Under the pieces are notes generated by a model, which was not told the DNA's origin, did no database searches, and saw nothing but the letters and a program-made list of their open reading frames with translations. A stretch of DNA of 64,000 nt, taken from Takakia lepidozioides. Its lineage: Eukaryota; Plantae; Bryophyta. The position numbers and the translations under genes are program-made. The DNA lies in contig CM060734.1 of assembly GCA_030704615.1 (NCBI GenBank), forward strand, positions 42,842,001 through 42,906,000. Direction: 5' to 3'. Positions 1-64,000 of this stretch are shown in pieces. The stretch's first letter is position 1. Each line of letters starts with the position of its first letter.

Positions 1-1798
1 TTGCCTCCCCATCGACGCGCTCACCCCTCAAGCCATTCCAGAATTTAATTGAATTTAAATTAATTTTAAGCCAATAAATAGGTATGCACTACCTTTCATT
101 GGGGAATTCTGGCACGTATCGATTTTGTTTTTGGCTCAATTTTGTTCTGCGGCTTCAAGCATCCCACTGCTACTCCCCCACCAAAATTTGGACCAATAAA
201 AAATGCCCCCAAAAAAGAGTGTTCTCTTCGCTCATTATTGCAGAACTCTCTATGAAGAGTGCATGAAGTAGAGCACAAATCAAATTTGGAGTGCAAAACA
301 GGGAAGAAACTATGATTTTGGGTCCAGATGAATTTTGATCGCTTCCAAATTTGGCACGCACATTACATATGGAGTCATTACACGCCCCATTAAAAAACGG
401 AATGAAAAAAAAAAAACACGAGCACGCGAAACGCAGTCCAACAGGTCCCAAAGTAATAGCAGATCCAACGAAATACATTCAACGGGTGAACGGATGGTTG
501 CCCATCCAAATCATTTTTGTTTGCTTCTAAAATTTGCCAGTACGTTCGAGACACCCTCTCACATGTCCCTGACTAATATCAGATCAATCGAAATTCATTC
601 AATGGCTCAACAGATGGTTGGCCATCGAAATGATTTTGGTTCGCTTTGAGACTTGGCCAGTTTGTTCAATTGTAAGAGGCCCCAAAGTACTATGAGATCA
701 ATCGAAACTCGTTCAATGGGCCAACAGATGGTTGCCCATCCAAATGATTTTCGTTCGCTTTAAGACTTGGCCAGTGTGTTCAATGTACCCTTTGATAAGT
801 TCCAGTGTAATATGAGATCAATCGAAATTCATTCAATGGGCCAATGAGGCGTTCAGTTGTCATCTGGTTTTTGTTCGTTGCTGCAATGTGTGCACAGCTA
901 TTGCACCCATTGAACGGATGTGGTTGAAGCCTCTCTTTTGCCCGCATGTGCTTCAACATGTGCGGAGACACAACAGACGAATAAATCATTTGCCTCCCCA
1001 TCGACGGCAAGCCATTCCAGAATGTAATTGAATTTAAATTATTTTTAAGCCAATAAATAAGTTTTGCATTGCCTTTCGTTGGGGGTTTCTGGCATGTATC
1101 GATTTTGTTTTTGGCTCAATTTTGTTCTGCGGCTTCAAGCATCCTACTGCTACTCCCCCGCCAAAATTTGGACCAATAAAAAATGCCCCAAAAAAAAAAA
1201 GTGTTCTTCTTCGCTCACTATTGCAGAACTATCTATGAAGAGTGCATGAAGTAGAGCACAAATGAAGTTTGGAGTGCAAAACAGGGAAGAAACTGTGGTT
1301 TTTGGGTCCAAATGAATTTTGATCGCTCCCAAATTTGGCACGCACGTTGTATATGGAGTCATTACATGCCCCATTAAGATAAATAAATAAACATGAGCAT
1401 GCGAAACGCAGTCCAACAAGTCCCAAAGTAATAGCAGATCCAACGGAATACATTCGATGGGTGAACGGATGGTTGCCCATCCAAATCATATTTGTTTGCT
1501 TCCAAACTTTGCCTGTACGTTCGAGACACCCTCTCACAGATCCTGGACTAATATCAGATCAATCGAAATTCATTCGATGGTTCAACGGATGGTTGGCCAT
1601 CGAAATGATTTTGGTTCGCTTTGAGACTTGGTCAGTATGTTCAATGTACCATGGAAGAGGCCCCAAAGTAATATGATCAATTGAAATTCGTTCAATGGGC
1701 CAACGGATGGTTGCCCATCCAATTTTCGTTCACTTTGAGACTTGGCCAGTGTGTTCAATGTACCCTCTGATAGGTCCCAGTGTAATATGAGATCAATC
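1..1798. repeat. Two direct copies of a ~990-bp repeat unit with internal ~115-125-bp subrepeats
   Basis: TTGCCTCCCC(C)ATCGACG...GCCATTCCAGAAT starts at 1 and again at ~989, and the copies are colinear throughout. Internal repeats AGATCAATCGAAATTCATTCAATGG...GATGGTTG(G/C)CCATC...GAGACTTGG. A third, degenerate partial copy lies at ~2820-3250 (shared GCAGAACTCTCTATGAAGAGTGCATGAAG). Confidence 0.9.
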
Positions 1799-1829
1799 GT
1801 TAACGATTAATCATGAATCATCCAATATG

Positions 1830-3560
1830 GGAACTGTTGGTTCACCCTTTGAACCATTTTATATTGACATCATACTTGTCTAGTAACTTTAAGAGGACAT
1901 GTACAAGACACTTGCAAAGTTTCAAATCAATCCAAAATCATTTGGCAGGGGAATGATTGGTTCACCCATAGGCAGTTTCAGGGGGCTGCACTAGCAATTG
2001 CCATTTCACAGGCTACAATTGCAATTTGAGGGGCTGGAATTGCCATTTCAGGGGGTAGAATTGTAATTCGAGGGGGTTGGAATTAAATTTTAGGGGCTTC
2101 AATTGCAGTTTGAGGGGTTGGAATTGACAATTTCAAGGGCTCAAATTACAATTTGAGGGGCGGCCGGAGTTGGTCATTTTAGGGACTGGCATTACCAATT
2201 TTGAGGGCTTGAATTGTATTTTGAATTGTAATTCAAGGGTTAGAATGGGCCATTGGGGGGCTAGAATTACCAAAGCAGTGACATCCAAAGCAATATAAAA
2301 TCATTTGATAGCGGAATGATTGGTTCACCATTTCAACCATTTTTTATTCACGTCATACTTGTCCGGTACTTGTAAGAGAGCATGTGGCTGACACTTGCAA
2401 AGCTTCAAAGCAATGTAAAATCATTTGATAGGGGAACAATTGGTTCACCATTTCAACCATATTTTACTGACCTCATACTTGTCCGGTACCTTTAAGATGG
2501 CATGTGAAAGACACTTGCAAAGCTTTAAAGCACTCAAAAATCATTTGATATGTTCATGATTGATTCACCCTTTCAACCATTTTAGATTGACTTGAAACTT
2601 ATGAAAGACCTGTAAGAGGGCATGTACAAGACACTTGCAAAGTTTCAAATCAATTTAAAATCATTTGGTAGGGGGACGATTGGTTCACCCTTTAAACCAT
2701 TTTAGATTGATATCATACTTCTCAAACACATGTAAGAGGGCATGTAGAAGACACTTGCAAAGTTTCGGAGTAATAAAATATCATTTCATTGGGGAAGTTT
2801 CCGTTCACCATTTCATCCAATTTTGAATTGAACTGGATTTTTACTAAATAAAATGATTTAGAGGGCATATGATTGTGGATTTGTGGGGCGCAATGATTTT
2901 GTTTTTGGCTTGATTTTGTTCTGTGAGTTGAACCCTCACACCACCACATCTTTGCCAAAAAATATACCAAGGAAAAATGTTTGAAAAAAAACGTTCATCC
3001 TTTGCTCTATGCTCACTATTGCAGAACTCTCTATGAAGAGTGCATGAAGTTGAAGATAACTTTACCTTGGAGTGCAAATGAGGGAATAAAATGTGTTTTG
3101 GATGCAGACGATGTCTGTTCATGGTGATATTTTGCATGCAGACTCTTCATATTGTTATCAAGCATATGGCTTCAGAATGGAATTAAAAACAATTCATGTG
3201 CAGGCGAAAGGTTGTTTCTCGTCTATACGACACGTACCTCCGTTATGAATTTGAATAACCCATTCAAATAACTTTGTTGAAATTCAACTTTGGTCCGTAT
3301 GTGCTTGAGTAGTACAAATCACATACACAAAGTTGCAAGCGAAGGAAAAAATCATTTCCCCCCCGAACGACTCGTTAAACCTTTCAACCAATTTTCAATC
3401 ATGAATCATTTAATAGGGGAACTATTGGTTCACCCTTAGAACCATTTTAGATTGACCTCATACTTGTCCGATAACTTAAAGAGGGCATGTAAAAGACACT
3501 CCCAAAGTTTCAAATAAATCTAAAATCATTTGGCAAGGGAACGATTGGTTCATCCATTGA
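1830..3560. repeat. ~120-bp satellite-like array, interrupted by a G-rich ~20-bp minisatellite (1975-2270)
   Basis: Unit GACACTTGCAAAGTTTCAAA.CAAT.TAAAATCATTTG.TAGGGG.A.GATTGGTTCACC.TT.AACCATTT recurs at ~120-bp spacing from 2290 to 2820, with further copies at ~1830-1970 and ~3420-3560. GGGG(C/T)TGGAATTG(C/T)(A/C)ATTT-like units at 1975-2270. Confidence 0.85.
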
Positions 3561-3714
3561 CCCGGTGTACACTGTCACTCTTCGTAGGTGTGGTGCTTGA
3601 TTATCCCATATGATGGACCCAGGTGCCATGGTCAAGTAACAAACCATTAAAACATTATGGTACGAGACAAATACAATTGAAAACAACATTTATTCAAACA
3701 TGATGTACAGTTAG

Positions 3715-5219
3715 AGGTCTACAAGTTTCTATCCATCCTCCAGCAATTTTTGGGCTCAGGCCAATTGAATAGCCCCGTCATGAAACGCTTCACAACATTT
3801 TCTAGTTTGTACTGCACCTCTATTGTGTTTACATACAAGTTTTCCAGAGCCGAAGCAAAACAAGTTCTAGTAGACATATCGTTGAACAGGCTTGCATCGA
3901 ACGTGTTACCCCCATTTATTGCCCGGGCTATCTTCCCAATTGTAAAGGTCTATGATGGCACGGTTAGCGGGGGCTTACGAGGTGTGTCATCTGACTGGTT
4001 GATGGCTACATTATCAACAATTACAATTTCAGGTGCAATCCATCATCTATGTGCGAGAGTCTTTATCATCTTGTCTCTGCTCTCGAAAATGTACAACGTG
4101 ATTTTTGGGTCATCCGTCGTGGAGGCCATCCCCCAATCGCATACCCGGATGTACACATCTTCAGACCCTTGTGGAAAATGCAACAAGATGTTGTCGGAGG
4201 ACATGTCATTGTGCAAGAGGTGGTGATTATGGACGTTGAGCATGATGTGTAAAAGCGCCCATGCCAATTGGGTACGATTCTGTCGGAATTGAACTAGTCG
4301 GTTGACCTCCTGCATTTCCTGCTCCATCCCCCGTCGTTCTATTAATTCCCTGTTATCCCGATCATTCCCCCATTTCCTCTCAATACTCAACCATGATCGT
4401 ATGGTCCCTTATTCCACCAATGTGTATAACCTTACATGGATGCAACGCAAAATACTTTATGATGCCGAAATGATGGAACTTTACAGCCAACGCCTCATTG
4501 TTATGTTGGACTTTGGCAAACTCAGCATTTGTTTCCCTGGGCGTTTTCCCTTCTAGCTCCCAGGATGGATGAATGAATTGATCCCCAATAATTCTAACTT
4601 TCCGAATTGTACCATACCCTCCCTGTTTGGGCGCGTCGAGTTGTTGTACCTATGCGTTTGTGGATATGTATCTCACGTTCAATGCCGCATCCGCGGGCGA
4701 GGACCCTACCTTCCATGGGAGTGGTTTCGTACGTCGTTTGGCGTAGGCCTTTGCCATGTCAGACCACCAATCCACAAGCACAAACAACTCCTCCTCCGAA
4801 GTTGGCATGCGACCTTCAGCTACATGTGTTATCGTAACAAACTTGTCCATGGTTTGCCTCAGATTTCATGTGGCATCATGGGCCCAGTCCTCCATCCATG
4901 TCGTGAACTGGAACTTTGCCCTATCCTCCTCCCATTCATCCCCGGCCAAAGCCTCCCTCATTCTCATCTCCATATTGTGCTGGAATCTAAGGAACCCCTC
5001 ATTCCCATGTCGGACATACAAAAGATTCAAACGCATTATGTCATTGTCATTCAAATAATCCAACACTACTTGCTTCACCACCTTCGCGGCCTCTGCGTTT
5101 TGATAGTCTTTTTTGTTGATTTGACTACCCCGTTCATGTGCATGTTTACGCTTCCTACATTTACGTCCACTTCCCGAGGAACCCCCTGACACTGCGTTCG
5201 AAGCAATGTTTCCGGACAT
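3715..5219 (-). pseudogene. Intronless protein-kinase-like pseudogene
   Basis: ORF fragments 4866-5219, 4650-4850 and 4043-4390 are colinear but broken by stops and frameshifts. Gly-rich loop KQGGYGTIRKV (~4590-4625), catalytic loop LLHNDMSSDNILL and CDWG (DFG equivalent). The 3' boundary is approximate. Confidence 0.75.
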
Positions 5220-5639
5220 AATGAAAGTACTCTACGGAATAGACGCGGCTTCATATCGAAAAACTAAACCCAAACTATTGATAACTTATATACTAGCGGA
5301 CCAATTTCCTCACCCTCTATTGGTATAACACCCAAAGCAAACTGTCTCCCGCAGTCCCAGGAAAAAAAAAAAAAAAAAAAAAAACTCCTCCCCCACACAA
5401 ATCCACTTTCTCCCCCCCTACGGCTCAGTCCTGGCCACCGAAGTTGAAACTCCAATAAGTCCCAAAACCGCACTCACAGAGAGGGAAAAAAATGGGTTGG
5501 TAATGGGGATAGGCCTTATATACTGCCTGGAGCAGCCTGCCTTGAGCGGCGCGCGACCATCTCTGCTGCCCACTCGTGCCTCGCCACGTGTCCAGGTAGC
5601 AGTCGCACCTATGGGTCGTCGCAGCTAATAACAAAACAA

Positions 5640-6035
5640 AAAAACTGCTGCGACCCCCCCTGCTGGTGGTCGAACGTTTTTAAAAACAAAACGAGAATGT
5701 GCGACCCCCCATGAGCGGTTGCACCTAATAACAAAAAAGAAAAAGTCTGCGACCACCACCGGCTGGTGGTCGCACCTATTTTTAAAAAATTGAAAATGTT
5801 GCGACCACCACCTGAGCTAGTGGTCGCACCCAATTTTTTTTTAAATAAAAATGTGCGAGCACCCTCTGCTTGTGGTCACACCTATTAAAAAAATGAAAAT
5901 GCTGCGATCACCACCTGCTGGTAGTCGCACCCATTTAAAAAATAAGAAAAAATGTGCGACCACCCCCTTCTGGTGGTCGCACCTATTTTTAAAAAAAGAA
6001 AATTGTCCAACCAACCGTTGCTGACGGTCGCATGA
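5640..6035. repeat. Array of ~8 GC-rich hairpins (TGCGACCACC-loop-GGTGGTCGCA) separated by A/T-rich linkers, period ~52 bp
   Basis: Units start at about 5646, 5698, 5747, 5798, 5853, 5902, 5954 and 6003. Each is an imperfect inverted repeat followed by CCTA(T)TTTTAAAAA-type linkers. Confidence 0.9.
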
Positions 6036-7770
6036 TTGACAATATAAATCATAGTATATGAATTTTATAGATAAATAATGAAGTCCACGTAATGAGGCCA
6101 CATCGGTTGCCACGTCGGTTCTCATAGTAAATAGTCAATAGTAAAGTTTAAAAATAAACATATTTATGTACAGTAACGTCCGTTTAGGATGTGACGTGAC
6201 GCACGTCCGTCGCTTACGTCGGACGTGACGCTGACGCGTCAACGCCACATCACGTCCAAATTTGCAACTAGGATACAAACTCAGCCAAAACCATTGTTTT
6301 TCTCTGATTTTTGAAATCTGGCGTAAACTCATTCAATGGCGTAAACTCAGCCAAAACCATTGCTCGGAATACCTCTGAAGTTGCAATCTGCTCAGGATGC
6401 TCGTTCCAATGCAAATGTTGTTTTGTATAGCCAATCCGCTGCAAAACCTTTGAAAAATGTTGATCGAGAACGGATCATCTTATCTTCCGTCGTACTTTTC
6501 TTTGCAAGCGCATATTGCTTGACTGAAAATAGCGAAAGCTCCGCTGTTTTAACACCTTTTCTTCTAAAGAATTCATAACGTGGATGAGGCTTGAATACAC
6601 TTTTTCTATTTTGCTCATCATTGGTAAATAATGGATTGCTCTTCATGGTTATTTTAGTTAATGCTTGTAACACTCGAATTTGGTTTTTTAACTCCTTCAT
6701 CTCCATTTGCATGGCTTCAATTTCATTGTAGTCATCCATACTACTAATAATCGTTAGAATTGTAGAAGTTTTTTTTTTGTTTTTTTTGTTTTTTTGTTTT
6801 TTTTTTCTATTAATTTTGTAGTATGAGATGATTCCCATTTTGAGTGTACTAGAACTTCTTTCAATTATGGATGGGAAGCACGAGGTGCGTCCTTGCTTCA
6901 ACCTCGGCTATTCTTAGTTGAGCCAATTCTTTAAAAGTATAAGATTGCTTTCGATCATTGTCTTTCCATGGTTTCTATGGTATCAGATTGAGAGTATTCT
7001 TGTTTAATATTCGTAACCGAGTTGCTATCTGACATTCTCTTTCAATCAACTCGTAAGTTGCTACTGATAAATCATACTTTTAGCTTTAGGTCTCAGGATC
7101 TTCTTATTTTGCTCTTATACCAACTCTAATGAAACTGCTCATATAATTCTATTAATCCTAGAGACTTCACTTTCAAGTATTGAATACCTTTATTAAGAAG
7201 AAGACATGTTCATAAGTTGTCAAGTCTTTGTCTATGTATATACTTTATTTTCCTCTTACTTTGACACTCCTAGTCTAGAGCTCATCTTCTAGATCAATTG
7301 TATCTATTTGGCTCCTACTCTTCAACACTGCTTAGCCCTAGCTAGCTTTTACGACATAATCGATCTCCGTGTCGCCTCGTGACCATCAAGCTCTCTTGAG
7401 TCTCTTTCCACTTCAATTCACATCTGAACCCAATAGTCCCCACTCCTTATTAATGACATCTACAGTTATGTGTCTTTACATATCTAATAAGGGATAAACA
7501 CATTCATTATCGTGATATTTTTCATAGAAATCAGACCTTTTCAAATCCATTTAAATCCATTAAGTTACATATCATTTTCTATTGTTTACAATAAGATTAA
7601 GATTACAAAATTGTATTTATTATATTTTATAATCTAGCATATTTATCATATATTTTAAATAACATCATTGATATTTTTATATTTAAATGTCAATATATAA
7701 ATATAAGTTTTAATCCTCGATTTAATTTGATTAAAAGGGCCTCCGTCCACTTTCCGTTATATATATTCTA

Positions 7771-10700
7771 GGGTAGCCTGTGCTGTTGGCCCAAGTGTCC
7801 AATGTCATCTAAGTCCAAGTGTAATCCTCCCTGCATCCAAGTGCATCTCCTGTGTCGAGGCCTAAATGCGACCTCTAGGGTAGCATGTGCCGTGGGCCCA
7901 AGTGTCAAATCATCTAAGTCCAAGTGTAAGATCTTCTATGTATCCCAGTGCGTCTCCTATGTCAAGGCCCAAGTGCAACCTCTATGATAGCATGTACCTT
8001 TGGCCCATGTGTGAGGAATTGAATCTAAGACCAAGTGCAATTTGTTATGTATCCAATGCGTCTCCTATGTTGAGGCCCAAATGCGACCTCTAGTGTAGCC
8101 TATGCTGTTGGCCCATGTGCGAGAATTAAAATCTAAGTCCAAGTGCAATCTCCTATGTATCCAAGTGCGTCTCCTATGTCGAGGCCCAAATGCGACCTCT
8201 AGGGTTGCTTGTGCCGTTGGCCCAAGTGTCCAGTGTCATCTAAGTCCAAGTGCATCAATATATGAAGCAAGCCATATATCTAATCAATATTTTTCCACAG
8301 AGCCTACGACCATATTTGAACTGGAGACCTTTCCCTTGATATCTCCCATTTTGTTATTTTTTGCGAATTTCCAGCGATCAAAAGTACTTGAAATTCCAAA
8401 TCTCCCACGTGAAGGGCCAATCATTGCTCCATGAAACCCCACTTTGCTATTTTTTGTGAATTTCCAGCGACCCAAAGCACTTGAAATTCCACATCTCCCA
8501 CACCGTTGGTCCAAAAATCATGAGACCAAGCCGGTGCACCCCTCCTGATTGAGGGCTTTCCAACGGCACCAAGCACCGGGGCTGGGGCCCGCGGTTTGGG
8601 AGATCTCAACGACGCTACAAACAAACCAAAACACAAAACAAACGTCTCGCTTCATATATATATAAGTTGAATATAATGAGAATAAATTATTGTTATTGGA
8701 ATCTATAAACTCTAAAACCCCTTCACTATACCATTAATTATTGAAATTAGTTTAAAAAAAAACCAATTTTTCTTTCTATTTCCCAACAATAGTATTATGA
8801 GATTTTAATGTAGACATATGCCGTTCAACACATATTAAAAGTATACATGTATTTCAACTATAAAAGAGGTCTTAAACAATATTGTAAACTCCAATATTCC
8901 AGAAAAACCCAGTTTGCTATTTTTCATTAATCCTCAGTGACGAAAAATACTTGTAATTCACTATCTCCCACACCCCATGTCAAAAATTACGAAACTGCCT
9001 CAATGCACCCGTACTCGTCAGAGGGCTTTCTATTGATATCAAGACCCGGGCGGAGGCCTTGCGATTTGGAAGATCTCAATGAAGCTACAAAGAAAACAAA
9101 TGGCTCATCGTGTAATGGCTCCTCCTTATTGATGAGATATGTTGGTAGCAAAGAATATAAGTAGGTAGTTTAAAAATAATAAATAGACTATAAAAATGCT
9201 TTTAATTAATACCAAATAAATAATATCGGTGAGGCACATTTGTCCAAACGTGATCTAATTGAGAGCCAAAAATCATAGTACTTATAATTTTGAGTTGTAG
9301 TTGCATATGCGAAAAAAGTCATGAACACTTACAATTGTTTTGTTGATACAATTTTTTTGTAAAATATCATAATAATATTACTCGATAAGAATAAGGATAA
9401 ATCTTGTTTCTTTTTGTATTTTCTTGATTTTAAAACCACTGAGAAAAGAAGCATTGGAACTCAATTAAAAAGAGGTGGATTACAAAAGCAAAATATAATG
9501 TCAGTAATTATCTAAAATAGATTAGGTGAAAACCAGCATTTCCTACGACGGGCTCAAAATTCAAACAAATTATCACCTTATAGACGATGTATAAAAAACA
9601 AACCTTGTCCCATATGAAAGATGTAAAACTGTGCTCAATTATGGCCTCCAGAGTAATTGTTTGACACATCAAACAAGCTTGAGGAGTGACAAAAACAATG
9701 TTCGTTAGTACTAACCTATTGCAATATACAATTACTACAAAAAACTGACTGATTTGGAGTCCTACGATGATAATTTTGGCCTCTTAATTTTAGTGGATAA
9801 AACCAAAAAAAAAATGTAACTTGATGGATATTCTAAAGATGAACTAACAAAACAAACTACCATACATACTGTATTGATGTGTTTCAACTATAACAGAGGT
9901 ATTAAACAACATTGTAAACACCACTATTCCAGAAAATCCAATTTTTTTCATGAATTATAGTAATAAAAAATACTGCAAATTCAACTCTCCTGTAGGTCCA
10001 AAAAATATAAAACTGCTTGGATGCACCCGTACTCATCGGGCCAATGGATGAACCGTATAAACTTATCCCTACCGACGACATGAACCCTCTCACAAGGTCT
10101 TGACAGATTCCACCGTTCTAATTGGGAGATTATAACAAAAGCAATGATAGAATTTGGAACCCAAACGAAAATTGCATCACAAATTTCGTTTGACTAAGGA
10201 AATTTTGCAAGTTGCAATTTTTTCTTGGATGAATAGCCTCCACATTCACAATTAGGGGCACATAGGAGGGATTCCCTCATAATTTCAGAGTGAAAGATCG
10301 AAATTTGGGTGGGGCTGCTTTGAATATGAATTTAGGGGGTAATTATCCAAATTTGCTATACTAAGGTCAACAGCTGTGAGTCTATGCTTTGCAAACATCT
10401 ACTACATTTAGAGCAAAATTCATAATCTGAGTTTCTTGACCATTGGCAAGTTAAGCACGTGGCAAGCGGCTTGCCATCTCGGGTGGTCAACTTGCGGGGA
10501 CACCCCATGCGCCACCGAAATGGACCTCCCAACGCTTCAAAAATTCTAGCGTGCAAGGGTTTTATTGTTTTTACGTGCTGTTGGAGCTTGTTCAGGAGAA
10601 CGAGGCCCACCTTTTTCATTCAGATGTCACCTTCAGCCAAGTTCATCCACAAAAGATACGACGTGGATGAAAATTGACACGACTCGCAACTTGTCGTTTA

Positions 10701-13700
10701 GGGGTTAAATACCGTATTATGAACTCTCAGAAGGTTTCTGGTTCCTGATTATATGCTTAATTTATGTCGGTTATTGTGAAATTCATTTGTATTGGACTCC
10801 CCTTCCTTTTGGGCAGCATAATTTCTGACCATTATATCCCAATAAGCAATTTAGAAGCCCTATGGATAGCCTATGTGGTAGGCTTTCTATAGACCCCTCA
10901 ATCTCACATATGAATATATGTATCAAGACATTTGTTTTGTTTTGTTTTGTTTTGTAGCGTCGTAGAGATCTCCCAAACCGTGGCCCCAACCCCGGTGCTT
11001 GGTGATATTGGAAAGCCCTCGATGAGGGGGGGGGGTTGCACGAGCTTGGTCTCATGATTTTTGGACTAGCGATGTAGGAGGTATGGAATTTCAAGTGCTT
11101 TGGGTCGTTGGAAATTCAAATAGATGACTACAAAGTCATCTAAAAATTCTCGAAAGATGTCATTCATCATATGTTGGAAAATTGCTGGAGCATTTGTAAA
11201 ACCGAAAGGCATAACACTGTATTCAGAATGTCCATACCTTGTTCGAAAAGTTGTTTTTCAATCGTCTCCTTCTTTTATCCATACAACACACGGCAGCACA
11301 TTTGCTGACGTGGCTTTCACAAAAAGAGGTAAACAAAATGTGGCCTTGGGGGAATAGATATTTTAATACATGTTGCCTCCACCTGGCCTGTCTGGCAAGG
11401 ATGCAAGTGCTGCGTCGGACATGCCGCTGGAAATTCATGAAAAATAGCAAAGTGGATATATCAATATATGAAGCCTCGACAAGGGAGATTGCAAAAATAG
11501 CAAAGTGGGCTTTGGAATTGCACTTGGACTTAGATGACATTGGACACTGGAGGTCGCACTTGGGCTTCTACATGGGAGAAGCACTTGGATACATAAGAGA
11601 TTACACTTGGGCTTATATTTCAATTTTTCACACCCGGGCCTCGACATATGAGACGTACTTGGATACATAGGGATTGCACTGGGACTTGATGGTACTGGAC
11701 ATTTGGGTCAACGGCACAGGCTACCGTAGTCAATATATGAAGCGAGACGTTGTTTGTTTGTTTATTTTGTTTTGTTTTGTTTTGTAGCGTCGTTGAGATC
11801 TCCCAAACCACGGGCCAGCGTGGGTATTTGGTGCCGTTGGAAAGCCCTCGATGAGAAGGGGTGCACCGGCTTGGTCTCATGATTGTTGGACAAGCGGTGA
11901 GGGAGATGTGGAATTCCAAGTACTTTTGGTCCCTGGAAATTCACCAAAAAAATGGGCATTCTTGGACAATAGTTGGAGCCTCGAGGGGAGAGATATCAAG
12001 GGAGAGAAAAACTGGCTGTAGTCTCTATAGAAAAATAACGATTAGACTTAGATGACTTAGATGACATTGGACACTGGACAGTTGCAATTGGGTGGATCAA
12101 AACCGATACATGTTAAGTCCACATGGAAAAAATAAAAAAATAAAAAATAAAATCCTATTGCTTTCAGTTTATTTTAAAAATAAAAATAATACTATACATA
12201 ATATTTCTAGTAAAGTGTCCCTCCTCAAATATTGAAAACATTCTGTACTAGATATTTTAATCTTTAATTTGAAAAAAAAAATTAGACTTCAAAATCTAGA
12301 ATTTACAACCACTTGTCCATATACCACCTGACACCTCTAGATTATAGGTTTGTATGCATTTTTATTAAAAGACGACACCTCAAAAACCCAAAACATAAGA
12401 TGTTATGGACTAGAGCAAGTCAACCTATTTTAGGTGCAAAATAGTCTATAGCTCTCAATTCCTAAGATAACTAGTCCATATAAAAGTGGATTTGGGTTGG
12501 ATTTAAAAATGGCACCCCCTAGTGTGTTTTCCCTTGTGCCATTGTGTGAGTGTACATGATGTTTTTTCAGTCCATAACATTTTATGTGTAACATCTGCAC
12601 TCCACAATAATCAACTTTAAAAGTCAATGGCTCTCTGGTACATGATTGATTTTGCAATGTAACAATTGGTACACATACCTATTGTAGTGAAAAACCCTAC
12701 ATCATATAAATTTAGATGAAATATTGAGTTGTTGGACAAATATGGGTAAAACCATGGAGGGAGGTCACTGCAGAAACTGCCATGTTACGCAAAAAGCGAG
12801 ATACCCAATCCTTCAAATAACCCACTTGGGCCAACGGTAGAGGCTACCCTAGAGGTCGGATTTGGGCCTCAACATAGGAGACGCACTTGGGATACATAGG
12901 AGATTGCACTTGGACTTAGATTTTAATTCTTCACCCAAACCGCGAGGCCCCAGCCCTGGTGCTTGGTACGATTGGAAAACCCTCGATGAGGAGGGGTGCA
13001 CGGGCTTGGTCTCAAGATTTTTGGACCTGCGGTGTGGGAGATGTGGAATTTCAAGTACTTTGGGTCGCTGGAAATTCCAAAAATAACAAAGTGGAATTCC
13101 TGGGACAATGGTTGGAGCCTTGACATGAGAGATATCAAGGGAAAGGTCTCCGGTTCAAATTTGGTCGTAGGTTTTGTGGAAAAAAAATGATTAGATATGG
13201 CTTGCTTAATATATTGATGCACTTGGACTTAGATGACATTGGACACTTAGGCCAACGGCAGAGGCTACCCAAGCTAGTCAATATATGAAGGAAGCTAGTT
13301 TGTTTGACCGGCGGTGTGGCCCGAGATATGGAATTTCAAGCACTTTTGGTCGTTGGAAATTCGCGAAAATAGCAAAGTGGGCATTCCTGGGACATTAATT
13401 GGAGCCTCACTATAAGAGATATCAAGGGAAAGATCTCCGGTTCAAATCTGGTGGCGGCTCTGTGGAAAAAAAACGAGATATGACTAAATGATTTGACATA
13501 GATGACATAGGACACTTGGGCACCAACGGCACATGCTACCCTATAGGTCGCACTTGGGGCTCCACATAGGAGATGCACTAGGACACATAGGAGATCTTGC
13601 ATTTGGGCTTAGATGACCACTAGACATCGGCACAAATTATCCTAGAGATCGTAGTTGGGCCTCGACATAGGAGACACACTTCATATATAGGGGATTGCAC

Positions 13701-13740
13701 TTGGACTTAGATGACACTGGACACTTGGGCCAGGCTACCC
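7771..13740. mobile_element. Non-autonomous TIR (foldback-like) DNA element with modular subterminal repeats
   Basis: Left end GGGTAGCCTG...GGCCCAAGTGTCCAATGTCATCTAAGTCCAAGTG (7771) is the inverted complement of the right end CACTTGGACTTAGATGACACTGGACACTTGGGCCAGGCTACCC (13740). TA flanks both sides (7769-7770, 13741-13742). ~100-bp tandem units and a ~250-bp module occur on + in the left half and on - in the right half. No transposase ORF. Confidence 0.8.
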
Positions 13741-14812
13741 TAGTAGAGAAAATACAAAAGATAATAAAAATATGTAGGAAATTAATGCACACTTGCAACC
13801 TCAGGTTGGTATGCCAGTTTCCGGCATGTCAAATTTTCCCCACCCTGAGTGACATGGAACTGATGGAGTGTAACTCCAGTCAGGGTTACACTGGGTAACA
13901 CGACGAGGTGTGTAACTCCACTTAGCACTAAAGAAACGCGAGTACCGAGGGGACTGGTGTGAAAAGAACGTGTGTGAAAAGAACGTGATGATGCTAAGTG
14001 CCACGGAGGTTCCCGCGTCGTGACACTTTTGAACGCTGCCCAACGGCCACTAGCTTGTGGCAGTGTTTGCGTTGTGGGTCTAGGCCTCCGTCGTTTGCAG
14101 ATCCCTGCGCTTGCATCTGCGGGTTGTGTAGGTTTCCATCGCCGGTCTTGTCCGTGCCATTTGAGATTCGAGCAGAGCAGACATGCTTAATTTTGTGGTT
14201 GATTTCTTTTCCTCAAACACGGAGATCTGTTGGCATTTTTCGGTTTTAGTCAACTTGTTCTTCCGGATGACGTTAGATTTAAGAGCGGCAGACACATTTT
14301 TACAGGTTCCATAGGATGTATACGCCCTTAAATGTTTGGACGACTCTTGTTTATCACATAGACGGATAGCTATTAACTTTTTGATCTTGTTTCTATGTAT
14401 GTGTGTGAGAGAGGAAGGAGCTCTTTCAATCCATCTGCTTCTCGCCCACTTACAAACGCAGACAAACATGCAGTTTTAGGGGTTTGTTTTGCCCCTCAAT
14501 CTGGTTAGGGAACAGGGAAATCACACTTTATCAGAGGTTTGAACCCTTCTCCCTCCCGCGAATTTTACCGCTACATATCACAGGGAAACTTCCAAGGATC
14601 TGGAAGACACATTACAGAGGGCAAAGGTGTCCACGGCACCTCGCAGCAGAGAATGAGGTATATAGATCGTAAAAAGGGAAACTCGCCATGTGGGGAGGCA
14701 CTCTAACACCCGCCCAGAAGCTTGGATGCCATCACATTTGATTACCAATAGCGCAGGTTAGGGTTTCCAGCCAGAGGCAACGTTGAAGAGAAGCTCGACT
14801 CGCTCGAAGACC

Positions 14813-17670
14813 ATGCGGGGAACAACTTCCCGAGAAAATTCTGCGCAAAATAAGAGGGAGTCGCTTCGGAGTTCAATTCGTCAAAAGAAGGGTCCAGCAG
14901 TGGGAACCCCAGGCCAACAATCTGGACCAGACAAAGAGAATGTTCCCCGAGATGGCTTCACCCTCGTAAGTGTTTGCCAAAACCTGCTTTGGAAGTTCCC
15001 AAAGTCAATCTGTTTTGGGAGAGCTATTTTAGACCCAGGAGGAAGATAGATGGCAAATGATGAATTGGCGGAAAATCTCACCGTGGCAGCTTATCAGGGT
15101 CCCCGCTGCCTCAAAACATTGTCCGCATGCATTTGAAAGGTGGTTAAGGAAAGGAGTTGAACAGTATATGCATCGTAGTCATCTAGATCCTCAGGTATTT
15201 TGCCACACATCACCTGCATCATCTTGTCTGGGGCTGTCACTCACTTTTTGTGCCTGGGGTGTTGCAGCTCCAGGAGGCATATGATAAGCTACATGCAAAG
15301 TACACGAGCCTCAAGGTGCCAACTTTCCCTGTCATTTATCCCATGATTTACAGTTGCCTCAGACACATGGCAGGCTATCTGGTCACCAAATGCTATAACA
15401 CAGGCCGCCTGTCTCTGAAAATGGCATCTTCTTTATGCAGTGCTTGGGTGTCTCCTGTTCAGCCCAAACTGTTAGTAAACACCAATTTCTACTTCTCCCT
15501 CTTGCATATCTCAACCTACAAACTGATCTGTCTTTAATAATCAAGGCCAACAATGTTATGGAAATGTGAGCTTTACTCGAGTGCTAGTTTAGGGATGAGT
15601 GGTTGTGTATAGGCAATATTCCTTTCTTTCAGTGATATCCATGGAAGTTGTTTAGGATTTATCCTTTTGTTCCTTAAAGAGCTCTACTAGCTCTACTATA
15701 CTTAATGGTGTCCAAGTTTTCCTGCCTTGTAGGCCAGGGAGCTAAGTGAGGCGACCGCATTGTTTGAGGAACAGAGACGTCGCACTGCAGGATTCACCCA
15801 GGGCAAGCTTCTTCTTTGCCCTTGCTCTGTCATCTTCTTGGACTCTTCTTCTTAAATCTTTATGATCCAACCCCGAATGAGGACATCTGGTGCCTCTCGA
15901 GTTTCTTTGAAACTCATTGAGCAGATTGTTGAGCAGAATGTTGATGCAATGAAGGATTTCCTTTAGTATCTTGGGCGTGGTTGGTAATCTCATATGGTTT
16001 GAATGTGCAGCGGCAGAGGCATTTATCCAAGAACTGCAAACAGAGAACCTGCATCTTAAGAAGCAGATAGAGGAATCAGGTGTTGAAGCAGGTCAGAACA
16101 GGTGGGATACTCACCTGGCATATAATGTTGAAGTCAATTAGGCAAGTTGGCATGATATGGCCTCGTATGAGGCATGTAGGGCCGGGCCTGACATTTGAGT
16201 GGTCCATGAATTGTAGGTTGAGGTGGCTGGAGAGGGCATACATAGAGAGCCAAAATGACCTGGTGAGGGAGCGTGCACAAAGTAAGTTTGATATGGTTTT
16301 CTCTCCTTTTCTTTCATGTCATTTGAGGGGAATTTACAATTGAGTGAGTGTGCCTCTACATGTTCTACCATGGCCCCAACGATTAATAGATATCATGGAC
16401 CTTTGCCCACCCGCTCTTGAGGATGAAACAAGCTTCAGTGATGAGGAATACATAGATTCTAGTACCCGGTATGTGAACAATAGTATATCAATAGTCAGAT
16501 ACCTATGAGGTTCCTGCAGGCAAGGATTCAAAATGGCTCTAAAGAAGCTAAAGTGATCAGCAACATAGTTAAAACTGATTAGTATATTTGTTAATATGAT
16601 ACTGGGATCACCTGCTGATAGGTTTGGTTTTGGAAACAGATGTGGAGTTGCAAAGGCATATATTGGATATTGAGTCATCTGCCACAACAGCTCTACCAAT
16701 GAGTGATCCTGATTTTATATACCCCTCTCAACCACCTCCTTGTTACACACAAGCTGACGAGGGTGAGGCACCCCCACAAGAAGAGGCACACCCTCTTGGC
16801 TCACAACCACATGACCTACAGTCTCCCACACCCAATCATTGCAACGGTGCAATCTTTGGAGTTCAAAGAGATTGTTCAGTAGACGGTGACAAAGGGGAGC
16901 AGGTGGATCTAGAGATGCAAGACATTAGCAGATTCGAACAAGAAGTTCAGCACATCAACGCTGCAGGTCTTGTATATGCACATATTACCTTCACTTGTTA
17001 CAATTGTACCTAGGTACTACGTGCAACTGAAAGTAAGGAGCCCTGCCTTGCAAGAAACAAATCAGAACTTAAAAGTTTCAAGAGAATAATTAGAGAATAG
17101 CAGCAACAATAGAGGACTAGAATCTCTTTGACCAATGTTAAGATGGGGTAGCTTGGGAAAAGAAGTTTACTACTGCCAAGTAACCCTTTTCAAAATTTGC
17201 AGTTGCAGAAGAAGCACTTACTGAGAGAAGCTTATTACAAGAGCTGCTGCAGCAGATGACGGAGCTGAGCCTGGTTATTGATACAAAAGGGAGGACACGA
17301 GGAGAGTCACCAAAGCTTATCTTTACTCATCCCTCAACTGGTAGGTTTTCTGACACAGCCTCCTTCCTTGGCAACATCCCTACTCATGATCATGGCCTGT
17401 TATCTTATTCTTGACCTCTCTTCATCTGCTCCTCCTGAAAGCACTTTGTAACAATACGCAGGATTCTCATTCAAGCTGGAACACATCACTGAGGATGACA
17501 CATGGCTGGAACTGGGGTCGAAAGGGGCATTGGAGTATGAGGTCCTTTCTCTAGGAACCCTAGTAAAATGTGCACCTGCCTGGATGCGGGAGAACATCGC
17601 TTTCCCTCTCAACCAAGTACAATGCTTTATCTGGCGACTTGTTGACAGAGCAGAGGGTGCCAATTCCTAG
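14813..17670 (+). CDS. TTN9: TITAN9-like / Csm1 (monopolin)-like coiled-coil + RWD-type protein, 9 exons
   Basis: Exons 14813-14965, 15033-15194, 15268-15315, 15733-15802 (GC donor), 16011-16101, 16217-16281, 16622-16966, 17203-17340, 17462-17670, all phase-compatible. LQEAYDKLHAKYTSLK and C-terminal HPSTGFSFKLEH...LEYEVLSLGTLVKCAPAWMRENIAF resemble the conserved ends of Arabidopsis TTN9 as recalled. The start codon is uncertain. Confidence 0.8.
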
Positions 17671-18359
17671 CAGTATGCCACAGGTGGCTTATTTGTATAT
17701 TAATTTGTTCAATATGAGCTTGTAGATGCTGGTTTGAACGAGTCACCTTCATGCATGATGCCTCTCCCTTCATTTCTTTTAACCCCTAACTCCTGATTCC
17801 CCTAATCTCCCTTCAGGGGTTGATGCTGAACTAACTATATGGCCTGTTTCCTCGTCATGTGAATTTTACATCCACCACCATTTCACTGTATCAGGGTCTC
17901 TGTTTCGATGCTCATGTTGCTCCAGTCCCTCCATTTCTGCTCTAACAACTAGGCTTCTGTCTGCTATCCTGATACCTCGGCGGTAATCTTTTTCTCTCTT
18001 CCTTTCTTGCTTGGGATTTGATTCTGGTGACAACAAATAGACCAGTAGATAAGTAGATAAATTAGAATATATATGTCCTCTCTGCCATGTCATCATTGCC
18101 ACGTTTCGGAGGCCACATCAACAACGTACATTCTTGAAGCCGCCCAAATTGCCCGGAAAAAGAACTTGATTATGAAAATCCTTTTTGTCAAATCTGCTCT
18201 AATGTCTTTTTCCGTTTTTTCTTTTCTTCTTTCTTCTTTTTGTTTGTTCACATATTCAATGTAAATGTTATAGCAGTGTAATAGCACTTCCAGGCATTAC
18301 TTTGATTTCGTGGTAAACAGCATAATAGTACATGTAAATATGATAATGATAATAGCTAT

Positions 18360-18990
18360 CTTCTATCCTTGTCCCTTCTCTGGTAGCCTTAGGATTAGTT
18401 GGTTCCTTGGAACTTCTCTGGTTTGAGGTTAATCGATTGCTTAGGTTTAGTATAGTTCTGATGGACTTGCTGAACTCCGGCTTTCTGGTAGCTTTTGAAT
18501 TAGTTGATTACCCTGGAGCTTCCTTCTGGCTTCTAGGTTAGTGCTTGGATCTTTGAGGTGACTCTACTCTGTTCCCTCTCTCCTCTCCCCTCCCTTGTGG
18601 GTTCCTGGTTCGGAGTGGTGCCTCATTAATCTGCCTTATGGCTCTTTGTAATTCCTTACCCCTCAATAAAATATATCAGGGCTACAATCCCCCTGTTCAC
18701 TTATATTTTTTGTGTTTTAAAGAAAACCTAATGAAATGTCGAAACTCTTGCTATTGAATTTCTGTCTCTTGTCTATAGTTTGGATAGTTAAAAAATATAG
18801 ATCTATTAAAACATTTTAATTGCACATCAATAAAATCAAACAAATTCATAATGAAATGAATTTGCTGCCTTCCTTGTTTCCCCTAATTCTCTCCTGCTCT
18901 TCTCCCTCTTATCTTGGCCTTAGGCTCTGAGTGGAGCCTCTGTTCTCCGCCTTATGGCTTTTGTAAGGTTATTTTTTCCATACTTTTTTT
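18360..18990 (+). mobile_element. Two short LINE-like 3'-end remnants; the second is split by the long LINE and its tail lies at ~47673-47745
   Basis: Pyrimidine-rich tract + GAGTGG.GCCTC...GCCTTATGGCT(C)TTTGTAA at ~18570-18650 and ~18860-18967. The tail AATAAA...GCTACAATCCCCC follows the first copy at 18665-18700, but for the second copy it appears only at 47684-47712, followed by an A-rich tract. Confidence 0.6.
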
Positions 18991-21710
18991 TAAAAGATTT
19001 TTTTTTTTTTTAAAGAAAGGGACAGAGGCCCTTTTAATCAAATTAAATTAAACAAAGGTTCAAAAGGTGGAAATAATAACCACCTAGGGAGGCCGAGGAG
19101 GCTAACAGAGGGGGAACTTCCCCGTTACCCTAGCGAACCTGCTAAGCAGAAGGGGAGAGAGAGAGAGAGGTGCAGAATAGGAACAGTAAGAGGAAAGTCC
19201 AGGCAGTCCAAAAACAATCTGGAACTAAGCAAGGAGAGAGGGGCCCTTTACGCAAGGTTAGGAAGATGGACACTGAAGCAGCATTCTAAAGCATAAATCG
19301 TGGAGAATCGAAGCTGCGAAGGAGGTGAGGGAGGTGAGGGCCTCGAAGCAGAGCCGCAGGTATTAAAATCAGAACTTGAGCTGAGTTCTGGATTTAGTGT
19401 CTCTAGCTCGCTTATGATGCCAATTGAATTCTGATTCCTCCCCGTCACCATGAATCATAGAAGTCTTGAAGCAGCTTCCGCCCCCGTTGCTCCGAAGTTC
19501 TGGGAAGAGCTGTACAGACAGTAAACCATGCTTTCCTCCCCGTAGTAAGCAGGTCATGGTAAGTATGAAATGATATTGATCTGCCTCTGGAGGGTTTCCC
19601 CTCGAAAACCCAAGCACATCTACTTTTCCACAAATTCTATAATGTAAGAGCTCTAAGACCTGCCCAAACTGGACAGACGTTTTTTGGCTGGCCAGGTAGA
19701 AAATTAAGCAGAAGCAGAGATTGGGGAGGAGGGTTTGGAAAGATGTCCCAGTGAGAGTAGAAACTGATGACCAAACTCCAGATTATGTTTGACATATTGC
19801 AGAGCAGTAAGCAATGTTCAATAGATTTTGGGTTTGCATGACAGAGAGTGCATGTTGGATCATCCTCATGTGTCTTCCGTCTGACAGGGAGGATCCTATG
19901 TGCGAGCTTCCAAAGGAAACCTGATAGCTTGGTCTGTCCTTCCTCCATATGTCTTTCCAGATGTTGTTCCATGTGTTCTGGCCAAGTTGCAGGCTGCCCC
20001 ATTTGTTGGACCACCTGTTTTTGAATGAGCGCGAGGGGTTGATGAGAGCATAACTTTTCTTGACAGAGTAGGAAAAAAATGGTGTTTTTTTCTTATCCAT
20101 CCACCTCCACTCCGCCGGGTCAAATTGCAAATCAGTCAAGGGGCATTTGAGAAACCAGGTTAGAGTTTCTTGTCGAGCCCATTGAGCTTCCAAACCCGGA
20201 GGAGGCGTGGGGTTGGGATTTCTGAGGCTGTCCAGCACCCTGATGTGGAACAGCGAAGACCGATTCATCTCCACTCTTTCTGAACATGTGAGATGCCCTT
20301 CCAGGTCAGCCAAGAAACCTAGACCAGACACCACCAGTTCTGTAGATGTCAAGACAAGCATGACCGGAATGTGATTCGCTTGTGAAGATGTCATCCAAGC
20401 AGGGGTTATGGATGTGTGGTCATCTTCATCTAGCAAGGGGCTCATATATTGAGGCACATTGGCAAGTATGATGTTCCAGGCCCTGGCTCTCCTCCGACCC
20501 ATCATTTCAGACGCCATTGCCTCACTCATGAATTGACCATCCAACCGCATATTGGCAATGTGAGTGAAACATTGTCTTCCCAGAAAGCCCATCTCGGGGT
20601 TTGGGTAAGTAGAATTCCAGAGTCCATGTTGTAGTTGGCAAACAAAGGTTGCCGCAAGCATTCTTGCTTATTTGCTGACATTCTTTGTGTGAGATTGCCT
20701 CTCATGCAATGCCATGCTTTCCAGATGGACTGCCAGGGTCTGGAGCCCAATGAGACTGCGGTGTTTCTGCCTTGAACTATCCATCTTAGTGATTGAGCCC
20801 AGAGATGAGAGGTTGTGGGTAGGGACCCCATCAAGTAAGGTTGAATGAGCTTGCTCCATGGCGCATCCATGTGTGTTTATTGCCCTTGGAATCCATTTTG
20901 CTAGCAAAGCCTTGATCTGAGCAGCAGGGTCAATAATGCCTAGCCCACCTTGCATTTTCTTCTGACATGACTGCTCCCAGGAGAGCAACGCTCTTCTCAC
21001 ATGTGCTGCCGTAGTGACTTAATTTCTTTGACCATGGACTTGTCTGGATCCCACACCGCCGTGAAGTACCAGATAGAGTTGGAAAGCACCTGGTTTGCCA
21101 CTAGTGTCCTTCCCACAATTGATAGCATGGTTGTAGACCAGAAAGCGAGATTTCTTTTGAATCTTGTGATCACTGCTTTCTATGTGGTCTGCTGCAACAT
21201 GTTTAGGACTATCTGGTGACCTAGCAGAGTATGAATCTGTCCTTCCTGTAGCCAGTTTAAGCCCAGATCAGCTCCCCAGGCTTGACAGTGAGCAGTGCCT
21301 ACTCCACTATGTAGTAGAGACAGAATTCCCATAGATTTCCTCCAGTTGACCTTAAGCCCTGAACCTAGGCAGAAAGTGTGAAGGGCTTGAAGTGCCCTGT
21401 CAACGTTGCTGCGTATGGAGTTATCAAGGAGAAGGCAAGTATCATTTGCATGCATGGACAGCTTGAGCATTTCAGTATGCAGGGTGGGCAGTTGAAGACC
21501 GAGAATATCATGTGTTTGTCAAGTTATTTTACCACTAATGTGAAACTAGCTAGGAAATAGCTAGCTTTTACATATTGACATTTGGGATTGGCCCAAGTGT
21601 CAATCCAGGGTTCAAGGCAGATTTAGGCCCTAGAGTGGTTATCTTCACGGCAAGCGCGGGAGGCTCATCTTTCTCGAGTTGAGCCTCACCGCGCCTAGCT
21701 ATGGCACCGT

Positions 21711-22110
21711 CACTGGTCACAGCCGTCACAGCTGTCACAGCCCCAAAAGCCACAGGTCACAGCCTGTCATAGCTCTACACAGGTCACAGGGTCACAGCCC
21801 ATCACAGCCCCAAAGGCCACCTGTCAGAGCCTGTTAGAGCCCCCAAGGCCACAGGTCACAGCCTGTCACAACCCTACAAAGGTCACAGGGGTCACAGCCC
21901 CAAAGGCCACAGCCTATCACAGCCCCTCACAGCCCATCACAGCCTGTCACAGCCCTACACAGGTCACAGGGGTCACAGCCCCAAAGGCCACAGCTTGTCA
22001 CAGCCCCACAGGCCATAGGGCACAGCCTGTCACAGCCCCTCACAGCCCATCATAGCCCGTCACAGCCCCACAGGCCACAGGGCACAGCCTGTCACAGCCC
22101 GCCACGGCCA
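21711..22110. repeat. CACAGCC / GTCACAGCCCC degenerate tandem array
   Basis: About 400 bp of units such as GGCCACAGGTCACAGCCTGTCACAGCCCC, immediately after repeat A1. Confidence 0.9.
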
Positions 22111-23465
22111 ACCATAGGAGTGCTTGCGGTGGATGCAGGTGCAGGTGTAGGCTATGTTAGGAACCTAGTATTCCTCATAGTGCGGAAAACCCTTAACAGA
22201 GGAGTAGAAAGCAAATCACCGTTGTTTCATGGTGATGGTCGGTAGCGACAATCCCTTTCTGGGACATTCCACTCAATCTCTACGCAGATCTTCAACAATG
22301 AAATGGAAGTTAGAGAAAACTTACTGGCGCCTTCTTAGGTTTTGAAATTGGATCCCCTTCTGCAGCTTTCCTCTTCCCTCTCACATCTGCTGGAATTTCT
22401 GTCTGCTCTAGGGTTTCTGGACCTTCTCCCGGTTCAGCGTTCCCCGTACTTCCACCTCCTTCAGTTTCCCTGCGAGTCATATCTGCATCCACAGGCTGGT
22501 TTCCAACGCGCACTGTTATCGCCGACTGTGTCACAGCCACTGCCTCAGTCTCGGTCTGCTCTTGTGAATCAGTCTCCGCGTTCACCTGCTGCCTTGGCCC
22601 TGAGTTCTCCAACAAACGACGCCTCGTTATTTGCTCTCTTGCTCTGCGTCTCTCTCTAAGGGAAGTAAAATAAAGAGACTTTCTTCTATTTTGTATTGTA
22701 GAAAGAACCCTCTCCAGCTTAACTACCACTCTCCCTCTAAGCGCAAAAAGTATAAAAACGACGTGACTCCCGATTTCTTGCGGGATTGCGTGCGTTGTGG
22801 CTTGTCTCTAGAAGCATCGGATTCCCTCTCGTCATTCCCTTATTAGTGCACATGCCAGCAATTAGTGTACAGCTGTTCGTATTCAATATAGTTATCGATG
22901 TCTGACGTGTGTCGCCCAAAATAAATGGCGTGTTCTTTATTAGAACGGTTTCAATATTTAAAAATAACAGCGAATCCCAGAAATCTTTGCGCACAGTCTT
23001 AGACAAATATATGTAAATGAACGAGAGTTTGATGACAAATTTTGGGATATCATACACGTTCATCCTTGTTAGCCAACCCCACGTTCGTTTCACATTTTGA
23101 ACTTTCCAGGTGTGCATGATCATTGGTAGTAGTATAAAGATGCATTTACTTAATCTGCAATCCCACCCTCAGATCCTGTGGCATGCTTCCAGGAAGTTGG
23201 CTTGTTATTGTGTTTATTGATGAGGTTCGGTTTAACAGCTGCCGACATTGCTCCTAGGGATACTCTGACCACAGGGCCCACAAAAAAAGTAATTAAAATG
23301 GACGGCTGCATATCTGGAAGGAATAACAGAATATGCACAGTCGTCGTCTAAGCTTCCTCCGCCATATTCTCTGCTCATTCTTCAACTGTGTTATGGAGAC
23401 ATCAGTAAACCGATTTACACTTAAGGTCTGCGATAGCAAGGTATCAACGTACGCGAGGAAGGAAG

Positions 23466-24578
23466 ATGGCTTCCTCTGAAGCGGAGTTCTTCTCTGACGA
23501 CAAAACAGTGCCGTTCTCCCATGAAGTCCTTGACAATGGATTTGCAATTGTTCTGGAACATGTCTTGGCTACCCGTTTTCAGCTTCAGAATGGCTCCATC
23601 TTTTTGGAGAAAGAGGTGTACGATTTGAAAGGGAAGTTGTTGAAATACTCTTTCCAAAACCGTGATGAGACGGCTCATGTCAGCCAGTGGAGAGTGCGCC
23701 TTGGTCGATACAGAGTACTTGGAGAGCCTCGGCAAAAGTCCCTTGGATCATATGTGACGCCCGGGACTGCTGCTTCGGTCGTTGAAGACAAGAGGGAGGT
23801 GGTGGTGAAAAAAGAACAGACGTCCTCCACTCCAATCGTTGAGCTTTCAGATTCGTCCGATGATGACATAAGAGAAATTCCAAATCCAGTCCTTCCTACT
23901 GTGGTTGGAGAAGCTGATGAAGAAGAGATTTGTAGTGTCATTCCAAAACTACGGGCGATGGGAGGAATGGCTGGATTCAAAAGTGAGTTGCGAGGAATTG
24001 ATTGGGAATCTTTGAAGCAGGTGCCTGTGAATTTCTTGCCAGAGACTTTTGATGGCGATATCCTATTCGAGCTGCCTCCTCCTCCGCGAGTTGGAGGTGT
24101 AACAATCATGATGCATGGAATGGACAAGAAACACGACGGGCACCCGTGGTGCAGAACAAAAACATCCAATATTCAGAATGATGACAAGCTTGTTTTCAGG
24201 AGAACAGTTTGCAATGGACACCTTAGGTGTGATAATTTGAATTGCAGACACTTTCTTCAGTCTGGGGTTCATAATCAAAGCGAATGGGAGGGTCTGGCGG
24301 AAAATCCATTTCAGCCTGGGACTGCCCCACCACCGGCAAACACTTTCGTCTGCAAATTCTGCAAACTTGTGCCATCCTGCTTGGCGCTCTGCGGAGCAAC
24401 AATGTACTATGTTGTCCACCGTTTGAAGAAAGACAGCACAGTCAAAGAGAAGTCCCCAACTTGGGAGACATTGTCTTCATTCCTCACTCTGGTAAATTCC
24501 TTATCCACTCCCCTCCTGTTCACTTGGTTCTTGCAGTGTGATCAAATGTCCTTTGAATTGAATGGCTTTGGGGGGTGA
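23466..24578 (+). CDS. Cys/His-rich protein with a GCM-like zinc-binding motif; probably DNA-transposon-derived and C-terminally truncated
   Basis: 370-aa ORF. MDKKHDGHPWCRTKTSNIQND...FRRTVCNGHLRCDNLNC...CKFCK...CLALC resembles the GCM/WRKY-like Zn fold spacing. No catalytic transposase domain is visible. Confidence 0.5.
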   Translation: MASSEAEFFSDDKTVPFSHEVLDNGFAIVLEHVLATRFQLQNGSIFLEKEVYDLKGKLLKYSFQNRDETAHVSQWRVRLGRYRVLGEPRQKSLGSYVTPGTAASVVEDKREVVVKKEQTSSTPIVELSDSSDDDIREIPNPVLPTVVGEADEEEICSVIPKLRAMGGMAGFKSELRGIDWESLKQVPVNFLPETFDGDILFELPPPPRVGGVTIMMHGMDKKHDGHPWCRTKTSNIQNDDKLVFRRTVCNGHLRCDNLNCRHFLQSGVHNQSEWEGLAENPFQPGTAPPPANTFVCKFCKLVPSCLALCGATMYYVVHRLKKDSTVKEKSPTWETLSSFLTLVNSLSTPLLFTWFLQCDQMSFELNGFGG

Positions 24579-24756
24579 AGGCTGGGAAATGTCCATCGTG
24601 GGTGAACGGAGAGAAAAAACCCTTTGCCTGTGAGCTTGTTGTTGTGGACATTCCAGACGGGCATAAGCCGCAACAAGTTCTCTACCCGGTTACCTTGTGG
24701 AGAGGGGGTTAGGGACATGTTCCTGACCGGTTGAGTGATAGTTTGTCAACACGGAG

Positions 24757-27700
24757 ATGCCACTAGTTGCTGGGGACAGTGCCAGTTCGAGCACTAGCGA
24801 TACTAGTGGGTACACGAGACGAGGTGTGCGGTTTAGGCCACCTTCACCTCCTGTGTCTTCTACGGAAGGTTCTGATTCGGATTGTGAATCAGGAGGACTC
24901 ACACCGGCGGTGCAAGTTGTTTCCTTGCCATTATTGATGATTTTATCCAAGAGTTTGATAGTTGCTGTGATTTGCAGCAAATGCGCAATCCACAACTATT
25001 TACGCCTTTCATGGCATGGAAGGGGCTGTTTCAGCACCTTGAGGGGCCGCCTATGGATGATTACCATGAGTTCAGGCAGGGGCATGAGGTTGAGATCGAG
25101 GAGTGGAGGATGTACTGGTCATCCGACTATGTCTCCATCACTAAGGGTACTAGAGCCACGAGGGCAGTGGCTACACCTGCCGCTGCACCGGCAGCTTCAG
25201 CAAGCAGCAGTGGGACTAGTGGCACCGTAGCTACGATGTCCACCCAAGACACTACCGCACCAGCACCAGTACCCGTGCCTGCCTTCAACCCTATTGTGGA
25301 GTTCTTCGAAGAATTGAGATGGAACTACCAAAGGGTGATGACAGAGAAGTTGTGGAGCTTGCAAGAGTTCCAACGGAAGCGACTGAGAGCTTGAGGGAGG
25401 CTTTCACTCGCATGAGGTGCTTGATAATGTAACCCAAGGGTTACGGAAGCTCAGGCAGTCCAATTCTGGTATGGGATATTGGACAAGGAGCTGAGGAAAA
25501 GGGTGCGGGATGCAACTCTTCTACAAGCGGCCCAACCCACCTTAGTAAATGTGTTTTTGCTGGCAGAGCGGATAGAGCTCAACATGGTGGAGGAACGAGT
25601 GGTCATGGTGGGATTTGCTAAGGAGACACTACAGGGTAGTGGTGCTCCTAGCCAACCACTACCTCAACATGCTCAAGACAACAAGGGGGCCCAGGTGAAG
25701 CCCAGGGAAGGACAGAGAGGACCTCAGATGCAGGGGTCTCTATCTTCATTTGCAGGCCAACAACGGGCAGATGTGGTGTGTTGGACATGTGGAGGACCCC
25801 ATGTCAAGAAGGATTGCCCAGAGGGAGGCAAAGGGCCGTCACATGCACAACCTGCACAGTTGTAGTGTGGCCATTGTGGAAAGCACGGGCATGGAAAGGC
25901 CCAGTGTTATGGTTTGCATCCTGAGTTGCGCCCAGGCCAGTTCCAAGGGAACAATGGTGGCCGGGGGCGAGGTGGGGCAGCCCAAAGAGGACAAGGTGGC
26001 CGGGCACGAGGTGTAGGCCAAAGGCAAGCTCAACATGGCCAAGGACGCGGAGGTCAGGGTGTAGACCAAGGCATGGCCAACCGGCTTCAACAGCTAGAGC
26101 AGAGGCTCGCTGCCATGGCTACAGCTTAGGTGGTACCGGCTCCAAGGCCAGATGGTCCACCTCCTGCTCCTGAGGGAGGAGATATGGGATGGGATTCATG
26201 TGCGGAGCAGCACTACCACTAATGCAGGTGGAGTCTGCTGCAGCCGTAACTCGAGGAGCAGCACGAGTTCCTGAGCCACGAGGTGCAGAGGTGGAGTTGG
26301 ATCCACGACGTGGGAGGCAAGCCGTCAGGCTAGGCTTCCTCAGTCATTCACATTGGTGGAGACAGTGTCGACGCCATCCATGGCACCTAGTTCTTGCCCG
26401 ACTGTTACCGAGGCAGAGGTTACTATGCCATTGGGGAGAGCTACACGAGGAGCACTACTACCTAGTGTTGCCAAGGCTACGGCAGCTAGTGTGCTACTGG
26501 GAGCGGCCACATCTGTGTGCCAGGCTCCATTGTTCTCGGCTACCATGATTGCGACGCCGGGGGGTAAGACCAACTGAGGTGTTCAGGCTGGCAGCTACAC
26601 TCTGTGAGAGTGGGGAGGTTACTTCATCTTCCGCGGAGATAGTGGGAGGTGTAGTGCAGGATGGATCCTCGGATTTGAGGGTCAAGACTGCCACGGCGGC
26701 ACCATGGTAAGCTGCAGCTGCCAGGTTGATGGAGCTGCCAGCTAGGCCAGCCATTGAGCGCGCCATGGTGACACCTGGAGTTGTCATGTTAGACAACCAG
26801 GATGACATTTTCTATTTGAGTGGACCGGCAGGCAAGAGGTACCGGCCACTGCGGGTCTTGTTGGACTCGGGAGCTCAGCCATTGATGTTGGGTAGAGCTG
26901 CTTGCCAACACCAGAGGAGATCTTTGATGCCATCGGGCATGCTGAGGTCTTTAGCACTTAAGATTTACGATCCGGATATCACCAGTTGCCGATCAAGGAG
27001 GCGGACAAGGCAAGGATTGCCTATATCAGTGGCGGTTCTTACCATTTGGGCTTAAGAATGCTCCTGCAGAGTTTCAGAGAGTCATGGATAGGATTCTAGC
27101 AGGGGTGGACTTTGCTCGGTGCTACATAGATGACATCATCATCTTTAGTGCTACGGTGGAGGAGCATGAGAGACACCTTCAGGTGGTATTGGAGCGCTTT
27201 GAGAGCGCACGGATTGAAGTTGCATCCAGGGAAGTGCAAGTTTTTCCACAACCAGATTGAGTATCTGGGTCACATGATATATCCTGGAGGATTGGGGGTA
27301 AAGCAGACTAAGGTAGAGGCCATTGCACAAATTCCATGCCCCACAGATGTGAGCCGAGTTCGAGCTTTCATGGGGTTGGCAAACTATTATAGACGGTTTG
27401 TCAAGGGATTTAGTGCCATTGCAAAGGCTCTAACCAAGCTAACCAAGGTGGACCGTTGTTCTAACCGCTTCCCTCACTAACCGTCGTCCGTGAACTAACA
27501 TGTTCCATTCGCAGGTGTCGTTCCCCACAGTCGTTCCTGTCCTGCTATCGTTCCCTATGGTCGTAATAGCTTGTGTGAAACTGTGACGGACTGTGACCGG
27601 CGTGTCGGGCTGTGACTGGCTGTGCGACTGTGTTTGGTTGTGTCAGGCTGTGACTGGCTGTGTGGCTGTGTCGGCTGTAACGGGCTGTGTTGGCTGTGAT

Positions 27701-29807
27701 GGGCTGTGTCGGGCTGTGCGGAAGATGAGCAAGAACGAGCTTTTCAAGAGCTCAAGGCGAGGTTGACCTCGGCGCCTATCCTGAGACGACCTATCAGGGG
27801 GCGTCCCTTTCAGCTGCATACGGATTGGAGCATGCTGGGGCTTGGAGCGGTGCTCACTCAGGTGGATGATGAGGGAAGAGAGTTCGTAGTGGCTTATGCT
27901 AGCCGCTCGAACAACGCTGTAGAGGCTAAGTACAGCTCATATGAGGGAGAGTGCTTAGTTGCAGTGTGGGCCGTGGCACACTTCAAGTGCTATCTATACG
28001 ACAATCTCTTCACCCTTGTCACGGATCACCAGCCACTCAAGTGGTTGATGGAGTCAGACAAGCTTACGGGGAAGCTTGCACAGTGGGCATTCATACTCCA
28101 GGAGTATGACTTTCAGGTTGTGCATCAACCGGGTTTGGTCAATCGGGATGCAGATGGATTGAGTCGCAATCCATGCACGAGCCAGCAAGATGACACTGGA
28201 GCTTGGTGGCATGGTGAGACGGACGAGGAGATGGTGCCGGGATGGCATGCATCTGTCTTTTTGTGTATCTTGGCATCGGGAGGTCAGGTTGGACCTACAA
28301 CATGGACGACTGTAGACGGATTGTCTGAGGACCCTGAGGCTAGTGATGAGCCAGGTGGTACTCGAGATATACATGAGGATTCGGCTGTGTTGGACTACCT
28401 CCGTACTGGAGACACGGCAGCCACTGTGACTGTCAAAGAGAGGGATTAGATCCTGCAACGAGCCAAGAGGTTCAAGTGGGAGGGGATACACTTGCTCCGA
28501 GTATGGGAGGATGGTCGGGGGGGGATTGTGCCTCACCCCACACAGCGTGCACGGTTAGTGCGGCATGCCCATGAGGAGTTGGGGTATTTTGGAGTGCGAC
28601 GCACTCACAGTCTACTGCAGGGGCAGTATTGGTGGCGTGGTATACACACAGGTGCAACGGTTTGTGGCTAGGTGCATGGTGTGTGACAGGGAGCGTGCTT
28701 CATTCAATGCCCCTACACCCCAGTTGCATCCTCTTTCGATCATGGGATTGGGCTGCAGGTGGAATCTTGACTTCGCAGGACCGTTGCCACTGACTATGCG
28801 CCACCTCAAATATGTGTTGGTGATGGTGGAGCACTTCTTCAAGTGGATTGAGTTGGTTCCATTACCTGACAAGGCTAGTGAGGGGGCTGCGTATGCATTC
28901 TTGGATCGTGTGCTTAGCCGATTCGGTGCTCCAGTTGAGGTACTCACGGACCAAGGGAGAGAGTTCTTGGGGGAGTTTCAGGCTTTGTGTGATAAAGCCT
29001 TGATATCAACGCACCACTTCTCGGGATCATCCTGAGGCTGATGGCTTGACAAAGAGAGTTGTTCAGACGGTGAAGAGGGGTTTGCGCAAGTATGGCTTAC
29101 AGAAGGGACACCTAGGAGATTGGGATCTTCAGATACCTTGGTTAGCCATGGGCTACCGGTTCAGCAAACAAACATCACTTGCCTCCTTCTCACCATATTT
29201 TCTTCTCTTTGGCCGAGAGCCAGATTTGCCTACAACCATTCGTAGGGACAATGCTCAAGTCCTTAACCTTGACGATCCGGACGTGTGGGTACGTGCATGT
29301 GATCAGCGTGCAAAGTTGTTCAAGAAAGTCATGCCCATGGCTTTTGAGAACCTTGCCATTGCACAGCACCGTGATACATTGAGGTATGTCACTATACGTG
29401 GTGGAGGTTATCGTCCTGGGGTTCGGCGATTTAGCCCGGATGACTATGTTTATTTGCAGCAGACTGCTCCTACGACCCTGGATGTCACTGCAGGGTGTGT
29501 TATTCTGAGGGTTCGAGAGGTGTTGCCCTCAGGAGTCCTGATCTTGGAGGGTCGGGATGGCATGACTTGGAAAGACCATGTGCGTAATTGTGCATCATGT
29601 CACCTTCCCAATGTCGATGGCAGAGTTGACCCAAACTTGGCAGTGGTACCTACAGGTTTGAGGTGCATGCTCTGTGGGTCTGCCAAAGGGGCAGCCACCA
29701 TGCTGGTGTGTGATCGATGCTCAAGAGGTTGGCATATGGGATGCTTGACACCACCTCTTGAGAGGGTTCCTGATGGAGATTGGTTATGTCCACACCGCTT
29801 GGGATAG
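24757..29807 (+). pseudogene. Disrupted gag-pol of the outer Ty3/gypsy element, integrase with C-terminal PHD finger
   Basis: Zn knuckles CWTCGGPHVKKDC and CGHCGKHGHGKAQC; protease LLDSGAQ (~26860); RT YIDD (~27123); RNase H LHTDWS, TDHQPL; integrase LDFAGP, TDQGREF; PHD CMLC...CDRC...WHMGC...WLCPH (29664-29795). Multiple stops and frameshifts; apparent deletion between protease and RT at ~26905. Confidence 0.92.
27455..27719 (-). repeat. Inverted internal fragment of the LTR of the nested/solo LTR family, inserted in the RT-RNaseH linker
   Basis: Reverse complement matches ~42590-42855 (GACTGTGGGGAAC.ACACCTGCGAA.GGAACATGTTAGTTCAC.GACGACGGTTAGTGAGGGAA.CGGTTAGAAC). No TG..CA ends and no TSD. 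Confidence 0.9.
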
Positions 29808-31037
29808 TGGAAGTGGACATGACTAAAGGCAGCTATAAGACATGGGAGGCCAAGCTCATAGGAGTCAATACACGAGATCCCAGGCTCAAGTTCACATGTT
29901 GCAAGACGACGACTAACGATGGGGCAACTTTTGCACTCGGCCTGATCTATCAAGTTTGAGTGTAGTAGGGACAGTGGTGTAGCCTAGTGGTTGGACTAGT
30001 GGTATACTAGTGTGTGGCATCCACGTGTATTGTATGGTTTTGGACAGCGATGTAGTTGTGTAACGATATGTATGCGCACGACAGCTGTCAAGTTATTTTA
30101 CCACTAGTGTGAAACTAGCTAGGAAATAGTTAGCTTTTACATATTGACATTTGGGATTGGCCCAAGTGTCAATCCAGGGGTCAAGGCAGATTTAGGCCCT
30201 GGAGTGGTTATCTTCACGGCAAGCGCGAGAGGCTCATCTTTCTCGAGTTGAGCCTCACCGCGCCTAGCTATGGCGCCGTAGTGTGGATTCCCCATGGCGT
30301 GGGGTGCACTTGGCTTGACTTGTATTTGAGTGATGAGTTTATATATGCATGAGTTTATGCTTCAGCTTTGTGAGCTCGCATGAGCTTGTGCTTGTATTCT
30401 CTTCTTTATCAATTGTGTGGACTAGTGACTGCCATATGTTAGAGGACTGTCGGGGACTTAGACACTTATACGGGATCTGTAGGGTACCCTTAATTTTTGC
30501 ACAGACTGAGACCAATAGGAGCCTTAGGGATGACAGCAGCGCACTGTAGAGGGAGGTTACACAGTCGTCACAGTCGACACAGCCAACACAGCCCGTCACA
30601 GTCGTCACAGCCAACACAGCCCGTCACAGTCGTCACAGCAGACACAGCCGACACAGCCAACACAGCCCGTCACAGTCGTCACAGCAGACACAGCCGACAC
30701 AGCGAGAGGGGATCGGGCAAAGATGAAGAACGGAAGTGAAGATAGAGAGATGATGAATAGATGCTTGATATATGCAAGGCTGTAATGATATTGTAGAGTA
30801 GATTAGAGACACAATGGCTTCGGCCTAATACCTGATAAATCATAATCGGATACTTTTACGATACAATCACACTGTGTAGAGAGATCTGAGTGAAGCTGTG
30901 AAATGAATGGATGAGTTGATGGAATCCAATAGATTGATAAAGCAAACTGATACTTAATTATCAATGGTAAGATAGCTAACATGAATACCAAAAGGGAAAC
31001 AAATAGGAAACACCCCATGATACACTAGCTGTAGGTC

Positions 31038-31733
31038 ATGACTGATTGTTCTGCGCGGGCTGAGTACTTAGAGATTTCCAACTCTTCTATCTTGGAGTTT
31101 CCGCCTCGAATAGCGAAGGGATGGGTGAGTAAAAGCCGCGCGACATTTGGCGACCATACTGGGGAACTGAGTCATGAACAACCAGATGTGACAGGCATCT
31201 GGTGGGATCATGGTGGTTGGACCATTAAAGAATTTGAAGTGAATCAAATTCCCTGTGGAACGAAGGAAGAAAGATTGTCCAAACAATTCTTTCAAAGGTT
31301 CTTGGAATTGCCAGACGGTTGTAAAGAAAATATTCTTAAGCGAGTGCATGATGCTGATCCAGAATGGGGTCTGGAGAAAGGAGTGATAAAGATTTATCAG
31401 GTAGCCTGTAGAGGAAGAGCACGTTGGTTACCAACATTGGTTTATGTGATAGCATTGCTATCCATTAAACGAGTAGAGTTTGAAGGCTGGGAAGAAAGAA
31501 AGGTGAATGTTTATACTCATATGCATGAAGAGCTTGTACTGGTAAAGAATTGGATTCCAAAGGATATTTTGTGGATCAAACTCACACCAAGAACAGCTTT
31601 TCAGACTTGTTTGCCATATGGTTATATGGTAACGGAGACTTCAAGTATAGCCAAGGGTGCATTGAAGCTTGAAAGAAACCCAGGCATATACGAGAGATAT
31701 TACAGAAGAGAGTTTTGGTTATTGCCACATTAA
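31038..31733 (+). CDS. Extra 5' ORF upstream of gag, unknown function
   Basis: 231-aa open frame running from inside the LTR across the PBS and ending 21 nt before the gag-region ATG (31755). Trp-rich, globular-looking composition. Confidence 0.6.
   Translation: MTDCSARAEYLEISNSSILEFPPRIAKGWVSKSRATFGDHTGELSHEQPDVTGIWWDHGGWTIKEFEVNQIPCGTKEERLSKQFFQRFLELPDGCKENILKRVHDADPEWGLEKGVIKIYQVACRGRARWLPTLVYVIALLSIKRVEFEGWEERKVNVYTHMHEELVLVKNWIPKDILWIKLTPRTAFQTCLPYGYMVTETSSIAKGALKLERNPGIYERYYRREFWLLPH
31148..31165 (+). promoter_or_regulatory. Primer-binding site, probably tRNA-Arg
   Basis: TGGCGACCATACTGGG, 2 nt after the 5' LTR. Near-complementary to the 3' end of plant tRNA-Arg (…CCCACTGTGGTCGCCA, as recalled). 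Confidence 0.7.
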
Positions 31734-31754
31734 AAGAAATGAAAGACATGGGAC

Positions 31755-34700
31755 ATGAGTGATGAAAGAGAAGCTAGACGCCAGAGATATTCAGCAAAAA
31801 GAGAAAGCTATCTGAAAGCTAATTATCCATATCTTTGGGAGAGAGGAATAGACATAGGGGAATCATCTGGACCTCTCACACCATTAAGATCAAAGAGTAC
31901 ATCACCTATACCGGAAGAACTAGAGTTGGATGCCACTCCTTCTGTTTCTTTGCAAGAAAGATTAAGGGAATTGGTACAGGAAGAAGATCAATCACGAGGT
32001 GAAAGATCTGAGGTACATCCTTGGATAAAAGATTTGACAGAAATCTTTGATAAGAGTTGGCATGGAACACCAAAAGCAGGAACTCCAGTTTCTGAAGCAG
32101 AAGGTGAAGAAGGAGAAGAGGATGTGGCAGAGCCAACGGAGAGTTCAGACTCTCCAACACCATTACAGTTGAGTTACATGAGTGAAGAAGAAACCCAAGG
32201 GCAGAACTTGGAGGATGAAAACAGAAGAAGAAATTGAAAGAGGAAGAATATGAAGAAGTAGACCCAACAGCTGAGGTTGAGACTACAACCAGGACATCCC
32301 AACCCGTTGGACCTGGATCAAGTGGAGCACTTGGATCACAGGCCAACGAAGGTGTCGGCTCAGGGGGATCAGGCGGGCTGCCTGGATCTGGCTCTGGGGG
32401 GACAGGGAGTGTGGGAAGTAGTGCAACTGAAGCTGGGAATACTGTGAATATCGTGGGGCCAGAAGCAGGGAGTGCTCAAGGGCCACCACTTGGTGGAAGA
32501 TCCACCACAAAAACAACAGGTCCAGAAGGACCAGCACCAGCAAGGGTGCCAGCACCTGTCAGTGGGCAGAAGGTAGGGCCACAGATGGCGTTACAACCAA
32601 CACGGGCAAAACCACCCTTTCCAATATATTCAGGAAAAGGGGATCCCGATGTACACATTAGCCAATTTGAGCACATGTGTATAGTGAACAATGAGAATGG
32701 CGATGATGCCAAGATGAGATTGTTTCCTTGTTCACTTATCAAGAAAGCAAGTGAATGGTATGCAAGATTCCCTGATAATCATTTCCTAACCTGGAATGGC
32801 TTGAATACAACATTTCGAAATAGGTTCAGGACAAGTAAAACTGAGGATGAAGTGTATGGAAGTTTACAACAGCTGAAGCAGAAGAAGCATGAAACTGTTG
32901 AAGAGTATATGGAGAAGATGGAATTGATGATGAAAAAGCTGGCTGCAGTACCAGCACCGGTTTACAGAAGACTTGGTTTGTGAGTGGACTAAGACCAGAG
33001 TTGCAAAAGAAAGTGGATATGTTACCCCATAATACAGTGGAGGAGGCATTTGAAACTGCGAACAGAATTGAGCAATTGGGAATGCTCAGGAGAGAGAAAA
33101 AAGAAGATGAGGACTCTGAGGATGAGTCAGATGAAGAAGAAGAGCAAGAACTAAAAAGAAAGAGTAAGAGAAAGGAGAAGTTGAAGAGGGATAACTATGA
33201 AAAAAAATTGGAAGAAATCTTGAAGAAGTATGCCACAGAGGCTGCAACACATTGGAGGAAGGGTGTATGGTGTGCAAAGTGCCAGAATGAAGGCCATACC
33301 ACCACAGAATGCCACATGAAGGAGAAACACTGTACTATCTGTAAAATGGATAACCATTCTACTGAGAATTGTTACTACAACAGAAGGACAGCTGCAAGAG
33401 AACCTAGGCAAGTAAGGGTGCATCAGGTGCAGCCCCAGCCAAGAAGAAACAATGATCAGGACCACTATGGTAGGTCTGGTGGTTATAACAATGGCATGGA
33501 AGGGAGAGGTAATTCAAGAGGGAATTACCAAGGAAATTCCAGAGGCAACTATCAGGGTAATCCAAGGGGGAATTACCAGCCCGGGAATCAGGATTATAGA
33601 AATAATCCAAGAACAGACCAAGGGCGAGGACCCAATGGTGAAGAGCTATGTTACTATTGTAATCAGCCAGGACATCGCAAGGCAGCCTGTTCATTCTGGA
33701 TAAGACACCAGAATGAGATGAGAGCTCCTGTGAATGAGGGCCCAGTGGTGGCAGCTCACATGGTTAGGCCATGTGTTGTACCAGAAGTAAGTACAATGAT
33801 AGTAACAAGAAGTAAAGCCAAACTAATACCTCCAGTAGAAGAGAAGAAGAAGATGATAATGGAAGTGGCAATGATATGCCTGAAGATGAAGAGACTTGGA
33901 AAGATGAGAAGGAACTGCACAAGGAAGTGGCAGATACTATAAGGGAAATGCAGAAGAGTACTGATATTCCTGTGGCAGATTCCTCTGATTCTGATGGAGA
34001 AGAAGAAGGAGTGAGGAAGAAAGGAAAAAAAGAAGATGCAGACATGCAAAGTAATGAAGAGACTTTGGCTGAAGTAATATGCAGACCAAAGCAGAAATTA
34101 CCATTGGACAGCTATTAGCTGTGGCACCTTATTGTAGGCACAGGCTGTATCAAGCAATCAATCGAATTGCCCAAGAGACAGGAAACACAGACCTGAACAG
34201 CAAGGTGACCAGTTATAATGTGAAGCCGGAAGGGCGAGAAACAGTCATGGACTTTGATGATTCTATGCCAGTAATCCAATTGAGAATTGGAAGCACAGAA
34301 CTAACTGATGTACTGATAGATGGTGGTTCTGGAGTAAATATCATGACAGACCAATTAAGGAAGAAGCTTGGTCTAAGTAACATGAAACCAGCCCCATTTA
34401 CAGTAACAATGGCAGATCAAAGAAGTGTACAGCCATTGGGATTAATAAGAGGAGTTAAGATACAGATACAGAAAATGATCTTTATGATCACAGTAACTGT
34501 ATTAAAATGGATGAAGTCATGGAGGCTTACTCCTTATTATTGGGACGTCCGTGGCTGAAACAGGCCAGGGTATTCCATGACTGGAATTCTCAGTTACTAA
34601 CCGTGCATAATGGGATACACGAGATACAAATTACCACAAAGAAATCTAGTAGATTACCTGCTACAAGAAGACCTCGAGGAGTCAGAGAGTATGACTGGAA

Positions 34701-37700
34701 AGGAGGACTGGATGAGGAGCAGGAAGCTACCCTATTTGCTGCACACCCAGAGTGGGAGCAGGTTGCAGAGATGCGGCTGGAAAGCCTAAGTTGTTTGAGA
34801 GGTATCTGCTGTGGTGTAGTGACAGCAACACCAACTGAAGAGGAAACCAGCATTTACCCATCACATTTCTATGAAGAAGAGAGAAGGAGAAATAGAAATC
34901 CTAGAAGAACCAGCCACTGTGAGCTTACAGGATGAAGTGGTGACTGGTTGGACAATCACAGCTGATGAGCAGGTGAGGGAAGTAAAGTAAATGTGGGAAC
35001 TAAAGAGGAACCGAGGATGGTGAAAGTAGGAGCTGATTTGGAGCCGGAATTCTTCGAAGAAGCTAAAAGCTTGTTCATCAAATACAGAGATGTATTTGCT
35101 TGGAGCTATGAGGATCTAAAAGGGATACCACCTGAAGTCTGTCAGCATAAGATTGAACTGGAACCAGGGTCAGTACCAATCAAGCAGGCGAGGTATAGAA
35201 TGAATCCCAACTACGCACAGAAGGTTGGAGAAGAGATAAAGAAGTTGGCTGAGGCTAAGTTTATATACCCAATAGAGTATACAACTTGGTTGTCACCCAT
35301 TGTTATAGTTCCCAAGAAGAATGGCAAACTAAGAGTATGTGTGAACTATAAGAAGCTGAATGCTTGTACGAAGAAAGATCCTTTCCCTTTGCCATTCACA
35401 GAAGCAGTATTAGACACTGTGGCAGGCCATGAGATGTACTCATTCATGGATGGCTTCAGTGGTTATAATCAAGTGCAAGTGGCAGAAGAAGACCAAGGGA
35501 AAACAGCTTTCATCACAGACTGGGGGCTTATGCATACAAAGTCATGCCCTTTGGACTTTGTAATGCACCAGCGACCTTTCAGAGAGTGATAAGTGAATCT
35601 TTTCATGAGTATCTGGATGATTTCATGCAGGTATTCTTGGATGATTTCAGTGTGTACAGCTCTAAGAATGAGCACTTGCATAAATTGGAGTTATGTTTGG
35701 CCAGATGCAGGATGAGAGGTCTGGGCCTGAATCCAGAGAAGTGTACTTTCTGTGTGAACTCAGGGGTGCTTCTGGGACACATTGTGTGTAAGAAGGGACT
35801 CCTTGTGGATCCCAGAAAGACAGAGTCCATTAAAGCCTCTCCACCACCAGTGAATGTTAAAAGTCTACGGAGATTCCTTGGGCAAACCAGTTATTACAGG
35901 AGATTTGTCAAAAGGTATGCACAAATAGCAGCACCATTGAGCAAGCTTTGAAGAAAGATGCAGTGTTTGCCTGGACAGCTGAATGTCAACAGGCATTTGA
36001 GGAACTTACACTGTCAGTAACAACTACACCTGTGCTGATTAACCCTCACTGGCATGTAGTATTCATGTTCACTGCGATGCATCAGGAGAAGCGTTGGGAG
36101 CGGTGTTAGCCCAGAATGTTACAGGGAATATAGATTCACCTGTGTACTATGCTAGCCGGTTGATGAACAGTGCTGAGAGGAACTATAGCACAACGGAAAG
36201 AGAAGCATTGGCAATGATCTATGCAGTGAAGAAATTCAGGCATTACCTGTTGGGCAAGAAGTTTATGTTCTATGTGGATCACCAGGCTCTGATATACCTG
36301 GTAAACAAACCTCTCTAAGCGGAAGAAGCGAAGAATAGCAGATGGTTGATAATCTTGCACGAGTTTGAGTTCGAGGTTTTACAAGCCTGGGAGACTGCAT
36401 CTTGTGGCGGATCATTTGTCACGATTGTCAACAGGAGAACCAGCCACAGGAATAGATGATCAATTACCAGATGCGAGTCTCTTGCAGTGGAGGTGCAGGG
36501 AAGTGCAGATGACTGGTTAGATTGGCAGTGGCCAATCAGATACTACCTTGCTCATGGTCAGTGCCCACCTAGTTATGGTAAGGAGCAGAGGAAGAGAATC
36601 GCTGTATCAAAGCTTTACCTTATACTATGGTAGGAAGCAGAATGTATAAGTTAGGACCTGATGGAGTACTAAAACGATGCTTGTACCACCATGAAGTAAA
36701 TAAAGTTTGGCGGAAGTTCATAAAGGAGTGGCTGGAGGTCATTTGGAGAAGAGACTACCAGTAGAAAGATACTACTCGCAGGATACTGGTGGCCTACTTT
36801 GTTCAAAGATGTACACGAGTATTGTCAGAAGTGTGATGAATGTCAGAGGCTAGGACCTTTGCAGAGATCTGGAAGGATGGCCTGCATCCTACAATGCCTA
36901 CGGAACCATTTCAGAAATGGGGACTAGACTTTGTTGGACCAATTAACCCACCATCCAAGAATACACGAAACAGGTACATAATTACAACCACTGATTATAC
37001 TACAAAGTGGGTGGAAGCTAAAGCTTTGAGGGACAACACAGCCAAGTCCACAGCAAGGTTCCTGTACGAGAACATACTTACACGATTTGGCTGTCCCTTA
37101 GAATTTATCAGTGATCAGGGAAGTCACTTCATGAATGAGACCATTGAGTTGTTGACTAAAGAGTTATGATTGTGCATAGAAAGAGTACAACATATTACCC
37201 ACAGGGTAATGGGCAGGCAGAGGCTACCAACAACAAAATACTATGTACTATCTTGGCTAAGATAGTCAATGCAAACAGAACGGATTGGGATACAAAGCTG
37301 CTGACAGCTTTGTGGTCATACAGGACTTCATATAAAGTCACCACTAAGTATACACCATTCCAATTAGTATATGGTATGGAAGCCTTACTTCCAGTGGAAT
37401 TATTTCCTGTTACTACCATGAGAACGGAGTGGGGAAAAAGAATGGAATTGCAAGACTCCATCAAGGTCAGGAGGAAACATGAATTATACCATGTGGAAGA
37501 AGTACGTGCTGATGCAGCTGATAATATGACCAGAATTCAGATGAAGCGAAAGGAACAGTTTGATGAAGGCAAGTTAAAGACTTTTAAGACGGGGGATTTG
37601 GTTCTATGGTTGCAGAAGAAAGGAAAGATTCAAGCTTCTAAGCTTAAATCACCATGGAAAGGACCTTATGTCATACAAAAGATGTATGATAACAACACCG

Positions 37701-37756
37701 CCATGTTACAAACCATTAACAAAGAAATGCTGGGAAGAGTCAATGCAATAAGTTGA
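31755..37756 (+). pseudogene. gag-pol of the nested element (frameshifted as assembled)
   Basis: Gag YSGKGDPDVHISQF...ASEWY; three CCHC knuckles (CAKCQNEGHTTTEC, CTICKMDNHSTENC, CYYCNQPGHRKAAC); protease LIDGGSGVN; RT VPKKNGKLRVC, MDGFSGYNQ, FLDD; RNase H YYASR...EREALA; integrase GLDFVGP, SDQGSHF, GPY motif. No chromodomain. Confidence 0.95.
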
Positions 37757-37899
37757 AGGGGTACAGTGGTATCCATGACAAACCCTTGCAGCATGATTTG
37801 CATGTTGAACCGCAAAAGAGCAGTCACGGGCTGCACCAGTGTTACGAACGGAGTATGGGAGCACTTGTCGCTAGGCCCAGCATATATGACCAGGGCGGC

Positions 37900-38130
37900 A
37901 AAACAAACGTGACACAGCCTATCACGCCCATCAGGCACAAGCACAGACTATCACAGCACAGCACGACCACAACACCGCCTATCACAACCACACAGCAGGT
38001 CACAGCCTATCACAAGCTTACCACAGGAATCACAGCCTATCACAGCTTACCACAGTGCATCACAGCCTATCACAGCGTAACACAGTATGACACAGCCTGT
38101 CACAGCTCAACACAGCCTACTAAAGTCACA
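37900..38130. repeat. CACAGCCTATCACAGC tandem repeats downstream of integrase
   Basis: Repeated ATCACAGCCTATCACAGC(T/G)TA(C/A)CACAG units. Confidence 0.85.
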
Positions 38131-38503
38131 CGATCCATAGAATCAGTGACAAGTGGACGCATAATAACTTCAGGAAAATGGATGACGAGAAGAGAAAACG
38201 GAAATTACTTTAAAATAGACACGTGGAGGTCAGGGCGCGACACACAGCGAGAGAAAGAAGTGCTAAGAACAGGTGTCAAAAAGAAAGAGGACAAGAACGG
38301 CCGTCAAAGGGATGAAAGGCAGGCCCATTAATGAATACGGAAAAAGGGAAACGGAACGAACGGCAAGTACAGAAAAGCGGAATTCTTGTCACATGTGTGA
38401 TCCTAGTGGACTATCCAACAGGGAAAGTCCACTAAAGAAAATAAAATCTAAAATCCAGTCACAGCGGATACAGCAATAGAAAACCAGAGAAAGGATCAAG
38501 AAA

Positions 38504-41500
38504 ATGGAGGGGGAAATTGAGCGCAAGAGGCGGCGTCGTTCTGAGTAACGGGCGTCTCGACGGGACAGACCATCAATGCTATACTTGGAAACTATGGAGG
38601 AACTAACAGACTATACGCTCGCAATATTACTTACGCAGTGGCATAGACACGAAAGGACAGAGCGGAGCTTTCTCTTGAGCGATGCTTGCAAGCCCCGCAG
38701 GCTTACAAGAAATTACCCATAGCTTTCTGCGGCAACCATACGTTTATGCTTTGTGCACTACAGGCATTCCTGCAGTTGTTACAGCCAAAACAGTTCTCTG
38801 AGTCTAAAATGAAGAGGGTGAGAGGAATGGAGGAAATCAGGGTGAAGAGCACCACAATTCTGCAGAAACAAACAATTGCTACCCCACAGGCGATACAGTT
38901 ACGGAGGAGCTGAGATTGCAAGGATTGCAAAGCCTAGATTGGACATTACACCATAGACAGTACATGTTACAATTTTTGCAGAACTTTGAGCCAAGGACAG
39001 GAACAACAACGGTGAAGAGAGTAGGAATTGATGATTACTCCCCTATACCTCCAGCAATTGTTTCGATTGCCAGCAGGTCAGGTGCATGTGGAGGAACACA
39101 GGGCAAGACTGCAAATAGGGGACTTATTCCAAGAAGGGAGTTTCTTTAAAACTCAGGGTTATGCTTGTACCAAGGTGTGTACCCAGGGCTAAAAGAGGTA
39201 GGCCAGGTATTGAACGTTCTGATTGCCATTGAAACAGAACCAACAGTATTTGAGCAGATCCTTCACGGAGGAAATACTCAAAGGCCTGAAGGGGACAAGA
39301 GGTACAATGGGCGGACATAATGTACAACGCACTGGTGCAGAGGAGATGAAAAGATTACAAGGTACTACCGCAAAGTCTCCTATCATAGTGTCTGGCCCAA
39401 TCATTGCTCAAATAATCCTTGATTCTGGCATACTTGATGCGCAAGAAAGAAAGGAAATGGGAGTTTTGAGCCAGAAACAACTGCAATGGAAGAGCAAGGC
39501 TCTTCACACAGTGAGGGTGGACTAGCAAGGGCAAACCGAGACTAAGAGGCAGAGACGGGGAAAGACTTTGTAGTGGCGGATCCACTGGCTTCACGGATTC
39601 CGCATATAAATGTTTCCAAGCTCATGGCCAGGAAGGGGCACAGCAGCACACTGGAAGCAGGACCTTCAGAGAGGGAGGAGGAAGTTACTTCTGTATCACA
39701 ACATCACAGCCCAACTGATCGACTTGTCACAAGTCACAAGTTATCCATGCAGCTCAATCAGAAATAAATTGATTTGGAAAGAGAAGGGTTAGATATTCCA
39801 ACTACAGAAACAGATAGTGGCAGAATGGAGAAGGGGGACCTTCTCTATGAATATTCTGGTCTGGTCAAGGAGGACAGAGATCCCAAAGGTGCAACAGTTG
39901 CCAAAGAAAATCCTGAGGTGCATATAATACACACACCTGTGTCGGAGGTACCACAGGCGGAAGGTCATGACACTGTAGCACCGGTGATAGATGAAGTAGT
40001 TCAGGAAGAAAATCCGGTGGGACAATGGCCTGATGGTTCGTGAGACATCACACTGTTGAAGATCAGGAGGAACAGCAGCAACCTCACCATGATGACCCTC
40101 AACAGGCAATGCTGATGAGTTCCATAGGCAGGACACTTAATTGTTGGGGACTTATGTCAAATCCCATGTTCCAATTACCCAATTGACAGCCTTGAGAGAG
40201 GAACTCAGGAAGGAGTTTGAGGCTCGACTAGCCACTGAGTGTGCAAACAAGGTCGATGAAGAGGTCACTCTCAAGATGCAGCAGGACTTGGGAAATACAG
40301 AAATGGCTTTGCAATTGGCCAAGGAACAATTGATTGAGGCAGGCCTCGCGCAAGACCAGTTGCACGAAGCACATAAGCAACAGCTATACCAAATGCAGGT
40401 GCAGCATGAAAGCAAGTTGCAAGAACTGAATGCACTACATACGGAGTTGCAGACAGTGCATGACAGGATGGCGATACAATGTGCTACATTCACAACTATG
40501 CTTGACCAATCTACAAAAGAAATAAACAGTCAAGCGGAAAAATGTACGAAGGCAGAAGAAGAGAATGTTGAGCAAATGAAGCTCATTGTCGATATGAAGA
40601 ATACAATCTGTCGCAATGAAGATACTTTCAAGCAATACAGGCAGATTGAAGCTGATCAAGAGAAGCACATCGTGGAGTTGCAACAAACCATCATGGCCAA
40701 TAGAAATGAAATCGCGGTCAATAACAAGGCTTGGAAGGAAGCCAATAATCTACTTGCTGCTATGCGCAATTTGTTGAACCTCAGGCGAAGCGCATGGAGG
40801 CTTTACAACAGCAGTTGGAATTGTACAAGCTAAGAGAGGAGCAAACTCTCAGGGGAACCACAAGCAACTTGGTGGATAACAGCCTTATGCAGGTCTGGTT
40901 AGCACAAGGGCCAGTAGAGGGCAAAGCACACGAAAGCTCACCCAAAGCGAGATGAATGAGCTCAGACTGCAGGTGCAGAACATTGCCACAACTACTACTA
41001 CTATAGACAATGTCTATAGTAGGATAGCAGAGTTACAAGAGGATGTAGACGGACTGCAGACTCAAGTGGAAGACCTCACTTCAAACATCGACAAAAGAGT
41101 CTATATCCCTCAGGAACAGCTAATGGCTTCTTATTTACAAGCCAGAACTTTGGCTTTTCAGTCTTCACAGGAGGTGCAGGAGATGCCAATGATACAAGAG
41201 CCAGTACCACCACCACCACAACAAGTCACTGTACCAGTAGCTGAACCTGTGGTTACTACAACCACACCACAGCCACCACAGCCGGAGGTATGGGGCAATG
41301 CCGCTTTTAACCCACCTAAAACTCCAGCTGCAAGGAGTACAGTAGGGCTATGATTATGCCCTTCAACCAAATTCCCATCATGTTGGATTTGGCTTGGAAA
41401 GAATTTAGTCCTCCGCAGTCATTCGCACATTACTACCAAATCATGCGTATTTGGCTGCCAGTGGCAACTAGGACTAAAGTTCTTCCGAACATCGACATAT

Positions 41501-42354
41501 TGAAGATCATCACTTTGCACAATACTGGCACGAGGCAGGTACCATGTTGAGGGAATTGATTGCTTTCCAGGTTGTACATGGACTCATTTATACCAAGACC
41601 AAGGAGGTAGCAAGTATTGTCATGGGGTGCGGGTTATACTACGCTGCTTGTTTTCTGGTACGTTACCACATTGAGCAACAAAAGATGCAAACACGCTTTC
41701 TGAGTTATTCCAGTGGAGATCATTGGGTATTACCTTCGGTGCCACCTCATATGTACCTATATGACCCAAAAGTTATGATGCAAAAGGATTCTCAAATTCG
41801 TTCATGGTTTCAAGCGGCCTGGAACCATTTGTCAACACAGAAATTCGCATTGATGACATTTTCTATAAGGGACATGTGGCATGGAAATACTTGCACGCTG
41901 CACCAGTAATTGGTACCCCATCACCTGGACAGACAAGGAGCTCAGTGTCTACACCAATTTTGCTGTTCAGCGGTTACACCAAGTTGTAAAATACAAACTT
42001 CCAGACATGGTAGGACAACATTGTATGCCCCAGATGATTCCACAAAAAGTTCGAAAATTAAAACACCTGAGAGGCGATGAGGATTCTGATACAACTGTTT
42101 CTTCACCGAATTCTTTTGACATGGGAGAAGACTATGCAATTCAGATGGCAGAGAAGAAGCGACGGGGGTCTCCTATGCCGAAAGGTTACCTCGATATCAG
42201 CCTCCAGAGGGCCTCACTTATCCAGGTAGTGATCAACCATCTCCGTCAACCAGAGACAGACCTCGGGCTCGTACACACAGTCCGCCACGAAACTCTCAAC
42301 GTCAAAAAGGTGCTCACTCACAAAGGTTTGCTAGTCGAAATCAGTAAACCGTGA
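38504..42354 (+). pseudogene. Large extra 3' ORF(s) of the nested retrotransposon, with a long coiled-coil segment (frameshifted as assembled)
   Basis: Overlapping + ORF fragments tile 38504-42354 almost continuously (e.g. 39223, 39774, 40141-40833 and 40952-41353 heptad-rich, 41350, 41544, 41881) and end just before the PPT. Confidence 0.7.
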
Positions 42355-45300
42355 GGACACGGCTTTTTGAGGGGGGAAGGGGTAATGTTAGAGGACTGTC
42401 TGGGACTTAGACACTTATACGGGATCTGTAGGGTACCCTTAATTTTTGCACAGACTGAGACCAACAGAAGCCTTAGGGGTGACAGCAGCGCACTGTAGAG
42501 GGGGTTACACAGCCCGTCACAGTCGACACACGCCAACACAGCACCGTCACAAGCCGTCACAGCACACACAGCCGACACAGCCAACACAGCCCGTCACAGT
42601 CGTCACAGCAGACACAGCCGACACAGCCCGTCACATAGCCACACAGCCAGTCACAGCCCGACACAGCCAAACACAGTCGCACAGCCAGTCACAGCCCGTC
42701 ACAGTTTCACCACAGCCAGTCACAGCTTGACACAGCACAGCTGTCACGATAATAGGGAACGAAGAGTAGGACAGGGAACGACTGTGGGGAACAACACCTG
42801 CGAAGGGAACATGTTAGTTCACAGACGACGGTTAGTGAGGGAAACGGTTAGAACCCGGATAGGAAGATAAAGGGGAAACGGGGAATTGAGGGATTATCAT
42901 TCGGAGGAGGACTTCTTGGTCATGGAGGAGAGGGGATCGGGCAAAGATGAAGAACGGAAGTGAAGATAGAGAGATGATGAGTAGATGCTTGATATATGCA
43001 AGGCTGTAATGATATTGTAGAGTAGATTAGAGACACAATGGCTTCGGCCTGATACCTGATAAATCATAATCGGATACTTTTACGATACAATCACACTGTG
43101 TAGAGAGATCTGAGTGAAGCTGTGAAATGAATGGATGAGTTGATGGAATCCAATAGATTGATAAAGCAAACTGATACTTAATTATCAAGGGTAAGATAGC
43201 TAACATGAATACCAAAAGGGAAACAAATAGGAAACACCCCCATGATACACTAGCTGTAGGTCATGACTGATTGTTCTGCGCGGGCTGAGTACTTAGAGAT
43301 TTCCAACTCTTCTATCTTGGAGTTTCCGCCTCGAATAGCGAAGGGATGGGTGAGTAAAAGCCGCGCGACACCATAGTGGGCAGCATAGTGGCAGCCTAGT
43401 GACTGACTAGTTGTAGCCTAGTGGTTGGACTAATGGCTGGACTAGTGGTGGACTAGTGATATACTAGTGTGTGGCGTGCACATGTGTTATGTGGTTTTGG
43501 ACAGCGATGTAGTAGTGTAGCGATATGTATGCGCACGACATCTTGATTCCAGCAAATGGCCAAGCGAATCCGCAGCAATGAGAAAGAGGAACGGGGCCAG
43601 GCGGCAGCCCTGCCTCACCAATCTGGATATTGGGAAAGCCTTGGAAACCACCCCATTCACCATAACCTTGCTTGACGCTGAGTATAGTAGAATGTGAACC
43701 CAGTCCAGGGAGGGCCCCGCCAGCCCAGTTCTTTGAAGAGCCCCCATCAGAAAACTCCAGTCAATGGAATCAAACGCCTTCTCAAAGTCAAGCATTAAAA
43801 ATGCAAGCGGTTGATTGTTAGTTCAGCTCTGTGAAGGGCTTCATGGGCCAGAAAGGATGTTGTCAAGGATCATTTGGTCCTTTAGGAAACCTGTCTGCTC
43901 TTTCCTAATGATCTTTGAAAAAAGCGGTTGCAACCTCAATGCAAGGGCCTTTGCAATAATCTTGTATGTGCAATTCAATAGGGTGATAGGTCAATAATTT
44001 GCTAAGTCTTCCCTGTCTCCTTTTTTGAAAATGAAGGTGATAAGTCCTTGCGACATCTGTGAGGGCATCATCTTCTTCTGCAGAATGTCAATCGTCATCA
44101 TTAGGAAGTCCTCACCAATAGCTGGCCACAATGCCTTGAACAGCTCAATCGGAACTCCGTCTAGACCAGGCGATTTGTGAGAAGCCATGGAGTTCAGTGT
44201 TTGACCCAATTCCCTAGCGGTGAAATGGGCCACCAGGCTGGCTTTATCGGACTGAGAGAGAGAACACGGAATGTGATGTAACAGGGTTTCAGTGGCTGCC
44301 TTCCTCTGCTCTGTTGATTGATGCCTTTCAAACAGAGTGTGAAAATATCTTTCAGCTATTGATGCCATGATTTTTGGTTTGTCAATGGTTTGACCTGCTG
44401 AGTCTTTCAGAGCTGGAACCAGCGTTGCGGCTCGTCTTTGTGCTGCATTTACAAAGAAATACTTGGTCATCTTTTCCCCTTTAAGGGACCAATTCACCCC
44501 AGCCCTAGTCTGCATGAACTGCTCTTTGGCGTTTAGCAACATAGAGAGGTTCCTCTTAGCTGTTTTATAAGAAACCATAGTCTGAGGGCCCTCCTGTCCG
44601 GACTGCAATTGGAACTGACATATCTCCAAACACTTTGTCAGAGCTTAAATCAGCCTTCTGCCGTTTTCCATTGCTTTTTCCTTCGAGATGTGTTTACACA
44701 TGTTTCTCAGAATGTCCAGCTTTTCCAGAAACCGCAATGTGGGGGAGGTGTAAGGGATAACTGCCGAGGTCCATGCCTTCTGCAGGGCAGTAACCACCTC
44801 TGGGACTTGGAGAATAGACGGATTCATTTTGAAGAAACCTCTGCCCTTCAACTTATACCCTGGAGCACTAAGGAGGATGTGAACAGCTGCATGATCAAAC
44901 TTCGGTAAAATTGGTTGTAGTGGGGTGCTCGTGGTCTAGGCCAGCAGAGTAGGTGAGCAATAAAATCTATCCAAGCGCGCCTCGCACAGATTAGGCGGGT
45001 CCCTGTTGATGCTCTAAGAGAATTTCAGGTCACCCTGCCGTGGAGCAGTTGCATCAAGGAGACCCACAGTGAAACACATCGCATCCCAAGAGTTCATTCT
45101 GCTATGGAGAGCCCATGAGCTTACCTTCCCAGCCTATCTGTCTCCTCTTCCACCAAGTTGAAGTCTCCTCCCATGAGCCAATGTTGGATGTGCGGGTGCT
45201 GCAGCATTTTGTCCCTGATCTGATTCCAAAAAAGAACTCTTTCCTCCTCCCCATTGGGGGCATAGGTATTTAGTAGCCCTACTTCACCAAGAGATTGACC

Positions 45301-47829
45301 CAGATTCATAGCTAGAAACTGGACTCTACCCTGGATCCAGACGACGTTGGAAGTAATGGAATGAAGGAGAGAAGGAGATACAAGAATAGCTATGCCGCCT
45401 CTTGAATCTATCACCGTGGGGTTCCAAAATGCAGTGGCGGAGGGCCATAGGGAAGCACCTAAGGAGGCAATTTTGTGTTGATCTAACTTGTGTTCTTGCA
45501 GAAAAAGCAGATTAGAACCCCTAACAAATGTGGAGGCCCAGCTTCTAACTCTGGCTCTTTTGGGGGCAGAGTGGTGGGAGCCCAGACCCCTCACATTCCA
45601 AGAGCATAGGGATAGATTCATTTGGGGGAGACAGAAAGGCCCGTGTGTTCTACACAATTTGATGCCCAGATGGGGTCAAAGAAGAACTTAGTGCGCTTAT
45701 CCGACAAGGGCCGAGTGGAAACCCATTTGAAACCTTTAAGCAAGAGGGGTATAGCTGGAAGGTGCTAGGTAAACACTGTTTTGGCACGTTTCCTTTTGGT
45801 TTTGCAATTTAAAGGCATGAATTGATTTCCACTGTCCCTCCGAACTGAGAGAAGATCAACAGAGATGTTGCAAGATAAAGTTTGTGACGGAAAGAGGAGG
45901 GCAGAAGGGAAAGAAGGAAGGACAGAAGTATCCCGCCAACCTTGGAGAACTCGCTGGGAAGAGGGATGGCTGTCTAACATTAGGGTCCATACCCTTTTTC
46001 CATTTGCAGCATGAGGTATGTAGAAATGAGGGGAGAGGAGGAGGCATGCGAGTCCATGCTTACCGGGGGTGGGGAGTTGACTGTCTCCTCCGGAAGCAGG
46101 AATGTGATGGAGTGATCTGCAGCTGCGTTGGAGGAGAAATTGAAGTTGGTGTTGCCCACCAGCACTAATTCTCTATTTAAATTTGGTTCTTGCTGGGGAA
46201 CTGTGACATCCTTCATCTTGTGCATCTTGTGGTGCTCATCCACCTGCCCAATCCCCTCCTCGAAAAATTTTCTGCTGCGAGCCCATTTTGTGGGGTCCTT
46301 AACCCTGCAAGACAGAAAGTACTTACACACCCAAAGCCATGAGTCATGAGCACCTGATGTGTCCAAATCCGACCTGCAAATAATCGGCAGCAACGATGTA
46401 AGAGTCATTGAGTGTAGGCAGTTTAATGGACGAGCCAATGGAGGCATTCTCTGGCATGAGGACAACAATCTTTGGGACGCCATTATTAGAATTGTGCTCG
46501 TGGTGTATGACCTCCGTATCCATACCGAGGATTTGGTCTTGAGCAGGCTCATAGATATTGATGGCCCCAATGAAGGATCCAAAACTTGCTCCAATTTCTG
46601 GTAATGAAGTGAGGTAGGTAGGTGGGAGGAAAGGGATGGCGATCACCCTTGGTTTCCAGATTATGCCTTTTTTGTGCCCCCAGTCATGGGTCCAAGGGAA
46701 GATGAAGACCTTGGTTGATGAGAGGTGGGCATTGAAATTTAGCGCTTTGTCCACGTCCGTGGAGGAGGAGAACAAGATTGCGTAGAACCCCTTGCCCATA
46801 GGAAGGCAGAAGTGATGTGCCAGACCCCGTCCGCTCCCAGATGTTGCAGAATCCATCTCCTTATCCAGACTCTGGTGTGAGGCATACCAGGAAAGTACAC
46901 CAAAATTCCCGATTTGGTCAGCTTTTGAGCTTGCGCTTGCATTTTGGCCTTGTCAAGTTTAATAACCTACTGATTTGTCTCCGCCTGGACCACCGTGTCT
47001 TCCCAGCAAGCTTCTGCAGACATGGGTGATGGAGGTGGATCGTTGTGCGTGTAAAATAGCAGCAAGAGGGGGCAGATAGTAGAGGAAGTGGGTGCTTGAC
47101 ACTTGATGCAATTCAAGTCTACATGACAGAACGCTGTAAATGACAATAGCATCACGGGAGACATAGAATGTAAATGGTTTTGATGACTTCCCTGGCAAAC
47201 GAATGCGCAAAGGCAGCTACACATCTTCGCAATATTGTCCCTCTTATTTTCTGCCAACATTAATAAAGAGGAACTGCAATGCCGCAACCTTGGGAATCAA
47301 AGTGAGCTAGCATAGAGTGTGAAGCGCCAGGATGCCAGAAGGATGTTGGCAGAGGGGGAAATGTGTTGTAGTATGCATGTCGGCTCATTAACGATTCTTA
47401 TGGGCAGGATAATGGAGTGAGAGGATCGGTTAGAGAACTCTAGGTCAGTGGGGGAACATTCCTCGAAGAAGCGGGGGTCCTTTCAACAAAAGTAGAATGA
47501 AAGAGAGATGGAGAATGATGCTGGGAAAAGATGAATGTTGTACAATTCGACGAAGCACACCTTGCTTTCATGGATCACTACCTGTGAAGAAGAAGAAGGG
47601 AAGAGAGGAAGAAAACGGCTGAGTCCTGGGGCACACTCACCGCAAACTGTGGAGCGTCGGCCCCTGGGCTCACCCATCCTGTTTAATAAATTTCCCAGTG
47701 CTACAATCCCCCGGTTGCTTTTATTTAAAAATAAATAAAAAAGAATATAAACATCCAAAAATATTTTTACTACAAAAAGACAAAACAATGCATAACATGG
47801 AGAATCCTAGGAATAATGTATGAAGTTAA

Positions 47830-48345
47830 TGCCATTGTTGGTCTGGTATATAGGTGAAGGACTGGTATAAAGTATTGGTAGATGCACTGGTATTAGATAC
47901 CAGACCAAGTCTGGTATTTGGGACAATACTTGGTCATATACTAGACCGGGCTGGTATCAGTTTTACATACCAACCACAATACCAGTACTTCCCCGCCGCC
48001 TTCCTCATTTACTCTGGTATGTATACTACACAGATTTATGTGTACATATGCTTATATACTTGTACTTATGTATATTTATTTCTTTATTTGTATTGTATTT
48101 GCTTTCACTCGATACTTGCTATGTGATGAACTTGTAACTTATAATGGCTTTGGAATGATACCAGAATTGATATCTCATACCAGCTGATATTGTAGTCATG
48201 ATACTCATGCTTATACCAGTATCCGGGAAAAAGTACATCCACCATTATGTAGACCAGACTGGTATAAATTTTTTGTGATGCATTTGGTACCATGACCAGT
48301 CTGGTAGGTCCTGAACCTGATACCAGAGCAACACTGGTTAATACC
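47830..48345. repeat. CTGGTA/TACCAG motif cluster, probable MITE-like remnant(s)
   Basis: More than 15 copies of CTGGTA or its complement TACCAG, often as palindromes (TACCAGACCAAGTCTGGTA). Ends not resolved. Confidence 0.5.
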
Positions 48346-49029
48346 TGTGTGTAACCCCTGATAAGACAATAGTTGGTCTCCATCATATTGAATCTTCTCC
48401 ACAGTCTCTTGAGAATAACATGGAATTGAATGGAGTATAACTTCAGTATAAGTGACAGTGGCAGAGAGGGACTGTAAACTCCACTCGGGGTTACACAGTG
48501 GAGAGTGGAACTCCCCTTGGAATGACATGAAAGTATAACTCCACTCGGTGTAACCCACACTTGGTCTTGAAATTTGACCAAGTCCAAATTTGGCTAAGTT
48601 TAAAATCGACTAAGAGGAGTTAAGGGGGACGACGCAAACCATAGAAGCCAAAGGTAACATCATCACCCATCAAGAATCAAACTTTCCACCTCATCGCCTC
48701 CAAATACCATCACCTTACAAATAGGCTATTCATTATTATCTGACAATCTCAAAAAATAATGTAGGCATATGATGTGATTGTACTTTTGCCGGATGTAGGC
48801 GGCGTTGGGCTCTCCTCTGGCAAGTCCCTTGTCAAATCTTCCCCACCTCGTTACTACTTTAGAATGCGAGACATTGTTCTTAATGGTTTTTGCATAAAAT
48901 GTGTTTCTAATCAAAAGGAACATTGGTCTCAGAAGTCGTCACTAGTAGTGCGGAGCAACGCGTAAACCCTGGTTTGAAGTTATACACATCCACAAATTTT
49001 TGTTTTTCACAAATAACTAATGATGCCAC

Positions 49030-49240
49030 TAATTAGTAGCTTAGTCGGATAGAGCATTGAGTGCCACCTAGGTGATTCTGCATTCAAATCCTGATATATT
49101 GTTAGGTGTGGTATGCTCCTTTGGGCAGTGTCGCTTGAGCCTTGTGCTTCATGGCGAGGTTACTCTCAAAGAGGTTATTTTCTCCTCTCACTATTGAGCT
49201 TTCGCTCCCAATGTTTCCCCTTAAAATAAAATAAAATAAT
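49030..49240 (+). mobile_element. tRNA-derived SINE-like element
   Basis: A box TAGCTTAGTCGG (49037) and B box ATTCAAATCC (49082) at tRNA-like spacing, ~130-bp body and (TAAAA)n tail at 49222-49240. No intact cloverleaf. Confidence 0.6.
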
Positions 49241-49488
49241 GGTATTCACATTGGTCATTAGCATTTCTCATAAAATTGATGTGACCATATAGATCTAGAT
49301 AAAATCTCGATAAACATCATTGTCTAGATAAAATTCATTGTCTTCATAGAAAATATTGATATTGATATTTGTCTTCAAAGTTTTATAGTTTGTTCTATGA
49401 TCTATCAAACTATGTTTTAATTATAATTATCATTATTCTAATTGTAGCAATTCTTTTTTCTTTTTTCTTTCTTGGGCAGCTTAAGAAG

Positions 49489-50575
49489 TGTCGCGCGGCT
49501 TTTACTCACCCATCCCTTCGCTATCCGAGGCGGAAACTCCAAGATAGAAGGGTTGGAAATCTCTAAGTACTCAGCCCGCGCAGAACAATCAGTCATGACC
49601 TACAGCTAGTGTATCATGGGGGTGTTTCCTATTTGTTTCCCTTTCCGCATTCATCTTAGTTACCTTACCATTGATAATTAAGTATGAGTTTACTTCATCA
49701 ATCTATCGGTTTTCTTCACTCATCCATTCAATCCACAGCTTCACTCAGATCTCTCTACACAGTGTGATTGTATCGTGTAAGTATCCGATTATGATTTATC
49801 AGGTATCAGGCCGAAGCCATTATGTCTCTAATCTGCTCTACAATATCACTACCGCTTTGCATATAACAAGCATCTACTAATCCTCTTTCCTCCTTCACCG
49901 TGCTCTCCATCTTTTGCCTCCGATCTCCGCTCCAGCCTCACTCAGAAGTCCTCCTCCGAATAATCCTCCCCTTCATTCCCTGTTTTTCCCTTTATCCTCC
50001 TATCCGCGGTTCTAACCGTTTCCCTCTCTAACCGTCGTCTGTGAACTAACATGTTTCCTTCACAGGTGTTGTTCCCCACAGTCGTTCCCTGTCCTACTCT
50101 TTGTTCCCTATTATCGTGACAGCTGTGTCAAGCGGTGACTGGCTGTGTTTGGCTGTGTCGGGCAGTGACGGGCTGTGACTGGCTGTGTGGCTGTGCCGGG
50201 CTGTGACTGGCTGTGTGGGCTGTGCCGGGCTGTGACTGGCTGTGTGGGCTGTGTCTGCTGTGACGACTGTGACGGGCTGTGTGGGCTGTGTCTGCTGTAA
50301 CGACTGTGACGGGCTGTGTTGGCTGTGTGGGCTGTGACGGCTGTGTGGGCTGTGTGGGCTGTGGGCTGTGACGACTGTGACGGGCTGTGTCGGCTGTGTG
50401 GGCTGTGTGGGCTGTGACGACTGTGACGGGCTATGTCGGCTGTGACGACTGTGTAACCCCCCTCTACAGTGCGCTGCTGTCACCCCTAAGGCTCCTGTTG
50501 GTCTCAGTCTGTGCAAAATTAAGGGTACCCTACAGATCCCGTATAAGTGTCTAAGTCCCCTACAGTCCTCTAACA
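49489..50575 (-). mobile_element. Solo LTR of the same family as the 30437-43370 element
   Basis: Reverse complement of the LTR (TGTCGCGCGG...TCCTCTAACA). Perfect TSD AGAAG (49484-49488 / 50576-50580). More diverged, with a longer CACAGC array. Confidence 0.96.
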
Positions 50576-51049
50576 AGAAGTGATAACGATGTGGCTGATG
50601 ATGACCTGGCAATGATGTCAAATTTTTAAGTTCATTTTTTTATTTTTTATTTTTCAGGCACCTACAAAAATGACGACGATGATGTGGCTGATGAATGACG
50701 TGGTAATGATGATGTGGCACTATGACACCCTACTACTGCTCTAGACTAAAACTAGTCTCTGATTTTCAGTCCACTAGAATTGGAGCTTTGATTGTTCCGT
50801 GCTATTAGTGACGACTTTCACAAACAATGTTCAAGAAATTGTGATGGATTCATTTAGGCATTGAGAATTACGTGCTAGACCGAGGAACTCGGAGTCCTTT
50901 GGCCATGAAAGACTTGACCAAATCAAGGGTGTATTGAGGAGTGATAAGATTGTACCTTATGAACCATCCTGGCACGTTACAAGCTTGGTAAGAAATTGTG
51001 AAGGCAAACTCAGACAGAGCTCTGAAGCAGCACAAGGCTTGGCGATTGA

Positions 51050-54000
51050 AACCAAGGGAACAAATATGCCCAAACTTCGTAAGTACCTATAGATGTGTTT
51101 TACTGCCTGAGCATGAGGTTCTTGTGGTTGGGATATGAATCTGCTCACAACACTGACTGCATATGCTATGTCGATTCTAGTATGAGTTAGGAAAAACTTG
51201 CGCACCATTCGTTGGTAGCGTGCCATATCTGCAGGTAGACCCCCCCCATGTTGGGTTATACAGCTTGATCTTCTTAGGCAGTGGTGTGTGAGTAGGATTA
51301 TAGTCGGAAAATCCAAATTCCTTCAGTATCCCCTTGATGTACTGTCTCTGAGTAACCATAATTCCCTCATCCACGAAGATAAATTCTAGTCCAAGTGAAT
51401 ATGACAAGAGACCTAAGTCTGACATCTCGAACTCTTTATGAATTTCTTCTCGTATCAAAGCTATACGTTCATCACGGTTACCAGTAAGGTATACATCACA
51501 TAGAGAATGAGCAGAACAGTCTTCATGTTGTTGGAGATGGAGTTCCACAGCATGGTCAAGTAGGATTAACTCTTAGATGCTACTCTTAGATGCTACTACT
51601 AGGTTTAATATTTAGCACGTAAGTTAGCAGTTACACAGAGAAGCCACCCTGCGTAGTGGTGAGCCCAGTTAAGCTTAACGATCTATGATGACCACCACAC
51701 TTAGTTGCTGCGCCACTCTCTGCAGGCTTGACCATCCAAGGGAGAACTTGGACTTCCCTGCAGAGCTGTTTAGAGCTTCAGTATATAGTGGGCTCTTAGA
51801 AAGTTGGAAGCCAACAGATAGCAAATTCTTGCATACACCCGGGAAATACAAAACTTCTTCCTTTATTGCATCATTCTTGACAGGAATCACAATATTGCCT
51901 TTCCCGGCTACTTGGTGGTACAGGCCTCCAGCAGTTTTGACCTTGGATTTTCCTTCTCCCTTTTTGATATTGGATAGAAGACTGTCATTGCCCGAGACAT
52001 GCTTAGTGGCCCCGCTATCCACATACCAATCAGATGCATCGCGGAACTGAGCTACGTTGAGCTCGAGGATATCTACAGCCAGATTGTTAGTGGGAGCATC
52101 ATTGCACTCCTGAAAATTATCGATCTCCTCATCGCTACTGTCTTCAATGATGTTGACAGAATTTTTGAGACGTTCTGCAGCACGACGCTTTGACTAACAA
52201 AGGATTTAGACTTCTCTTTGACGACAAGAATGTTTTCTTGCTGAATGCTGGCCTTGAGGTACTCGGTAAAGGAATTCGTGATCTATCGAATGGCCTTTAC
52301 AAACTATCAGTGTTGAATGAATCATTCGCAGGCACAGTGGAAAGTAGCACGGACCTCACACGGATCTGGCATCACCGGTTGGGCCACTTGAATTATAGGA
52401 GTCTGAATTTCTTATCACAGAAAGGTCTTGACGTCAATCTTCCTCAAAATCTATCCATGAGCCATGATGTCTGTCATGCATGTGCGCTTGGAAAGCAAAG
52501 TCGGGAGAAAGCTCCAAAGAAGAGTCTTCACATAAGTTCATCGCCTCTTGATATGATCCACACTGATCTCTGTGGACCATTGTCCACACCCTCTCTCTCT
52601 GGAGCTTTGTATGTTCTTACATTTACAGACGACTATAGTCAGTACTGTTGGGTCTTCTTCCTTCGGAAGAAAAGTGACACCTTCATCTTGTTCAAGCAAT
52701 TTAAGTCCAGAGTTGAGAAACAGTTTGGACGTACTATCAAAGTGTTGCGATCAGACAAAGGTGGGTAGTACTGCTCGACTGCATTCTCAAATTTTTGTGC
52801 AGATCATGGCATAACACGACAGTTCACCCAATCTAACACCCCGCATCAAAATGGGATCGCAGAGAGGAAGAACCAAACTCTGATAGAGTGAGCCAGGAGC
52901 TTGGCCTTCGGAGCCCATCTTCCAACATGTCTTTGGGCAGAGACTGTCAGCACGACAAATTGCCTTGTCAATATGTCTCCTACCAGGGCGAACAATGGCA
53001 GCACACCACACCAAAAATTATTTGGAGGCCCGCCTGATGTCAAACACTTGCGAGTGTTCGGCTGTGTATGCTTTGTCCACATCAACTTTCACCGGACCAA
53101 ATGGTCACCAAAATCCATGAGGTGTGTACTTTTGGGTTATGACACTAGCACCAAGGGCTATAGATGCTTTTGTCCAGGGATGAGCAAAATAATCATCTCT
53201 AAGGATGTTGTTTTTTATGAGGATCACATGCACACTGTCCTAGCTGCTGCTGATAGACAACCACTTGAAGATCACAGCATTCATTTCTCATGGCCAGCCG
53301 ATAGCCAGCCGGACAGACCACGGCAGGAGCTCCCACAACAAGAGTCTCCTGATTTTTTGGAGCCTTCACCGGTCCAAGAACCACCTGAAGGTACTGATGA
53401 CAACTTGTTCAAAGGATTGCATGACCCAAACTCATATACTCTTCATGAATCCTTGCCTTCTATGTCATCATCTACAGGTCAGTCAAGTGTAGACTTAGAG
53501 GGTAGTTCTGCCTCGACCTCCTGTATGCACGGGCAACTAGAGGTAGTTCCACCAATACAGGAAGGTGTATATACGCGCACTGGCCGAGCCATTAAAATGG
53601 TAGAAAAGAAGGATGGTGCAGCTTAAGTGCATAGCCATGATCATTACAAGTTCCCTAGTTTCTCCTAGTTTCTCCTTCAGTTCAGCTTGAATGAGCTCCA
53701 AGTCAGTTTCTCTCAAGAAGCATTTTAGCTGCTGATTAGAGGTTTTGGTAGTCCTCATTTGATTGCAGCCAAGTCCTGCAGGGAATTGCACACAACATCT
53801 CTGACCACAAGGCACCTATTGAGCAAAGTAAAGTAGGTTGTTTTTGTAGTGGTGGTGTAACTGTGTGGGCCTTTAGTGGCAGCCATGACAATTCTAGTGT
53901 ATGGGTTGCTGAGGTACTAGTGGTAATTTCACAGTGCCTCAATGTGGGGGGCCTTGATTGGTGCTTGTAGAATCCATGGCAATGCGGAGCTAAATTTCTA

Positions 54001-57000
54001 TGTGGGAGGGGCTGGTTGTTGAAAGGTCCAATATCCATCCACTTAGTTCTCACAAGCATATCTGAAAACCATCTATGCAGGTATCTGCCCCAGGGATTAC
54101 CAGTGAGGTGAATATGCAAGTAGAGCTGCCACCCAGGGTGTGTAGGGCATAGCCATCCAGTCTTCCTGCAAATGCACTACTATAGTTTTCCATCTATTGT
54201 CAGTCATGTTGTTTGCCCTTTATGGTTGACTTGTTGGAGGCCTACTGATTCTCTTTTCATTGCAATGTGAGATAAGGAAGGGTTTTTATGTTCTGCTTGT
54301 TCCCTGCCAGTAATGGTGGGTTGTATGTGTTACAACCATGTCATTTACTGAAAACAGGGTGACGACGTGACTGTTGGTACTGTGTCATCTTGTCTGGCAG
54401 GCCTTCCAGTGAAAACCGACTTTGCCAAGGCAGATCCCAACTTGCAGTTGGCTCAGCCAGTAATGTTTACTACATCCAGCTGCTATGTATTCCCGTGCAC
54501 AAATTCATTCAACTTCTGGGGAGCGCTGTCCAGTTGGGGCATGCTGGAGATTCTGAGGAGACACACCAAACATGCGGAAACATTTGTATTAATATAGAAC
54601 AACACAGATGTGTTCATTTGGCCAGTGTTCTGACATGGACCACAAACCCAACCTGACCTCCAAAGATTTTTTCTGAGACATGAGTATCTGCTGCCTCTGG
54701 CTCTCACGTTGATGTCATGCTTCTTTAAATACTGTGGAACCTGCATGTTCACCTTATGTTATATCACTACCACAAATACATCAAGTCGACAACTTATCGT
54801 GTTGGCACATGGGTTGGGATTATGTCATGAACTATGCACAACGTTACATCGAGCTCCAAGGAGGCTGATCACATAGGTCTCTTTGAATGTGAATCAACCA
54901 GAAATTGGTGGTACATCACAAAGAGTTCAGTGCAATCTGAAGTTTGATGGACAACATACCAAGAGGCTTGGGCTGAGATAGCAAGTGCGAGGCCATCCAA
55001 TGTATAGGTCTGAATTCAAAGCATGTGATCTGGGGGCATGTGATTTTGTGTTAGCGTCTTTCCACATGGGCTGTGATTCTGAAGATCCAAGGAGGCTGAT
55101 TATGAAGACTGCTTGTCACCCATTTTCTGGTCGGGAGTATGTAACCTTGAAATGACACCACCACAATCATTTTGATGAGTGCACTTCAAACTCTAACATA
55201 GTCCCAGTCAAGGACTCCCAAGTGGTTATTTCTACCTTGAGCTAATGCCATCAACTGCTTCCCACTGGTCCTACTATCTGGTGATTGCAGCATGAGATCC
55301 TTTCCAGACCAGGCCTGCCACTATGCTAGCAAAATCAGAAACATACAGGGCTTGACCTGGGCAAACTCAGGCTCTGGCCATGAACTCCACTGCCCCATTA
55401 ATGGACCCACCACGCCACTACAAGATACACACCGCCTCCCACTCAGGCCTGACATCAAGCAATCGTGTACCCATCACAATCTAACATCTCCACCAGCAAC
55501 CCATATCTCAAGTTTTACCCAGATCTGTTTCAAACCCAAAAGCAACCCCCCAGATAGCAGCATACATCCACCTGCCCCCTCCAAGGGCCGACATGCCCGC
55601 ACATAACACTTCAACACTCCACACTTCGTGAATAATTTGCTCCACTCTGACACACCATTGCCAATTACTGCTATGATCGAAGGCAAAAAATTACTCTTGC
55701 ACTGTATGGCGCTACAACCATCTCATATGCTACTGAGGAGCTTTCAATCAACTATCATGCTGCTATCTCCAAATCCTACAGCAATCAAAATTAAAAAAAT
55801 GTTGTTTTACAGAACAACTATATACTAGGACAAACATACCAGGAAACAAAATTGTCATCACATTAACAAGTTGTCCTCAGACACATCAATATGTGAAGCA
55901 GTTGCCTTCACAGCAAGAAACCACACCTGAATGTTGAATGCATATGATGTACCCATCATTGAAACTACTAACTACTTGCTCTGCTCAAAAGCCGTATCCA
56001 CTACTACACAAGACGATTCCATGATTTCGTGGTGGGTTTGTCTGAAGCTGTCCTAGAACCCACCACCTATGCCGAAGCATCTCGACACCCAGGATGGGTC
56101 GACGCCATGGAAGAGGAAATGGCCTCAATTCACAAGAACGAGACATGGACTCTTGAAGATCTGCCCCCCAGTAGACAACCCATTACCACCAAATGGATCT
56201 ATAAAGTCAAAACACACGCTGATGGAACCACTGCCAAATTGAAGGCGCATTTGGTGGCTCGTGGTTTCCAACAACGAGCAAGGGAGGATTTTGATGAGAC
56301 CTACGCGCCAGTGGCCAAATACAACACCTTGCGAGTTGTTACAGCACTAGCAGGTCAGAATGGTTGGCCTATATTTCACTTAGATGTCAAAACTGCCTTC
56401 TTAAATGGTGAATTGACAGAGGAAGTGTTTATCCAGCAACCTGAAGGCTTCAAGGCTAAGGGGAAAGAGAGCAAGGTTTGCAAGTTACGTAAGGCCTTGT
56501 ATGGTCTTCGTCAGGCACCGCGTGCCTGGTACACCAAAATAGACAATTAACTTCAAGAACAAGGATTGAAGCGCACGAACTTGGATGGAAACTTATATTA
56601 CTTCAGAGAAGGAGACAAAATTGTCCTACTCATGCTGTATGTAGATGATGTTTATCTTACTGGTAACCATGACAACAAGCTGCAATGGATACGATCAGAG
56701 ATCACAAAACGCTTTGAGATGACATGGGTCTAATCAAGCACTCTCTTGGGCTTGAGTATTTCTTTCAACCTGAAGGGATCATTGTGACTCAAAGGGGCTA
56801 CGCGGCCCAAATGCTGGAAGAATTTGGATATGGGCAATGCAACGCAGCAGTCACGCCCATGCTCCCCGGGCTCAAACTCAAGATCGACATGGGAGCACCA
56901 GCGGTGGACACCCAACTCTATCAACGAATGGTTGGGAAGTTAAACTTTCTTACTCAAACACGGTCGGACATCTCTTTTGCCGTGAACAAGGTGAGCAGAT

Positions 57001-59760
57001 TCTCCAACCAGCCTCAAACCCCACACATGGACGCCATCAAACATCTATTTAGATATATCAAAGGTATTGTGGATTTGGGGATTTGTTACCATCGAGGGGA
57101 GGCAAGCATCCTCACTGGATACTCAGATGCAGACTGGGCCGACGACCTCAATGATCGGAAGTCCACCACAGGATATCTGTTCAGACTAGGTTCAAGTCCC
57201 ATCTCTTGGGGAAGCAGGAAACAGCCATGCACGGCTCTGTCTTCGACAGAAGCTGAGTACATGGCTATGACTAGTGGTGCTAAGGAGGCGGTGTGGTTAA
57301 GAAGGCTTCTTTCACAACTACAATTCCTTGATGAGAAAGAACCCACGCAGATGATGTGTGACAATCAAAGTGCAATCAAGCTGTCAGAAAATCCAGTCTT
57401 TCACGACAGAACGAAGCACATAGAAATCCGTCACCATTTTATTAGGGAAAAAGTCACGGGAGGAGAGTTGAAAATCAATCACGTTCCATCCAAAGATCAA
57501 CTGGCGGACATTCTTACTAAGCCATTGGGTCGGACCCTCTTCGAAGAGCTTCGAGAGGAACTTAGCTTGGCGCGAACAATTGATTTCTGAGGGAGTCTAT
57601 TTCTTGGTGGCTGTCTGGGTCTGAAAGGAGGAAATTTGTCCACAAATCGCAGCAAAATGTTTCTCCGATGGCTAAACACTCCACTCTATGAACGCTGAGC
57701 AGATCTATTTTGGAGAACACCATCGTTGACATTATACTCACTTTGAAGTTGCAGCGGGCTGTCAAGCTTCTAAAGTTCGAGGGGAGGTGTTGGAGATAGA
57801 GATCCACAGCATGGTCAAGTAGGATTAACTCTTAGATGCTACTACTAGGTTTAATATTTAGCACGTAAGTTAGCAGTTACACAGAGAAGCCACCCTACGT
57901 AGTGGTGAGCCCAGTTAAGCTTAGCGATCTATGATGACCACCACACTTAGTTGCTGCCCCACTCTCTGCAGGCTTGACCATCCAAGGGAGAACTTGGACT
58001 TCCCTGCAGAGCTGTTTAGAGCTTCAGTATATAGTGGGCTCTTAGAAAGTTGGAAGTCAGACCTTTTTACAGTAAGCTTTCCTTACCTGAGCCACTTTCC
58101 ATGTTTTCTTCATAGAAATAAAGGTTGTAGTCTGCGTTGGACTTGAGCAATCCTTGACTCTTACGATAAGCATCGACCTTACTGTACCAAGCTCTAGGTG
58201 CCTGTTTTAGGCCATAGAGTGCCTTTTTGAGTTTGTAGGCATAGTCACCTATGGAAGCTTCAAAGTTTGGAGGTGGTAAGACACAAATGGCTTCTTCTAG
58301 AATTCCATTGAAGAATGATGTGTTAAATCCAAATGGAAGATTATCCACCCCTTGTGTGCTGCCAGAGCTACCATGCTTCTCAAGGTGTTCCATTTCACCA
58401 CATGAGCAAAAGTTTTCATGTAATCCTACCCTTCCTTCTGTTGGAATCCCTTGGCCACCAACCTCGCTTTGAGTTTTGCTACCGATCCATCTGCATTTGT
58501 TTCTATGCGGTATATCCACTTGGTGGCAATGAGTATTTTGTCATGAGGCAAAGGAATTAATTCCCAATTGTCATTCTTGTATATGGATTGAAGCTCATTG
58601 TCCATTTGCCTCCTTCCACCCAGGATGCAACATGGCCATCTTGTGATCCAAAGGCAAATTGATCAATGGGATCTCTTCAGTGGCATTAATATGATAATCA
58701 TGAAGTCTAGTGGGAATTCAACTTACTATGCCACTCCAGGTAACTAAGTGGATATGTTTTGAGTTGCCAATCCTCTTCTTTGGTACATCTTTAGCGGCAC
58801 ATTGGGACGAGCAGATGGATCTAGATTGATTGGTGGATGAACGAGAAATTCTTCAGGGTTGATGGCGATTGATCTTGCAGGACCACTTTCCTCAATTATC
58901 CCTTCCGAAGAAAATTCCTCCGAGCCTTGAGACATACGTGGGCGGGAGGCGGGAGTGCCATCTAGAGATGCTTCGATTTCTCCCTCCTGACCTATTGAGC
59001 AGCATCGAGAGAATAATCTCGTTCATCCTTTCCCTCAGTCATTAGCCACCGGAATTCCTGTGGTGGCTTGGAGCAAAACTTAATGATCTCGGAGAATGGA
59101 AAAATGCTCTCAACGAACTTGATGTCCTTGGTTATAATTTACCTTGATCTCTCGATTATAGACTCTGAATCCCTTTGAGGTAAAAGTCATAACCAAGAAA
59201 AGTGCACTCAATGGCTCGTGCAGCCCTTTTTTCTCTGGAAGGTGAGGTGACAACCAAACTCGGTGCCTCATTGATGGTTTGGGCCCCATGATCCTCTTGT
59301 ATGGAGTATCCCCATTGTTGGGTGATCAATCGATTAGGTAGTTTGCAGTGTTAACTGCTTCAAACCATAAGTGAGCAGGTAGATTGCTTTCAAAAGCCAT
59401 GCTCCGTACTCCCTCCAACAAGCTCTTGTTTTTCCGCTCAACAACTCCGTTTTGGTGTGGAGTGTGAGCTTGAGTTAGCTGCCTCACGATTCCGCTATCA
59501 CTACATAACTTGATAAATTCGTTTGAGGTGTATTCACCTCCCCTGTCTAAGTTATGGCTTTCTTCGCTTCACTGATCACTGGGCTCTGATACCATGTAGG
59601 GATCGGTGTATGGGAGGAACAGAAGCAGATGTTTTCATTCACGTAACTCCCCAATATATACAGGGGCCCCACAACTTTTGCTTTGACTGCTTATGCCCCA
59701 GTAATGACACTCGCCCTTCTTCTTGTCACCCGTAGCACTCAATGTAGTTTTGCGGTTGGT
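51050..59760 (-). mobile_element. Older, internally deleted Ty1/copia element, split by a younger copia
   Basis: PBS TGGTATCAGAGC (iMet; complement at 59583-59594) next to an LTR end at 59595. Integrase remnant (RGGEYTS, HQNGVVERKN) at ~59150-59545. RT KKALYGLKQAPRAWY (58105-58519) continues in frame at 51528 (NMKTVLLILYV) through FEMSDLG...DIAYAVS. Outer limits approximate. Confidence 0.8.
51529..58099 (+). mobile_element. Younger Ty1/copia LTR retrotransposon, rearranged
   Basis: LTRs 51529-51810 (truncated) and 57788-~58099 are near-identical (TGTTGGAGAT...). PPT GAGGGGAGG at 57779-57787. TSD CATGT (51524-51528 / 58100-58104). Integrase WHHRLGH...HTDLCGP (52190-53230), RT 56029-57060, RNase H GYSDADWA...ADILTK to 57590. 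Confidence 0.92.
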
Positions 59761-60240
59761 AGGATTGCGCTTGTAATGCCTCTTGACTAGCAGTGCTTCT
59801 CCATCGCCAGTTTCCCGTGCTTGACTTCACGTCTTATGTCATCTTGCATGAGAATATCATCAATTCTGCTACAAAGGGCAAATCGTCCCGATACATGATG
59901 CTATTGACGAAACCTTCGAAGGTCTCGGGGAGGGCCATCAGAACATATTCCACAATTGCGGAGTCGTTTCCAATTTCTCCGATGCATGCTGGTTCGTTCA
60001 ATAGCTGCTTCAACTTCGTGAGGAACTTCAGCCTCATCCTGAGCAACAGACATTGTGAGTTCGTGTTGTTGGCAAACATCTCCTTCAAGATTGCCCAACA
60101 GTGGTGAGGTTCGGTGATATTGGCCAGATGCGGGATTATATTGTCTTTCACAGACAAGCAATCATCGTTAGTGCCTTCTGTCTTCACAATTTGAGAGCAG
60201 CCATCTTTTCCTCCGAGGTCATGCTTTATCACTAGCATGT
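59760..60240 (-). pseudogene. Copia gag (UBN2-like) fragment
   Basis: LSVKDNIIPHL...CWAILKEMF...VLMALPETFEGFV is typical of copia gag. Confidence 0.7.
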
Positions 60241-61051
60241 AACTAATCTAATCGGTGGGTCAATTACAATGCCCCAAATGAATCTGATGTAACAACATTT
60301 AATAGAGCTCAACCTCAACTGAGGGCCATACCCCTAGGAAGTGGCTCTTACTTAAGCTGACTCCAGACACTCTCCTCTCTCTCTTGCCCATTTGGGTAGC
60401 TGCAAAGGTCTTCCTCTCAGACACTACATATTTGTCGAGTGCAGCCCAAGGTTTACAGCTGTTTCAGCTGCTGCTGGGAATAATAATACACAGCTGCGCT
60501 GAAATGCATATAATTGTGCTTGGCAAGTAATACACCCGCCATAGTACAATAGTGCTTTTTCGCAACTACCCACTGAAGCTTGTGGGGGTATCCAACTTTT
60601 TCCATCCATGTCTCTTGATCCTTGGCCGGGTGTAGAGGACTGATTAGTTCAGTGTTCCAAGTTGATTTCCTCAAGGAACTGAATCTGAGAATCCGGACAG
60701 TACTGGCAGTGGATGTAGAGCACCCACATCAAGGTGCATGTTTTGACTGGTGTAACAGGAGTAACATTTAGTAAGCATCCACACAAGTTGCTTGACCAGT
60801 AAGTCTTGAGTAATGACTTGTTCCTCAAACTCCCACAGTATCTGAATAGAAATGGAGATCTCCCATCCACCTGTGATTGTGAAGGCTTTTTTTGAGGCAT
60901 ACATCATTTCACCTCGCCCCCTTTATTTTCTTCTCAGCAGCTCAACCAGCAGCTGCAAAAAATAGATTGTTTTACTTTTGACATATTGTGTTGGCTTTCC
61001 AGAACCAAAATAGGGGGAAATTAGCTTATGACCTTTCAATTAGCAGGACCC

Positions 61052-64000
61052 TCAAGCTTCATTCAAGACGGGGGCATGATTGCTGTCAAACCCCCCTGCA
61101 ACCAAACGTTCTGAAGAACCGAGGGGGACAATTCTATGGTCATAGATGAGAGGTAATGTCGGCAAGTGCTTGACACCGTTAAGGACCACATTGGGCTTTG
61201 CTTGGGCGGGCATCCATTTCAGTCCTCTTGTGGTGCCTGGTGCACCCCCGGAAAGCTTGGAAACATCCAGAATTGCTCTGCAATGCATAGCAAACATTCT
61301 CAAACATGGTTAGACACAGATAGGCTGTGGCAGATCTCAAAGGCAACAAAGAAAGACAAAAGCGCATCGTTGCATAAATCCTGTCCCTCAACAGAAGGTG
61401 CATTGCAAAACCATGGGTTATCTCTGTTTGTGTGAATGTTGTACCCATTACACTGCGCGCCACAGCTTTGCAATAATTGAGCCCACACCCAGTTTGGATA
61501 GACAAGAAAGTAGGACAGGGTCATAGAGTGAGAGAGAGCAGAGAGCACCTGGTTGAGACTGCAAGGTAAAACCACAAGAATGATGAAGGATAGCCGACTT
61601 ACACATCATTGAGAGCAGTCAAATTGGATGTGGCAGTTACACCTCCATAAATCAACACCTGGGATCCCAAGGTCAAAGCAGAATGGCCAGACCTGGCTTC
61701 AGGCTCCAAGACATCTGCAGAGCCGTCGCCATAAATGGCAAAAAATTAACACTTACATAACTTCTCTGTTATGTCAATCTTCTCAAACAGACTTTCTCAT
61801 ACATTGTTTTATGAGTAAGACTGACTCAAAGACAAATAATGAACAAGCTACCAGAGGAATCCAGGCCATATAAGAAATTGCTCTATCAGATCCAAAAGCC
61901 AATGCATAAACAATCTTAAGGAAAAGAGTCATACGGGGCTTTGCAGTGCCATTCTGACTGGCAGAAGGGGCCACGCCTAGCAGTGCCTGGTACATGAAAC
62001 AAAACATTTCTTACAGAACCATCAACACTTCAAGTCACTGAAATAGATTATCAACAAGCTCTTCAAAATTATCTGGTCTCGTGATTTGATGATGGCACTT
62101 CAAGAACGTTCATGCTGGTATGTTCATCAGTGACACATCATCCCGATAGTCTGCCATCAGCCAGAATACTGGCCAAAATTGTTTGGATATGATATGTCCA
62201 CTTGCTATCGGGCTAGAAGGTGATATTATCGAGGTCTGTCGATATGAAAGTTATGACCTGTACTTTACTATTCTCCGAATTTCACTCAGAATTCTCTCAG
62301 AAAAAAATCCATCCAGGGGTGGGATCACCTGGTAGGTTGCAGTAAGAGCAATTATACGACAGAACATTTCATACCTTTAGCTTATCATAAGTTTCATCCA
62401 GGTTGGCATTGACTAGAGTATAAGTGAAGAGCTTGGCATCTTTCCCACGCTCCAGCTCAGCCTTGGCATTTTTCAACCGTTTCTGAATCTGCTCCTCAGT
62501 CTCTGTCCCCCTGAGCCACGGAAATGCAAGGAAAGACTGCATTACATGAATGCCTCCATCATGACCAGAAGCTACCCAGCCAGTACATGAATTGCAAATG
62601 CAGACCAACAGAGGGATAACTAGAACCAAACAATGAATACATTGTGTGACAAGTCTGACAGAGCCCACCCCTGAAAGGGGCAAGTACTTGCAAGGAGAAG
62701 AGCCTCTTACTTACGCTAACTTTGGTTGGCATCATCTCACTCTCTGTCACAAGTCAAAAATCAAGGCAACCCAAGGCCAAACAAGGAACATGCGGGTCTT
62801 CATGAAGATCTGCATAGTGATGAATTGATAGAGAAAGAAGTAGTAGGACTAATACAATACAAGGAGCAATGTGACTGTGCAGAAATGAAGAGTTCCAGAA
62901 GTATGTCTTGTGAAGAAAAAATCTAGAAAATTGCCAGGCTAAGAGAATTTCCTCACACCTAATCCAGCAAGAGCACTGGTGAAATAACAGTATTTTCATA
63001 TATTGCAAGTACATCATGCAATAGAGCCACTTAAAGAGGATTCTCGTTCCTAACCAAAGAAAGGTATGCTCCTCACCTTCCACGCAAGCGCTTCTCAAGC
63101 TCTTCCTCCTCTGGATATGGGGGTTTGATAAACAAGAACAAGGCATTCAAAGGGCTCTTTTTCACAAGTTGCGCCCCTTGCACATCAATATCCAATATAC
63201 ATGTCTGCATTGCAACAACCCTATATGATTATTAGATTATAAGAAGCTCTGAGAAGCGCAACAGAAACTCACCAGATCCTGGCTGCCAAAGAGAGGAACC
63301 AGAAACCTTGAACCACACAGATATGCTCACTGCAAGCATCTGTAAGATATAGCTCCACACATCACAGTTAGTGCAATAAACAGCCTCTCTAATCATGAGG
63401 TTGGAAAAAGAGGCCTTAGGACATCTCCTACCTTGCCAACATCACTGACAGCCTCAACAGCAGCCAAGCTTGTTCCATACAAGTTTCCGTGAACCTCTGC
63501 AGACTCTAGGAACTTCCCCTCCTTGATTTGCGTCTCCATCATTGGCCGACTGGTGAAATGATAATGAACACCATCTTGTTCCTTCTCCCTGGGCTTCCGG
63601 GTGGTATGGCTGACGGAAAACCCAAACTTCTCTGGAAAGTCTTTCATCAACTTTCCAATAAGTGTTCCTTTTCCAACACCAGAAGGGCCACAGATGACAA
63701 CTGGTCGCAAAGCATCCCCTGTGACTCCCTTGCTCCATGCCACCACTTCCCTCTTCAGAATCTCGGATTGTCTTTTCACAAATGGAGTATCCACCTGCCA
63801 TGGTACATTACACAAGCTGTTGATGCCTGTACTTGGGTGGATGCAAAATAGCTATTTAAATGCCTGACATATTAAGGCAAAGTATGGCACCCTAGTAGTG
63901 TCCAAACAAAATTTAACCATTCATGGTCAAGGGGGACAGCTCACTTCAAGAAACCAGATGTCGCCCACAGTTGTGGTGCTGTGACCTCCATAGACAAGGA
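61052..64000 (-). CDS. Kelch-repeat-containing guanylate kinase (plant GK1/GK2 type); 5' part outside the window
   Basis: Exons >64000-63945, 63794-63432, 63204-63077, 62510-62375, 61986-61935, 61714-61603, 61277-61052, all GT-AG and phase-compatible. P-loop [47 protein letters not shown] and C-terminal [16 protein letters not shown]. Confidence 0.95.

Follow-up and report, generated by a model that had tools for sequence, protein, structure and literature searches.

A decayed Ty3/Gypsy retrotransposon with the domain order RT-RH-IN-PHD, which spans positions 21517-43540 of the window (the whole stretch of 64,000 nucleotides that was analysed), carries in its interior a copy of its own right end joined through the dinucleotide GC to a copy of its own left end. 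The question raised by this locus is how an element whose two termini are already joined in the genome would be integrated. Reading the mechanism wholly from inserted copies, we assign a probability of roughly 0.7 to the explanation that the palindrome at this joint is the attachment site of a Ty3/Gypsy element, placed head to head in the middle of a repeat, and that the DDE integrase likely cuts after each CA and inserts both halves of the site rather than the ends of the cDNA.

The element has the layout A-pol-B-GC-A-B, where A and B are the left and right repeats, and it sits within a minus-strand L1-like host element with TGTT and TCTT as flanks. The reading frame of the host is in register across the insertion for a duplication of 1, 4 or 7 nt. 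The features are as follows.

21513-21516, plus strand: left target-site duplication TGTT, one mismatch to the right copy TCTT (4 bp in relatives)
21517-21710, plus strand: A1, the left terminal repeat, which begins with TGTC; of its approximately 326 nt the first 194 are left and match 30086-30279
24757-29807, plus strand: decayed gag-pol with zinc knuckles, protease, RT (YIDD), RNase H, integrase core and C-terminal PHD finger
27458-27718, minus strand: fragment of another LTR family within the RT/RNase H region, 84% identical to 42585-42854, reversed
29963-30083, plus strand: B1, internal copy of the right repeat ending in GACA, aligning to 43419-43540
30080-30089, no strand: palindromic att-att junction GACA-GC-TGTC, GACAGCTGTC, with the spacer GC at 30084-30085
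30086-30411, plus strand: A2, full internal copy of the left repeat, its end placed near 30411 from loose ends
30232-30248, plus strand: predicted transcript start and self-primer, also at 21663-21679 in A1; complementary to the post-A sequence of other family copies
30412-30436, plus strand: 5' part of B2, the A/B joint presumably lying near 30411/30412
30437-43370, plus strand: nested ordinary LTR retrotransposon splitting B2, with TG...CA ends and the 5-bp target-site duplication CCATA; separate from the feature under study
43376-43540, plus strand: rest of B2 with the right terminus ending in GCGCACGACA
43541-43544, plus strand: right target-site duplication TCTT

In the domain scan of the window copy, matches were obtained for RT_RNaseH (1.6e-32), rve (5e-10) and PHD (3.2e-10), and the zinc knuckles, the protease and the RT were read from motifs in the translation. 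Judging from the many stops and frameshifts in gag-pol, the insertion in the RT/RNase H region and the loss of the third catalytic integrase residue, this copy is dead. The remaining part of A1 was sought in 21711-24760 and not found there, and the PBS is thus missing; the approximately 3 kb between A1 and gag-pol are of uncertain origin. An ORF of 370 aa in this region (23466-24578, plus strand), with a cysteine-rich C-terminal half, had no Pfam match and no tblastn match in 80 related loci; it has probably entered independently, taking the place of the A1 end and the PBS. Degenerate tandem repeats of the CACAGC type (9-10 nt) were observed at 21711-22120, 27581-27718, 30554-30703, 37900-38130, 42500-42740 and 50116-50460 and recur in several different elements of the window. 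The nested element belongs to the ordinary Ty3/Gypsy type. Its LTRs measure about 1 kb, the 5' LTR being internally deleted, a tRNA-type PBS-like sequence lies at 31146, and the 3' part contains about 4 kb of additional sequence; an LTR related to its own lies reversed at 49486-50575.

The sequence-only reading of this locus had described a right-end copy joined via GC to a left-end copy as a perfect 10-bp palindrome, and this description holds. GCGCACGACA is read at 30074-30083, followed by GC and by TGTCAAG from 30086; in an exact-match search a second copy of GCGCACGACA was found only at 43531-43540, the right end of the element (terminus at 43540), and 30086-30279 is 97% identical to the left end at 21517-21710. 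Since the window contains 67 perfect 10-bp palindromes the palindrome itself is not rare, and it counts as non-chance because its arms are real termini and because it is conserved.

That the arms are termini was apparent from public sequencing runs, in which contigs of the window copy's own family pass over into unrelated flanks immediately behind 30083 (35 contigs in X1 with an agreement of 0.37, and 29 in X2) and immediately before 30086 (21 in X2 with an agreement of 0.39); these positions are therefore the true termini of the family. Among the variants listed at 30083-30086 in these contigs there was no indel, and the sole listed spacer change was G>A at 30084, with 29,523 of 838,907 summed contig depth in X1, where contig depth is not copy number, rare variants are lost in contigs and X1, X2 and X3 represent one sample. 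In X1, 20 contigs have loose ends behind 30400, from which the end of A near 30411 was placed, and joints in the same run from 30436 back to about 29980 show that the stretch 30412-30436 continues into B. Within the B1 region the family contigs diverge behind 29943 and 29979.

With the integrase-PHD tail as query, 84 longer proteins were obtained among 1,664 candidates. The named protein matches came from Marchantia (76%), Calypogeia, Riccia, Closterium, Coleochaete and Hariotina, several of them with a C5 methylase domain, and no Klebsormidium record was among them. A metagenome scan gave 444 relatives, the best 80 of which were analysed, and no relatives were found in a scan of viral contigs. 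From the form count 21 of the 80 loci were left out, 15 because they stop within 240 nt of the match and L021, L050, L052, L056, L057 and L078 because a deletion or an interruption precedes the end of B in them; L047 was included later, by motif. One of the omitted loci, L052, stops about 13 nt short of the usual B end, at an inner GTCACGACA repeat (2300-2335); this may reflect a cryptic attachment site or a deletion. The 59 rows reaching the end of B correspond to 46 distinct insertions by flank (best 80 of 444).

The spacer was 2 nt long in 19/19 distinct insertions with a BLAST-placed A right after B (best 80 of 444) and also in 5/5 distant elements (L015, L016, L033, L047 and L049), which were selected by the motif itself; in a control set of coding sequence GACA-NN-TGTC occurred 6 times in 181,014 nt. 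The spacer types in these 24 distinct insertions were GC (13), GT (6) and AC (5), with TC in one duplicate assembly (best 80 of 444). GT and AC each differ from GC by a single C-to-T change in a CAG/CTG context, a pattern that methylation decay would be expected to produce. In L033 and L049 the palindrome is extended to 16 bp and has different arms. The expected conservation of the junction and its 2-nt spacer was borne out, the junction being kept in relatives as distant as 48% protein identity. One could instead suppose that the junction arose by a single rearrangement, or by chance, in an ordinary LTR element that has decayed. The number of palindromes in the window and the heavy rearrangement of the window copy would fit this, but the recurrence of the same junction across the window's family and in the 24 distinct related insertions leaves this explanation with a practically negligible probability.

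In relatives with both ends the target-site duplication is 4 bp long, perfect in 4/7, with one mismatch in 2/7 and with two mismatches in 1/7. A staggered cut after each CA would produce such 4-bp duplications and copies ending exactly at the junction, and the integrase is predicted to cut there on each strand. The junction stands, as first proposed, as a pre-joined att-att site (CA-GC-TG), at which the inserted copies start and stop exactly, and it is conserved. Cuts of this kind are reported for the 2-LTR circle junctions of foamy virus and HIV-1, where a palindromic CA-NN-TG (AT in foamy virus) is cut after CA on both strands to give 2-nt 5' overhangs (PMC1180852, PMC11054761); for the foamy-virus integrase the staggered cut on the palindromic circle junction was obtained in vitro (PMC1180852).

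A further claim of the sequence-only reading, that the junction removes the need for ends defined by a PBS and a PPT, did not survive comparison with the relatives, which keep both signals. A G-run (PPT) is located directly before B1 in 54/54 rows of the three closer subfamilies (best 80 of 444), and G-runs also precede the junction in the five distant elements, with the motif about 100-170 nt behind them. Directly 3' of A, a self-priming PBS with a perfect complement of 11-16 nt is present in 6/10 left repeats (12 nt in L004, L014, L024 and L025, 15 in L060 and 16 in L016), and its target within A is 26-32 nt after the TATA in L004, L014, L025, L060 and L016. The complement is only 6-10 nt in L010, L039, L067 and L069, which is within the range of the control maxima (7-11). 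In the window's own family the consensus of the loose end behind 30400, compared by eye, complements 30232-30248, and no PPT was seen. The window copy appears to lack both signals and looks signal-free because A1 is truncated at 21710 and there is no purine run of at least 8 before B1, the 5' part of B1 appearing to have been lost together with the PPT; this was probably the origin of the earlier idea. In the relatives the signals would define the ends of the cDNA and the A/B joint, not the ends used for integration, and their being dispensable is not supported.

A circle templated without PBS or PPT is a proposal made for the split-repeat elements of the PAT/Ngaro type. Applied to this locus, as was done in the sequence-only reading, the RNA would run into B2, the internal junction would template a circle and the integrase would open it. 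The repeat order is indeed that of split-repeat elements with a tyrosine recombinase (legends of Fig. 1e and 4c in PMC5890265), and the window copy has neither PBS nor PPT. The PPT before B and the PBS after A in the relatives speak against such a route, as does the A/B joint, which should then be as constant as the spacer but varies in the L060 type, and we regard it as very unlikely.

Priming from a site that directly follows A would be a form of self-priming, and the details of that mechanism in the Tf1/Sushi and Tcn1 groups form the background to our model. Self-priming has been reported for these two groups (PMC6317226) and the PBS after A resembles it. With the PPT directly before B and the PBS directly after A, the LTR made by reverse transcription would therefore be B-GC-A, with the TG/CA tips inside it, and the inserted copies would be permuted, which differs from canonical Ty3/Gypsy elements. 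This anatomy of the family argues against an integration of linear cDNA by its ends.

According to the preferred explanation, the RNA would start in A1 about 30 nt after the TATA box and prime itself at the PBS, and ordinary LTR-type reverse transcription from the PBS and the PPT would give a linear [B-GC-A]-X-[B-GC-A] molecule whose ends lack the TGTC...GACA tips. Of the two junctions the upstream one should be the first to become double-stranded, since plus-strand synthesis has about 9 kb left to cover before the downstream one is complete, and the integrase would therefore assemble on the upstream junction and make a staggered cut there, leaving 5'-GC overhangs. Host repair would join the leftover cDNA ends (the end of A and the start of B), before or just after strand transfer, to produce A-X-B-GC-A-B, which would be the sole form with the terminal redundancy needed for recopying. 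If the two B copies annealed during repair, or if a 1-LTR circle were inserted, the outcome would be A-X-B as a dead end, and short forms could also originate from later recombination between B1 and B2.

Both forms were found among the relatives. Of the 46 distinct insertions (best 80 of 444), 23 are long (B, spacer and A, with B2 also visible in 17) and 23 are short (B running into the flank). The complete order A-X-B-nn-A-B was found in L024, L025 and L060 and the order A-X-B in L004, L010, L014, L067 and L069, and the long (A-X-B-GC-A-B) and short forms are interleaved on the trees. The mean distances of short and long copies were 0.094 versus 0.098 (p = 0.21) and 0.078 versus 0.082 (p = 0.71), and because the trees are star-like this age test does not separate an origin of the short copies at insertion from a later one. 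Two loci have other arrangements: in L001 (1284-1797) the junction and a full A are followed by an inverted partial A copy instead of B, possibly an aberrant repair of a free cDNA end, and L016 has the layout X-B-junction-A-PBS and may be a collapsed assembly, a tandem or a circle.

The short forms, which make up 23/46 of the 3' ends (best 80 of 444) and have clean 4-bp duplications, would suit an integrase that trims the linear cDNA at both junctions by deep 3' processing, with A-X-B as the normal product and the long forms as rarer by-products of repair or tandem formation. However, the long forms are as common as the short ones, and an A-X-B RNA would have neither a second A for strand transfer nor a junction and could presumably not propagate. 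As a general account of the family, such trimming is highly improbable, and it may operate beside the main route and supply short copies.

The long form is also an exact circular permutation of a 2-LTR circle, and it could be imagined that a free circle is made first, the integrase then choosing at random which of its two identical junctions to open. In vitro, integrase is able to cleave circle junctions (PMC1180852), and the variable A/B joint of the L060 type would fit. A free circle predicts that the mirror form A-B-GC-A-X-B is as frequent as the long form, but in a small count from two subfamilies it was seen at 0/10 left ends (p = 0.002 if its frequency equalled that of the long form; 95% upper bound 26%). 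This result speaks against random opening of a free circle and favours capture of the upstream junction, and we consider the free circle unlikely; a circle that is opened only at the upstream junction falls under the preferred explanation.

If host repair makes the A/B joint, as the preferred explanation has it, the joint is of interest in itself. Among the 13 L060-type copies it differs in length, with two deletions among the variants, while the spacer is always of one length; the tract around this joint is of low complexity, so that slippage could imitate repair scars, and in the L025 type the joint is uniform. Between B1 and B2 no column with a different majority was found in the 13 L060-type copies, as expected if each cycle remakes B2 from B1. 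Only in 5/13 of these copies was the B1 of the same copy the nearest sequence to B2, and there was no such signal in the L025 type (n = 3).

When compared with known classes, the family has the pol order RT-RNase H-integrase with a Ty3-like RT (the best solved-structure match of homologue P0006 is Ty3 RT, E 4e-97), TG...CA termini and a target-site duplication within the range of 4-6 bp. The D,D35E motif of the DDE integrase is intact in L015 and L016, which have an open pol of 1047 aa, the junction and an upstream methylase domain, whereas the window copy does not keep the third residue; a PBS after the 5' repeat and a PPT before the 3' repeat are present in relatives and absent in the window copy. 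Two complete identical terminal LTRs were not found, as A stands at the left and B or B-GC-A-B at the right. RT-RH-IN, TG...CA, the 4-bp duplication, the PPT and a self-priming PBS are shared with Ty3/Gypsy elements (Metaviridae), especially Tcn1 and Tf1/Sushi (PMC6317226). In contrast to chromoviruses (Tcn1, Chlamyvir), the family has a PHD finger where these have a chromodomain, and no chromodomain family was listed in the 84 homologues or in the pol of L015 and L016. Troyka elements, with CG...CG termini and 3-bp duplications and known from animals only (PMC12440569), were excluded on the TG...CA ends and the 4-bp duplication.

Elements of the PAT/TOC1/Ngaro group integrate by a tyrosine recombinase. 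No tyrosine recombinase match was obtained in nine ORFs of L015, L016, L060 and L069, nor in the window ORFs scanned, and rve is present; the DDE integrase, the 4-bp duplication, the PPT and the PBS likewise set the family apart from that group. The split direct repeats A...B-A-B of L024, L025, L060 and the window copy are like the A-ORFs-B-A-B layout with an internal B-A junction in PAT/TOC1/Ngaro, and A-coding-B-A-B is given as the DIRS layout in the legend of Fig. 1e (PMC5890265). On its sequences, the family is thus like Ty3/Gypsy in enzymes and priming and looks like PAT/Ngaro in layout, and its integration route is likely to be unusual.

This layout is already in print once, found in KnitGypsy-Dnmt3 of Klebsormidium nitens (de Mendoza et al. 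2018), for which the legend of Fig. 4c gives a DIRS-like repeat order with Gypsy domains and the passages that deal with it give no termini, junction, PBS/PPT or mechanism (PMC5890265). L015 and L016 resemble it in combining a C5 methylase domain and a Gypsy pol, and both have the junction; common descent is suggested by this likeness of layout and methylase domain. In junction-bearing relatives with open frames the C5 cytosine methylase domain follows the protease (L015, 2477-4660; L016, 976-5082; P0014, P0034, P0042 and others). Gypsy-DNMT3 is also named in a preprint (bioRxiv 10.64898/2026.05.21.726589), the pertinent passages of which contain nothing on repeats. Gypsy-7a_cRei of Chlamydomonas reinhardtii is an active Gypsy element with a PHD finger in Gag-Pol and an LTR drawn in subparts, the left LTR lacking, according to the legend, the last 8 bp of the right one (PMC9940879), and it may be related to the window's family. 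None of the titles and abstract openings searched described this junction or mechanism.

The circle-junction model of retroviral integration was proposed in 1984, tested and abandoned, and linear DNA is the accepted precursor (PMC11054761). Retroviral 2-LTR circles arise from ligated cDNA ends (PMC11054761), whereas the junction of this family is genomically inherited and apparently is the sole attachment site. It seems rather probable, from the comparison of copies, that in a widespread and long-lived LTR lineage of green plants and algae the attachment site has moved from the cDNA ends to an inherited internal palindrome, that this lineage integrates only by endonucleolytic opening with host end-joining rebuilding the replicating form, and that it represents a natural, obligatory version of the dropped retroviral route. 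The circle junctions of IS3-type elements are a counterpart, of which the lineage would be the eukaryotic equivalent. If this is true, the circle-junction question reopens with a family that supplies both the enzyme and a defined 10-bp substrate, and an integrase working from an internal site, both in cutting and in insertion, could possibly be useful for the insertion of circular DNA. LTR finders that require two terminal LTRs (PMC6317226) would overlook this family, which is abundant in liverworts and green algae.

The C-terminal part of the polyprotein showed two additional features. The best structure matches of the PHD finger of P0006 (985-1032) were the fingers of CHD4, PHF12, PHF21A, KDM5, ATXR5 and UHRF1, many of which bind unmodified H3 tails, and this finger may steer insertion into gene-poor chromatin. 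A long extension behind the PHD finger with a conserved unnamed domain was observed in L047 (10287-11410), P0027, P0029, P0030 and P0044, and L047 retains the junction at 14205.
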